From: Folioceros fuciformis
Taxonomy: Eukaryota
Length of the DNA: 61,233 nt
Assembly: GCA_049999805.1 (NCBI GenBank)
Contig: JBNGIO010006382.1
Coordinates: forward strand, 1 to 61,233
Reading direction: 5' to 3'
The notes beneath the pieces are model-generated. The model was not told the DNA's origin. It did not search any database and was given only the letters and a program-made list of their open reading frames with translations. The translations under genes were made by a program, and so were the position numbers. Shown piece after piece: positions 1 through 61,233 of the stretch. The first letter of the stretch is position 1, and each line of letters begins with the position of its first letter.

Positions 1-73
1 GTCGTCGTTGCTCAGTTGGTTGGACGCCCGGTTGGTAACGCCCAGGTCGCAGGCTCGAATCCTGCCACGGACA
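1..73 (+). pseudogene. Degenerate tRNA (Thr-GGT-like): pseudo-tRNA, SINE head or organellar fragment
   Basis: GCTCAG at tRNA positions 10-15, loop TTGGTAA (anticodon GGT) and a paired T-arm GCAGG-CTCGAAT-CCTGC. The acceptor stem (GTCGTCG/CACGGAC) and anticodon stem (CCCGG/CGCCC) are mismatched, and TTC is changed to CTC. Confidence 0.6.
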
Positions 74-1060
74 TCTCCAGGCAGCGATGTGTGATAGGAA
101 CTGGTTGCCATTAAACGCGCTTTCAAGAAGCTGGTGCGCCTGCTGCCTGCCGGCCATCGTCCTTCCTCCGTCATGAAGGCAGCTACGGCTTTTCATTTAT
201 GTGCCTGGGAAGCCAGCCAGCCAGCCGTTCGGACCTTCACACTGCCCGATGCAAGAAGCATGTATGGGTATGTACATCCATGCACACATGATTGAGATGG
301 GAGGCCATTGATGAGAGCCAGCCCTTCTGACTGCCTGGGGCGTGGGGTGTGCGGTGTGGTGTGGTGCTCGGCTGTGCGATAGGCCCTCATCCTCACGCGT
401 CGTGAGGACAGTGCGATTCGAGAATGATGGGAGCCTGGAAACCTTTCATCCTTTCTGCCTGCACTGCAAAAAGCGGAAAGGCTCGGAAACCGGGAAGGAA
501 AGCCTTCCTTCCCGAGCGAGCAACGTCTCTGCTCTGTCCCCTTTGCTGGACTGAACGCGTCTAAACTACACCACACATGTGTGTGTGTAGATGTGTGAAT
601 GCAGCGGGTACTAATGTGTGCTAGGAGGCACCATAGGACTCGCTCCGAGCGGGAAAGGGAGGTTTGTCTTCGCTCGCGGTCGGCTGCGAGCAGACCCAAA
701 GGTGGCTGGGTTTGACCAGAATGCGTCTCCGGGCTCCTCCGTCTTCCCACTCATGCAAGGATGATATCTTTTGAGCACTCTGGGGATTACAATCGAATAG
801 GAAATTGGTGGACCTCGGTCCAGAGTCCTATCCAGTCTGGCAGTGCTGCCCTGGGCCAACCACAATCACACATAGATGTTTCAAACCTCCAGTCATACCC
901 AAGCTGCAGCCAGTACATATCCTCTCTGATTCACCAAATATCCTCTGCTCATAAAGCCAGTGTACGAAGGCCAGAGCACTGCAAAATTTCTCGCACAATT
1001 CCTTTCAGGCTGGCCAATGAAGCACACCTTTCATTTATTTATGTTACCACTGCGCATCGT

Positions 1061-1160
1061 NNNNNNNNNNNNNNNNNNNNNNNNNNNNNNNNNNNNNNNN
1101 NNNNNNNNNNNNNNNNNNNNNNNNNNNNNNNNNNNNNNNNNNNNNNNNNNNNNNNNNNNN
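1061..1160. other. Assembly gap (100 N)
   Basis: Run of N. Confidence 1.
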
Positions 1161-1461
1161 GGTGGGGGAGGGGGGGGGCGAAAGATTCCATTGATTCTTG
1201 CCAACATTGCAGATTTCTTGCTCGATTAACACTTGTTGTCCATGCACAGAAGGACAAGGAGAAAATCGTGACGCTCTCGCCTGAAGATTAAGTGCGATAA
1301 GGCTGCATCGATACAACTCATCAGATATGCTTACTGCTGCCTGTCATGTGTTCAGACTGGTGGTATGGGGAATCAATTCCACAACGCCCATAACCAGCTG
1401 CTACTAAGAAGAAACTTCGGGGATGAGCAAGATAGAGCTTGCACTAGAACCGTGGGTTGTA

Positions 1462-4400
1462 TTACGCCAGGGCCTCCTTCGCCTTGGCCACAACGTTTTC
1501 GGCGGTGAGGCCGAATTCCTTGTACAGGATACCGATGGGTGCACTGGCACCGAAGTGGTCCAGACCGATGATTTTCCCCTTGGAGCCCACGTACCTCTCC
1601 CATCCAAAGGTAGAACCCGCCTCGATGGACACTCTGGCGGTCACGGATGCGGGGAAGACGCTCTCCTTATACTCTGCACTCTGCTTCTCGAAAAGTTCCC
1701 AGGAGGGGAAGGAGACCACTCTCACAGCCTTGCCCTCGTCCCTCAGGATCTTGGCGGCCTTCTCGGCAATTTCAACCTCGGAACCTGTGCCGATGAGAAT
1801 GACGTCGGGCTTGTTACCGGTGGAGTTGTCGCTCAGGACGTAGGCACCCTTCAACGTGTTCTCGATGGACGACCCTGCAAGGTTGGGCAGCTTTTGCCTA
1901 GAGAGGGCAATCACGGACGGTGTCTTCCGGTGCAGCACAGCAGCCTTGTAAGATCCTGCAGTCTCGTTTCCGTCCGCTGGCCTGAGCATGAGGATGTTGG
2001 GCATGGCCCTGAAGCTGGCCAGATGCTCGATAGGCTGGTGGGTGGGACCATCCTCTCCCAAACCGATGGAGTCATGGGTCATGACGTAAATCACGCCAGC
2101 CTCGCTCAGGGCAGAGATACGCATGGCGGGCCGCAGATAATCAGTGAAGATGAAGAAGGTCGCGCAATATGGGATGAGTCCGCTGTTGTGGAGCTGAATA
2201 CCGTTGCAGATGGCTCCCATGGCGTGTTCCCTCACACCAAATCGCAGGTTGCGCTCCTCGGGTGTGTCTTTTTGGAAGTCGCCGAACATCTTCATCAAAG
2301 TCATGTTGGATCCAGCCAAGTCAGCACTTCCTCCAAGGAGACCTGGCAGCACCTTCGCAAGTGCGTTCAGATTTGTCTGAGACAGGTTGCGGGTAGCATC
2401 CCCTGGCGTCTCTGGGGTGTAAGTCTGCGATCCACAGTACAAGAACAGAAGGTGAACAAAACCTACAGAAAGAAGAACACGCAGCGGCCTGAGCCCAGAA
2501 TGTAAAAACATGGCAAATAAACTTCCAAAGTACTGCTTGTAGAGTTCCCACAATCTGGACCTAGTGCATGCGTCATTGGATAGATCTTACAGGCAAAGCT
2601 TTCTCCCAGCCCTCTGGAAGCTCTCCGCTGATGAGCTGCTTGAACTCAGCCGCCTCCACAGGGTACTTCTTCTCGTACGCAGCAACAGCAGCCTCCCATT
2701 CTGCCTCGAGAGCAGCACCTTCCTTGATGTGACGGCTCCAGTGGCTACCGCAAGCAGCACACAATAAGCACAACTACCGGTAGAATATGCTGCACCCTAC
2801 TTGACAGATTCACACACAAGCACGGACCAAATGATGGCCTTGGCGTACCTCTTCACATCCTCAGGAACGAAGAAGGGCTCGTATGGCCAGCCCAGGTTCT
2901 TGCGTGTTGCGTCAACCTCCTTAGCACCAAGAGCTGATCCATGAACGCTGTAGGAGTTCGCCTTGTTGGGAGAACCAAATCCAATGATAGTGGTAACCTG
3001 CAAGAAAAGCCAAAGATGAAGGTCAAGATCCCAAACACAGTGCGGACGACAACAGACTGACACAACATACTGCGGGCTATGAAAGGCAACAGTCTCAAAC
3101 AACTACGGCTATTTTTTGTTTGAGTCTGCTCCTGCGATTGCTGTTCTGCGACCAGAACGAGATCCCAAGTCATGAAACGTACCTTGATAAAAACAGGCTT
3201 ATCCTTGATGGTCTTAGCCTCAGCGATAGCAGCCCGGATAGCATCATAGTCAGTGTTTCCGTTTTGCACCCAGATAACATGCCAACCCAGAGCCCTGAAG
3301 CGGTCATCCACACTCTCGGTGAAGGCAATCTTAGTGTCTCCGTCGATGGAGATGTGGTTGTCATCGTACAGAGCGATCAGTTTGTTCAGTCCCCAGTGAC
3401 CCGCAAGAGATGCAGCCTCATTCGAGATACCTTCCATGTTGCATCCATCTCCAAGGATACAGTACCTGCAGAGGTTGAGACCGGTAAGCACACAGGAGGC
3501 CGGTGACAACCAATCAAAAAAGGAAAAAAACGACATGCATGACACTTGACACTTACGTGTAGTGGTCGACAACCTTGGCATCAGGCTTATTGTAACGGGC
3601 AGCAAGGTGTGCTTCAGCCAGAGCTAGACCCACGGCATTTGCAATTCCCTGCCCCAAAGGACCTGCCACGACATAAGAGAGTGTCAACCACATGGATAGA
3701 GCATGCATGGCGTGGTGGCACGACAACTGGTCATCCCAGAGAGCGATTTGTTACCAGTAGTGACCTCGACACCGGGAGTCTCAAAATTCTCCGGGTGGCC
3801 AGGGGTCCTGCTCTTCCACTGACGGAATTGCTTCAGATCCTCCTCCTGAAAGCAGGATGATTTAGTCCGACATGCATGCAACATCCCCTCCCACCAAAGA
3901 CCAAAGGACGGAGTTGCCAGGCGATATGAGGAGACAAGACATACAAGCATACCTTGACACTGTCGTATCCGGCAAGGTGGAGCAGGGCGTACTGAAGCAT
4001 GCATCCGTGGCCAGCGGACAGCACAAACCGATCCCTGTTGAACCAGTAGGGGTTCTTAGGGTTGTAGCGCATGATTTCGTCGAAGAGAATGTGTCCCATG
4101 GGAGCACAGCCCATGGGCAGCCCGGGGTGCCCAGAATTCGCCTTCTCCACGGCATCTATGGCCAGGAAGCGGATGGTGTTGATGGATTTCTCCACTAACG
4201 CTACGTCCGTCTTCTCCAGAGTCTCGACGGCCGCAGCGGCCCGGACAGGTGCCGCCCTCTGCAGCTTCCCGGCAGACGCATTCTGCACGGGGGAGGCGGA
4301 AACGGCACGCTGCCCCTTGGACGCAAGCCTCAGCCCGGAGAATGTGCCCACAGGGAAGGCCTGCGCGGCCACCCGGTCCAACCCCTGGGCGGACGCAGCC

Positions 4401-4468
4401 CGGATGGCGCCAGGCGCGGCAGCGACAGCAGCGCCCACCTGAGCAACATTGCACCGCACGGCGGCCAT
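1462..4468 (-). CDS. TKL: Plastid transketolase, ~7 exons
   Basis: Ala/Arg-rich transit peptide followed by [49 protein letters not shown] (TPP motif), GVREHAM and [16 protein letters not shown], spread over GT-AG exons. Confidence 0.97.
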
Positions 4469-6020
4469 GGCTGCAGAAAGCGAGGCGCTTTTGCTTCTGC
4501 TTCTACTTCTCCTTCTCCGTCTCCCTCTCTTCCTGCGTCTGCTCCTGTTCTCACACCTGGGTACTGTCTCCCGGCTGCGAGAGAAGAACAGGAGGAGACG
4601 AAGCTGCAGCACCTCCTTCCTCCTCCGCCGAGAAGAAGAGGACCTGGCTACAGCAGATGAGGGGTAAGAAAGAGACTGAGAGCCCCGAACTCAGCGGGCG
4701 GGCTGCTGAGCAGCCGATGGGTTAGCAGGAGAGAGGTCGTGGGAGCGAGCACACAGACGGCTCCGCCTCCTCGGAGGCAGGCTGGCCACAATCCCCAACC
4801 TTGGGTAGAGGGAGAACAAGGGCCACAAATGGATAGATAGCGTCAGACAAGCTCGCCTTAGCGCACTGGACAGCAACAGGCGGATGGAACCGGGCCCCGG
4901 CCCCCCAGGCGGGGCTGAAGAATCTGGAAGAAATGCCGGCAGCAGATCCACCGCCACCCAATCACCGACGTCATGCATTACTCAACTACAACCAACTCAA
5001 CTGGGCAAATTTCATTATTCTCTCAATTGTTTGACCTCTCAGAGGCCGGGGCACGGCTCCTGGCCTGCACACGGAATGATACCGACGACGGCGACAGGTA
5101 TATCCAGTCCCTTGGATGGGCCGGTGAGCCGCATTTCAGCCGTGGATGCAGCACGCCATCCATTCCTGCGCTTCTGTGAGCCATCCACTTGGTTCGCCTT
5201 TCTCGCATTCATACCTTCATTACTGTGGATGTATCGGATTTCAATCCCACTCCGGCTACAAAAATGAGCGACCCATGGGATTAGTTGGGCTTGACAATCA
5301 AGCTACCGCTCGTCCCCCATCCCCGAGGCCCCATGGCCACGCCCATACTTCGCTTTTGTGGGTCCAACTTCCCTGTCAGATGCACATTTGTGATTTTTGG
5401 TCTTTGCAGTCTGTGGGTTGTATGGGTTTCAGTGAAGGTTGGAGATCTCGGAAGGACCGTACCAAAATATCTAATACATTTAACCATTCTCACTACAGGT
5501 ATGGGAGACGTCATGTCTTCTGTGTGCAGAGACTACCTGAAGGTAGTCTAAAAAAAAAGGGGTGAGCCTATGTTCTCTTCTACGCAAATGGACGGTAGGC
5601 ATTTTAATGATGAGCCTCATCGTTCAATCGCTCAGCTCATCCGCATGGCACGTCCTTCCATCTTCACCGGTGGTTCTAAACCATGCTTAGCTCCAGTCCA
5701 GTGTGCCAGTTGCTTGCCATGCAATCTCGCGTTTGGAAGGTTAGTTTTCTACAAAACCATCGTCCACAACTACAAGTTGGGCGGCCAACTTACTATGTAC
5801 AACAAAGTCATCTGTTTCCCCTTTCAAAACTGCAGCTACCAACCATGTACAACCAAGCCATAGGTTTGCGCTTCCTTTCATAACTGAAGTCAGAAGCTAT
5901 GTGCACTCCGACCCGCCCTCTGTGGTAGGGACAGAACGATTCCTTACACGCATGCAAAAATCCTTGGGATACGAACCCACCATCGGATACGTCCCAAAAC
6001 CACAACTGCAGCTGTGGCCC

Positions 6021-8338
6021 CTACCCTTCACATTTCATTTTGGTGCCCAGATGATATAGCATTGCGTATATGTCCTCACTGTCGGAGTGGCTTGTGTCCC
6101 CCACCAGAAAAGTGTGCACCAGTCCATCCATGTCTGTCCACCAGCTCTGGCCTGGCTGCTTCCATGCTCCGATTTCTTTCCTCCTCGCTTGCACCTGCTG
6201 TGCCTGTTGCCACATCTGGGCACTTGCGAATACGTTTGACATCATCACATATGCTGTTGCATCGTTCTTGTTCAGGGTCACTGCTTCTCTAAAAGCATGG
6301 CGCCCAACCTCTATGTTGCTCCACTTTCGACAAGCACCCAACAGATTGTGCCAGGCTGCAGCATCAGGGATGACAGGCATTTTCCGTGCCAAAGCTAGTG
6401 CCTCCTCCAGTTGGCCTGCACGACCGAGCAGATCCACCATGCATGTGTAGTGCTCAGCCGTAGGGGAAATGCCATATTGCTTGGTCATTCTCTCAAACCA
6501 CTCCCTCCCTTGTTCCTTTAGACCCGAGTGACTGCATACTATCAGCACACTGAGGAATGTCACGCCGTCTGGATGTACGCCATCCTCCCCGATTCTGTGA
6601 AACAAGTCAAAGACCTGCTCTTTGTTCCCTTGCCGAGTGTAGCCTGCAATAAGTGCATTCCATGCAACAACGGCTCTTCCAGGCAATGCCTCAAACACCT
6701 GCTGTGCGTCACGCATGCTTCCACACTTTGCATACATGTTGATCAAACTGACAGCTACAAGCACATCGTCGGCTTGAAGCCCCTGTTCTTCAATCTCTGC
6801 ATGAAGCTGCCTTCCAAGATGCAGCGCTGCCACGCTTGCACATGCCTGTAGGAGGCACACATATGTCACAGAATTCGGTGCAACCATGCCCTCCTTTGTC
6901 ATCGCCCTGTGTAGACGAAGTGCTTCGTGCCCCATGCCTTGCTGGGAATACGCTGCTATCATCACATTCCACGTAATCACGTTTTTCTGTCTAAGTCTGT
7001 CAAACACAACCTGTGCATCATCTAAGCTGCCTATGCTTGCATATGCTGCAATCATAACATTCCACGCGACCAAATCTTTCTGGGTAAGCCTGTCAAACGT
7101 TCTTTGAGCGTCTTCCAAGCTGCCACACTTTGCATACATATTTACTAAAGCATGCCTATGAGCCCATCTGCCTCAAGCCCTCGTTCTCTGATCTGTGCAT
7201 GCAGCTGCTTTCCAGTCTCTAAACCACGGGTGCCCACACCTGACCATGCTTGCAAGAGGCACACGAATGTCACTGAGTTGGGTACGGTGAGTCCTCCTTC
7301 CTGCATATTACGGTAAAGTTGAAGGGCTTCCCGACCCATGCCCTGCTGGGATTATCCTGAGATGAGAGCCGTCCAGGTGACCACATCTTTGTTACTCAAT
7401 CCTTGAAACACTCTTTGAGCGTCTTCCAGGCTGCCACACTTTGCATACATGTCCACCAAGCAGTTACAAACAAACAGGCCAGGCGCAACTCCACTGACCA
7501 ACACGTCAGCATGTACCTGCTCCCCAGTTTCCAAGTCTGTGCCCCTTGCACAAGCCTGAAGAGCTGACACAAACACACGGCCATCTGGTTTTACACCTGA
7601 CCTGCGCAGGTTATGATATAGTTGTATTGCCACCTTATCTTGTCCATGTTTGACATGTGCTGAGATTATGGAAGACCACATGAAGGCATCTGGTTCAGCA
7701 ACCAAGGTGAACAAATCCATCGCTTCCTGCAATCTGCCATGAAAAGCATACATTCGCAGGATGTGGTTGCAGAGGAAAGTGTCCGTGTCATAGCCCTTTC
7801 TCACGGTGAGAGCATGGACCCGGCGGCCCCAAACCAAATCCTTCTGAATGATACATTTCTTCACGACAGCATAGAAGAGAGACTTGGAAATACGGCAATC
7901 TGTCTGAACCAAAACGCCCATAGCCTCCACAGCTTCGTTGAGATGCTCCAGCTGACATAGCTTGTTCACCGTTTCAGCGATGACTTCCCTCTCGTACTTT
8001 GCAGGTCTTCGAGTGTCATCAGTATCACTCATCAAGTTCCGCTTGATTGCAGGGGTACTACGACCCATCGTCATATCGGCACGACCCGGCAGAGCTTCTA
8101 TCCTGCTGGAGCTCCTCCTAGAGCTGCTGTTGGTGTAAGGATATCTCTTCGATGAGTGCACGGAAGCTGTTGCTACAAGCGGCCCTGTCGCCTTGTGTGT
8201 GAAAGACGCGCAACGGTCCGAGCAGGGACACTTCCCAGAAGCATGATCTGAACTTTTAGAGTCAAGTCTGAACGGAAAACGCACCTCTAGTACGTTAACA
8301 GCTGGGCCAGTTGCACAAATCAAATTGCCCACGTCCAT
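6021..8338 (-). pseudogene. PLS-class PPR (E/E+, SWW type), disrupted
   Basis: Three ORF pieces form one PPR array. An in-frame TAA at 7352-7354 (ISG*SQQGM, Tyr expected) and a 1-nt deletion near 7150 (IG[N]ALVNMYAK) interrupt it. C-terminus reads KQPGQSWWTDMDGLVHTFLVGD. Confidence 0.8.
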
Positions 8339-8440
8339 TTCCTGCAGCAGAGCTTTCCTGCTCCCGGAATCTCGGTGCAGGCATTGTGAACGTCACATGC
8401 GCCTGCTCTTTGTTGGATCGGAATCACCGCCAGGGCGTCG

Positions 8441-11400
8441 ATGTCAGTAGAGCTACTGTGGCACAAGTTATTTTACGACCCCCGGCAGTGGTGGGACAAT
8501 CGGAGGGACAAGGCACCTTCGTGGTCTTCATAACCCACCGATTCTAGTCAAATGTGTTGACAAGGAAACTGTGTTTCCCTTGACTGACTCGGATTCTGTG
8601 CATGCAGAGAAGCCCCCGCCATCCTGACTTCAGGCACAAGACGACCAAGGAGCTCCTCTGGGCAAACAGCCCATCTAATCCTGCGTGGGTGGAGTCTCAG
8701 TTAGCCATTCTCGATTCCGAATTCCAAATTGCGGATGGAGGTCCTCATGGATTTGCATTTCCTTGCACCAAAGCGGATGAGAGGTAGTCGGCTTCTGTTG
8801 TCAGCACATCTGGTTGTAAAATTATATTCAGGTTGATATTTCCGACTCACTGGTTGGCGAGTGCAGGCCACAGATTTCGCGTGGCATTGAGAGACTATGC
8901 AAGGAGGGACAGCTGGACAAGGCCATCGAGGCCTTGGTCCTGCTGGATCAGCAAGGCAGACCGCCATCTCCTTTCATCTACAAGATTATCTTGCAGGCTT
9001 GTATGAAGAAGAAGTCCCTTGGTGTGGCCAGGAGAATACAAGCTCATTTGGAAAACCATGGGCTCGAGGCAAATGCATTTCTAAGCGAACTTGTGGTTAC
9101 CACACTGGTTCACTGTGGAGGTCTTGCTGATGGTCTCCAGTTGTTTGGGAGGCTCTCTCACACAACAGCATTTTCTTGGACGGCCATCATTTCAGGGTAT
9201 AGCAATGCTGGACAGTACCGGCAAGCATTGTCAAGTTATAAGCAGATGCTTCTGGCAGGGGTGCAGCCTGATAAGTATACGATTGTCAGTTTACTCAAAA
9301 CATGTAGTATGCTACGAGACCTGGAAGAGGGCAAGCGCATTCACTCTGATGTTAAGAGACTTGGCTTTCAGTCCGATGTCGTTGTGGGTAGCATACTGGT
9401 CACCATGTATGCAAAATCTGGGAGCATTGTGGAGGCGCGGAGGGTTTTTGACAGCTTGCCCAGACACGATCCAGTGCTGTGGAATGCAATGCTTGCAGCG
9501 TATGTGCAGCATGGCCAAGGTGAAAGGATCTTGCAGCTTTATGGACAAATGCATGAGGCAGGAGTCAGGCCTGATGCCCGCACATTTGTCAGTGCTCTCC
9601 AAGCATGTGGCATTCTTGCCGAAAAGGAGGAAAGCCGACTGGAAAACGGCCAAAATGTCAAAGTGGTGTCACTGCAAATGGGGCGAAAGCTGCATGCCGA
9701 GGCTGTTGAAATGGGGTTTGGATCTCACGTGTTTGTTGGTAACGCTTCGGTTACTATGTTTGCAAAGTGTGGCAGCACTAACGATGCCAGACACGTGTTC
9801 GACACGTTGGTACAGAAAGATGTGGTGTCCTGGAATGCGCTGATTGCAGCATATGCCCATCAGAACCTTGGAAATGAGGCCTTGAACATGTATGCAGAAA
9901 TGTATAAAGAAGGTGTCAGGCCAGATGCCCGGACGCTTGTTGGTGCTCTTCAAGCATGTGGTATCATAGCAGAACAGGAGGACAGTGGACACCTTGATGG
10001 GCACTATGTCAAATTGAACTCACTCCAGCAGGGCAAGAAACTTCATGCTGAAGCTGCTCGACTGGGTTGTGGAACAGATGTGTTTGTTTGTAGCGCTTTG
10101 GTCAGTATCTACACAAAGTGCGGGAGTACCAAGGATGCAAAGCTTGTCTTTGATGGATTGTTGTACCGAGATGTAGTGTCCTGGACGGCTATGATTGGAG
10201 GATATATTCAGCGAGGCAAAGGAGACATGGCCTTAGAGCTCTATGCTCAAATGCAAGAGGAAGGTGTGAGTCCGGATGCATGGATATTTGCCAGTGCTGC
10301 CCAAGCATGCTCTATGCTTGCAGAGAAGGTGGAAACTACGGACTTTTATGGTCAACAAGTCAAACTGAATCCTCTGCAGAAGGGGAAGGAAATACATGCT
10401 GCAGCTGCTAGGAGAGGTCTTGATTCAGACGTGTATGTCAGTAATACTTTGATAAGCATGTACGCAAGGTGTGGGAGCATCAAAGATGCTGAACACGTGT
10501 TCTGCACATTGTCCCAGCCCAACATCGTTTCATGGAATGCAATGCTTGCAGGGTATGCTCAGCAGGGGGAAGGGCAGAAGGCCCTGCACCTTTATTCAAA
10601 AATTCAGGAGGATGGCGTGAGGCTGAATGCTCGGACTCTTGTCAGCGCTCTTGATGCTTGTGGCACCCTTGCAGAATTGGAGGACAGTAGACTCCTGGAC
10701 GGGCAGAATATCAAAATGGAGTCGATGCAAAAGGGCAAAAGGATCTTTGCGGATGTTATCCGGCTGGGTTACAGGTCAGACAAGTTTGTCTCTTGCGCTC
10801 TGATCAGTATGTACCTTAAGTGTGGGAGCTTATTGGATGCCCAACAGGTGTTTGACGCCTTGTCGGAGCCTGATGTAATGGTGTGGAATGCAATGCTTAC
10901 AGGGTATGCACAGCACGGCCAAGGAGAGACATGCCTGCAGATGTACAGGGAAATGCTAGAAAAAGGCATTGGTCCAGATGATCGGACCTTTGTGAGTGCT
11001 CTGCAAGCATGTGGGACCCTTGCAGAGGAAGAGGAGTGTTCAGTTGCACATGGGCAGCATGTGAAAGCTGAAGCTCTTCGGAAGGGCAGGGAAATACATG
11101 CAGAAGCAGCTAGGCTTGGCTATGACTCGGACATGTTTGTTGGGAGTACTTTGGTTAGCATGTATGCAAAATGTGGGAGTGTGCAAAATGCACGTCCTGT
11201 ATTCGACGGATTGTTCCGTCGGGATGCGGTTTCATGGACAGCTATGATTGGAGGGTACGCCAAGCAGGACCAAGGAGACAAGGCCTTGCAGATGTTCGCT
11301 GAAATGCAACTGGAGGGCATGCAAGCGGAAAACTCCACCTTCCTTTGCGTCCTAGAAGCATGCAGCACCACAGGAGCCTTGGATAGGTGCAGGCAAATCC

Positions 11401-12173
11401 ATGCGCAAATTCTGGAGGCAGGGTTTCATTGCAGCCATTTGGTGGTGAACAGTCTGATACATGCCTATGGTAAATGTGGAAGCATGGTGGATGCGCAGCA
11501 CGTATTTCAGTCCCTCCCTAACCCGAGTGTGGTGTCATGGACGGCTCTCATTGCTGGTCATGCTCGCCAAGGAGATTGTGAGACCAGTATCCGGTTGTAC
11601 GAAGCCATGCTCCTGGCAGGTGTGAAGCCAGATGAAGTCACATTCTTAGCAATCCTGTCAGCATGTAGTCATTCCGGCATGGTGGACAGAGGCCTTGCGT
11701 ACTTCGACAGCATGCACAGAGTGCACGGCATTTCCCCTGAAGTGGAGCATTTTGCCTGCGTGATTGATCTTGTCGGCCGTGCTGGACTCCTTAGCGAGGC
11801 AGAGGGCCTGCTGTCAAGAATGCCAATGCAACCGAAGCTGCCTGTATGGATGTCATTTCTGGGAGCATGCCGGACGCATGGTGACGTCGTGATGGCAATC
11901 CGGGCTTTCGACGGTGCTGTGGCTGTAAAACCAAAAGAAGCTGCTGCCTATGTCTTAATGTCTAATGTCTATGCAAACGCTGGAATGTGGAGGCATGCAA
12001 GGGAAATCGAGGAGTTGAGAGAAAGAGCAGGTGCATGGAAGAAGCCTGGCCGGAGCTGGATTGAGCATGGGGATGAGGTGCACACGTTTGTGGTGGGAGA
12101 CCGCAGCCATGCAGAAACAGCCGCTTTGTATGCTGTCTTGAGCAAGTTGAACCTCGCACTTCAAGGAGTCTGA
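8441..12173 (+). CDS. PLS-class PPR (E/E+, PG box) with N-terminal OSB-like PDF module; join(8441..8512,8608..8783,8867..12173)
   Basis: 1079-aa PPR ORF ending HFACVIDLVGRAG...KKPGRSWIE..VHTF. Two upstream exons (WWDNRRDK / RSPRHPDFRHK..LW..P.WV) join in frame through phase-compatible introns (GC-AG phase 0, then GT-AG phase 2). Confidence 0.85.
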
Positions 12174-12712
12174 CGCACGCAAATGAGTTGGTGGGCATAT
12201 GCTTATACTCTCATGGCACAGGCGAAAGCTTGAGGCTAGCTAGCTTGGAGTAGATCGTGCATAGCGCTATGTTGACAATATTCTCTGCTTGCACAACTTG
12301 TTTTCTTGCATCGACATTGTCACATGTTTTGTGAACTCGTTTGCAGAGATGCATAAGACATCAGCTTGTCTCTTTGTACCACAACTTCCATCCGGTAGAG
12401 AAGCTGTTTTGCAGAATATGGAACTTGTGGACTGATCTTCGTGACAACTCTCCTCTGGAGCTCATGTCCGAAGAGTGTCCCAGTTTAGTTTATGTAAGAC
12501 ATATTGGGAGTTTGCACGAATCCGTTGAACATGCTCTTTGTATTATTACACTTGTATCTGGCCAAGTCTACATAGTCCTTGGTGGCGTGAAATTACGCTA
12601 GCCTTGCGTGAACGTGTTCAAGTTTGTAGGACACTTCATGCGTGCTATCTATATATGCAATGCAATTGACGGCCGTTGGTTTACGTTCTGTGCAAATTCG
12701 TATCGCCGGCTG

Positions 12713-14243
12713 ATGGCGGCGAAAGCCAGTCCCGGGGCAGAGGGACCTCGGAAACAGACTGTCGCAGCAGCCGGTACCAATGGTCACAAGGATCGAAAGC
12801 GGAAGGCGCAGAAGGAAGCTTTCGTCTTTGGCAATTACACCCGGTACTACGGCTATCGGGTGCGCGTCTTCTCTGCGCTGCATCATTTGACTCCCGCTGT
12901 TGCTGTTGCGGAGTTTGAAGCTCCCAGCCACACAAGAAAATTGGAACGCTTGCTAGGCTTGTTGCGGGCTGAATTTGGCTTTGTTGGATACGTTCTCGTG
13001 TGTGTTCAGATTGGGGAGCTCCTTGATGAAGATCCGCGACTGAAGGTGTTGAGGAAGGAATGGTTCGAAGGGAAGGCTTGTTTGGATATTGGCTGCAACG
13101 AGGGTTACGTGACAATTACGATAGGTGTGAGGGCTACTTCCTGGCTCTCTTGGTGGAAAGTGTCATGGCACGTCCTTGGAACGTCGTTCTGAATGCCGTG
13201 GTGGTGTTTTCAGCGCAGAAGTTTGGATGTAAGAGCATTTTGGGAGTGGATATAGATGCCGGTAAGGCTGCTGTTTGCCTAACCTTCCATAAGAGTTCGG
13301 TCTTGCTACCGTCTTCTCATGCCTTTTCGTGTTGTGAAATGTAGCGTTGGTATGTAAAGCCCGTCGACATCTTAAGAACGAGGTTGAGGGAGATGCTGCA
13401 ACGGACTGTGGTGTTTCGGACCCAAGGCCGACTGGAGAGGAGCCGGAGCACATCAAAGATAGGGTTGAGAGGGGTACCGGTACGCGGACTGCATCAAGCG
13501 CTGCTCTGAGGGGAGAGCTGTTGGCCCAAGCAGTTTCATTCAGACGAGAGAACTTCATTGAGGCTCCGGTGCATGAAAGCCTGTATGACACTGTTTTGTG
13601 GTGAGCTCCGACGCCAACCTGGGCTTGTGTTGGATGTTAAGTTCGTCTTCACTTCGAAGGGAATGCGGTTGTTGTTCTTTCTGTCTGCGACATTTCTCTG
13701 ATTGTCAGTACGCCTCGTGATGGGACGAATTGCAGCTTGAGCGTGACCAAATGGATCCACTTAAATTGGGGCGACGACGGTCTCGTAAAGTTTTTTGCCA
13801 AAATTTTCCGCATACTTCGGCCGGTATTTTTCATCTGTCAATGTGCTGTTTTACCAAATTAATATTACGTCCAGAGCTTTCTCTTTCTCTGAACCTCGCG
13901 TTGTGAACTCATCGTTTGCAGGGGGGCATGCTGGTGGTAGAACCACAACCATGGTCATCATACGTCAAAAAAAGGCGTGTATCTGAGGTTTGCAAGAAGA
14001 ATTTCAAAGAGATCAAACTCAGGCCCGACAACTTCCCAGAGCTTCTGATTGATAAGGTTTGCACTCACGTAAACCAGATAGCTCTGGTGGTTGTCCCTCG
14101 TTTTTCTCTCTTTGCTGCCTGCCCCGGAAATTGAATCTTCTCTCGTCGCACAGATTGGATTCAAGTCTTACGAGCAAATAGCGTCGGAGGTGAAGGATAG
14201 CATAGCAGGATTTAACCGTCCCCTCTTCGTTTACTACAAGTGA
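12713..14243 (+). CDS. Bin3/MePCE-family RNA methyltransferase, ~7 exons
   Basis: FGNYTRYYGYR, DPRLKVL..EWF, LDIGCNEG, GVDID, LCLSVTKWIHLNWGDDG, EPQPWSSY and GFNRP motifs across exons. Confidence 0.92.
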
Positions 14244-15165
14244 AACTGCCGTTGGAAGTGAGCGCGCTTGGCACAACAAGGGTTTTTCTGGGCGGAAGGC
14301 GTCTGTCGTTTTCGAGGCCCGACGGTTTTGCTGCCCTTGTCTGCCTCCCTCTTTTGAACCACGCTTTTTTGTTTGTCTAGAAGGCACTTTATTTTGGTGC
14401 TGAAACACCCTTGTGTGTGGCTCTAAGGTCGGCACGGAGATTATGAAGCAGCTGCACCAAGAAAATGCTCAACGGATAATTGAGTCGGCCAGTGCGGAAT
14501 GTGGGGATCGTTGATACGTCGATTATGCAGGAATGTTGAAGGATAGTGGATTAGTCTCAAAAACTTAGGGGAACGTGGTGTCGGTAAATGAGTCCACGTT
14601 ATGTAGCTGCGGCACTCTCACTCCAATTTTCCGTGTCAGCTGTCGGGATCCGCTTGTGACGAAATGTTGACAATTGGATCGACTCATCCAGACAAAACTC
14701 GTTGTTTGTCCCGTGTGTAAGTCTCCCTTGATTTGGAATAGCTTCTCAGGTGGGCACTCCGCCTTTCACCCCCAACTGGCTTCAGGATCTCCGGAAACCA
14801 CGAAGTCCAAAAAGGGCGGTGCTGAGCCAGCTGCCGGTTCGTGTAATGCTTTTAGTGTCCTGTTCAGCCGCTTGCGTTCTACCTGTTCCTTTCCCCTTTT
14901 GCTGATCAGATGGACATTCTCTTAGACAGCAGACTACAGCGGATGCCTGCACATTGTTCTTGAAACGCCTGCAGCTAACAATCCAATGCACAGTATCCAG
15001 AGTTAGGCACTTACCAACTGATGGATTAGAAGCAAGCATGCTTGAAATCAGTGCACACGCAGGCTCACACAGCATCGTACAGCTACTGCATCGCTTTGCA
15101 AAGCTCCATTCCAATCGTGTTCTGTGATAAGGTCGTTGGCTGTAAGCAGATTGAAATCCAGTTCC

Positions 15166-17959
15166 ATGGATTCTCCCTTGCAGCTTGAAATGCCGAGCGG
15201 CTCGGTTGCAGGAAAGCTGGTTGCAACTGGCGCTCACTTGGCTTGGAGAAATCTGAAAGTCACAATTCGAGGGTCAACTGGAGGTGAAGACGGAGGCGCC
15301 ACGCTGCTGGAAGGTCTGACCGGCTACGCAGAGCCCGGCAGCATCACGGCTATCATGGGTCCTTCAGGCTCCGGCAAATCCACTCTGCTTGACACTCTTG
15401 CAGGTATTTCTCCATGTGTCACTGCATGCGCACACAAATCCAATATCAACTGCGACTGGGTGGAAGGCTAATTCGGCAATCAGGGAGACTGTCCAAACAT
15501 GCCAGAAGGACAGGAGACATTTTCCTAAACGGCCATCGCCAACAGCTGAGCTATGGTGTAGCTGTAAGCCTGCTGCTTGCCTTGCATTGATGCAAATTGG
15601 AGAACGTGGCTCAAAATGTCTCATGCCTCCTGCTCTGCTGCTGGATTGCAGGCTTATGTGACTCAAGACGACAATTTACTGGGGACATTGACTGTTCACG
15701 AGACTGTCACCTTTTCGGCGTTCTTTCGCCTTGCTGATAGCTTGCCAAGAGAAGAAAAGATGGAAATAGTGGACAACACCATCCGAGAGATGGGACTACG
15801 AGACGCTGCTCACACCACCGTTGGCAACTGGCACTTGAAAGGCCTGAGTGGAGGGGAAAGAAGACGACTCAGCATTGCTGTGGAGCTTCTCACTAAGCCT
15901 CGCTTGCTGTTTCTGGATGAGCCTACCAGTGGCTTGGACAGGTACCATTGTGGTAGCCACCATGCGTCTTCAGACTTCTCGTACCACAACATATTTGAAG
16001 TTTTGTTGTGGCCATGCCAGTGCTGCAGCCTTCTATGTGATGACTACACTGAAGAACTTGGCTGTCGAGGGTCGCACCATCATTAGCTCCATCCATCAGC
16101 CCAGCAGCGAGGTGTACGAGGTTTTTGACAACCTTATTCTTCTGTCTGGGGGAAGAACGGTCTACTTCGGTTCTCCTTTCGAGGCTCATGAGGTCATACT
16201 CCAGGCCTGCCTTCCTTCATTTGCATATATTACATGTGAGGATTAGCAGGATGATTGATCCGCCTCGTAGTCCCACCAGCACTTCGTGAATGCTGGCATG
16301 CCATGCCCACCATGGCGAAATCCGGCCGACCATTTCCTCCGCGCCATCAATAAAGACTTCGACGCAGTTCCTGCACATGCGCGAAAATTCAAGGTGAGTA
16401 TATTGCTGAACTGCTGATTTAAGGGTCTGTTTGATATCAAGAATAAATGACGACTTAAGACATGGCTCGGCAGGAGGATGTCGAGGAAGCTGATTCCCAG
16501 CGTGCAATGCCGACACCAGATCGTGTGAAACATCTCGTGCAGCTGTACCAGACGTCGGGATTTGCAATCAGGGCTAACATCAAGGCCCTAGAGATCTCCA
16601 AGATGGTGATCCACGCACGTAACTCTTTCCTGCAGGCTGCTTGGATGATTTACTCCCATCATCTAATTCTCAGCTATATGTCTTATGTGTCTGCGGTCCA
16701 CGCATGATTTTTTAAACCAGAGATCCTGGCACTGGTGCCGCAGGAAGGCCCTTTTCTTGAGTCTTCCGGCTCAGAAGCAAGTACGTTGAATCAGACATTC
16801 ACACTCACAGGCAGGTCCTTCATCAACATGTGGAGAGACCTTGGGTACTACTGGCTCCGCTTGCTGTTGTACGTCATCTTATGCATTTCTGTGGGATCCG
16901 TCTTCTTCCAACTCGGCACCACCTACTCCGCCATCCAGGTAGGCTGCAGGTTGTGTTCACGACAGTAACAATCTCCCCAGCGTTGCAGACGTTAAGCTCA
17001 AGTGGCTACACGATACTTGCAGGCAAGAGCGTCCTGCATGGTTTTCATCGTGAGCTTCCTAGCATTCATGGCGGTTGGGGGCTTCCCTTCCTTCATCGAG
17101 GAAATGAAGGTAGGCTCTGCAGTGTGCATGTCCTAGACTCCTGTGACACGCAACATGAGTAGGCTTACATGTCCTTCAATCAGAGTCCTGCATGCAGGTA
17201 TTCAGTCGCGAGCGGCTCAACGGGCACTATGGAGTGGGAGCTTTTCTCATCAGCAACACGCTCTCCTCCCTACCATTCCTAGTCATAATCTCTTGTGTTT
17301 CTGGGGCATCGTTGTACTTCTTAACAGGCCTACATCAGGGCTCCTCTCACTTCATCTACTTTGTCTTGGTTATCCTCATCACCGTTTGTGTCGTCGAGTC
17401 CATGATGATGGCAATAGCAACTCTCGTGCCAAACTTCCTCATGGGAATAATCATAGCAGCTGCAATCCAGGTTTGTTGCTACGTACTTGCAGTTGGACTC
17501 CAGTGAAAATTAGGATTTGCTCTGTTCCTGAAAATTGCAATGTTCCCAGTCTGTGTTCATTATGGATGGTGGCTTCTTCCGGTTGTATGACGATCTACCG
17601 AGGCCAGTCTGGAAGTACCCCGTCTATTACTTGAGTTTCCACTCCTACGCATATCAGGTACCTAAGTTTGGGCTCGAGAAGTAGTCGGCTTGGCACGGAA
17701 GATTGACATACCTGCTGTCCTGTCACAGGGATTGTTCCAAAACGATTTTGGGGGGTTAACTTTCAGTTCATTGGAGCAAGGGGTAATCACAGGGGAGGAG
17801 ATTCTGCGAGAAAGTTTCCAAATGCACTCCACGAGAAGCAAATGGGTGAATCTCGCAATTCTGCTTGTTCACGCTTTGGCGTATCGAACGCTCTTCTTCC
17901 TCTTTATCAAGCTACGGGAGAAGCTGGGCCCGGGTGTTGAAGGACTACAAAAGAGATAA
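15166..17959 (+). CDS. ABCG (WBC) half-size transporter, ABCG11-like, multi-exon
   Basis: Walker [63 protein letters not shown] and ERLNGHYG. Confidence 0.93.
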
Positions 17960-18130
17960 TGTGAACATGCCGCAAGTGAAGTGGCTAAAATCAGTACGCA
18001 GCAAGCGAAAGTCTTCAAGGATTCTATATGTGCACTCGAACCAGGGGTCGATACGTATACCTCAAGAACCTTAAAGCTGGCGTGAGTGTTACTGAAGGGA
18101 CAAGCTAACAGAGCAGGTGAAGCTTCTTCA

Positions 18131-18585
18131 CCTGTTCTGCTTGTCCGTGATGTCAAGCAGTCTACTTGAGGGTGGCGTCCCTCTCATCCACCGTGATGGA
18201 GAAGGTAGTCCAGTCCACAACATAACTGAGGACAGCGAAAAGTTATGTATTACAGTCACTGGTACGCAGTCGTGGTACATGGCCTCGGCCGGCAGTTCAC
18301 AACGTATCCCATGGCGCAGATGAAAGAATTGGTGGAGTTCATCTGTTGGACATAAAGATACCTGGTGCTTACTGACACGGGGAAGAACCTCGTCGAGTTC
18401 TCCTAGCGTCCGGATGGAGAACAGTATGAACTCTGCTTTGCACATACATGGACCAGCGGAGAATGTTGGGACGAATGGGAACTGGGTCTGCCCCATCCAA
18501 GCTTGGATTTGGGCACCATTTTTAGCGCTCGTGACTGGTCGTTCGGTAAAAAAGACGTGTTCGTACACCATAAACTCTGGCAAAC
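18131..18585 (-). pseudogene. Decayed fragment of a GT47/exostosin gene, paralogous to ~44155-44634
   Basis: The reverse complement aligns by eye to the GT47 CDS (e.g. ccaagcttgga, gcagagttc, cgaggttcttccccg, tgcgccatgggatacg, ccttctccatcacggtggatga), with indels. Confidence 0.85.
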
Positions 18586-18621
18586 TGCTTTGTTTGATAG
18601 CTTAACAGCAAGACAGGAGAA

Positions 18622-20802
18622 CTAAGTACAGATGCCTGATGAGTCCAGATATGGCTCATACCCACCTTTCTTAAGTTGGGATAAAAGGTGCCCAAGCATT
18701 ACATATATGTGTTGAATTTCAGGATGATTCTCATCCCCAACTAAGAAACTGTGGACTAGTCCATCCATGTCTGCCCACCAGCTTTTGCCTGGATCCTTCC
18801 AGGCCCCAATCCCCTCTCGTCGTACGTGAAGCTTCTCTGCCTGCTCCCACATCTGGGAACCAGTGTAAATGTTTCTCATCAACACATATGCTGCGGCATC
18901 TTTGTTGTTAAGCTTCACTGCCTCATCAAAAGCATGACGTCCAATGTCCACGTTGCTCCACTTTCGACAAGCATTCAGTAGAGTGTGCCACATTGTAGCA
19001 TCAGGAGGTACAGGCATTGTGCTTATTAAAGCTAGTGCCTCGTCCAGGTGGCCTGCACGACCCAGGAGATCCACCATGCATGTGTAATGGTCAGCCGTCG
19101 GAGTGATGCCATACCATCTGCTCATTGACTCAAAGAGCTCTCGCCCCTTGCTCACTAAACCGGTATGGCTGCAGACTGTTAGCACACTAAGGAGAGTCAT
19201 GCCATCTGGTTGGATGCCACTCTCTCGCATTCTGAGAACCAAGTTGAAGACCTCATCACTGTCTCCTTGACGGCTGTATCCTGCAATCAATGCACTCCAG
19301 CTGACAACATCTTTGTTTGGTAAGGCATCAAACACCTGCTGTGCATCAACCATACTCCCCGCCTTTGCATACATGCTTATCAGGCTGTTGGCTACAGCTG
19401 CATCAGATTGAAGCCCCTGGTCTTCTATCTGTGCATGAAGCTGCCTTCCCACATGCAAAGCTGACACACCTGCACATGCCTGAAGAAGGCAGACAAATGT
19501 AACAACATTGGGTGCAACACTGCCGTCTACTCTCATTGCCCTGTAAAGTTGAAGGGCTTCCTGCCCCATGCCATGCTGGGAATACCCTGCGATCATGGCA
19601 CTCCAAGTCACCACGTTCTTTTGACCAAGTCCGTCAAAGATGCCTCGAGCATCCTCGAGGCTGCCACACTTGGCATACATGCTCACCAAACTGCTGGCTA
19701 CAAACACATTACCTTGGAGTCCTAGTACACTGATTTGTGCATGGAGCTGTCTCCCCATCTCCAAAGCTGGGTTCCCCACACTCGCACATGCCTGCAAGAG
19801 GCACACAAATGTTACAGAATCCAGCGCAATGATGCCTTCTTCTTGCATAGCTCTGTAGACAAAAAGGGCCCTGTGCCCCATGTTCTGCTGGGCATATCCT
19901 GCTATCATGACGCTCCAAGTCACCAAATCCTTTTCATGAAGCCCGTCAAACACTCTTTGAGCGTCTTCCAAGCTTCCACATTTAGCGTACATGTCAACCA
20001 AGCAACTGGAGACAAATAAATCGCCCTCAACGCCACTTGCCAACACATCAGCGTGCACCTGCTGCCCAGAATTCAAGTCCTCTACCCCGGCACAGGCCTG
20101 AAGAGCTGCCACAAACACATGCCCGTCCGGCTTCACACTTGACCTGCGCATTCGATGATATAGCTCTACGGCCTGTTTGTCTTCCCCGTGTTTCACGTGA
20201 GCAGAGATTATAGCAGACCAAGTGAACGCATCCGGTTTGGCAACCACTACAAACAAACCCATCGCGTCGTGCAAACTGGCAAGAGAAGCATACATTCGCA
20301 ACATGTGGTTGCAAAGGAAAGTATCAGACTCATACCCCCTCTTCACCGTGAGAGCATGGACACGCCGACCCATAACCAAATCCTTCTTAACCATACATTC
20401 TTTAAGGACAGAGTAGAAGAGAGAGCGGGATACACCACAGCCAGTTTGCACCAGAACGCCAAGGGCCTCAACAGCCTCAGTGTACTGACCTTGCTGACAT
20501 AGTTCATTCACGATCTCAGCAGATACGTCCATTTCATGTCCAGCAGGCGGACCCCGTTGCACATCCAGAGCAAAGCAATCCGATGCCACCTGGGTGGGCC
20601 ACCGTGTGACTGAATTGCGATGGACCAGGCAGCCATGATTGGCATAAGCGTGCACTGAACCTATCGAAGGTTCAAGCCTGGACCCAATGCCCAACTCCAG
20701 ACCTGAAGATGGAGTACTGCGCAAATGACTCTTACCTAGTCCGTTTGCCCCGCTACACACAATATCGGCACCAAGTTTTAAGCAAGCATGGCTCACGGCC
20801 AT
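18622..20802 (-). CDS. PLS-class PPR (E/E+, SWW type), single exon
   Basis: Intact ~726-aa ORF with P-L-S repeats, HYTCMVDLLGRAG and KDPGKSWWADMDGLVHSF. It ends just after GYEP, so no DYW catalytic core is present. Confidence 0.92.
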   Translation of the reverse strand: MAVSHACLKLGADIVCSGANGLGKSHLRSTPSSGLELGIGSRLEPSIGSVHAYANHGCLVHRNSVTRWPTQVASDCFALDVQRGPPAGHEMDVSAEIVNELCQQGQYTEAVEALGVLVQTGCGVSRSLFYSVLKECMVKKDLVMGRRVHALTVKRGYESDTFLCNHMLRMYASLASLHDAMGLFVVVAKPDAFTWSAIISAHVKHGEDKQAVELYHRMRRSSVKPDGHVFVAALQACAGVEDLNSGQQVHADVLASGVEGDLFVSSCLVDMYAKCGSLEDAQRVFDGLHEKDLVTWSVMIAGYAQQNMGHRALFVYRAMQEEGIIALDSVTFVCLLQACASVGNPALEMGRQLHAQISVLGLQGNVFVASSLVSMYAKCGSLEDARGIFDGLGQKNVVTWSAMIAGYSQHGMGQEALQLYRAMRVDGSVAPNVVTFVCLLQACAGVSALHVGRQLHAQIEDQGLQSDAAVANSLISMYAKAGSMVDAQQVFDALPNKDVVSWSALIAGYSRQGDSDEVFNLVLRMRESGIQPDGMTLLSVLTVCSHTGLVSKGRELFESMSRWYGITPTADHYTCMVDLLGRAGHLDEALALISTMPVPPDATMWHTLLNACRKWSNVDIGRHAFDEAVKLNNKDAAAYVLMRNIYTGSQMWEQAEKLHVRREGIGAWKDPGKSWWADMDGLVHSFLVGDENHPEIQHIYVMLGHLLSQLKKGGYEPYLDSSGICT

Positions 20803-22479
20803 GTACAATCAATTACACTGGTACATTAAACAATCACAGGGGATGTGACACTGGTCAGTGCCATATACAGCCCGCCATCCTCATCCGTGTACATATATTT
20901 GGGTAGAGTCTGCAACTTGCTTCCTTAAAGATAAAGAGAACGACAAGCAAGATGCTTGGTTCCGTAATCACAGAGAATTTGTTTACACAGATTTGCAAAA
21001 GTTTACGAAGAGAACGCATTTTATCCAAGAAGCAGTAATTCAGCCTGAAGGCCCAAAACAGTCGCTGAAGCACTTGGTATGGGTTAGAGAGAGTTTAGTG
21101 ATCTGCAGCGACTGAGCGCTCTCTGGTTGATGTCAGACAACCTTCACGATAGGTGACAGTCCACCTACTTTGATCCATCGTTGGGCATAACGTGACCCGC
21201 CCAAGTCAAGGGGGAATTGGCGTGATGGGGGAGTGGGAGGTGTTGAATCACTGTTTCGCCTATCAGGCAGTGACAACATATGCGGATATGTTCCACCGTG
21301 TCACAATCTTCTGAAGGCTTCTATGCTTGAGCTGCCAATGTCAACAGGACCCGTTCATGCACCAGGCATGCCACTCCGTCATTACATACCTACCCTTACT
21401 TCTCAGAGATGCACATTCCAGACTCCGGAACTCCTGTTCTCTTGGAATGCTGAAAGCATTCCACTCCTGCTCTGCGTCTTCAGAAAGTAAGTGGCTGCTC
21501 AGCAAGCCTTGACCCTGCGTACTGTGTCTGTGGCTTTTGATTACGAAAATGGTTCATATGGCAGTGGATGTATCGGACTTGATTTTCGCGGAGGAGAGCA
21601 TCACTCTCAATGGCAGAGTCACCTCCCCTTCAGACTCCTCCAAGACCCTGTTCCTCGCTGGTCATGGTATGCATAGAATTGTCCATGAAATGTATGAACT
21701 GAAAAGGTCTGCATCGTCAGTAACTCATTCAACGCATCCGGAGTGTCATCCTCGCAGGCTTTCAACTGAAGGTGAAAGACAACGTGGAAGCGAAAGTTGC
21801 CCGCTTCGCAATCTACCTGGAGCGAGAAGTCACATCCCATCGTCAAGATTGAAAGGGGAAGTCCGCTGAGGAGCTCAGTCGAGACCCTGCCTTCTTTACA
21901 GCTTTGATCAAAGGTTAGTGAACGTGATATGACTTACATGCCAGCCAAATTGCTTGAAACTGAATGTCTCCTCCATGATTTTACAACCCCCGTCGAGAAA
22001 TTCGTAAAAGTGTTCTTGCTTGTGGGTCCACTCACGGGGGCTCAATACGGAGCCCAGGTTGAGGCCGTTGTCAAAGAGCGCCTCATCAAAGATAAACAAG
22101 CTTGGTGAGGCAGAAGAGAGGGGACTGAAGGAGCTCGCTCACTTCTTCCAATCCATCAACCAGTTGGAGTCAACAGTGTTCTACACAGTGTCCTCCCCTT
22201 CGATTGTGAAGCTCACGGTGAGACAGGAGGAGCTGAGACTGATGCCACAGACCTTGCAGGTACCCAGATTGCTGCTCCTGACACAAGCTGGATGTAATGT
22301 GGTGTCACAGGTGCACGTGGATGGCACAGAGGTGGTGCACATCATCTCGGGCGAGACCACTGTGTCGGCTCTGCTGGACACAGTTTTGGGCCAGAACACC
22401 CTCAGTCCTTCCACAGTTGCTTCCCTTGTCCAGGGCATCAGTTCTTGGCTTCACTAGCCAACAGACATGAATATAAGAG

Positions 22480-24510
22480 TCACATGCCCAGCCTAGAGGA
22501 TTCAGCTTCGACCCATGAATTCCAGCTTGTAGTACTCCCAACATACTTTTCGTCCTTAGAGTATGTGTTTCTGATAGAAAAGGCTGACGCTGCTGGATGC
22601 TGCCATTTAGCATCAGCCGAGAAGGCCTCAAAGACCTGCTCAAAAGTGATGCCATCAGGTGCTATCCAGGCACCACTCATCTGGTTCACCCAGTAAAGGG
22701 CACCTTGACTATTACCCACCTTGGCACATGCTGTGATGAGAGCATTGTAAGTTATCAGAGATGGTTTTAATCCAGCTTCCTGCATCTCACTGACCACTTT
22801 CAGACAATCCTCATACAGCCCTGAATTCCCGTGAACACATATCATGATGGTGTAGGCTACATCGTTCGGCTTCACTCCTACCTTCTTCATATGTGCCCAC
22901 AGTCGGACTGCGTTTTCGTACTGACCTGCTTTCTCGAAAGTGCAGAGAAGAGCACCATAGGATAGCACATCTGGTTTCTCCCCGTGTTGTATCATTTTTT
23001 GGAACAGACTCACTGCCGCAGAGGTTGCATTAGCCTTGGCACAGGCGATGAGAGCCGCATTCCATGCAAATCTCCCAGGGTCAAGTCCCTTTTCTAGCAT
23101 TCTGTCAAGTAATGTTAAAGACCACTTCCAAATTCTCCTCCTTCTGGCCGCATTCAGAAGGATGCGGAAGTGTGAGACCACTATTTCCCGTGTAGTTCTA
23201 TCTGGTTCAGGTCCCTGCTCAACCATTTGTTCAAAAACCTGTAGGGCTGCCCACCACTTCTTCCCCTTGCCTAAAGCCTTGATCACATGATTGCACAGGG
23301 AAATAGTGAGCGGATAACCTTTGGTACGGAGGACCAGGTACAAACGCTTCACCAGAACATGATCCAACTCCCTAGTGCCGCATCTCCACAAGAGATTGAC
23401 ACAGGTTGCCGTGTCTAGCTCTACAGATGCAGCTTCCATGCCTGCAAACAGCTTGCCGATTTCTGAAGCCTCGATTCCTTCTGCGAGCCATATCCAAATT
23501 CTTTCTGAACACAAATCCTTCATGAAAATCTCCAACTGCTGCCATTGTCTCTCCATCCTTAGTCCAACAGTCCTGCTGTCTACTTGCCCACTCTGCAATG
23601 CGTGATATGATTCAGGATGGGTCAGCTGGCTCTGCATTTGCTCATTCCTCAGATCCACGAACATTTCAAGGGCGGTGACAGCATCCCCAACTTTTGCTAG
23701 AATTCGGAACAGCATTCTGTAGGTTACGAAGGTAGGTTTTATTCCTGCCAGCTTCAAAGCTATGAACACATTGAGCGCTTCATGAAGGTTGCCCTGCTCC
23801 TCCTGCATCTTGATTACAGTATTGAAGGTAACCACATCCGGAACAACTTTCCTCTTCTCAATCTCTGAAATAACCTGGTCCATGACGTTATATCTCCGAT
23901 TCGCCTTCAAGGCCCCCAACAAGCTGTTATAGATGTACACGTTGGGTCGATCCTCCTCATTCGCGACAGGTCTGGCAATCATCCAATTCACGATCGCATG
24001 TGCTGCACAAGGATGCCCTTCCACACCCAATTTCTGAATCACGGAGGACAGTACCGGAAGAGATACCTCCAAATCCCCCAAAATGGCACCAACGTGCGAG
24101 GCATCAGTAGCTCCTCTCAACGCCCATGTGATGGCTCGTTCCAACGGCGTCGTGGCTCGACTGTTTTCGCACTTACGCTCTGTTTCAGAAGCGATGCGGC
24201 CCAGAAGAGCTTCGTGGTCTTTCCTCTTCATCCGTGCCGTCTCCTATTGCACCCATCTAAGACAATCAGCACAAAGCACATCCAAAGCAAGGAGGTTACA
24301 ACATTGCCAACAACATTGATGAAAGGTTACCTCCTGGGCAACACTTCTGGATGCAAACGTGCGCTGCATACTGTATCTCCCGGAGCACCATTGCCTTCTA
24401 TCTAGATTTCCAGCCTCGTGTCTAGCACTCCTAGGCCTCCGTGACATTTCCCACGGATAGCTGGCAGGCATTGCAGCAACGAACTCAGAGGCGGCAAAGA
24501 AACACGCCAT
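22480..24510 (-). CDS. LPE1: P-class PPR, LPE1-like (plastid); exons 24510..24331 and 24243..22480
   Basis: PNVYIYNSLLGA, CNHVIKALGKGKKWWAALQVFE and VVSHFRILLNAARRRRIWKW match my recollection of the LPE1 family. A phase-0 GT-AG intron joins an N-terminal exon. Confidence 0.8.
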
Positions 24511-25636
24511 GGTGGATTCCTTGGCAGCACCCGAACTCCGAATTCAAGCTCCCTGCCTGGTCTCATATCAGCCCAGCATTTGCCGGTGGCCAGGACATGG
24601 TGGCTGGATAACTTGCTTCCCCGGAAGTCTCGTGCGCCTGGCTTGCAGCTGATCCTAGGTCTATCATCCAGGACCTCGATTGCTGGCCAGCAACTACAGG
24701 GCCACCATGCTCTTGGCATATTACCCCGTCCCGAACCACGAACCCACATTGTTATGCCTTTGCACTCCCTCGGCATCTACAAATACTTTCCGCCCGAGGA
24801 TTACTCTCGCAGGCAGATCAACTGTGTTAGGAATCCGCGGCTGACGGTGCGCAGTCCCTGCCGTGCATCCTGACTCAGCACCCATTGTAAGGACTATGTG
24901 AAAGGCACGGAGGGAGACGAAGTGTACCACGGGAAAATCCTCATCCATTCCCCGTCAGTCAGAAACGCTGCCTTCCTCTCCTATTTTCTTGGCATGATCC
25001 CCAAATGGGAGGAGCGCAGAAATCGATTGGACACCTTCAAAATCGGCACACTTTGCGCCTATCTGGATGACGTCGATCATCGCTGATTTGGCCAGATGGA
25101 AGCCACCTGTATATTCAATGTTTTCTTTTCACTGGCATACATGTACATACTTACCGTATTTGGCCGCACGAGGATCAAGAGCGGCAGGATCAAATTCCTG
25201 TGGGTTCCTCAAGCATCCCGTGAAGAACATAACTACCACGACTAAAAAAAGGGAACAATTGTAGCCTTGTCGTTCTCACCACCGACTGCATGTCCGAGGC
25301 GTCAAATCACGCCTCGTACATGAAAGAGTGAAAGAGAGCTTAGGGTAAATTGAGACTCCCAGCACATAGACTGGCAAACAACTCATTAAGAGCATCTGTT
25401 TGTAGCTTCCAGGAGAAAAACCTTGCCTTTCTATACACACTGCGTCTCTCTACAGCGGTAAAATCCATGCGTCAAAAAATCGTGAGGGATGATCATGTTT
25501 TGCAGAGGAGTCTTTGGGAAAGCAAAGACGAGCAAAACCCAAGCCACACTGTACAGATGACTATCACTCAAGACTACGTAGGCCTCACGACCATATACAA
25601 GAAGCACGTAGAGACTCCACATCATTGCTGGCACGC

Positions 25637-26592
25637 TCACCAATTCACTTTGGTCATCTTCGCCTTCTCGATAATGTACTTGCCCTCCTTATACTTCTCT
25701 TGTTCCTCGAATGCTGTTTCCTGATACCAAAGAGGTTAGCTGTGTCACAAGGGAGATTCAAAAACCTGTGCTAGTGGGTGCACGCCGCACGCGCATCTGG
25801 AAAGCTCCGAAGGACATTCCGGCGAGGTAAACTTACATATTTCCAGCCAAGGATCTGCTGGCAGCAATTGCAGTAGATGTCCGCAACCGTGTGAAGCCCC
25901 GTTATGAGAAGGCGATCTTCCTTGGGCCCAAGACAGACATTCACCCTGCAAAACAGCACGAGACAACACGCATGTCTCATGTTCCGAACCTCGATTGTAC
26001 CAGCAGCTCGCAGAGAAACACCATAAGCTGCTTCAGGTTTATTAAATCATCGCTGTCCGCTGACAGTCAGCCAATACGGGGAATTCCCAACAGCCATCAC
26101 TAACACCTACAACTAGTGAGGAAAAGGAAAGATGTGCTAGCTGCAAGGGCCCCAATCCAACACAAACGCAGGTCTTAGAAAGCATCAACCCGGCGTCCCA
26201 TTCCTTCACTGCCTTCCAGTGATTTCAGCATAGGAAACTCCGTACAGCTCTCGCAATTCCACCACAACAAACAGACAGATACAAGGCTGGTCGAATCAGG
26301 TCAGAGCTTCCCTATGTGGCAGAGAAGTGGAGGGAAGAGCCATGAGACGCTAGAATCGGATGCAGGCTCCTCGTGACCAGCAGAGTGGACGGAAAGAGAA
26401 TATTGCGAGCAGCAAAGAGCATGAACGAGGGTAGGGCCAAGGTCCTCACACGTTGTTGAAGAGGTAGGCCCGGCCAAAGCGGCCGTGGAAGGATTTGGAA
26501 TAGATCTGGTCATGCGCAGCAGAGTGCGCACGGCACTTGTTGCAGCTGTAGATGCGACTGCCGGTAAGATATTCCTTGAAGATCTGCCCCAT
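25637..26592 (-). CDS. Yippee-like zinc-binding protein, 3 exons
   Basis: [20 protein letters not shown] / [30 protein letters not shown] / [15 protein letters not shown]. Confidence 0.94.
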
Positions 26593-26719
26593 GGTCCCTC
26601 GTTGCTGCGACGCCCGCAACCTCACTGTCAAGCCTCGCCCGCCTGCTGGCTAACACAATTTACTTCCTCCACCATCTATCCTACACCACGGGATGCGAGG
26701 GGACCGTTAGTGCGCACAA

Positions 26720-27572
26720 AAACAGCCCAAGGAGAATGCAAACGAAGCGGCCAGTGGATGTGCTCTCGACATAGCGATAGGACTTATACTTTGCCAGTTT
26801 TCTCCAATGCACACTCGAACCGTGCAACCACTTGGCGAGTAACTTTGTGAACTAAGCGGGGGGGCCAAGTCTGCAGTACATACACTATGTTTTTCAAGAT
26901 CCTAAACCCTAAACATCCGTTGGGAATGGAGAGGGAAGCCGTCCGTCCACGTTCCCTCTTTAGCGTTTCTTCATTTTTACTTATCAGCAATTCGTCCTGG
27001 CTTCGGCTGTTTTGCACTCTTTCTGGCGACACGAGTTTCACAGTTTCAGCAGCTTTTACAAATTTTTGTAGATCCAATGCTTCAAGCCTCGCTCCCGTTG
27101 AAGGGGAACTGGTTTCATCGCTCCAGATCAGACCCCTGCACACTTGAGCGATGCAATGACTTCCTTGTGCCAGCAAATCCTTCATCGCGTGGTGAGCTGT
27201 CGAGCGCTACTTCACGGGGATTCGGCGTTAGGGCATGGGGTCCCGACCACATTCCCAAACATTCCGTCCAACCGATTGAGTTCTCTGCTTCTCCTGCAAG
27301 AGCATCGTCTACTCTGTCCCAAGGAATGTAAACAGTTTGGAAGGTGGAGTCACCTGCCCCGCGCCATAATGCCTTGAAGGCTTCCACTCTAAATTCTGCT
27401 CGCCGGAGTGCTCATCACTTGGGACCCACTCTGCACTAATCATTTCCTTCTCCATATCATACTTTTTACATGTGGCATCCGCCAGCGAATGATGTTGCTG
27501 AAGGAAATCTTCCCCCTTTGGTACAGAAGACAAGCCGGTGAAAAGACTACTATCTTCATCCAGTGACTGCAC
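26720..27572 (-). pseudogene. Frameshifted remnant resembling the N-terminus of plant SWIM/MULE-derived proteins
   Basis: Fragments NLEWKPSRH.., VYIPWDRVDDALAGE and YCRLGP lie in different frames and resemble IPxxRVDDFxxGE...YWCSFGP from memory. Confidence 0.4.
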
Positions 27573-27631
27573 CAGGGATCTCTGAAATGTGCATCGGCAT
27601 CAAATTGTTGAAGACCTATGCAAAAAGTTCG

Positions 27632-29974
27632 TCATCTATGTAGTCGTGCAGGAGTTGTGATATACCGCCCCTTTTCCATATCGTAGATAGTTTTTACGTG
27701 TGGCCTCCGCCAGCAAATGATAAACCACAAGACGAGCCCAAGTATGCAAGCGGAGCTTATCAGCAGGAGAATCATCACAGCGTCGGCTCTCAACAGCCCA
27801 ACCGCAGGTTGCTGAAGACTATCTTCTCCCATTAGTACAATGAATGCGCCGAGTGCCCAGTTGAGATCAATATTACCAACCTGATTTGTAAACTTCATTC
27901 TGATGACAGGCAACAGCATGGATTAGAGCTAACGGGCTGAAGCCAGTGAACCGAAGGAATACTGCTTAACCATGCCTAAGGACTAGGAGAAGCGAACCTT
28001 TCATCTCGCATCCCAATATCAAGGCTATCGTTGAACAGTGCGACAATGTACGATGTGGAGAAACAGTACTTCAGCAGATCGTCTTTTAGGATATGGCTGT
28101 GCTGCTGCTGTAATGTACTCCAGTCGCTCTCACAGTAGTGAACTCCCGCAGCCTCAATTTCCCACAGAGATGCATTGGATGGTAACCCGGAAAACTGGAG
28201 TCATCAGGCGGACAAGAGTACAATTAGTCCCAGAAGCTTCCCTCAGTCAACCCAAAAAAACCAACACCCCGTGCAGCTCTACCTACAGAGAGCAGGAACA
28301 CAAAGGACAACTGCCAACAGTGACAGACCTGAGACGTGTACAGGAATTTTTCAGTTCCGAAAACCTGTCGACGAAGCTCAGGAACAAAATGGGATCCAAC
28401 AGCACATTGCCTGTGTTGGCAGCTATCTGGCAAATAGGAACTGCGTCAGAAGCACTTCCTCGTCCACCAGTTAGTAAGGAAGTTGAGAGACCAATGGACC
28501 CGTCACAAACCTTTGCCTTGCTCTAAGAGATGAAGAGCTGTCTTACGGCACTTGGCAAAATCTCCGGACGAAAGGATGGTTGGAAGTGTGGGCGCAGTTG
28601 AAGCGTCCTCTGCCACAGCCTCTGCAGTTCTATGGTAACCCTTGGGCGTGCATGTGTCGACTACAGTCCCATTTTCTGCAGCAGGAGGAGCTGCACGAGT
28701 TCCACCAATAGACATCACCAACCGCGTCGCCAAGTTCATTCAGACATCTGTGAACTTGAAAGGCATAAGGACTAATGAACAACTGTAGATCTGATTGTTT
28801 GAACTGTAAGCCTTCACGTACATGCTCTAACAGCAGCAGAGTAGAGTAGATAAGAAAGTTCCTTCCAGGCTGCTTCCTACAGAAATAACGAGCAGAAAAC
28901 TTAATACAACACGTCCCCTCAAAGTGGCAGCAGTCAGCCATCTGTAACGGGAGAAACATCCTCACCTGTCCCAACTGAAGGAAACTATGTACATACAGTG
29001 AGTACGTCACACCGCCCAGCACAACCTTCTCCACGTGCTCCTCAGGAGATGGTGAAACTGGGACAAAAGTCATCTGCAAAGAGAGAACTTTATTCTCAAC
29101 CCAGCCCAGAGTGAAACTACGCCCGTGCACATTCCATGGCGGAGTGGTTACCTGAGCTGCTGCCCCCCCAATTTCAACAATCCCAACAGTGTCACGAGGA
29201 TCATTTCCAAGCGCGCCCAGTGCATAGTTGGCGGCGACCCAGACAAATTTCCCTTCATCCGTTACTGAGTAAAGAAAAAAAGCAAGCGTCAGATCTTCTC
29301 AGATTTGCAAGAGCTAAGTTACCTATCAAAATCCCAGTATCTCTTTCTGGAGACCCAAACCAGTGCAGATTTAGAGATGAAAGCAAGTTACCTGATATGA
29401 TGGATGCCCATTCATCTTCGAAGCGGAATCCGGAGCCTCTCAGGACTGCCCTGCACGAATCCAGAATCCTGTCTCTGATAGGCTCCTCCACCGACCGAAG
29501 CCCGGCTGTGGCCATCAAGTACACCTTGGTCGATTGCCACTCCTCGACTGGGACTTTGTTGTGAGAGAAGACCACGAGTTCCACCAACGATGGGCCAGCA
29601 TCCTCTGGATTACCGACAAACGAGGCCAATCCAGGAGTAACTTTCTTGGACACAGACCCCTCCCAATCAATTATAGGGAGCTTGCCATCGTACACGTACT
29701 TGAATACATACAGCCTGGACCCGCTGTTACACGCATCAATAATCGTCCAATACCTGGGATTGCTCGCCTTCTGAACTGCGGAGGAGAAGGGCCTTCTTGT
29801 CAGGTGCAATGCGTAGACTGCGACAGAACAAAATGCAAGGACTCCAACCACAGTCCAAACATTCAGTCGGCAAGCTCCGCGCAAACTGGTACTCGCAGGA
29901 TTCCCCAACGAGTGCACGCGATGAGGCACCTGCTTGTGAGGACCTGGGAATGTAGAACCGCCTCTGCACAGCAT
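27632..29974 (-). CDS. GDA1/CD39 apyrase (APY6-like, N- and C-terminal TM helices), multi-exon; start uncertain
   Basis: ACR1 IIDACNSGSR, ACR2 MATAGLR, ACR3 DEGKFVWVAANYALG, ACR4 VEIGGAAAQ, YCFS and ACR5 WALGA. Confidence 0.9.
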
Positions 29975-31076
29975 CTCGTTCCACGGGCGGTGGACCCTTC
30001 TGCGATGGCCAGTACCAGAGTCAACCTGCAAATGTCGCTAACAGACCGACCCATCTAGCTGCCCACCACCAGCGTTTTCATACATCCTCGTTCCCCTCCC
30101 TGCCCTTTTACTGTGCGTCCATTTTTTCCTCCCAACGTCGAGCTTCACAGCATGCAAGAGGGTCAAATCCTGGGACTTCAGCGATGCCGAGTTCCTTCCG
30201 ACTGCCATGAAAGGTATCGACCAATCAGGGTTTGCCACACACGTCCGCTTGCGCAAGCGTCTTCGTCATTTGATCTCCTAATTGGGATGACTCGACAGCC
30301 GCTGTGGAAGGTGTTGCCTTGAACAGGATGTAAATAAATGACTTCCCCATCTGTCCCCGCAAGTTCAGGATCTATCGCTGTGAACAAACCAGTGAGAGTG
30401 TCCAGGTCGCGCTGGAAGCTATGGCCCACAATCCTCGGACAATGAGCCTGGACAGGTCGCGCAAGTGTGGATCAAACCCCGTCTAGGGCAACAACATGTC
30501 TCATCCACATCAGCTAAGCTACAATATTCGCGGCATGACACATTGTCCTTGCCCTAATGTACACATTCGCAGCGTTGTGTGTTGCCATCCGCTAGTCAAA
30601 GTGTCTTTGTTCACCTCAGATATGTTCCCAAACGCATACAGTTACATCGTCCGCTGCTAATCTTTTCAGATGAAAGTTATTAGAGTGGACGAAAGCAATT
30701 TGATTCGTTGAAAGCACGCAACTGATGGATGCAGGGAGTGTGTTTTGTCACAAAGCTCCTCTCCTGCACAGTTGCACCATTTGCAGCCAACATGGCTAAG
30801 CAAAATCGTGTTCTGCAGGAAGGAGAGGGGAAACAGAGCAAGGAAAAATCACATTGCTGCCAACTCTGTGGCAGATACGCTAGGAATTCGTCCCCGACTG
30901 TCCACCATGTCGGTGCATCATGTTCTCTTCCTGTTCAAACGGCACACTATAAGAACGAGTCGTGACCAAGGCAGACTCATAAAGCACAACGAGTTGCGAG
31001 AAACATATCCAGGACAAGACAAGGCAATCTCGCGAAGGGAGAAGGGAGGCAAATCTCACAGCGAGGGGAGGTCTGA

Positions 31077-31277
31077 TCAGTGCTCCGGGTCGTGGCCGCC
31101 TTTGCCGAGCTTGGAGGCCATGCCATCCACAAAGAGGTACGCCCCGAAGGCCATCACAGCGATCCCTAGTCCTGGAGTGGAGCGTTTCAGGTTGTTGGTG
31201 AGCATGGGATGCTTACGATACTCGTTCACGGCCTTGAAGAATTCAGCGGTGCGTTTGCCAGCTTCCGGATCAGCCAT
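31077..31277 (-). CDS. NDUFB3: Mitochondrial complex I B12 subunit (NDUFB3)
   Basis: 66-aa ORF with TAEFFK...EYRKHPML.N.L...PGLGIA..AFG.YL. Confidence 0.88.
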   Translation of the reverse strand: MADPEAGKRTAEFFKAVNEYRKHPMLTNNLKRSTPGLGIAVMAFGAYLFVDGMASKLGKGGHDPEH

Positions 31278-31710
31278 GGTCATCTTTCCCAGCACGCTCG
31301 GCTCAGCTTTTTCACTGAACTCCAAGCGTTACAAGCAAGGGACAAGCTGTCAGCGCCGAGATGTCATCAACTAAGCTTTAACGAGAGGGTCCCGACGCTA
31401 TGCCATGTCATGCAATGACGACCTAAAACAACTACCAGTCACGTCCACTATTACGAGCCAATCGTGCAAGCATCGAATATCAGACCCGACTTGTGACTTT
31501 CACTACAGTGATGACTGATGAGACCAGACTAACAATTGCTTCATCGCAAAATTCATGAAATGCGGTCTGGTAGGAGGGAACCGAGACAAGCCACGAAGAG
31601 GGAGCAGGTCGACATGCCTGTGCGGTGTGTCAGACCTCCTCACAAAGACTCAAACGGCGATGCAGCCCACTAAAAAGTACGTTCTATCTGATCTGGCAGC
31701 TAGCAATTTT

Positions 31711-33609
31711 CTACACTTTGCTGGAGAGCAGCTGCGCTTTCAGGGCAGCCTGCACTGCAGCCAGCACGTGAGGCTTCAACTTCGAGTTCGTAGCAATGAT
31801 GCCACGCTCAAGGTCCAAGTATCTGCCACACGAGAAATCCAACGGTTTCCCAGCTGCGTCGAATACCTCCCCACCGGCTTCTGCTCAGAATCCAAGGGAG
31901 GAGGGATTAATTAGCAACACATCGCAAACCGAGTTCCCCAGTCATGTTGACCAAGGTCAACCGACCAGCAATTGCATTCGAGGCAGAAGAATGCGTTCAC
32001 CTGTGATGACAATCGATCCTGCGGCATGATCCCAAATCTTCTCCCGGTAACCGGCATGAGGGAAGCGAAGGTAGATGACGGCATCCCCTCTTGCCATAGC
32101 TCCATATTTCGCTTGGCTATCGATTCGCACTGGTGGAGCAGTTACTCCTAATAGCTGCAACCACGCCGACGTCATGCAAGTGATGGGCCAAGCACATCTG
32201 CTAAGTGGGATGATTCATGCACATGACAGGCCACTCATTTGCTTACGGAATAATGACACCAGGTCATTCACCTTTGCAATATTGGCCGTCAAATCTTGCA
32301 TGGAGTGTGCTGATTCGAATGACTCGCAGAATGTCGCTCTTGTTGTATCATCTTCATCGCTCACCGTGACCTGGACTAGTTTACACGGACGTTAGCGGCA
32401 TTTCCGGCGGGAAAGCGAGCTCAGGGGACACGTAAATGCTGGTACCAACCTTCCTGCGAGGAACACGGCCATCCAACGACTCCATAAAAGTTCCAGCTCC
32501 TTTCCTTGCAGAAAACAGGCAACCAACAGGTTCCCCAGGGGACAGCGAAATTCCATTGGAGATAGACGCCAACGGTAAATTCGGGCATGCCAGTACTCCA
32601 GCGACAACTTCACCGTCATCCAAGAGCCCCAGAGCTACAGCATACTGATCCCCTCTGATAAACCTGGATTACCAACAGTCAGTGTTACGAGATATCTGGT
32701 GGCCGAAGTTACGTAATGATAAGACTACAAGATACTTAAGCCAAATGTATCTGAACATGAAAGAGCCAGCTGTACCCTCTCGTGCCATCGATGGGGTCCA
32801 AAACCCAATGGCGGCCAGTTGGTCCACCTGGTGATCTTCCTCTATCAATCGCTCCAACCACCTCCTCCTTGGACAGCGGCGAGACACCAAGGTTCTCCTC
32901 TGAAATAGCTGTATTCACCAGCTGGGTTATGCGCTCCAACATGGGCTTCCCCTCTTCCGTTCGTAGGTCTTCTGAATCCTACACATGAAACAATTAGGTC
33001 AAAACGATGGCAACGAAGGTCATCCACGTTGCCACATACAAACCAGAGACAAGTACCTCCTCAGCCACCATTGAGAACAGCGCTCCAGCAGGCAACTCCC
33101 TTTGCAAAGCCCAGCTGACAAGAGCTTGGGAACCTGCACCCCAAATTTTGTAATTAGTTGCTGTTTTCTCCGCGCTTGTTTGCTTCAGGAAAGCCATAAA
33201 CAGCAGTCAATTCGCTTCACGCACCATAGTCGGCATCTGTAACTGGAGACTTGTCCACCTTCGCTTGAGTCTCTCTCGCTCCTATACCCCTTTGAACTGC
33301 CTGCCTGCATCACGACGACCATTAGCTGTTTCTAATGCCAATGCGCTGCCACTTGTAGAAGCAGAAAACCGGCAAAACCCCTTCCTTCCCTGTTCAGCAC
33401 ATGAGAAAGGCAAGCAAGACACATGCCTGGCATAGCCGGGATGCCAGCTTCACAGCACGCACTGCATACACCAGCTCCTCCTCGTAAGCTGCCATCGACC
33501 TGGTGACGAAATTCCGCTTGGGAATGCGGATCGGAGTACCAGACTGGAGACGGGAAGCAGATTCTGTGCACCACCACCTCTGACGGCCGGGCAGCGCCGA
33601 GATCTGCAT
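31711..33609 (-). CDS. SAL1: 3'(2'),5'-bisphosphate nucleotidase SAL1/FRY1, multi-exon, with transit peptide
   Basis: AVKLASRLCQ, KSPVT.ADYGSQA, VAEEDS, WVLDPIDGTRGF, CPNLP, RIDSQAKYG and EKIWDHAAG..EAGG. Confidence 0.94.
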
Positions 33610-35028
33610 GGACGCTCGCTTCTTCCCGAAGACGAAGCTTAGAAATCAGCAGAGGTTAGAGAGCCATACCCCGCCAGACTTATGTCCATGCCACAAACCC
33701 TCGAGTCTCTCTCGTGTTCATTCGAATTACGACATAATCGGTCTCTCACTACGAGTGTGAGTACACTGCCATTCGGAGCCTGTCTACTTGGGACCTCGGA
33801 TCTCGCTCTCTGAAGGAGAAGAACAAGACGACTTTCAAAAGGACATCAGTGTAACCTGTGGACCTGTCCGATCTCTGCTCACAGTCCAAATTGGTTGTCC
33901 AACTTCGAGGAACAGTCACTGTGAACGCCAGCTTCTTGGGGTTTCCAGAATTTGTGGACTCGGCCACGTCAGGTGCAACGGTTAGGGCGCCACATATGCC
34001 AGGGACCAACAGATTTCGCCCCCAAAGAGCAATGGATTCACACCAGAAGGCACACAGGTCCTGAAATTTTGGTGGCAGTTCGGGTAGTTTCTCTCCATCG
34101 CTCTGCAGCAGTTTGGTTAGTTTCTGCAAAAGATCATGAGAGCACATACAAGTCTCCTCGCAGTTAAGCGGAGTTTTAGGCCGATTTGGGGCCTCACACT
34201 ACCCTGTTCGCTCTCTGAGCTTGGAAGGATTCACGCTGTGGTGAACAGACCAAGGTGGGTGCAGTTGTGGCTGTTTCGTCTCTCACCATTCATGAAAACA
34301 ATTCTTGTCCGCACAGGTCTCTTATCACAGGATAAGATGGAAATGAGAAAAATCGCCAATGCTGATCGACTGCACTTGTTTGCGTTCCTTACTCGGTCGG
34401 GAACTGACATTCTTTGTGCGTGAATGAATGTGTTTGTGCAGCAAGAATCTCATCAGCAGCTCGACTGTCCCCCACCTCCTGCTACCAAGGAGCTATGGTA
34501 AGGAAGCATTATGCGCCTCTCTAACACAACCCCTGCAAGCAACAGCTGAACTTGGATTATGTTGATCACTTCGCCCGCAATTATCAGTTGAGCGGCAAGT
34601 CCACCTACGCGGGTCTTCGGTTCAGCTCTTGGCAGGTTTCAGTGAAACGTTGTGTGGTTTGAGGGAATTTTCCCAGCGCATTGGGCTCAAGCAAGACTGA
34701 AGAGTGTCTCGCTTTTCAACCCGGACTCCTCTGCCTTCCGACGACGTGTGAAGTACATCAGTCAAAACACATGAAACCCTAAATTGTCTGCAAGGCGATC
34801 TGCAGCCATGCTGGAAGAAACAGCAGTCGCTGGGACCTGTCCTGCCGCTGTCCTGTGCTCTCGTCCCCGGTATCCGAGACGTAGCGGATGGGTCAGGTCA
34901 GCATGGAGTCATGGACCGGTTGTGAGGAATCCAATGCGACATGGAGCATCCTGGAGCAGCTAGGTCCTACACAACTCTCACGAGCTCGAGCTTCTGTGAG
35001 CTATTATCTCAAATAGGCATGCAAACCC

Positions 35029-37885
35029 ATGGCTTCAAATGCGACGAGCATGGCTCTGCCCTCAACTGGTGCTGAGAAAGTAAAGTTCACAGTGTTTGTT
35101 AGAGGACATCAGTGGAGTTCTGCTAGGCATATCCACGAAACACTGCAGGAGTTTGCAGAAGTGATCCAGGTACTTCGAGTCCGCAATTTCACGTGATGGT
35201 CTAAGTGCAAGCTCGATCGTGTCGACGACTCTTCTGACTTTTAGTGGCACCGGCGTTGGCAGAGGAATGCCCGAAGGCTAAACTTTATTGACGAGGGCGA
35301 CAACATACAGCGCCTTCAGCTTGCAAGGACTGATGGATCGGATCCAGAGGAGCTTGACGTTGATGCAACTCTTGAGGATGTCATAATTTGCATGGGAAGC
35401 AAGCAGTTGGTTGCAATAATCAACAGCCCGAGAGGGGCTCCAGCCGCATGCAGTGCATGTCCTGAAGGCGGGAAACCTTGTACGTCACCTATATTGGAGT
35501 GTGTTGTGCCCAAACTACTGGAGAATGACAATGTGTCTGCTCCCATTTCGAAGTTACCACAGATGCAAAGTGAAAACCTTGAGATGCCTTCTCTTGGACC
35601 TGCTAAGTCCTCCTCCTACATTTTAAAGCATCGGAGTGGTCCGTTTAAATCAGCTTGTGATCCAGGAGGGAGGGGGTTAAAGATAACCATCCCGTCCACA
35701 GAGCACAATGCTCCAGTCTTCCATGATGACAGAGGAATTCCTTTCGGCCAGGATTATAGCAATGGAGACAGGCATGCTGCAGTTCTTCCTCCACCTATGT
35801 CCTCCCGCTCGGCTAACTTAAATGCTAGTTTGATTTGCGGCAATGGTGGTGGTATACCAACAGGTCTAATGAACTCTGCTTCCACCCCCAGCCCAGCTGA
35901 GCTTGCTCACTTCCTAGTGAGGGGCTCGTCCAGCATCCCAGCAAACCGGGTTAGCAACGGGAACACTCTCAATGGTTCACATCTGCACGCTCATGGAAAC
36001 GGAGCCATGGCTGCAACTCATTCCGGTTTCCAGTCCTTTGCCCCAACCATGATGAACAGATTGCCACCCATGCCCACCTCCAATAACCCCCTCCCTTGTC
36101 AAGCTCCGGCGACACCCAACATTGCCCTCTTAGCCCAGTTCCTTGCATCACAGTTGAGAGCCTTCATTCCTGTGAACGGCATGGGGAGTCACCATAATAA
36201 CCCAGCACTCACTTCGTGTCCTGCAAATGCTGTGGGCAGCATGAAGGGCTATGCTCGTGCTACTACTGATTTGGGGCCAAACCTGCGGAAAGGTCCAACC
36301 GATCACCTGACCACGTGTTGCAAAGTAGAAGGCGCAGTGAAGGAGTCACCTAGGTCGGCCCCAGGTAACCCTAAAGCTTCTGTCAGCGAGTCTCATGACA
36401 AGGATGAATCATCCTCTTCAGCCAATGTAAATAATACTGCTGCTCCATCCAGCGATGGTATAGAGAGTGAGCTGCAACATACAAATGGGCACCGACGTTC
36501 AGAGATGATTTTTTTGGTGAACAGGAGAAGCAAAACGGTAGGTCTTCCTGATGTGCAAGTCTCCAGCATACACACCCGCTATTATGGGTTACATACTTGG
36601 CCACTGCAAGGCATCCCTCCCTGTACCTGTACAACATCACCCTGGGTTGGGCTACAACCACTTACGCGACTATTCTATACAAAACTTATATACGCTTATG
36701 CTACTCTTGTAAAGGAGAAAGAGATTTTCCATCTTTGCAGGGCGTTGGGACACACCATCTGAGGATGTCCGACTTATCTGCATTTTTTCATCTTAGCGTT
36801 GTCGATGCAGCCAAGAAGCTTGGCGTGTCTCAAACCACACTTAAGAAGGCCTGTAGGAAGTTTGGGCTCAAGCGTTGGCCGGGCCGGAAGGTAATGAACC
36901 TAACATGCTGCACCCTGTCCTCGCAACAATAAGCAGAAGCATCAAGCCCGAAACCTGACTTCACACTGGACTTCCAGGTGCGGAGTTTGGAGAGCACGAT
37001 ACATGGGCTAGAGCACACAATAGCCGTAGGTCATGGAGCTGGCATGGAGGAACTGACAGAGGCTTACATGAGGTCGGAGGTAACAAAGCTCCAGCAAGAA
37101 ATGGATCAGCTTGTACATGGGACTCCGATCTCTCAGGTACGTATCGTATCTCTTCGAAGCAGACAGTACACACGGTTGCTTTCAACAGTCCTTTACTCTC
37201 GCTCTTTCCATTCACACCACATAACTCGCAACTTGTGCAGCATTCACCGGTTGCGAGGACGGCAGATTTGTACAAAAGACTGTACTCTCGGGGTTGGAGA
37301 TCAAAATATCACAGTCCCTGTAACCGATTTGACCTAGACCTCAACAGAGATAGTAGAGACACTGACCAGGCCTACTCTAAAGCCGGTGACGAGACTAAGC
37401 CTGCCATGAAGGGGGCGAACGGATGTCATGAGCCTCGGAAGGAACAGGTGCCTGCTGACCTTAAAGACGACTCTCACAGTCAGACTAGTCGAGAGAGCCA
37501 AGACATTACGCACAAGGAACAGGGTAATGGAAATATGAAGAGGAGCTCAAACATGGACCTGGACACCACCATAAAGGAGGAGAGCACCAAGGAAGACCTG
37601 GAACCTGCCAAGTTAGTCAATAGAGACACGTACATGGCAGAGGACGCCAAAAGGCACATGCCAGCAGAGGAGGCCGAGGCAACTCCTGCCAAGCACAGGA
37701 GAGTGGACTCTGCCAATCACATCCATGCAGAACAGATCCTTGACATGGAAACACAAAGTGCAAATAACAATCACGTAGCACACGCAGACAGACCTTTTGC
37801 TCCAGAGAGAAGCCCCAAGCGACCAAAGCGGGATTGCAGTGACCTCAGCGATGCAGCTCTACATGAGTTGAGTGTACCATTGTGA
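35029..37885 (+). CDS. RWP-RK transcription factor, ~789 aa; join(35029..35169,35263..36537,36741..36890,36978..37136,37241..37885)
   Basis: FHLSVVDAAKKLGVSQTTLKKACRKFGLKRWPGRK|VRSL. All four introns are GT-AG, phase 0 and frame-consistent. Confidence 0.85.
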
Positions 37886-38407
37886 CAAGCCAATTACTCG
37901 TTGGTAGCATTCTTATCACGCGTAATACACCTGCGAAGATTAACTTCACACAGTAGAATGGTCAACAACAGTTTCAAGCTCCTGGTTCCTCAACCTCAGA
38001 GTTACCAACATGTCAAATAAGTCCTGAGATATTTAGCTTTGGGACTGATACACAGTATGAGAAGCGTGTAGCTTTGTCTCAAGCAGCAACTTGTTCCTCA
38101 ATGCATTCTCTATCAATTGCTAGAAAACCGACCTCCATGGTCCACCTAAACGTTGGCCCTGTACTGACAAGTCTGCAGCGTAGCTTATCTGTCCACAGAA
38201 CTGAAGAGACTAAAGTGACTCTTCAAAAAACTGATAGGCGGGTTGTTTCGCATTGAAGCATCTGATTCAGTCACTTAAACATGCAGAGGCTAAGTAAAGT
38301 AGCAGCTGCTTGCAATCCTGGACGCCTGCTCAGCTCTGGAAGAATGTCATAATAGAAGAAACTCTAGATTACACAACGGAGCATTCGGCCATCATCCACA
38401 TTTGCCC

Positions 38408-39991
<1,584 letters not shown>

Positions 39992-42273
39992 GGCTGGCTG
40001 CCCAGGCGGTGGCGCGGGTACCCCTCCCACCTCCTGCTGACGAGATCTCGCTTCCCTTCACGTTCAATTCCAGGGCTCAACGACCCCCCGCAGAGGCGAA
40101 GGCGGAGGCGCAGGCGCAGGCGCAGACGCAAGTACAAGCGCGGACACTGCTGCACAGCCAGCAGAACGAGGAATCCATTGCCCGGCCTGGTCAACTCCGA
40201 TGCATCGACCAAAGTCCCAATTGCTCTCTCTCTGTCGGAACTCTCACCGGGCTGCTCTGTTAACACGCGTCTTACCTCTCTTCATTGTTGTCACCAAGGC
40301 ACGTAGATATGTAATTTTAATTTTTCTTCACAGGTTCGATTTTCCTTGTTCATATCATCTACGAGGCTTGCGAGGAGAGCATAGCCGAAGACCAGCGCTA
40401 GGTTTACGGGGAGTACGATACGGCTTTAGGTTGGCGGTTGGTTGGTAGTCTCAGAATTGGTCCTCCTTGGTACTTGGCTCATTGCTGGGTTGGTGGGGTA
40501 GATGAATTTGTTTTTACTTCATAGTTATGTCACTTGAACTTACCTGTCATACTTGTGAATACCAGGTGAGACGTGTGGTCTAATAGATTTTCTCATATAA
40601 TAATTGATTTGTAGTCATACCTTGGATGAAATTGATGAATACTTAATCTAAGTTTTTGATCTACTTAAACCTTTATTTAATGTGTATGAAATAGAATAAT
40701 TTTTGAGGTCAAGTTAAAGATTATTTTTCTCTATTCTTTATGCAATGAAGAATTAAGATTGTTAGCGATATCAATTTTGCATTTATTTTGTATTGCTTGA
40801 GGCAGAAATCCGTAGAAGCTTCATATTACCGATGGCAGAAGAGGTTGATTCCCTTTAAGGTTTGCAAGCTACATTGTCTACATAGTATCACGTGGGCAAC
40901 CAAAGATTTCGAAAACCGAGATTGGACTGCTAAAATCAAACCTCCAAACAATTAGAAGGAAATGTGTTGCCTCACTATAACTTCTATGGCACACTCAAAG
41001 GTGCCCGAGTCAATGACAAACTCTTTAAGATGGACAAGAATGCCCTTGTTAATAATCAGACCCCTCTTATGACCCTACCCTCTTCTCACATTTGGAACAT
41101 AATAGATGTGCCTGCTTCGGTGGTAGGGCACAAAGTAGGTGTACCGATCGGGACATGTACTTTGTGCCCTTATTTTATCTCTCATATTCGGGTCCATCTC
41201 TCTCCACTCACACTCATTCACTTTTTTCAGTTAGGGTTAGGGATTGTGGGTTCAGCATCCTTCGTTCGGACCTGTCTGTTGTGCACATATGTAACCTCCC
41301 TAATCGTCTGAGTTTTCGCCACTTCCATGCAGAACCTACCCAAACCGCGATTACTATGTTCTTCATTTCACACTCACTTATATGCATCTCCATTGGTTAT
41401 GCAACTAATGTGCTTGTGATAAATGCTGACACCTCGAGCCACAACATGAGATAATTCTTGTGCTAACAAAGCTCGTATACACGCCAATTTATGAATACTA
41501 CTGGAGGAAGAATTTCACTTCCAAAGGTAGCTAGAAGACAATTAGACAATTCGTAAATTCATAAATTTCTCAATTAGAGATTTGCACTTGCCATTAATGG
41601 AAAGTGTAAAATATCATTATAAAAGCCCCTAGGTAAAACTTATTTGCCGCGGCAAGCTTATGGGGGTAATGAGCTCAACTCTAGGTCATTAGCGGAAAAC
41701 GAAGTGGATGGTTTTTGCGGATGTAGCCTTGGTGTAAGGAAGCGCGTGGTATGATTGTCCGCCGTGTCATGAGCAGCTGTGACAGCTGGAGGTAAGGATC
41801 ATGTGAGTGGGTTTGAGGCGCATCATGGCCCTGGATGGCGCGATCCGCTTCAACCGAATTATAATTACGTACGAGGCAACAAAGAGCTTGTAAAGCGTTT
41901 TCACGTCGGCTATTCGGTCAGGTGTTTTGCGCGGCCAGATGGTGGCTTTTGGGACGTCGAAAGTAAGCGAAAGGTGGGATCAGTCTCATGAAACAGCACC
42001 ACGAGGCACCTACCTGCTCGCCCCACGTGGTGGCTCACCCCTGGGCTTGAACGATGTGCATCCCGTTTGTCGACTAGTGTCGGGAGAGAACCGGCTTCAC
42101 ACGGCACGCACGCGCTGCCTCGGGGTTGAACGGCTTCTCGGTTCTTGGTCCCATCCGTGGACACCGCCGCACCGGATTCGGTACGCCAGGAGCCTGGCTA
42201 CGGTTGATTCTGCTGAGCTGAGGCTGGTTGATACCAGCTGCGGCGATGATGTACGTGTGATGAAGGGAAAGGA

Positions 42274-42373
42274 NNNNNNNNNNNNNNNNNNNNNNNNNNN
42301 NNNNNNNNNNNNNNNNNNNNNNNNNNNNNNNNNNNNNNNNNNNNNNNNNNNNNNNNNNNNNNNNNNNNNNNNN
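42274..42373. other. Assembly gap (100 N)
   Basis: Run of N. Confidence 1.
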
Positions 42374-42747
42374 CTGTAATGTTGAAGATGATGACGAGGT
42401 TTGTTGTAGGCAGAGGGGAGTTTGCCGCCTCTTGATTTTGCGCTGCGTGAAGCGAAAGAAAATTTCTTGTTTACTCGAGGTGCGTCGCGGAGGGCTGAAG
42501 AAGGTGGTGCCGAATGCGTGCTGGACGTGGATATGTACCGGTGACGGCTGTCTTTGGAGGAATGGGAGGGCTGAGATTATGGCCGCTTGCTTTGGACCCA
42601 CGGAGGGGCGGGAATTCTGGCTCCTTCTTTGTTTTGATGGAGTTCTTGTGGAACAAGACGCAAGAAGTATAATTCATCACGTTTGATTGAAGAGCTCGGC
42701 GAGCGAGAATTGAGTGCAGCTTTGAATCTCTCTTTGCCGCTTCAAAA

Positions 42748-44793
42748 ATGGCGGCTAGCGTCTTGATCAGACGGCAGATGGTCCGGGCAGCATCCTTCAT
42801 GTTGTTGATGGTGCTGGGAGCAGTTTTGTACCCGATTCTGGGTTGGAATAGTGACAAGAGTAGCGGCTCCACCCTAGGCCTGGGGAGGTGGCCACTCATC
42901 TCCTTCACTTCTTTTCAAACCGATTCGGCTGTTCTTTCTGCGGAGTCCACTGCACCTCCACAAGAAAGACCGACGGATTCGCTCATTGTTGCTAAGCATG
43001 CTGCAGCGGAAGAGTGGTTTGCAGCTCCCAGCCCGTCAGCCAGTTTGCTTCATCGGGATGCCATGGCAAAGGCGACGTCAGCAGTCGACGAGCTGTCGAT
43101 GGAGGTCTCAAAATTTGCGAGTCTTCCCGCGGTCTTGGAAGAAGAGGTGGCGGATCATAATGGTGTCCACAGCTTCGTCCAAGAAGCCAATGACAGAGGC
43201 GTCGATGAGTTCGCCTACCGGCCTGGAGAAGATACGACAAGTGGCAGAGATAATGCTACTCAGATGGTAACGTCCTATCCTAGGGAAGCTGACACCAAGG
43301 GTGAAGACGCTGTGGAGTCGCAAAATGAAGGTGGAGTGGTCGAGATTGGAGCTTCATCGGATAGAATGAAGGTCGACAGAGAAGCCACGGCCTTGCAAAC
43401 GGGAAGACCTGGGAGGGCGGACAACGTTGTCTCTTACGACCAACCCTTGACAACGGAAGCAGACGTCCTCGGGGGTGTCGACAAGATTCCCTCTTTGGAA
43501 CAAGTAGGAAAGGTTGAGGAGCAACAACACTTGAGGTTGTCGGCCAGTTCGAATACGAGTAACCAGGATCAGACACAAACTACGGCGACTTCTGCCGACA
43601 AGTTGCCTGATTGGCGCAGCGTAGCTGATAACCAACTCAGGGAAGCAAAACTGGCGATAGAAGATCCCTCTTACTGTGTGGAAGGAAGTTATCCGCTCTA
43701 CCGGCCTGTGTACCACAACGTCACCTTTTTCAAGAAGAGTTACGAGCTCATGGAAAAGACCTTCAAGATCTTCGTGTATAAGGAAGGTGCAAGACCGCTA
43801 GTGCACACGGGACCTCTCACAGGCATCTACGCCTCGGAGGGCCAGTTCATTGACAGGGTAACTAGGGGCAGCAAATTTGTAACCAAGAATCCAGTGAAGG
43901 CTCACATGTACTTCTTGCCTTACAGTGTGGCACAGATGGTAACCCATCCTAAGATGTGTATAAGAGACAGCATGCGGCCCTTGGCAACCTTCATCAAGGA
44001 CTATGTGGACGACCTCGCAGTGAAGTATCCCTACTGGAATCTGACAGAAGGACGAGACCATTTCTTCGTAGCATGCCACGACTGGGGCCCCGCAACTGCC
44101 AGGGATCATCCAACTCTACGGCACAACGCGGTCAAAGCGGTGTGCAATGCAGACTTGACAGAAGAGTTCTTGCCCTACAAAGACGTTTCGTTACCGGAAG
44201 TCTACATTCACAAGCGCAGGAAGGGATCCGATCCCAAGCTTGGAGGCAACAGGCCTAGTCACCGTCCTTATCTCGCATTTTTCGCGGGTCAGATGCATGG
44301 CAGAGTTCGCCCTGTTCTCCTGGAGCATTGGAAGGACAAGGATCCAGACATGAGGATATACGAGGTTCTTCCCCGCGCCGTTGCCAAGAAGGTATCGTAT
44401 GTTCAGCACATGAAGTCCAGCAAATTTTGTATTTGCGCCATGGGATACGAGGTGAACAGCCCGCGTCTTGTGGAGGCCATCTCTTATGACTGCGTGCCAG
44501 TTATTATAGCGGACAACTTTTCGCTTCCGTTCGCTGATGTTCTGGACTGGAGTTCCTTCTCCATCACGGTGGATGAAGAGGACATTCCCAACCTCAAGCA
44601 GATTCTGCTGGAAGTCACAGACTTGCAGTACAGAACTTTTCAAAGCCGGCTCCAGCATGTCAGGCAACACTTCATGTGGCACCCCAAGTCTCCTCAGCGA
44701 TTTGATGCCTTTCATATGGTCCTGCACTCCGTATGGATGCGGAAATTGCGGCAGATTGAGGTTGAACGGCCTCAACACGTTTCTACCACTTAA
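42748..44793 (+). CDS. Exostosin-family glycosyltransferase GT47, single exon, type II membrane
   Basis: N-terminal TM helix, SYELMEK.FKIFVY.EG, GIYASEG.F, DHFFVACHDW, FFAGQMHG and SKFCIC..GYEVNSPR.VEAI...CVPVII. Confidence 0.95.
   Translation: MAASVLIRRQMVRAASFMLLMVLGAVLYPILGWNSDKSSGSTLGLGRWPLISFTSFQTDSAVLSAESTAPPQERPTDSLIVAKHAAAEEWFAAPSPSASLLHRDAMAKATSAVDELSMEVSKFASLPAVLEEEVADHNGVHSFVQEANDRGVDEFAYRPGEDTTSGRDNATQMVTSYPREADTKGEDAVESQNEGGVVEIGASSDRMKVDREATALQTGRPGRADNVVSYDQPLTTEADVLGGVDKIPSLEQVGKVEEQQHLRLSASSNTSNQDQTQTTATSADKLPDWRSVADNQLREAKLAIEDPSYCVEGSYPLYRPVYHNVTFFKKSYELMEKTFKIFVYKEGARPLVHTGPLTGIYASEGQFIDRVTRGSKFVTKNPVKAHMYFLPYSVAQMVTHPKMCIRDSMRPLATFIKDYVDDLAVKYPYWNLTEGRDHFFVACHDWGPATARDHPTLRHNAVKAVCNADLTEEFLPYKDVSLPEVYIHKRRKGSDPKLGGNRPSHRPYLAFFAGQMHGRVRPVLLEHWKDKDPDMRIYEVLPRAVAKKVSYVQHMKSSKFCICAMGYEVNSPRLVEAISYDCVPVIIADNFSLPFADVLDWSSFSITVDEEDIPNLKQILLEVTDLQYRTFQSRLQHVRQHFMWHPKSPQRFDAFHMVLHSVWMRKLRQIEVERPQHVSTT
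43952..43970 (+). other. Tn5 mosaic end / Nextera adapter (probable assembly contaminant)
   Basis: Exact AGATGTGTATAAGAGACAG, translated as (K)MCIRDS. Confidence 0.93.
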
Positions 44794-45032
44794 GGATTTA
44801 GATTTTATTTCTTTACTTTTATGAGAAGTTATACATATTATTGAAAAAAAGACGCAAAATTCTCTCGCGGTTTTCAATACCCCAAAGATGAACCAGCCGA
44901 AGAGGGTCATAGATTATCGTGTGCTGGATCCAATCCTGCCTTTGTTGTGGTGGACTTACTAATGCCGTTGCCTGCCGAACCTTCACGAAGCAGTCTTGAT
45001 GTAAGGAACACGGATACATAGTCATTCCATGT

Positions 45033-47624
45033 TTAAAGGCCTTCTCTAACAGGGACTGGGATAACACGCCGAGGTTTCTTCACGAGAGTCGAGTTCATGC
45101 CCATGCCCTCGGGTTCCGCTGCAAGGTTCGCTTCTGGGTCACATTCTGGGTTGATTTGGGTTTTTTGTTCAGAAAGTTGGGCCACAATTTCAGGACCCTG
45201 GTTGCCAACAGGAGGCCGTTGCTCGTTCAATAAGGGATCAGGTTCAGCGACGGTCTCAGTGGGCTTGGCCTCCTGGGGGGACTCAACGGCGACAGACGCT
45301 TGGATGGGGCTTGATAACTCACCCAGCGTGCCTGCAAGCTTGCCCCGTCTTGCTTCAGGAAGGTAGCTTGCAACATTGGCCGGGACCGCTGTGGCCAACA
45401 GAAACCATTGTGCTTGTCAGTTCCAACTTCTGGATTGATGCTACTGCCAAAAGATGATGGAACAAACCAATGCGTCAAGCATCCTCGCACCAGTCGTACC
45501 AGTAAGAGGCATGGGGTCTCCTAGTTCGCCTTCGTCGAAGCGTAGTAATGTACAGTAGCCATCTTGAGAAGAAGCAGCCAAGAATTTGGCATTTGTTGAC
45601 CTGCCAAAAAAGGATGAATCTCACGCCATTCCACAGCACTAGCTCCAAGCGCAGGCCAAAATGAGCGACAGTGCCATACCACGCAAGATCTGTCATGGCA
45701 GAGTAATGAAGCGCTGCAAAGACTAGCACAGGGCTGTCACTTTGCGTGTCGTATATGTACAAAGAGTTAAGTGTTGCCACAGCAAATACCATCCGATATG
45801 GCAATCTGAAAACTCCATCGTCTGGAGAAATGTCAGTCAGTGTGGTCGTTGGATGGAAAGGGCTGGGGAGAAAAACAAAGAACAGCTAAGATAGCTACCT
45901 GCTTCTGGCGACGTTCCTGCTGCTTCTGCATTGGAGCGCAGTGTGAAGATTACGGGACAAAAACGAATAGCAACTACAGCTTTCTTCCCGCATGGGAGCT
46001 GTAGACAAGGCCTGCAACAAAATTAGTTACGTTCCACCATCCAGAAAACGTATTCCAGCACAGAAACAATTTAACGATCTTCCATGCAAGGCTTAGGTAC
46101 ATACCTTGAGAGATCCTTTCTGGAGACAACACAAGTTGTGTTGAAAGGTCCAGCATCTGCAGTCGGCTTATACAATCCTGATAGGAGATGGGAGTCAAGA
46201 GCGACGATGCCCACATGCACGAAACATAAAAATATTGAATGGCGAAGTTTTGCTAAAGCATTTAGAAGCTAGTCACCTGCAGGTATTAGCAGAAAGGAGC
46301 CATCAGGAGACCATGCTAACCTTCGGAAGAAGGTTGGTAAATTTTCATCATGAAACAAATGCTGTTTTGAGCTGGAAGCCTGTCAGCAGGAATCCAAAAA
46401 GTGAAGGGGTCAGTTGACGCGAATCTGCTGTTGTAGACCGTAAATAACGTTCGGGCACAAACCGTTTTTGTACCTTGGATATCAGCGTCGTCCACCTGCA
46501 TAGGAACATCCTCCGACGTCCTTACACTCACTTTAGCCAGAACATGCTGGCATACAAATCTCGGCAGCCCGTCCTTGGCACTCTTGTCCTGAGCTTTACT
46601 GCTGCACTTCGCTGCTCGAGCCGAGTAGATGCGGCAAGTCCTGTCGCCACTGACAGTGGCAACAAATTGACCAGTAGGGTCCCAGGCAACACCCTGAACA
46701 TAATGCAAGTGGTCTTTGAGCACCTGCAGAGGAGCACCTGACAAACAACAGAACCAGTGAGAGCAAAGATGGGCAAAAACTCAGCATGCCGCACTTGAAA
46801 CCTTGACAGGGACATCATATACCTTACCTTTAGCCACATTCCATATGATGCAGCTGTTGTCCACCGAGCCCGAAACGAGGAACGTGCTATCAGGAGACCA
46901 ATCCAAGTCTAGCACATCCTTGGGATGGAAACTGAAAGTGCAGCACCAGCCGTATGGCACACAGTCTGTGAGTCCTCCCTCACCCTGTTGCAACTAACCA
47001 ACGTACCCCGTCCCAGCTACCAACCTGAGTGGCTTCAGGATCTTCCAGGTAGCAACCCCCTCCGCATTGACAGCACGCTTCCACACTGCCAACTGACCCC
47101 CTGAAGAGCAACAAAGCTTCAGCCAACGAAAGCCCTGGCAGCCGGGAAGGGTACAGACCAGACCAGGTGCTCACTTACCGTCGGCACCAGACGCAAGCAG
47201 CTCCCCTGCACAACACAAGCCGAGAGAGAAAAACGTATCGAGACGAGTGAATAGGACTTCTTCTCAGCATTGGCCCACTCTGAATTCAGACACGGGATTG
47301 CGCACCAGATGGGGAGAATCGGATTACGTTCACCGCAGTCGTATGAAAGGCCAGGTTCGCCTGGAACGACACCGTTGGCGAGCCCTTCCCTTCCTCTTTC
47401 AGTAGGACGGCCCAGAGCTGTAGAGTCGCGATTTCCACAACGCTGTCAGGAGCAAGTCTCCCGTTTGTGGAGACAAGTTGCCATGGTAGCCGACGAAGAA
47501 GCTCGCTCACCTTGATGTCGTGGTCGGCCCCAGCCGTGGCGAGAAGCCCTGTTTCGGAGTCGAAGTCCAGGGACAGCACGGGCAGCGCGTCGTGCCACAC
47601 GATCTGCAGCGTTCCTCCCTTCAT
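45033..47624 (-). CDS. FAS2: Chromatin assembly factor-1 p60 WD40 subunit, multi-exon
   Basis: [78 protein letters not shown] and C-terminal RRVIP (B-domain-like). Confidence 0.93.
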
Positions 47625-47912
47625 CGCGCATTCGTCGTCTTCCCCGACGGCACTCAAGGCGCAAACGAGGCGGACAACAGCCCAGCCCTGTTTACCGCCA
47701 AAAATCAAACATGGCGTTTCCTTCGTGTTTCACAAGGTTCACAAACGTCTACACTACAGGTCTTTACCTACAAACGCCTGCTTGGTAGATTGATGGAATA
47801 GGAGGAAAAAGAATCCAGAAATACATAGAGCTATGCAGCTCATCAAGTTCCAACGCGACAAAAACGTTGCAAACGCTGCCTTGTTTGGACGAAGGAACTG
47901 GCTGGGCAGCCA

Positions 47913-50900
47913 CTAGAGGAACCTGAGGGGTTTGACCTTGCGGGCGAAGGACGTGGGATCTTGGTTCCATTCTCTGACCGAGTTCCGGCCATCCAGGTCG
48001 TCTGCTAGCCGCAAGGCTTGCCGTTGGAGAAGCATGATGACGAACCTCTGGGCTGTGGTTGTTACCCCCGGGAGCAGGTCCCTCAGCAAAGGCATGGCAT
48101 GCTGTGCCACGCCCACCATGTCTGGAGAAGGGTCATGGTCAGTCAGGATTGCTTGCGTACGACTTTCCAGGTTGTAGGTGGTTGGGGGAGATGGAAGATT
48201 ACCGGGAGGACATCTTACCTGTAGAGCTTGTGAGGTTGAGTTGTGGCTCCAGGAGGGACCAGAGCCTGCGTACTGTGTCCAGTGACCTCTGATCCTCGTC
48301 CGACAAACTGGCTACACGATTGAATGCAAGAGGCCACGAGCCTGGAGCCAAGCGTCCTGAGGGAACAGGCAGTCTTAGTCTTGACGCTAGATATTGCCAG
48401 AGTGCTGCCACTGCTTCTCGAGATAAGGCGTCCACCGATCTCACAAGCTTCAAATGACCAGGTGCGTGTTAGAAAGTTTGAAGCGGATGATGCAGTGGAG
48501 TTGGTCTTGGGGACCGTAGAAGTGCTGGAACTTTACCTCGGTGAGAAGAAGTTCTTGTATGTAGCTTCCTTTTGGATCGAAGATGAGCAGAAGTGCTTGT
48601 TTGGTTGTAGGGTCTAAGGGAGTGCTGCGTCTTAGGGAATCAGAAGGATTCCAAGGGGCCATTGACTCACGAAAAGTCTGAAAGCCGTGGGCAATGTCCT
48701 CAACTCTTTGCACGTCCAGTTGATCCTTACCGCTGTAGAGGAAATATTTGAGAGCTTCACGTGCCCTTGGACTGCCAGCAAGGCCATCTTATAAGAGAAG
48801 GATGTACACAATGCGTTCATCAACACAGTCACGACAACCAGACCCTGTATCAGGTACCTGTCATCTGTTATCAGCCTCTTTGATATGTACGGGTAGCATT
48901 CCTCGACTATCGTGTAATCTGGGTCAGCTTCTAGTCCAATGCCCTCGAGGACAGAAAATGCCCTTAATATAAGTGCAAAGTATGGTGGAATGACGAACAC
49001 ATAGTCTTCGGATATCTTCGCAAGATCAACCACAACCTGCCAAGGTCGAGCTTGGAGTTAAGCCTCTCACTCAGCCCGTGCACGTCCTTATGTCATGTCA
49101 GAGCTTCTCGCCTGTACCAATTCAAAGGAAGAGTTTCACGTACCTGTGCAAAATTCACTTTACGAGCTCCTCCACCTTGAACGAGTTGAGTAAGTACTCT
49201 ACTTAGTTGGGGGACAACCGCAAGAGTCTTCGCAGGGTCGACGAGCTCAGGAGGCACAAAGCCTAGCTTGACCAAGTCTTCTGCCACTTTAGCGAAGTCG
49301 TTGTTGACTAGATGAGCTATATAGTCAATCAGGGTGTACCGTTGCTCCTCAGTGATCTGAACACAAGTGACACTACAATTAAAAAAACAAAAGAGATAGT
49401 TGAAAAGAGACCCTCCTTGTTGATGCCCAAGTGCCTGGAGTCCGGTGCAGCAGACTCAAAAGGGCGAGCACCAGACTCCACTTTGAAAGGTCTAGGTACT
49501 AGCTCAGCTGGGATGAAAGAACTCACTTCTGTCATTAAACCAAAATCAAGGACACAGAGGCGACCATCCGGTGTCCTCAACAGATTGCCAGGATGCGGGT
49601 CTGCATGGAGAAAGCCACTCTCCAGCAGCTGGATTAGATAGCAATTCAAGGCAACTGTCACAAGAGGAAGTAGATCTGCTGCTTTGCTCTCTGACAGCTT
49701 CTCCCCTTGTACCCACGCAGACGTCAGTACCTGCGGGCAGCAGACAAATATTTGTTGGGCTCTATCAAATGACGATGAAACTGCAACAATTGCAGTGTTA
49801 GCATGAAGAAAAAAAACTTACGATACCTTCCGAGATGTGTACGGCAGGTAAGCATATGGCACTGTAACATTAGACAGTTCTTTCATATCCTCTGCAAAAC
49901 GTAGGGCATTCTTGGCCTGAAACAAAGTTTTAACATTACAACAAACTTTATGACATCATGCGAATGGATTTATGACAACTCTGGATGCCAGTCCTCGTAT
50001 ACCTCTTGCACATAGTCAAGCTCATCAAAGAACCGTATTGCCCATGTATCAAGTAGGCCAACAAGATCAGATTGAACTATGGGCAGTTTCTGGAGCATGA
50101 AGGAAGTACTCCTTAAAATGAAGAGGTCTTTAGATATTCCTTCAAGAACTCCTGGTCTCTGAACCTTAACTGCCACTGGTTGCCCAGTTTCCTTGAGACG
50201 GGCTTTGTAGACCTGCAAACGGAGAGAAGGGGGCAGTCACTCGTAAGGAAACATCACGTAACATCACGTATTTGCATCAGCAAATAATTTGACTTTGCAG
50301 ACGCAGATCTCTCTGTTACCTGTCCCAAAGAAGCTGCAGCTATGGGTTCCACAGACATGTCCTGAAAGATGTCTTCAGCAGGTTTTCCAAGACCCTCCTG
50401 AATAATGCGTTTGGCTTCATCATTCGGAAAAGGTGGCACCCTGTCTTGAAGTTTCTGCAGCTCCTCTAGATACACAACTGGCACAATATCTGGCCGTATG
50501 CTTAGGGATTGCCCTATCTGCAGGTCACATCAATCTGAATCAGCCTTCAGCTCCCTGCTGTAAATGCGGGAATACTGAAATCCGCCAAATGAATTTGAAG
50601 TGACAGACACACAAAACGAACAGCGTCAGTTTATCCAACCTTAATGGCTGTAGGGCCGAGCCTGGCTATTAAGCTCACAAGTTGTGTAGCTCTCAAGCGT
50701 TCATTGTCCCGGGCCTTGCCCGTCGCAAAGTCAAGGAGTATGCTAGCAGCTAGTGCCGAACTCTGAACGGCTATTTTTGTAGCACGCCACATTACATCGG
50801 TTGGTCTCCGCCGAAAGTAGGCACGAATTGCTTGAGAATCGTACCGCAGAGGCAAGTCTTTGCCCTCAACAAAAGCTCTGTAACCAGATGCGGAAGAAAC

Positions 50901-51953
50901 ACCCACGAAAACGGTGCCCGCAGTGGCGAAAAGCAAAGCAGTGGCTGCGGGGTACGATGCAACAGGGTAGGATCCCACCATTGCTGTTGCAATATCCCCC
51001 ACAACGCTTCTTGCGGAAACTCCTATCTGATCAGCTGATGCCTGAACGGACGACAGGTCAAAGTGAACCAACCCATTCGCCAGACTTGCGCCTAGATCCG
51101 ACGTCAATACCTCCGTTTGATGCAACACTTTCACTGCGGAGAGAGCAAGCCGCTCCAAGCCAAGGGACTCCTCAACAGAAGATCTGAAAGCGCTGCCGAT
51201 GCTCTTCGCACCTTCTAGAAAACTGTCAGGGGACTGTGCAAAGAGCTGCGCACCGCCCAAACCGTCAGGCGCGGGCAGATTTTGCCATATGCTGGCAGCT
51301 CGCTCCAAAATTCCTGCATTCGACTGCCCAACCTGATCCAAGCTTTGCTGCAGAACAGGTTCGGCTTTATCCACTGCGGTAGCTCCAAGGCTACTAAAAG
51401 CATCCTGAATTTGATCCATGGAAAGCCCAACAGCCTTGCCATCTTCGACCGGATAAGCTGAGACCTGACCCAAGGCTGATTGAACGCTGTCCAACGACTC
51501 GATTACCTTCTCAGAAACCTGCCCCGGCAACTGCTCGCTCCCCAATTCACCAACAACAGCCTTCAAGGAAGCTTCCGTCCTTCCTGACAACCACTGCGCG
51601 GCAGATTGGTTCGGACCCGACTGCACAGCGAGCTCCTGAAGCTCTGAGACGGCACTCCACGCAACAGTTGCAACCCTGTCTGCGCATTCAGCCACGCTCT
51701 GCCCTAATTCAGCATCACCGGTGCCGGAGAACTCAGAAAGGCAGCTCCTTGGCCTGCACTTCCTCCACCTTCTCCTCAATCCCCTAATGGAACCTAGCGA
51801 CGTTCCTGCCCGAAATTGCGGACTCCACTTCAGACTCAGACTAGATGGACCATTCAGGCCCTCAAATCGGAGGCCAACCTCCTCCCACGGAACTACACAT
51901 CGCAATCCCGAAGTCGCGACACCACGCCCGGAGTGCAACCCAATCGTCGCCAT
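47913..51953 (-). CDS. ABC1/UbiB atypical kinase (ABC1K), probably plastid, multi-exon
   Basis: LGPTAIK.GQ.LSIRPD, PIAAASLGQVYKA, VAVKVQRP, ELDY, HADPHPGN, LDFGL and IPPYFALILRA. Confidence 0.92.
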
Positions 51954-52560
51954 CTCGGCCTTGACACTCCAGACACATCCAGAGTCTGAATTGTCACTGC
52001 AGTCACATCCAGACTTCTGAATTCTCACAACCTCCAGCACACGCACCGCAACCAATTTCTCTCCTGTGCACGGGAATAGCACCCACAATCTCCAGACGCC
52101 CGACAATTCTGAAGGGAGGCGACACCTGCCTGCCACGGCAAGCGACCGGCCGGCTCCCTAGACTCCGCCGTCATACTTGACCTCAATGTCCGCCGCCCAT
52201 CAGCTCCAAGTGGCAGAATCTACACGTGGTAGCCCGACCCACAAGAAATCTTTGTCAAACGCTCGCAGCCTGCCTAAGGAGAACGGAGTGCCCTGCACAG
52301 TTCAATTTTCCCGCACACAGGACCAGCGTCAGCATCCTATTTAACCTCCTTCCTGCAACCCAACGCTCACCGTGCCCGGCCCCACAGTTGCAGGTCTCAC
52401 GCAGCTTCCCCAATGAGGGCCCAGACGAGGCCACGACTTGGCAAGTCCTTTCGAGGCATCGGTTAGGTGGGAAACATTTACTGTACATTCCTTCAATCCT
52501 CGTCACAAAAAACGTATGTACATCTGTACAACGAAGGCCCGGGAGTCTGTTCTCTGTCAA

Positions 52561-53828
52561 TCAATGGGCAGAGTGCGTTTCTCCCAGCCAAGCCTCGAAA
52601 TGGGCGGCCTGATCTGCCTGAAACTGCTCGAACGACTCCTCCTCCGAAACCTGTGCTGGCTCATTCGGATCTGCAGAGTGGGGGCTGGTTGGCACATCTG
52701 GAAGTATCTGGAAGGACTTATGATCAGACTCCTGACTGGATCTGGAGCCTATCCGCCACACCTCCCTTCCAACCGTCCCTGCAGTCTGCACGGCAGTGTC
52801 GTAAACCGCACGCATGTATCTCCCTGGCACCATGTAGGTAGGTGGCGCCTGGGGAGCTCGCGAACCTGACGAAGTGCTACCTTCGGCATCGTTGGCGCCT
52901 GCAACGGTACAGGGTTCCTTCTCTCCTCCAGCCTTCCCCTCTGTAAACCTCCTCACTCCACTGGTCACACTACTTGCTCTCGACACAGCAGAGTCGTACA
53001 AGTTCCAGACATAGCCGTTCATCATCATAGGATCGATGAGACGCGGCACGCCCCTGGGCCCAGCAGAGCTTATGCTCCCAGCAACATCAGAGGACTCTAG
53101 TTCAGGGACACTCTCGCTTCTTCTCTTGGAAGCTTGCTCCAAATGGTGCTCATCTGCTGCCATCCCCGGCGGGTGTCCAGTACTACTGTCAAGGACATGG
53201 CAAGGGATCCGAACTTCAAGGTCGGACATATCGTTCAAGAAACGGCCTTGTTGCAAAAGTTACGATTTATAGTGATATAGATACACTCTGAATTGCTTAA
53301 CCAGGCTACGTAAAAAGCAGTCGGGATGCTCACTCACCTGTCACCACGGCGAAGAGATGGCAACACAGATGCGGCAGAGGATAAGGTCTTGATCATTCTT
53401 TCTATAGTAGACTGTCCGCACTCCTTCATGGTTTTCACAGAAGTGAGAGCATCCTTGGAATCCTCGGTACTGAAAACTGCTTCCCGCGTGCTCTCCACAA
53501 GTTGGCTCTTCAAGAATTCCACCACGGTTGCAGCGTGAGACTCACCAGAAGCAAACCACAAACGCCAAACCCTGCCTGCAGCTCGGCTATGCTTGTCTGT
53601 ACCTTCAGAGACACCAAGACAGGAATCGCCTTGTGCACATGATGCTGCACGAAGTACAGCCCCACGGATGGCTCATTCGCTACCTGCTTGATCAATTCCG
53701 TCATGGTGTCGTGCACTGCATTCACCCACTCCACCATTTCCTTGTGAGAACATTAGAAGCACAAACAAACAGAAACAGCAGCCGCTGGGTTGCACATCTC
53801 GGAGTCTCACCTTTGGTAAAATCAGCAT
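52561..53828 (-). CDS. BORCS8/MEF2BNB-like protein; start at 53828 or 53737
   Basis: ELIKQVANEPSVGLYFVQHHV. Last exon starts at 53185 through a phase-2 acceptor (TTGACAG). Confidence 0.75.
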
Positions 53829-54108
53829 CGCCTTCGCTTGCCACTCCCGGCATCCAACTCGCCTCGGATTTCTTTCCGCCGATCATGGTTTGTGCTTCGC
53901 TATCGCAGCCGAGAAGAGCGTGGAAAGCGGCAACCTCATCTCCTCGGACAGATATGGTGGATAGATAACAGCACTGGTGTCCAAAATGAATATATAATAA
54001 TTTTAATAGTGGCCTGTCCTTCCTTGAGCTCGCCTCAGGCCCGAAGAGCAAGGGCTTGGGTTTAAAGGTCCCATTTTGCCTCTTTTCGGGAGGTTTCCGC
54101 AGGCCGCG

Positions 54109-57100
54109 ATGCCCGGGAAAACGGGATATAAGCGGAAGCCCTGGCGTCCTTCGGCGCCGCTACTCCCCCCGGATCACGACGATGTGGAGATTTCTGAGGA
54201 CGATTTGGAATTCGTGGAGAAGCACAAGAAGCGTGTAGGATTTCTGGCCAACTTGGACACTGATACCATCAACAAGTACGTGTATTCTTCCTTCCTGTCT
54301 TCTCCAACGTGGTCGAGCTCTGTGCATAGTTGTCACCTGATTTGACAGGACGGGTATTGCTTGTCCTGGACTTACTGTTTGCCCTTCAATGGATCTAATT
54401 CAGGCAAGTTTTGCGGCTGAATCCTGATCAGGATGGGGATCTGGAGACGTACTACGAGAAGAGAGCTGAACAGAGGATTGCAAGAGATGTTGCAGGGTCT
54501 AGGGGACTGACAGTGGATCCTGTTGACGCTTTGCCTGTGAAATCGCTTACTGGGGAGCTCCATTATCGCACCAAGGATGTTGTAGGTGCGCTGGGTCTAC
54601 GAGCTGTGTTTTTTGGTCCTGACTGCGAGTTTATGCAAAGACTCTTGCGCAGATTGTCGGGATTGTGCTGAGATGTACTTTGTTGCTGTGGTTACCTGGG
54701 CAGGTGCTGGAGAGACGTATGTGAGCGTCGAAGATCGGAGAGCATTGGTGAGGAAATGTAAGGAGTCGGGTGTTCACCCTGAAGAAGATGGAGTGTCTCC
54801 TGAAGTTGGCGATTCCAGCCCAGTGGAGGGAGATGGAGTTGAAAAGGAAGGGAAAAAGGTCACCAAAGCACATCGAAAGAAGGAGAAGAAAAAGCTCAAG
54901 AAGGAAAAGGAGGCAAAGAAAATGGACGTGGCACCCATCGAAGAGCCCAGTGCTCTTCCTTCAGCAGCAGAAAGAATGGTGAGCACAAAAATGGACTCTT
55001 TCATGAATGATTGAAAGGTGGCGTCGTGCTAATTTCCTTCATTGACCACACACCAGGATGAGCTGGACAGTTACATCTCAATTCAGGAGAAACGGTCACA
55101 GATGAAGGATCGGATGGCAGAAATTGGCACTCAGCTCTTAGCTAGTCCAGATCAAAATGTTGCCACGTTGAAGGAGCTTCAAGAGATGTGCAATGATCGA
55201 GACGAAATTATTTCGCAACTAGCCATGCTATCTGCCATGGCTGTTTTTAAGGATCTAGTACCTGGGTAAGTAAGTGTCCTGTGCTCTTCCGCTCTCCACC
55301 AATTCACACTTACTTGGGGGAGACATTCATGGGAATTGGTGTGGCTGTAAAGGTATCGAATACGTCTGCCTACTCAGAAGGAATTGGAAATGGCAGTTTC
55401 CAAGGAGGTGCGGAAAGTCCGGGACTTCGAGTCAGCTCTTCTTCGTGCTTATCAGGTATGCCTTGATGTGTGTGTTTGGCACTCATTTGTCCACGAGGAC
55501 ACATGGTCAGTAGTCAGGAGATTGACTCTACCAGCTTGCGAGTTTCACTGTGTGCAGGTCTATGTTCAGATGCTAGTGAAAGCAGCTAAATCGCGAGTTC
55601 ATCGAAAGACAGCTCTTCGCTGCATTTGTGGGCTTCTGGACGCTGCTCCCCATTTCAACTTCCGGGAGAGCCTAATGGCAGCTATTATTCCCCGGATGAA
55701 TTCGGATGATGCAGAATACAGGTGATCGCCGGTGGTCTTGTGTAATGGGCTTCATTCTTGCTGCATTCTGGGCATATTCTGGCTTGGTTGTTGCAATGGG
55801 CATAGGTATTTGTTTATACTAAGCTTCTTTAGGTTTCCCAGTCTATGGTCTTATTCACCATCGCATGCAGAGCCATTTCCTGTGAAGCGATTCGGGTCCT
55901 CTTCAAGAACAATGACAAGCATGGGGGTCATGCTACGGTTGAGGCAGTGCAGCTGATCGCAGACTTTGTGAAGCTGCGCAAATGTCAGGCCCATCCTGAT
56001 GTTGTGGAGGTAGCAGGCCGGCGCACCAAATCTCTTAACTTCAGCAGCTGCTTCAGATTCTGAGTCCTTAACCTCAGTTCCATTTACAGGTATTTCTAGC
56101 ATTACAGTTTGATGACGATCTCACAAAATCCCGGCGAGATGACGAGAAGAGTGCAGTGAAGCAACAATCTAAGCAGCAGCTGAAGGAGTCCAAGCGCAAG
56201 AAGCAAAAACTTGCAGCCCAGTTGAGGAAAGAGGTAGTGTTTTTTGTTTTTTTCCCTTTTACCGTTGTCAACTCATGCTGTACTGGCTGAGATTCAGAAT
56301 AGCCAGGGCCTGAATGTGGTGGCTACTATGGTCGCTACTTTGCTCGACGTGCACATCGTTAACGGGTGCACGGTCTCTTTTTTTTTTTTTTTTGACTTTG
56401 TGTTACTGCAATAGGTGGAGAAAGACTTTCAAGAGTCCATGGCGGTACCTGATGGGCTAGAGCGAAAGAAATTGCAGACTGTGACACTTGCCGCTGTTTT
56501 TGAGACCTATTTTCGTGTGTTGAAGTCAAGCTTAGAGCCTCCTCGGAGCAGGTATGATTTGCAATATATACCTTGTACGGTTACGTCTTGTCGCAATCCC
56601 TGACAAGGTGCAACTCGTTTTGTATGTAGGAAGGATACTGAGAGCAAGGATGTGGCTTTGCTTGGCCCCCGACCACTCCTAGCACCAAGTCTGGAAGGTC
56701 TTGCAAAGTTTGCACACCTGATCAATGTTGACTTTATGGGAGATCTGCTTGCGGTGCTCCGTAAACTCTCTGGTGGTGGTGTCCTGTCGAACAACCAGCA
56801 GGAGAATGTGGCTCATGTGGGCCTTAGCACTGGAGAGCGCTTGCAATGCTGTATAATTGCTTTCAAGATCGTGCGAAACAACATGGATGCACTCAATGTT
56901 GACCTCCGAGAGTTCTATGTTCAACTGTTCAACTTGCTGTACGAGGTGTCCTGCATCGGGTAAGCTTGACTGTGCGCACCAGGGGTTCACAAACATGCGT
57001 TTGTTCTTCACAATACTTTCAGTTCGAGCAGGCCAGGATTGGCTTCTAATGTGCTTTTGTTTCCAGAGATATGGGACCCACTGCCGCGTTGTTGGCCCAG

Positions 57101-58073
57101 GCTCTTCAAGTATTGCTTTGGGAAGGACGACAGCATGATATGCAGCGGACTGCTGCTTTTATAAAACGTCTCAGCACTATCTCATTGCAGTCCGATGTAG
57201 CGGAGGCTATGGCAGGTACGGGGTCTTGAAGTTGCTGGCAGGGATATGCATGTTAGGTGAGGAAAACCCGAGATTTGGTTTATGGAGCTAATATTTGTTT
57301 CTCTTCTTGTTCTGCCTTAACCAAACTTGTGGTCGTGCGCATCCAGCCTTGATAACGGTGCGACACCTATTGCACCGAAACAAGAAGTGCAGGAATATAC
57401 TTGAGAACGATGGTGGTGGAGGAGCAGTTGGGGGCAATATCGCTGTAAGTCGCTCCCATTTCATTTGTTTGAAGGGTTTGGTCGGTGTTGTGGGGTCTGC
57501 TCCTTGTCTCTGCAAGGTCAATTGATCACTGCTAGACTTCTCACCTTTGAAACTTACGGTTCTTTTCTGCAGATGTTTCAACTAGATGCTACAGATCCTG
57601 ACTTGAGTGGCGCTTTGACATCCGTATTGTGGGAGGTGGCACTCCTGCGCCAGCATTACCACCCGAGTGTTGCGGCCCTGGCCACTGAAATTTCCTTGAT
57701 ATCAGCCGCGACAGCTAGCACACTAGTGGCAACCATGTCGCCGACAGATGCCGCACAGGCATACTTAACAAACACGGGAGGTTTCCGGCCGGCCATTCGA
57801 CCTCCACCAAAAGTTCCTCGACGGAAGGTTTACAGATCTCTTGGCTCGGACTTCATCGACAAGATGGCAGATTTGTTAGATTCGGCATCCGAGGATGAGG
57901 AAGGGATGCGGAGGGCTTTCTCTTCACATTTTCGGGTGGTGAGGAATCATGCAGAGAACCTGCGATTGAGGTCAGAGCTAGTTAGGGTGACCAGATCATT
58001 GGCTCTGTGGGACGAGTACAAGGAATACAAGGAAACCAGGCAGCAGAAAAGGAAAGGACGGAACCTCAATTGA
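54109..58073 (+). CDS. NOC3: Nucleolar complex protein 3 (NOC3/CBF domain), multi-exon
   Basis: EISEDDLEF, DALPVK, AVFKDLVPGYRIR, PHFNFRE, VFETYFRVLK, LEGLAKFAHLINVDF and LWE..LL..HYHP. Confidence 0.92.
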
Positions 58074-58237
58074 GATCTGATATCTTGGAACTTTAGCATT
58101 TGGAATTGTTTTTTTATTTTGTTATTGATTTGACGTCTGACGATCTTGAAATGGAGGTAAGGAGATCGGATCGAAACGGCAGGTACGTGCTGCCTACCGT
58201 ACGCAAGAGTTACGGCCACTGTACTGTACGTCTATGA

Positions 58238-60100
58238 TCAATCGGGCGTCACGGTTCTGGGCGTTGAATCACAAGAGAGGGCGATTTCGGGCGGCCATCC
58301 AAAGCGCTCTAAGAGCGAAAGCACCACTCCGTTGGTCCATCCGAATCCCGTCTGCCCGGCGTACTCGCCTCCGCCCCCGGCAAATCCGCACTGCCTCACG
58401 TCGTATTTCTCATGCATGGCCCCGGAGACGACGAAGGCCTCGTGATTGGTTTGGAGCCAACGGCGGGCCAGCTCACGTGCCACAGCTCTTGTACTCCTGT
58501 TCCGAGAGGTCCCCATGCCCTCGATGATCATGTGCTGTAGCGGTGCCCAGCCGTTGGGGAAGTCCCACTGCTGCCCGGTGTTGCGGAGTGAAGTGGCGAT
58601 GCCCGCCGGCAGCACTAGCCCGGACTGCAGCAGTGCCTGAGTTACCCCGTCGTCCTGCCTCCTCCCCTCGTCCGTGTGCGGGATCAAGCCACACCAGACC
58701 GGCACAAAATTAGAGGCAAAAACCAGCTGATTTTGCCTCTGCACATCGAACTGGTGCACCTCCTCCCCGGGGCAAACCTCCGGGGGAAGCCAGTAGTCAA
58801 ACCATTGCATCCGTTGCTCGCTCCAGAACACGGCATGGATGGCCGCGGCTCGGCGCGCGGCCAGATGCTTGAACTCTGCCTCCACTGCCTCGTCGCCGAC
58901 AAATTGCGCGAAGCTGCGGATGTTGTCCTCCATCTGGTAGAGTAGCGCGTTCAGATCTACCGGCACGATGAGCGAAGTCCGCAGCGTGCTCAGATTGAAC
59001 CCGTCTGCCATCCACCTGGAGCTGAAGTCCCAGCCAGTCTCGGCGGCAGTGGCGATGTCGCGGTACAGCTGCTCCCGCCGCTCCTCCGACACGTTGTGCG
59101 CCACGACCTCATCGAGCGTGGCGGACTCCGGCCGCGGCTTGTTCCACAAAGCGTAGTACCTGCTAAGAGAATGAAGCGTCCCGTCCCTCCCCCGGATCAA
59201 GACGCGATGCAATTTGGAGCTCCATCGCCGGTGCTCCACAATAAGCGTTGGAAGGGCTCGCCGCAGGATCTCCATATCCCCGGTGGCCCGGAACAGACAG
59301 GCAACCATCTCACTGAGCATGGGAGGCTGGCTCCGATTCGTGTAGTAGGTCCTGGCCCCATTCGGCACGAACCCGATTGAATCCACCAGAGAAAGAAGGT
59401 TGTCCACCAGACTCCGGGCAGCCTTCAACATCCGGCTCACAATCAGACCCCTCAACACCCAGTAGCTGTCCCAGTAGTACACCTCCCGGAACCGCGACCC
59501 CGGCACCACGAACGAACCGCGCAGCGGCAGAAGCGTGTGCCGATCCAGATTCAAGAAAACCTCCGGCTTTATGCGCCGGGTCAAATTGGACCAAATAGCA
59601 TGGATCTGCAAGGCCCACGCCCGCACCTCCTTGCTTTGCACCCTAGGAAGGAAATTCGGCGGCTCCGGCACAAAATCCCCCGACTCTGCCTGCTCCAGCT
59701 CGAACCCCGGCGGGTCGAAGAATCCCTGTACAAAGGCCTGCAAGGTGGCGTTGTCAATCCCGCCGTCTGCGGCACGCGGCAAGGCAGCAAAGGCAACTTC
59801 CGTGTCCCGCAGGGGCTGCCGCAGCGCAAGGTCCACATACGTCTTGGGATCGAAGGAGACTTTGGCCACGCCCTCGGGCTGGCTCTTCAACGCCTCCGCC
59901 TGCAGCGTCATCAGAAAGGTGAGCAGATGGGAAAAGTTGCCGACGACGGAGTCACACCCGGCAGCCCCTACTGCGTTCGCCATAGGCCCGACGCTCCCCC
60001 CGCGTCTCGTCCCCTGCTGGCTCCAGCCTTGTGCGATGCTGCTGCCGCAGCAGGAGCCGCAACCACAATGGCGGATACAACACCTCCGACACCGGGGCAT
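58238..60100 (-). CDS. TRE1: Trehalase (GH37), intronless; start at 60100 or 59983
   Basis: DPKTYVD, VPGSRFREVYYWDSYW, PNGARTYY.NRSQPP, PRPES, AETGWDFSSRW, QQWDFPNGWAPLQ, EKYD and GGGGEY..QTGFGWTNG. Confidence 0.95.
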   Translation of the reverse strand: MPRCRRCCIRHCGCGSCCGSSIAQGWSQQGTRRGGSVGPMANAVGAAGCDSVVGNFSHLLTFLMTLQAEALKSQPEGVAKVSFDPKTYVDLALRQPLRDTEVAFAALPRAADGGIDNATLQAFVQGFFDPPGFELEQAESGDFVPEPPNFLPRVQSKEVRAWALQIHAIWSNLTRRIKPEVFLNLDRHTLLPLRGSFVVPGSRFREVYYWDSYWVLRGLIVSRMLKAARSLVDNLLSLVDSIGFVPNGARTYYTNRSQPPMLSEMVACLFRATGDMEILRRALPTLIVEHRRWSSKLHRVLIRGRDGTLHSLSRYYALWNKPRPESATLDEVVAHNVSEERREQLYRDIATAAETGWDFSSRWMADGFNLSTLRTSLIVPVDLNALLYQMEDNIRSFAQFVGDEAVEAEFKHLAARRAAAIHAVFWSEQRMQWFDYWLPPEVCPGEEVHQFDVQRQNQLVFASNFVPVWCGLIPHTDEGRRQDDGVTQALLQSGLVLPAGIATSLRNTGQQWDFPNGWAPLQHMIIEGMGTSRNRSTRAVARELARRWLQTNHEAFVVSGAMHEKYDVRQCGFAGGGGEYAGQTGFGWTNGVVLSLLERFGWPPEIALSCDSTPRTVTPD

Positions 60101-60157
60101 GACACACTCCGACGACGCGACGGAGCCGGCACACGTCTCGAGCCACTCGCAGACAGG

Positions 60158-60368
60158 AATGTGGGACGTCTCGTGCGTCTCGCAGCCAGATTAGGTCAGT
60201 AATGTGGGACAGCTCTTCCGTCTCGTAGCCACACTAGGTACGTAATGTGGGACATCTCTTCCGTCTCGTAGCCACACTAGGTACGTAATGTGGGACATCT
60301 CTTCCGTCTCGCAGCCAGAATACGTGATGTGGAACGTCTTGTGCGTCTCGTAGGCAGAGTATGCGTGA
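60158..60368. repeat. Tandem repeat, ~43-bp unit, ~5 copies
   Basis: Units AATGTGGGAC..CTC..CCGTCTCG.AGCCA...TAGGT start at 60158, 60201, 60244, 60287 and ~60326. Confidence 0.9.
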
Positions 60369-61233
60369 CGTACTATCCAGGGAAGCTGTGTCCTGTGAAA
60401 AAGCCTGATTGGATATTAGTGGGAAAAATGCCTGCGTTTTGCAGGTGGCATGATTCTAGAAACATGCATGGCAATCCTGGAATCACAAAACCTCAGGAAC
60501 TGCTGCAGTTAGAGAGTAGCAGAAATGACCCCAGAAACGCATTACGGTCCCACCACTGACGGACCGGGGGTCGAGGCTGGCTTTGCAATTACACGCCGTG
60601 TAAAGTAACGGCGTCTTGGACCAAGGCCTAGGCCGGTCCAGAATAAGCGGCGAAGAAAGAAAGGAAAACAGAAAAAATGGAGCAGTAGGGCTGCGGGCAC
60701 CGGCAGGCTTCCTTGACCCGACTTTCATCCAGGGCCGGGTGCTCCGGACTCATATATTCGGGAGGGTGCGATTCTGTTTGGGGCAGCCAGGGAGCAGCAG
60801 GGCACAGGTGTCCGCGTCGCTGAGCTCGCATATTCGTGGAGGATTTCCAGGCGTGTCTCCACGACTCGCGACTCTGAGACGTGTCTCGGAACGCGCCCGC
60901 GTCTCCAAGCAGCGGGAGGGGGAGAGGACGGGAGGAAGCATTGCTGGTGCGGCGCTCCCTCAGCCAGCCGGGGAGGTCGGCCCGCCCGCGGCCCTGGTGC
61001 CTGCTGATTGCGAGAGATCCGCCGCCTGCTTCGCTTTGCTCGGCAGATCGCCTGCCGAAACCATTGGCGGATCAACGCCGGATTTTTGCGGACATGGATG
61101 TATGAATTTGCGGGACGGGACGGCACGGTACGGGAAGCTGCACGGCACGGGCACGGGAAGTTGCACGGCAGGGGGGGCCGCGGCGTCGTCTGGAGAAGCG
61201 GTCTGAACCCGAGCATGACGACGGAATATGGAC

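Follow-up and report, generated by a model that had tools for sequence, protein, structure and literature searches.

A predicted gene of Folioceros fuciformis combines an OSB-type PDF module with a PLS-class PPR array and probably belongs to a recurrent PDF-PPR subfamily

Positions 8441–12173 on the plus strand of the 61,233-nucleotide stretch of DNA analysed here (the window) probably constitute a three-exon nuclear gene encoding a PDF-PPR protein of 1,184 amino acids, which, as judged from the sequence, should be a member of a recurrent subfamily. The predicted product contains, from the N- to the C-terminus, one OSB-type PDF module, a short linker, a long PLS-class PPR array and an E motif.

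Exon 1 (8441–8512) begins with an ATG at 8441 and encodes 24 amino acids that make up the first half of the PDF module and end with WWDNRRDK. Its reading frame (ORF 8390–8530) is closed by a stop at 8531–8533, and exon 1 therefore needs to be spliced. The presumptive intron 1 (8513–8607) is 95 nt long and of the GC-AG type (AAG/GCACCT...TGCAG/AGA), and is followed by exon 2 (8608–8783) encoding the second half of the module, RSPRHPDFRHK...LW...NPAWV, together with the linker. Intron 2 (8784–8866) comprises 83 nt with canonical GT-AG borders (GAG/GTAGTC...GTGCAG/GCC), and its removal joins exons 1 and 2 in frame to exon 3 (8867–12173), which lies in a PPR ORF of 1,102 codons and encodes the PLS-class PPR array, the E motif and the start of a PG box, with the stop codon at 12171–12173. 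The predicted CDS thus has 1,184 codons with the terminal stop as the only one, and the PDF domain is encoded by 8447–8512 and 8608–8721, corresponding to residues 3–62 of the spliced product. Read-through into intron 2 meets a stop at 8785–8787, and a transcript retaining this intron would give a product of 83 amino acids. The PPR ORF, which extends from stop to stop over 8820–12173, has its first methionine only inside the first repeat, so the initial annotation was right that it has no ATG at its start, and the exon coordinates, translations and in-frame joining given there are likewise correct and restore a single complete PDF module in which no residue is missing or superfluous. An upstream ORF of 17 codons (8397–8450, plus strand) overlaps the start codon at 8441, and is relevant solely if transcription starts upstream of 8397. 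A divergent PPR gene is found on the minus strand with a likely start codon at about 8338, only about 100 nt from 8441, which counts against the gene model, and the PDF-PPR gene is located in a cluster of PPR ORFs.

The identity of the module was assessed with a reference profile of 424 PDF domains, all of which come from proteins without PPR similarity (many of these proteins are named OSB), against which all 1,865 stop-to-stop ORFs of at least 20 amino acids in the whole 61-kb window were scored. The ORF containing exon 2 (8584–8784) reached 49.0 bits with an E value of 3.9e-14 and the ORF containing exon 1 (8390–8530) 28.5 bits with an E value of 9.7e-8, while the next-best ORF of the window had an E value of 1.6; at the level of sequence similarity the matches of both exons are far beyond chance. 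The spliced product scores 78.5 bits against the same profile and all 15 nearly invariant PDF residues are present in its module, which was the only one found in the 61 kb by a regular-expression scan. Conversely, a profile made from PPR-linked modules alone retrieves proteins named OSB1, OSB2 and OSB3 in their source entries with E values of 1e-34 to 1e-72, and it matches 1,231 cluster representatives at E <= 1e-3 in a collection of 1.84 billion proteins. The module, which had been assigned to the OSB PDF motif from its pattern of residues, is accordingly a homologue of that motif, given the significant match of both exons to the non-PPR profile and the reciprocal retrieval. Pfam returned no family for the exon peptides, only a chance match to CTK3_C with an E value of 0.21, and nothing for the whole one-module protein P0334; the PDF module is covered by no Pfam model. 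The OB fold (PF00436) had no Pfam match on any piece of the window protein. In a word-indexed protein search with exon 2 alone no homologue was obtained (four candidates, none scored), because the window reads PDFRHK where most relatives have PDFKHK and few words are in common, a problem that was overcome by the profile search.

The caveat in the initial annotation that intron 1 needs a GC donor is a real one, as the donor AAG/GCACCT is weak and departs from the usual GC-donor context. In the PDF alignment the peptides of exons 1 and 2 adjoin with neither gap nor overlap, and the GC-donor join leaves eight residues between WWDNR and PDF, as found in 239 of 256 PDF domains (83 of 88 PPR-linked and 156 of 168 other domains). 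P0138, the closest homologue, reads WWDNRRGKKSPRHPDFRHK across the equivalent of the exon 1/2 junction. Another intron 1 that also keeps the frame, with a GT donor at 8521 and the AG at 8608–8609, was judged less likely; it would add two residues and give a spacing of ten, seen in none of the 256 domains, its product reaches 75.9 bits against 78.5 with the profile and requires one extra gap in each pairwise alignment, and the GT donor is likewise weak. In the available text of PMC13393729 the PDF domains of OSB proteins are described as tolerating insertions in this loop, so that the GT-donor join might still be the one used.

In exon 3 the first 377 amino acids match the Pfam models PPR_2 and PPR with 151.8 and 107.3 bits, and the last 424 match PPR with 133.6 bits. 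An E motif (PF20431) is encoded by 11877–12065 on the plus strand, with 41.7 bits against a cut-off of 27.3 (residues 327–389 of the translated 10899–12170), and the predicted protein ends just past the start of the PG box, with the stop 30 residues after the PG-box histidine. These matches agree with the earlier view that the module precedes a PLS-class PPR protein. The designation as an RNA-editing factor holds as far as the PPR array and the E motif are concerned, but not for the catalytic part, since the DYW deaminase (PF14432) had no Pfam match in the PPR ORF and the HxE(K/R)xA and CxxCH signatures are absent in every frame of the whole window. Because there is no DYW deaminase, an editing role may be ascribed to the window protein only by analogy, and C-to-U deamination by it would need a deaminase in trans. 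The protein resembles the E/E+ PLS-class PPR proteins, which are RNA-editing specificity factors of plant organelles, in its PPR repeats, its E motif and its end soon after the PG-box start, and differs from them in the added N-terminal PDF module and in having no visible targeting peptide.

PPR proteins with one to three N-terminal PDF modules make up 76 of the 120 PDF-profile matches listed, and the statement of the initial annotation that the PDF motif is not found on PPRs, with the implied unique chimera, is thus wrong. Among these matches 73 of the 76 are "hypothetical proteins" of Diphasiastrum complanatum, and other PDF-PPR proteins come from Adiantum, from Pteridium transcripts and from Riccia. 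When 78 PDF-PPR proteins were classified, one module was present in 21, two in 48 and three in 9, and the module is N-terminal in 93 of 94 PDF-PPR homologues, the exception being a probable merged gene model. A DYW signature is present in 30 of the 94, in P0032 with a Pfam DYW_deaminase match of 140.8 bits, suggesting that about one third of the collected members are complete PPR-E-DYW enzymes. Residues 3–160 of the spliced product can be aligned with residues 1–152 of P0032 (E 5.6e-33), and the product is collinear through the PDF-to-PPR boundary with P0032, P0006, P0010, P0140 and P0138 (E 1e-30 to 6e-33); with eight PDF-PPR homologues the collinearity extends from the segment behind the PDF domain into the first PPR helices. 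The Trinity transcripts P0140 and P0357 from Pteridium aquilinum each contain one continuous ORF, and as both of them and the Logan protein P0138 are without a DYW domain, the DYW-less form appears to be normal for this branch. The best named PPR matches are from Diphasiastrum and Adiantum with 39–43% identity, Logan contigs reach up to 57%, and the closest single module is the first copy in P0138, with 64% identity over 55 columns. In a PDF tree of 57 columns, with weak branch support (SH-aLRT 80–89), all 34 PPR-linked modules fall in one subtree of 42 rows, and the label changes between PPR-linked and other modules number 4, compared with 30.2 in shuffles; this tree is compatible with a single origin of the PPR-linked modules as well as with several.

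The same architecture as in the window gene is found in P0032, P0006 and P0285 of Diphasiastrum complanatum, in P0197 of Adiantum capillus-veneris, in P0140 and P0357, and in P0360 of Riccia sorocarpa. Two or three modules are present in 57 of the 78 classified PDF-PPR proteins, and among the 94 homologues the N-terminal extension has a median of 88 amino acids and about one third end in DYW, whereas the window gene encodes a single module with hardly any extension and lacks the DYW domain. With the OSB family the window protein has in common the PDF module itself, of the same length and with the 15 nearly invariant residues and the spacing of eight, but it differs from that family in that the single module is N-terminal, with no OB fold ahead of it and a PPR array after it. 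As far as we have searched, PDF-PPR proteins form a large subfamily of PLS-PPR proteins that is apparently undescribed; the PDF-PPR link was absent from the literature searched, and the supplementary tables of OSB and PPR surveys, which lay outside that search, could list such proteins. The combination has probably been missed because no Pfam model exists for the PDF module, and also because the latest OSB survey, according to its available text, was restricted to proteins in which an OB fold and a PDF domain occur together (PMC13393729).

For a single PDF module, residues 21–80 are modelled by AF2 with pLDDT values above 90, and in the model of a PDF-PPR protein the module has 82–94 and linker residues 89–100 from below 50 to about 60. 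The PDF domain is thus predicted with confidence to be an independently folded alpha-beta-beta-alpha module, connected to the first PPR helix by a linker of low confidence. No solved structure matched the PDF module in sequence at E <= 1, a Foldseek comparison of the PDF model with the PDB gave a best E value of 1.7 and no convincing match, and VIA-align against 48,161 chains did not rise above noise (best Z 4.3); since the predicted fold has no solved relative, the mode of binding is without structural support. When a PPR array binds RNA its N-terminal repeats face the 5' side, so the PDF module would be placed at the 5' border of the bound stretch, where it could increase affinity in an unspecific way or prevent the flanking strand from pairing. 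According to a review, AtOSB1 needs no more than its PDF motif to bind ssDNA (PMC6963530), and we infer from this analogy that the PPR-linked module is likeliest to be a flexibly tethered binder of single-stranded nucleic acid acting independently of sequence. Single PPR-DYW proteins are able to edit in E. coli, as described in the available text of PMC6397227, which makes the contribution of the module directly testable by deletion. It is also conceivable, as put forward in the initial annotation but rather unlikely, that the module binds organellar ssDNA in the nucleoid, in a transcription bubble or in an R-loop instead of RNA, and that it puts the PPR protein at the site of transcription. 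Binding of ssDNA is the sole biochemical property reported for PDF motifs in the available parts of PMC6963530 and PMC13393729, and the PPR-linked and OSB modules have the same nearly invariant residues, but our analysis gives nothing that separates DNA from RNA binding, and as the module adjoins an RNA-binding array on a short linker, binding to the same RNA strand fits equally well. Moreover, the PPR-linked modules occupy a region of their own in the weakly supported PDF tree, and their specificity may have diverged.

In the window product the PDF domain is preceded by just two residues, compared with a median of 88 among the homologues (94 proteins), and no organelle-targeting presequence was found in frame upstream of 8441, confirming the earlier caveat that a clear transit peptide is missing. 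Together with the GC donor in its poor context, the missing DYW domain and the position in a PPR ORF cluster, as expected of a recent duplication, the short N-terminus would agree with a decaying or non-functional PDF-PPR duplicate that has lost its presequence and DYW domain and whose intron 1 donor has changed from GT to GC. We hold this to be improbable, since the frame of 1,184 codons is uninterrupted, the nearly invariant PDF residues have all been kept, the absence of DYW is a feature also of P0140, P0357 and P0138, the annotations of six among the 94 homologues also place at most seven residues ahead of the module, and a 16-codon ORF from 8152 could provide a short presequence if it were joined in frame at 8433/8434. 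Least probable of the alternatives is that the PDF exons and the PPR array do not belong to one protein, the former being a stand-alone PDF gene, or a relic beside a PPR gene that uses an unseen 5' exon, for although the intron 1 donor is weak, a stop directly follows exon 2 in its own frame and short one-PDF proteins exist (P0355, P0352 and P0351 with 124, 133 and 153 amino acids), some of the short proteins of this kind are fragments (P0310 breaks off where a PPR repeat has just begun), the PPR ORF is without a start codon, intron 2 is canonical and in frame, and the collinearity with the eight homologues continues past the PDF domain into the first PPR helices.

The PDF-PPR relatives collected so far are from a liverwort, a lycophyte and ferns, and a rather speculative reading, to which we give little weight, is that the combination is an old architecture with one or few origins that has been kept in non-seed land plants, the module being a built-in accessory of the PLS array. 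Such an accessory might keep open the stretch of RNA that lies 5' of the recognition site, or it might attach the factor to ssDNA of the nucleoid, in which case editing and other processing would be co-transcriptional, while in seed plants separate helper proteins would do the work of the PDF module. The Riccia lineage is reported to be without RNA editing, and a PDF-PPR protein from this lineage would imply that the module has a role beyond editing. PPR editing factors are intensively studied and have been engineered as programmable RNA tools, and their N-termini are usually regarded as mere targeting peptides. That a module with a confidently predicted fold, related to a known ssDNA-binding motif, precedes the repeats in dozens of PLS-PPR proteins, complete PPR-E-DYW enzymes among them, suggests an accessory role in RNA capture or in sub-organellar placement that has gone unrecognised.

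The predicted gene (8441–12173, +) consists of three exons. Exon 1 (8441–8512) begins with an ATG at 8441, comprises 24 codons ending in ...WWDNRRDK, and stops in its own frame at 8531–8533. Exon 2 (8608–8783) encodes RSPRHPDFRHK...LW...NPAWV... with a stop in its own frame at 8785–8787, and exon 3 extends from 8867 as a 1,102-codon frame to the stop at 12171–12173. Intron 1 is a 95-nt GC-AG intron (AAG/GCACCT...TGCAG/AGA) and intron 2 an 83-nt GT-AG intron (GAG/GTAGTC...GTGCAG/GCC). When the exons are spliced as in the initial annotation, they join in frame into one CDS of 1,184 codons with a single terminal stop, and the large PPR ORF (stop-to-stop 8820–12173) has, as had been stated, no Met ahead of its first repeat.

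All 1,865 stop-to-stop ORFs of at least 20 aa in the six frames of the window were scored with a profile of 424 PDF domains, taken solely from stored proteins without similarity to the PPR body. The ORF containing exon 2 (8584–8784) gave 49.0 bits (E 3.9e-14) and the one containing exon 1 (8390–8530) 28.5 bits (E 9.7e-8), against E 1.6 for the best remaining ORF, and a regex scan across the 61 kb found no second PDF-like site. The exon 1 and exon 2 peptides adjoin without gap or overlap when aligned with six PPR-linked modules, and they contain all 15 residues that are nearly invariant in an alignment of PPR-linked with OSB-type modules (37 rows). At the level of sequence, the PDF module encoded within exons 1 and 2, ahead of the PPR ORF, is confirmed.

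Intron 1 could alternatively be removed in frame from a GT donor at 8521 to the AG at 8608–8609, which would lengthen the spacing of the WWDNR and PDF blocks by two residues. Both candidate donors are weak, and insertions in this loop are reportedly tolerated by OSB domains according to passages of PMC13393729. Among stored PDF domains, 83 of 88 PPR-linked ones and 156 of 168 others have a spacing of 8 residues, and the remainder 7, 9, 12 or 18; a spacing of 10 is found in none of the 256. The GC-donor model scores 78.5 bits against 75.9 for the GT-donor model with the non-PPR profile, has one gap fewer in all pairwise comparisons, and matches the residues at the equivalent point of the closest homologue, the Logan protein P0138. 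For these reasons we prefer the GC donor, which the initial annotation had also required, as the probable one, and the GT donor at 8521 is less favoured.

In a collection of 5.8 billion proteins, a profile of PPR-linked modules only matched 568 at E ≤ 0.01. Among the best 120 of these, which were listed, at least 12 rows have the source name OSB1, OSB2 or OSB3 and 10 have an SSB (PF00436) assignment. When searched against 1.84 billion cluster representatives, this profile matched 1,231 with E ≤ 1e-3, of which 559 reached ≤ 1e-10 and 71 reached ≤ 1e-30, and no Pfam model spans the module. From the OSB-named rows, the PF00436 rows and the cluster matches we conclude that the module is the OSB PDF motif, as had been proposed. 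AlphaFold2, run on the one-module protein P0334 with a 37-row alignment as input, predicts a fold that starts with a helix and ends in a long one, with two short strands and then a third short bridge between them, at pLDDT >90 over residues 21–80. In the predicted model of P0357, a Pteridium aquilinum transcript, the module has pLDDT 82–94 and the stretch joining it to the first PPR helix (residues 89–100) <50 to ~60, so in these models it resembles a separate domain attached by a flexible linker. No solved relative was found by sequence, and no convincing fold relative of the model (best Foldseek E 1.7, best VIA-align Z 4.3).

The claim that the PDF motif does not occur on PPRs is refuted, since 76 of the 120 listed matches to the PDF profile are PPR proteins, the other 44 being non-PPR; 73 of the 76 are Diphasiastrum complanatum "hypothetical proteins", and the remaining three are P0138, P0197 from Adiantum capillus-veneris and P0140, another P. 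aquilinum transcript. Among the best 120 PPR proteins listed for a search with residues 1–260 of the PPR body, 15 have WWDN...PDF(K/R)HK ahead of the repeats, including 14 of the 16 D. complanatum entries. The main correction is that the PDF and PPR combination is not unique to this gene. One module is present in 21, two in 48 and three in 9 of the 78 classified PDF-PPR proteins. The modules are N-terminal in all 94 examined except P0013, with a median of 9.5 residues from the last module to the first PPR match. P0013 (modules at ~98–207 and ~690–743) is a probable merged gene model, probably two tandem PDF-PPR genes fused by annotation. A DYW deaminase signature is found in 30 of the 94; P0032 has DYW_deaminase at 140.8 bits plus E and E+ motifs in Pfam. 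Residues 3–160 of the window product align to residues 1–152 of P0032 (E 5.6e-33), and the product is collinear with PDF-PPR proteins across the PDF-to-PPR boundary. Elsewhere, P0124 from Kingdonia, P0126 and P0125 contain 13, 11 and 9 matched PDF stretches, and P0184 from Coptis, with a kinesin motor and three PDF modules, may be a merged gene model.

A tree built from 132 PDF domains over 57 columns places all 34 PPR-linked modules within one 42-row subtree, in which P0310, counted as "non-PPR", is a fragment ending in a PPR repeat. Four label changes were observed against 30.2 in shuffles (0 of 500 as low). Branch support is weak (SH-aLRT 80–89), and the tree is compatible with one or a few old fusions.

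In Pfam the PPR body matches PPR families strongly and its E motif reaches 41.7 bits (cut-off 27.3). The ORF ends soon after a ...WIE...HTF..GD... box; a DYW deaminase is absent from it and from every frame of the 61-kb window. The Pteridium and Logan relatives likewise terminate in an E motif. The proposed term RNA-editing factor is thus a class assignment, and a deaminase would be needed in trans. The array (8868–12173, +) has regular acidic insertions of ~12–18 residues after ...AC..LAE.EE..., which are common to P0138, P0140 and P0357 and differ from the Diphasiastrum relatives; in the P0357 model the insertion is of low confidence (pLDDT ~63 at residues 361–370).

The PDF domain is preceded by only 2 residues; the median is 88 across the 94 homologues, six of which are annotated with ≤7. 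A 16-codon ORF that begins at 8152 might be spliced to the gene in frame, from a donor at 8199 to an acceptor at 8433, which, speculatively, would add a short basic, hydroxyl-rich N-terminus. A 17-codon upstream ORF (8397–8450) overlaps the start codon, and ~100 nt separate the gene from a divergent PPR gene (ORF 7352–8392, –) with a candidate start near 8338. The latter ORF and 6021–7172 (–) look like two pieces of a single gene. Further PPR ORFs, all lacking a PDF module, form a cluster at 6021–8392, 18622–20808 and 22480–24243 (all –), with E motifs in 6021–7172 and 18622–20808 and PPR matches only in 22480–24243. ORF 6021–7172 (–) and the PPR ORF of the gene (at 12057–12173, +), both with E motifs, end alike, ~25–30 residues past the ...HTF..GD... 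box. Uninterrupted single ORFs encode a full-length trehalase (58238–60190, –; Pfam 4–512 of 512), a protein with transketolase-type pyrimidine-binding and C-terminal domains (1462–2586, –) and a GT47 exostosin (42691–44793, +), and the ~505-aa ORFs 35245–36762 (+) and 50631–52157 (–) lack any Pfam match at E ≤ 1e-5. G+C is ~60% in the trehalase region against ~50% in the rest of the window, and two runs of exactly 100 N (1061–1160, 42274–42373) are assembly gaps.

To our knowledge ssDNA binding is the sole property reported for PDF motifs, and that of AtOSB1 is said in a review to suffice for it (PMC6963530). In PPR arrays bound to RNA the N-terminal repeats lie toward the 5' side, which would position the module at the 5' border of the RNA footprint. 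The preferred putative role is that of a tethered, sequence-independent single-strand binder that might add affinity or hold flanking RNA open. Putative tethering to the nucleoid or to ssDNA, as initially suggested, is a live alternative. Overall, the initial interpretation is partly supported.

Full-text searches, covering the main text of openly available papers, found none in which the PDF motif or domain is tied to PPR proteins. According to passages of a 2026 OSB survey, solely proteins with OB-fold plus PDF domains were retained (PMC13393729), and a term search of a 2026 kingdom-wide editing-factor survey (PMC13386178) found neither OSB nor PDF. The gene adds a new member to a widespread, seemingly undescribed architecture. 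P0360, named as a protein of the complex thalloid liverwort Riccia sorocarpa, is annotated as a PDF-PPR, and this group is described in the abstract of PMC5295000 as one without reported RNA editing. If neither a contaminant nor a mis-assembly, P0360 would argue that the role of the module extends beyond editing.
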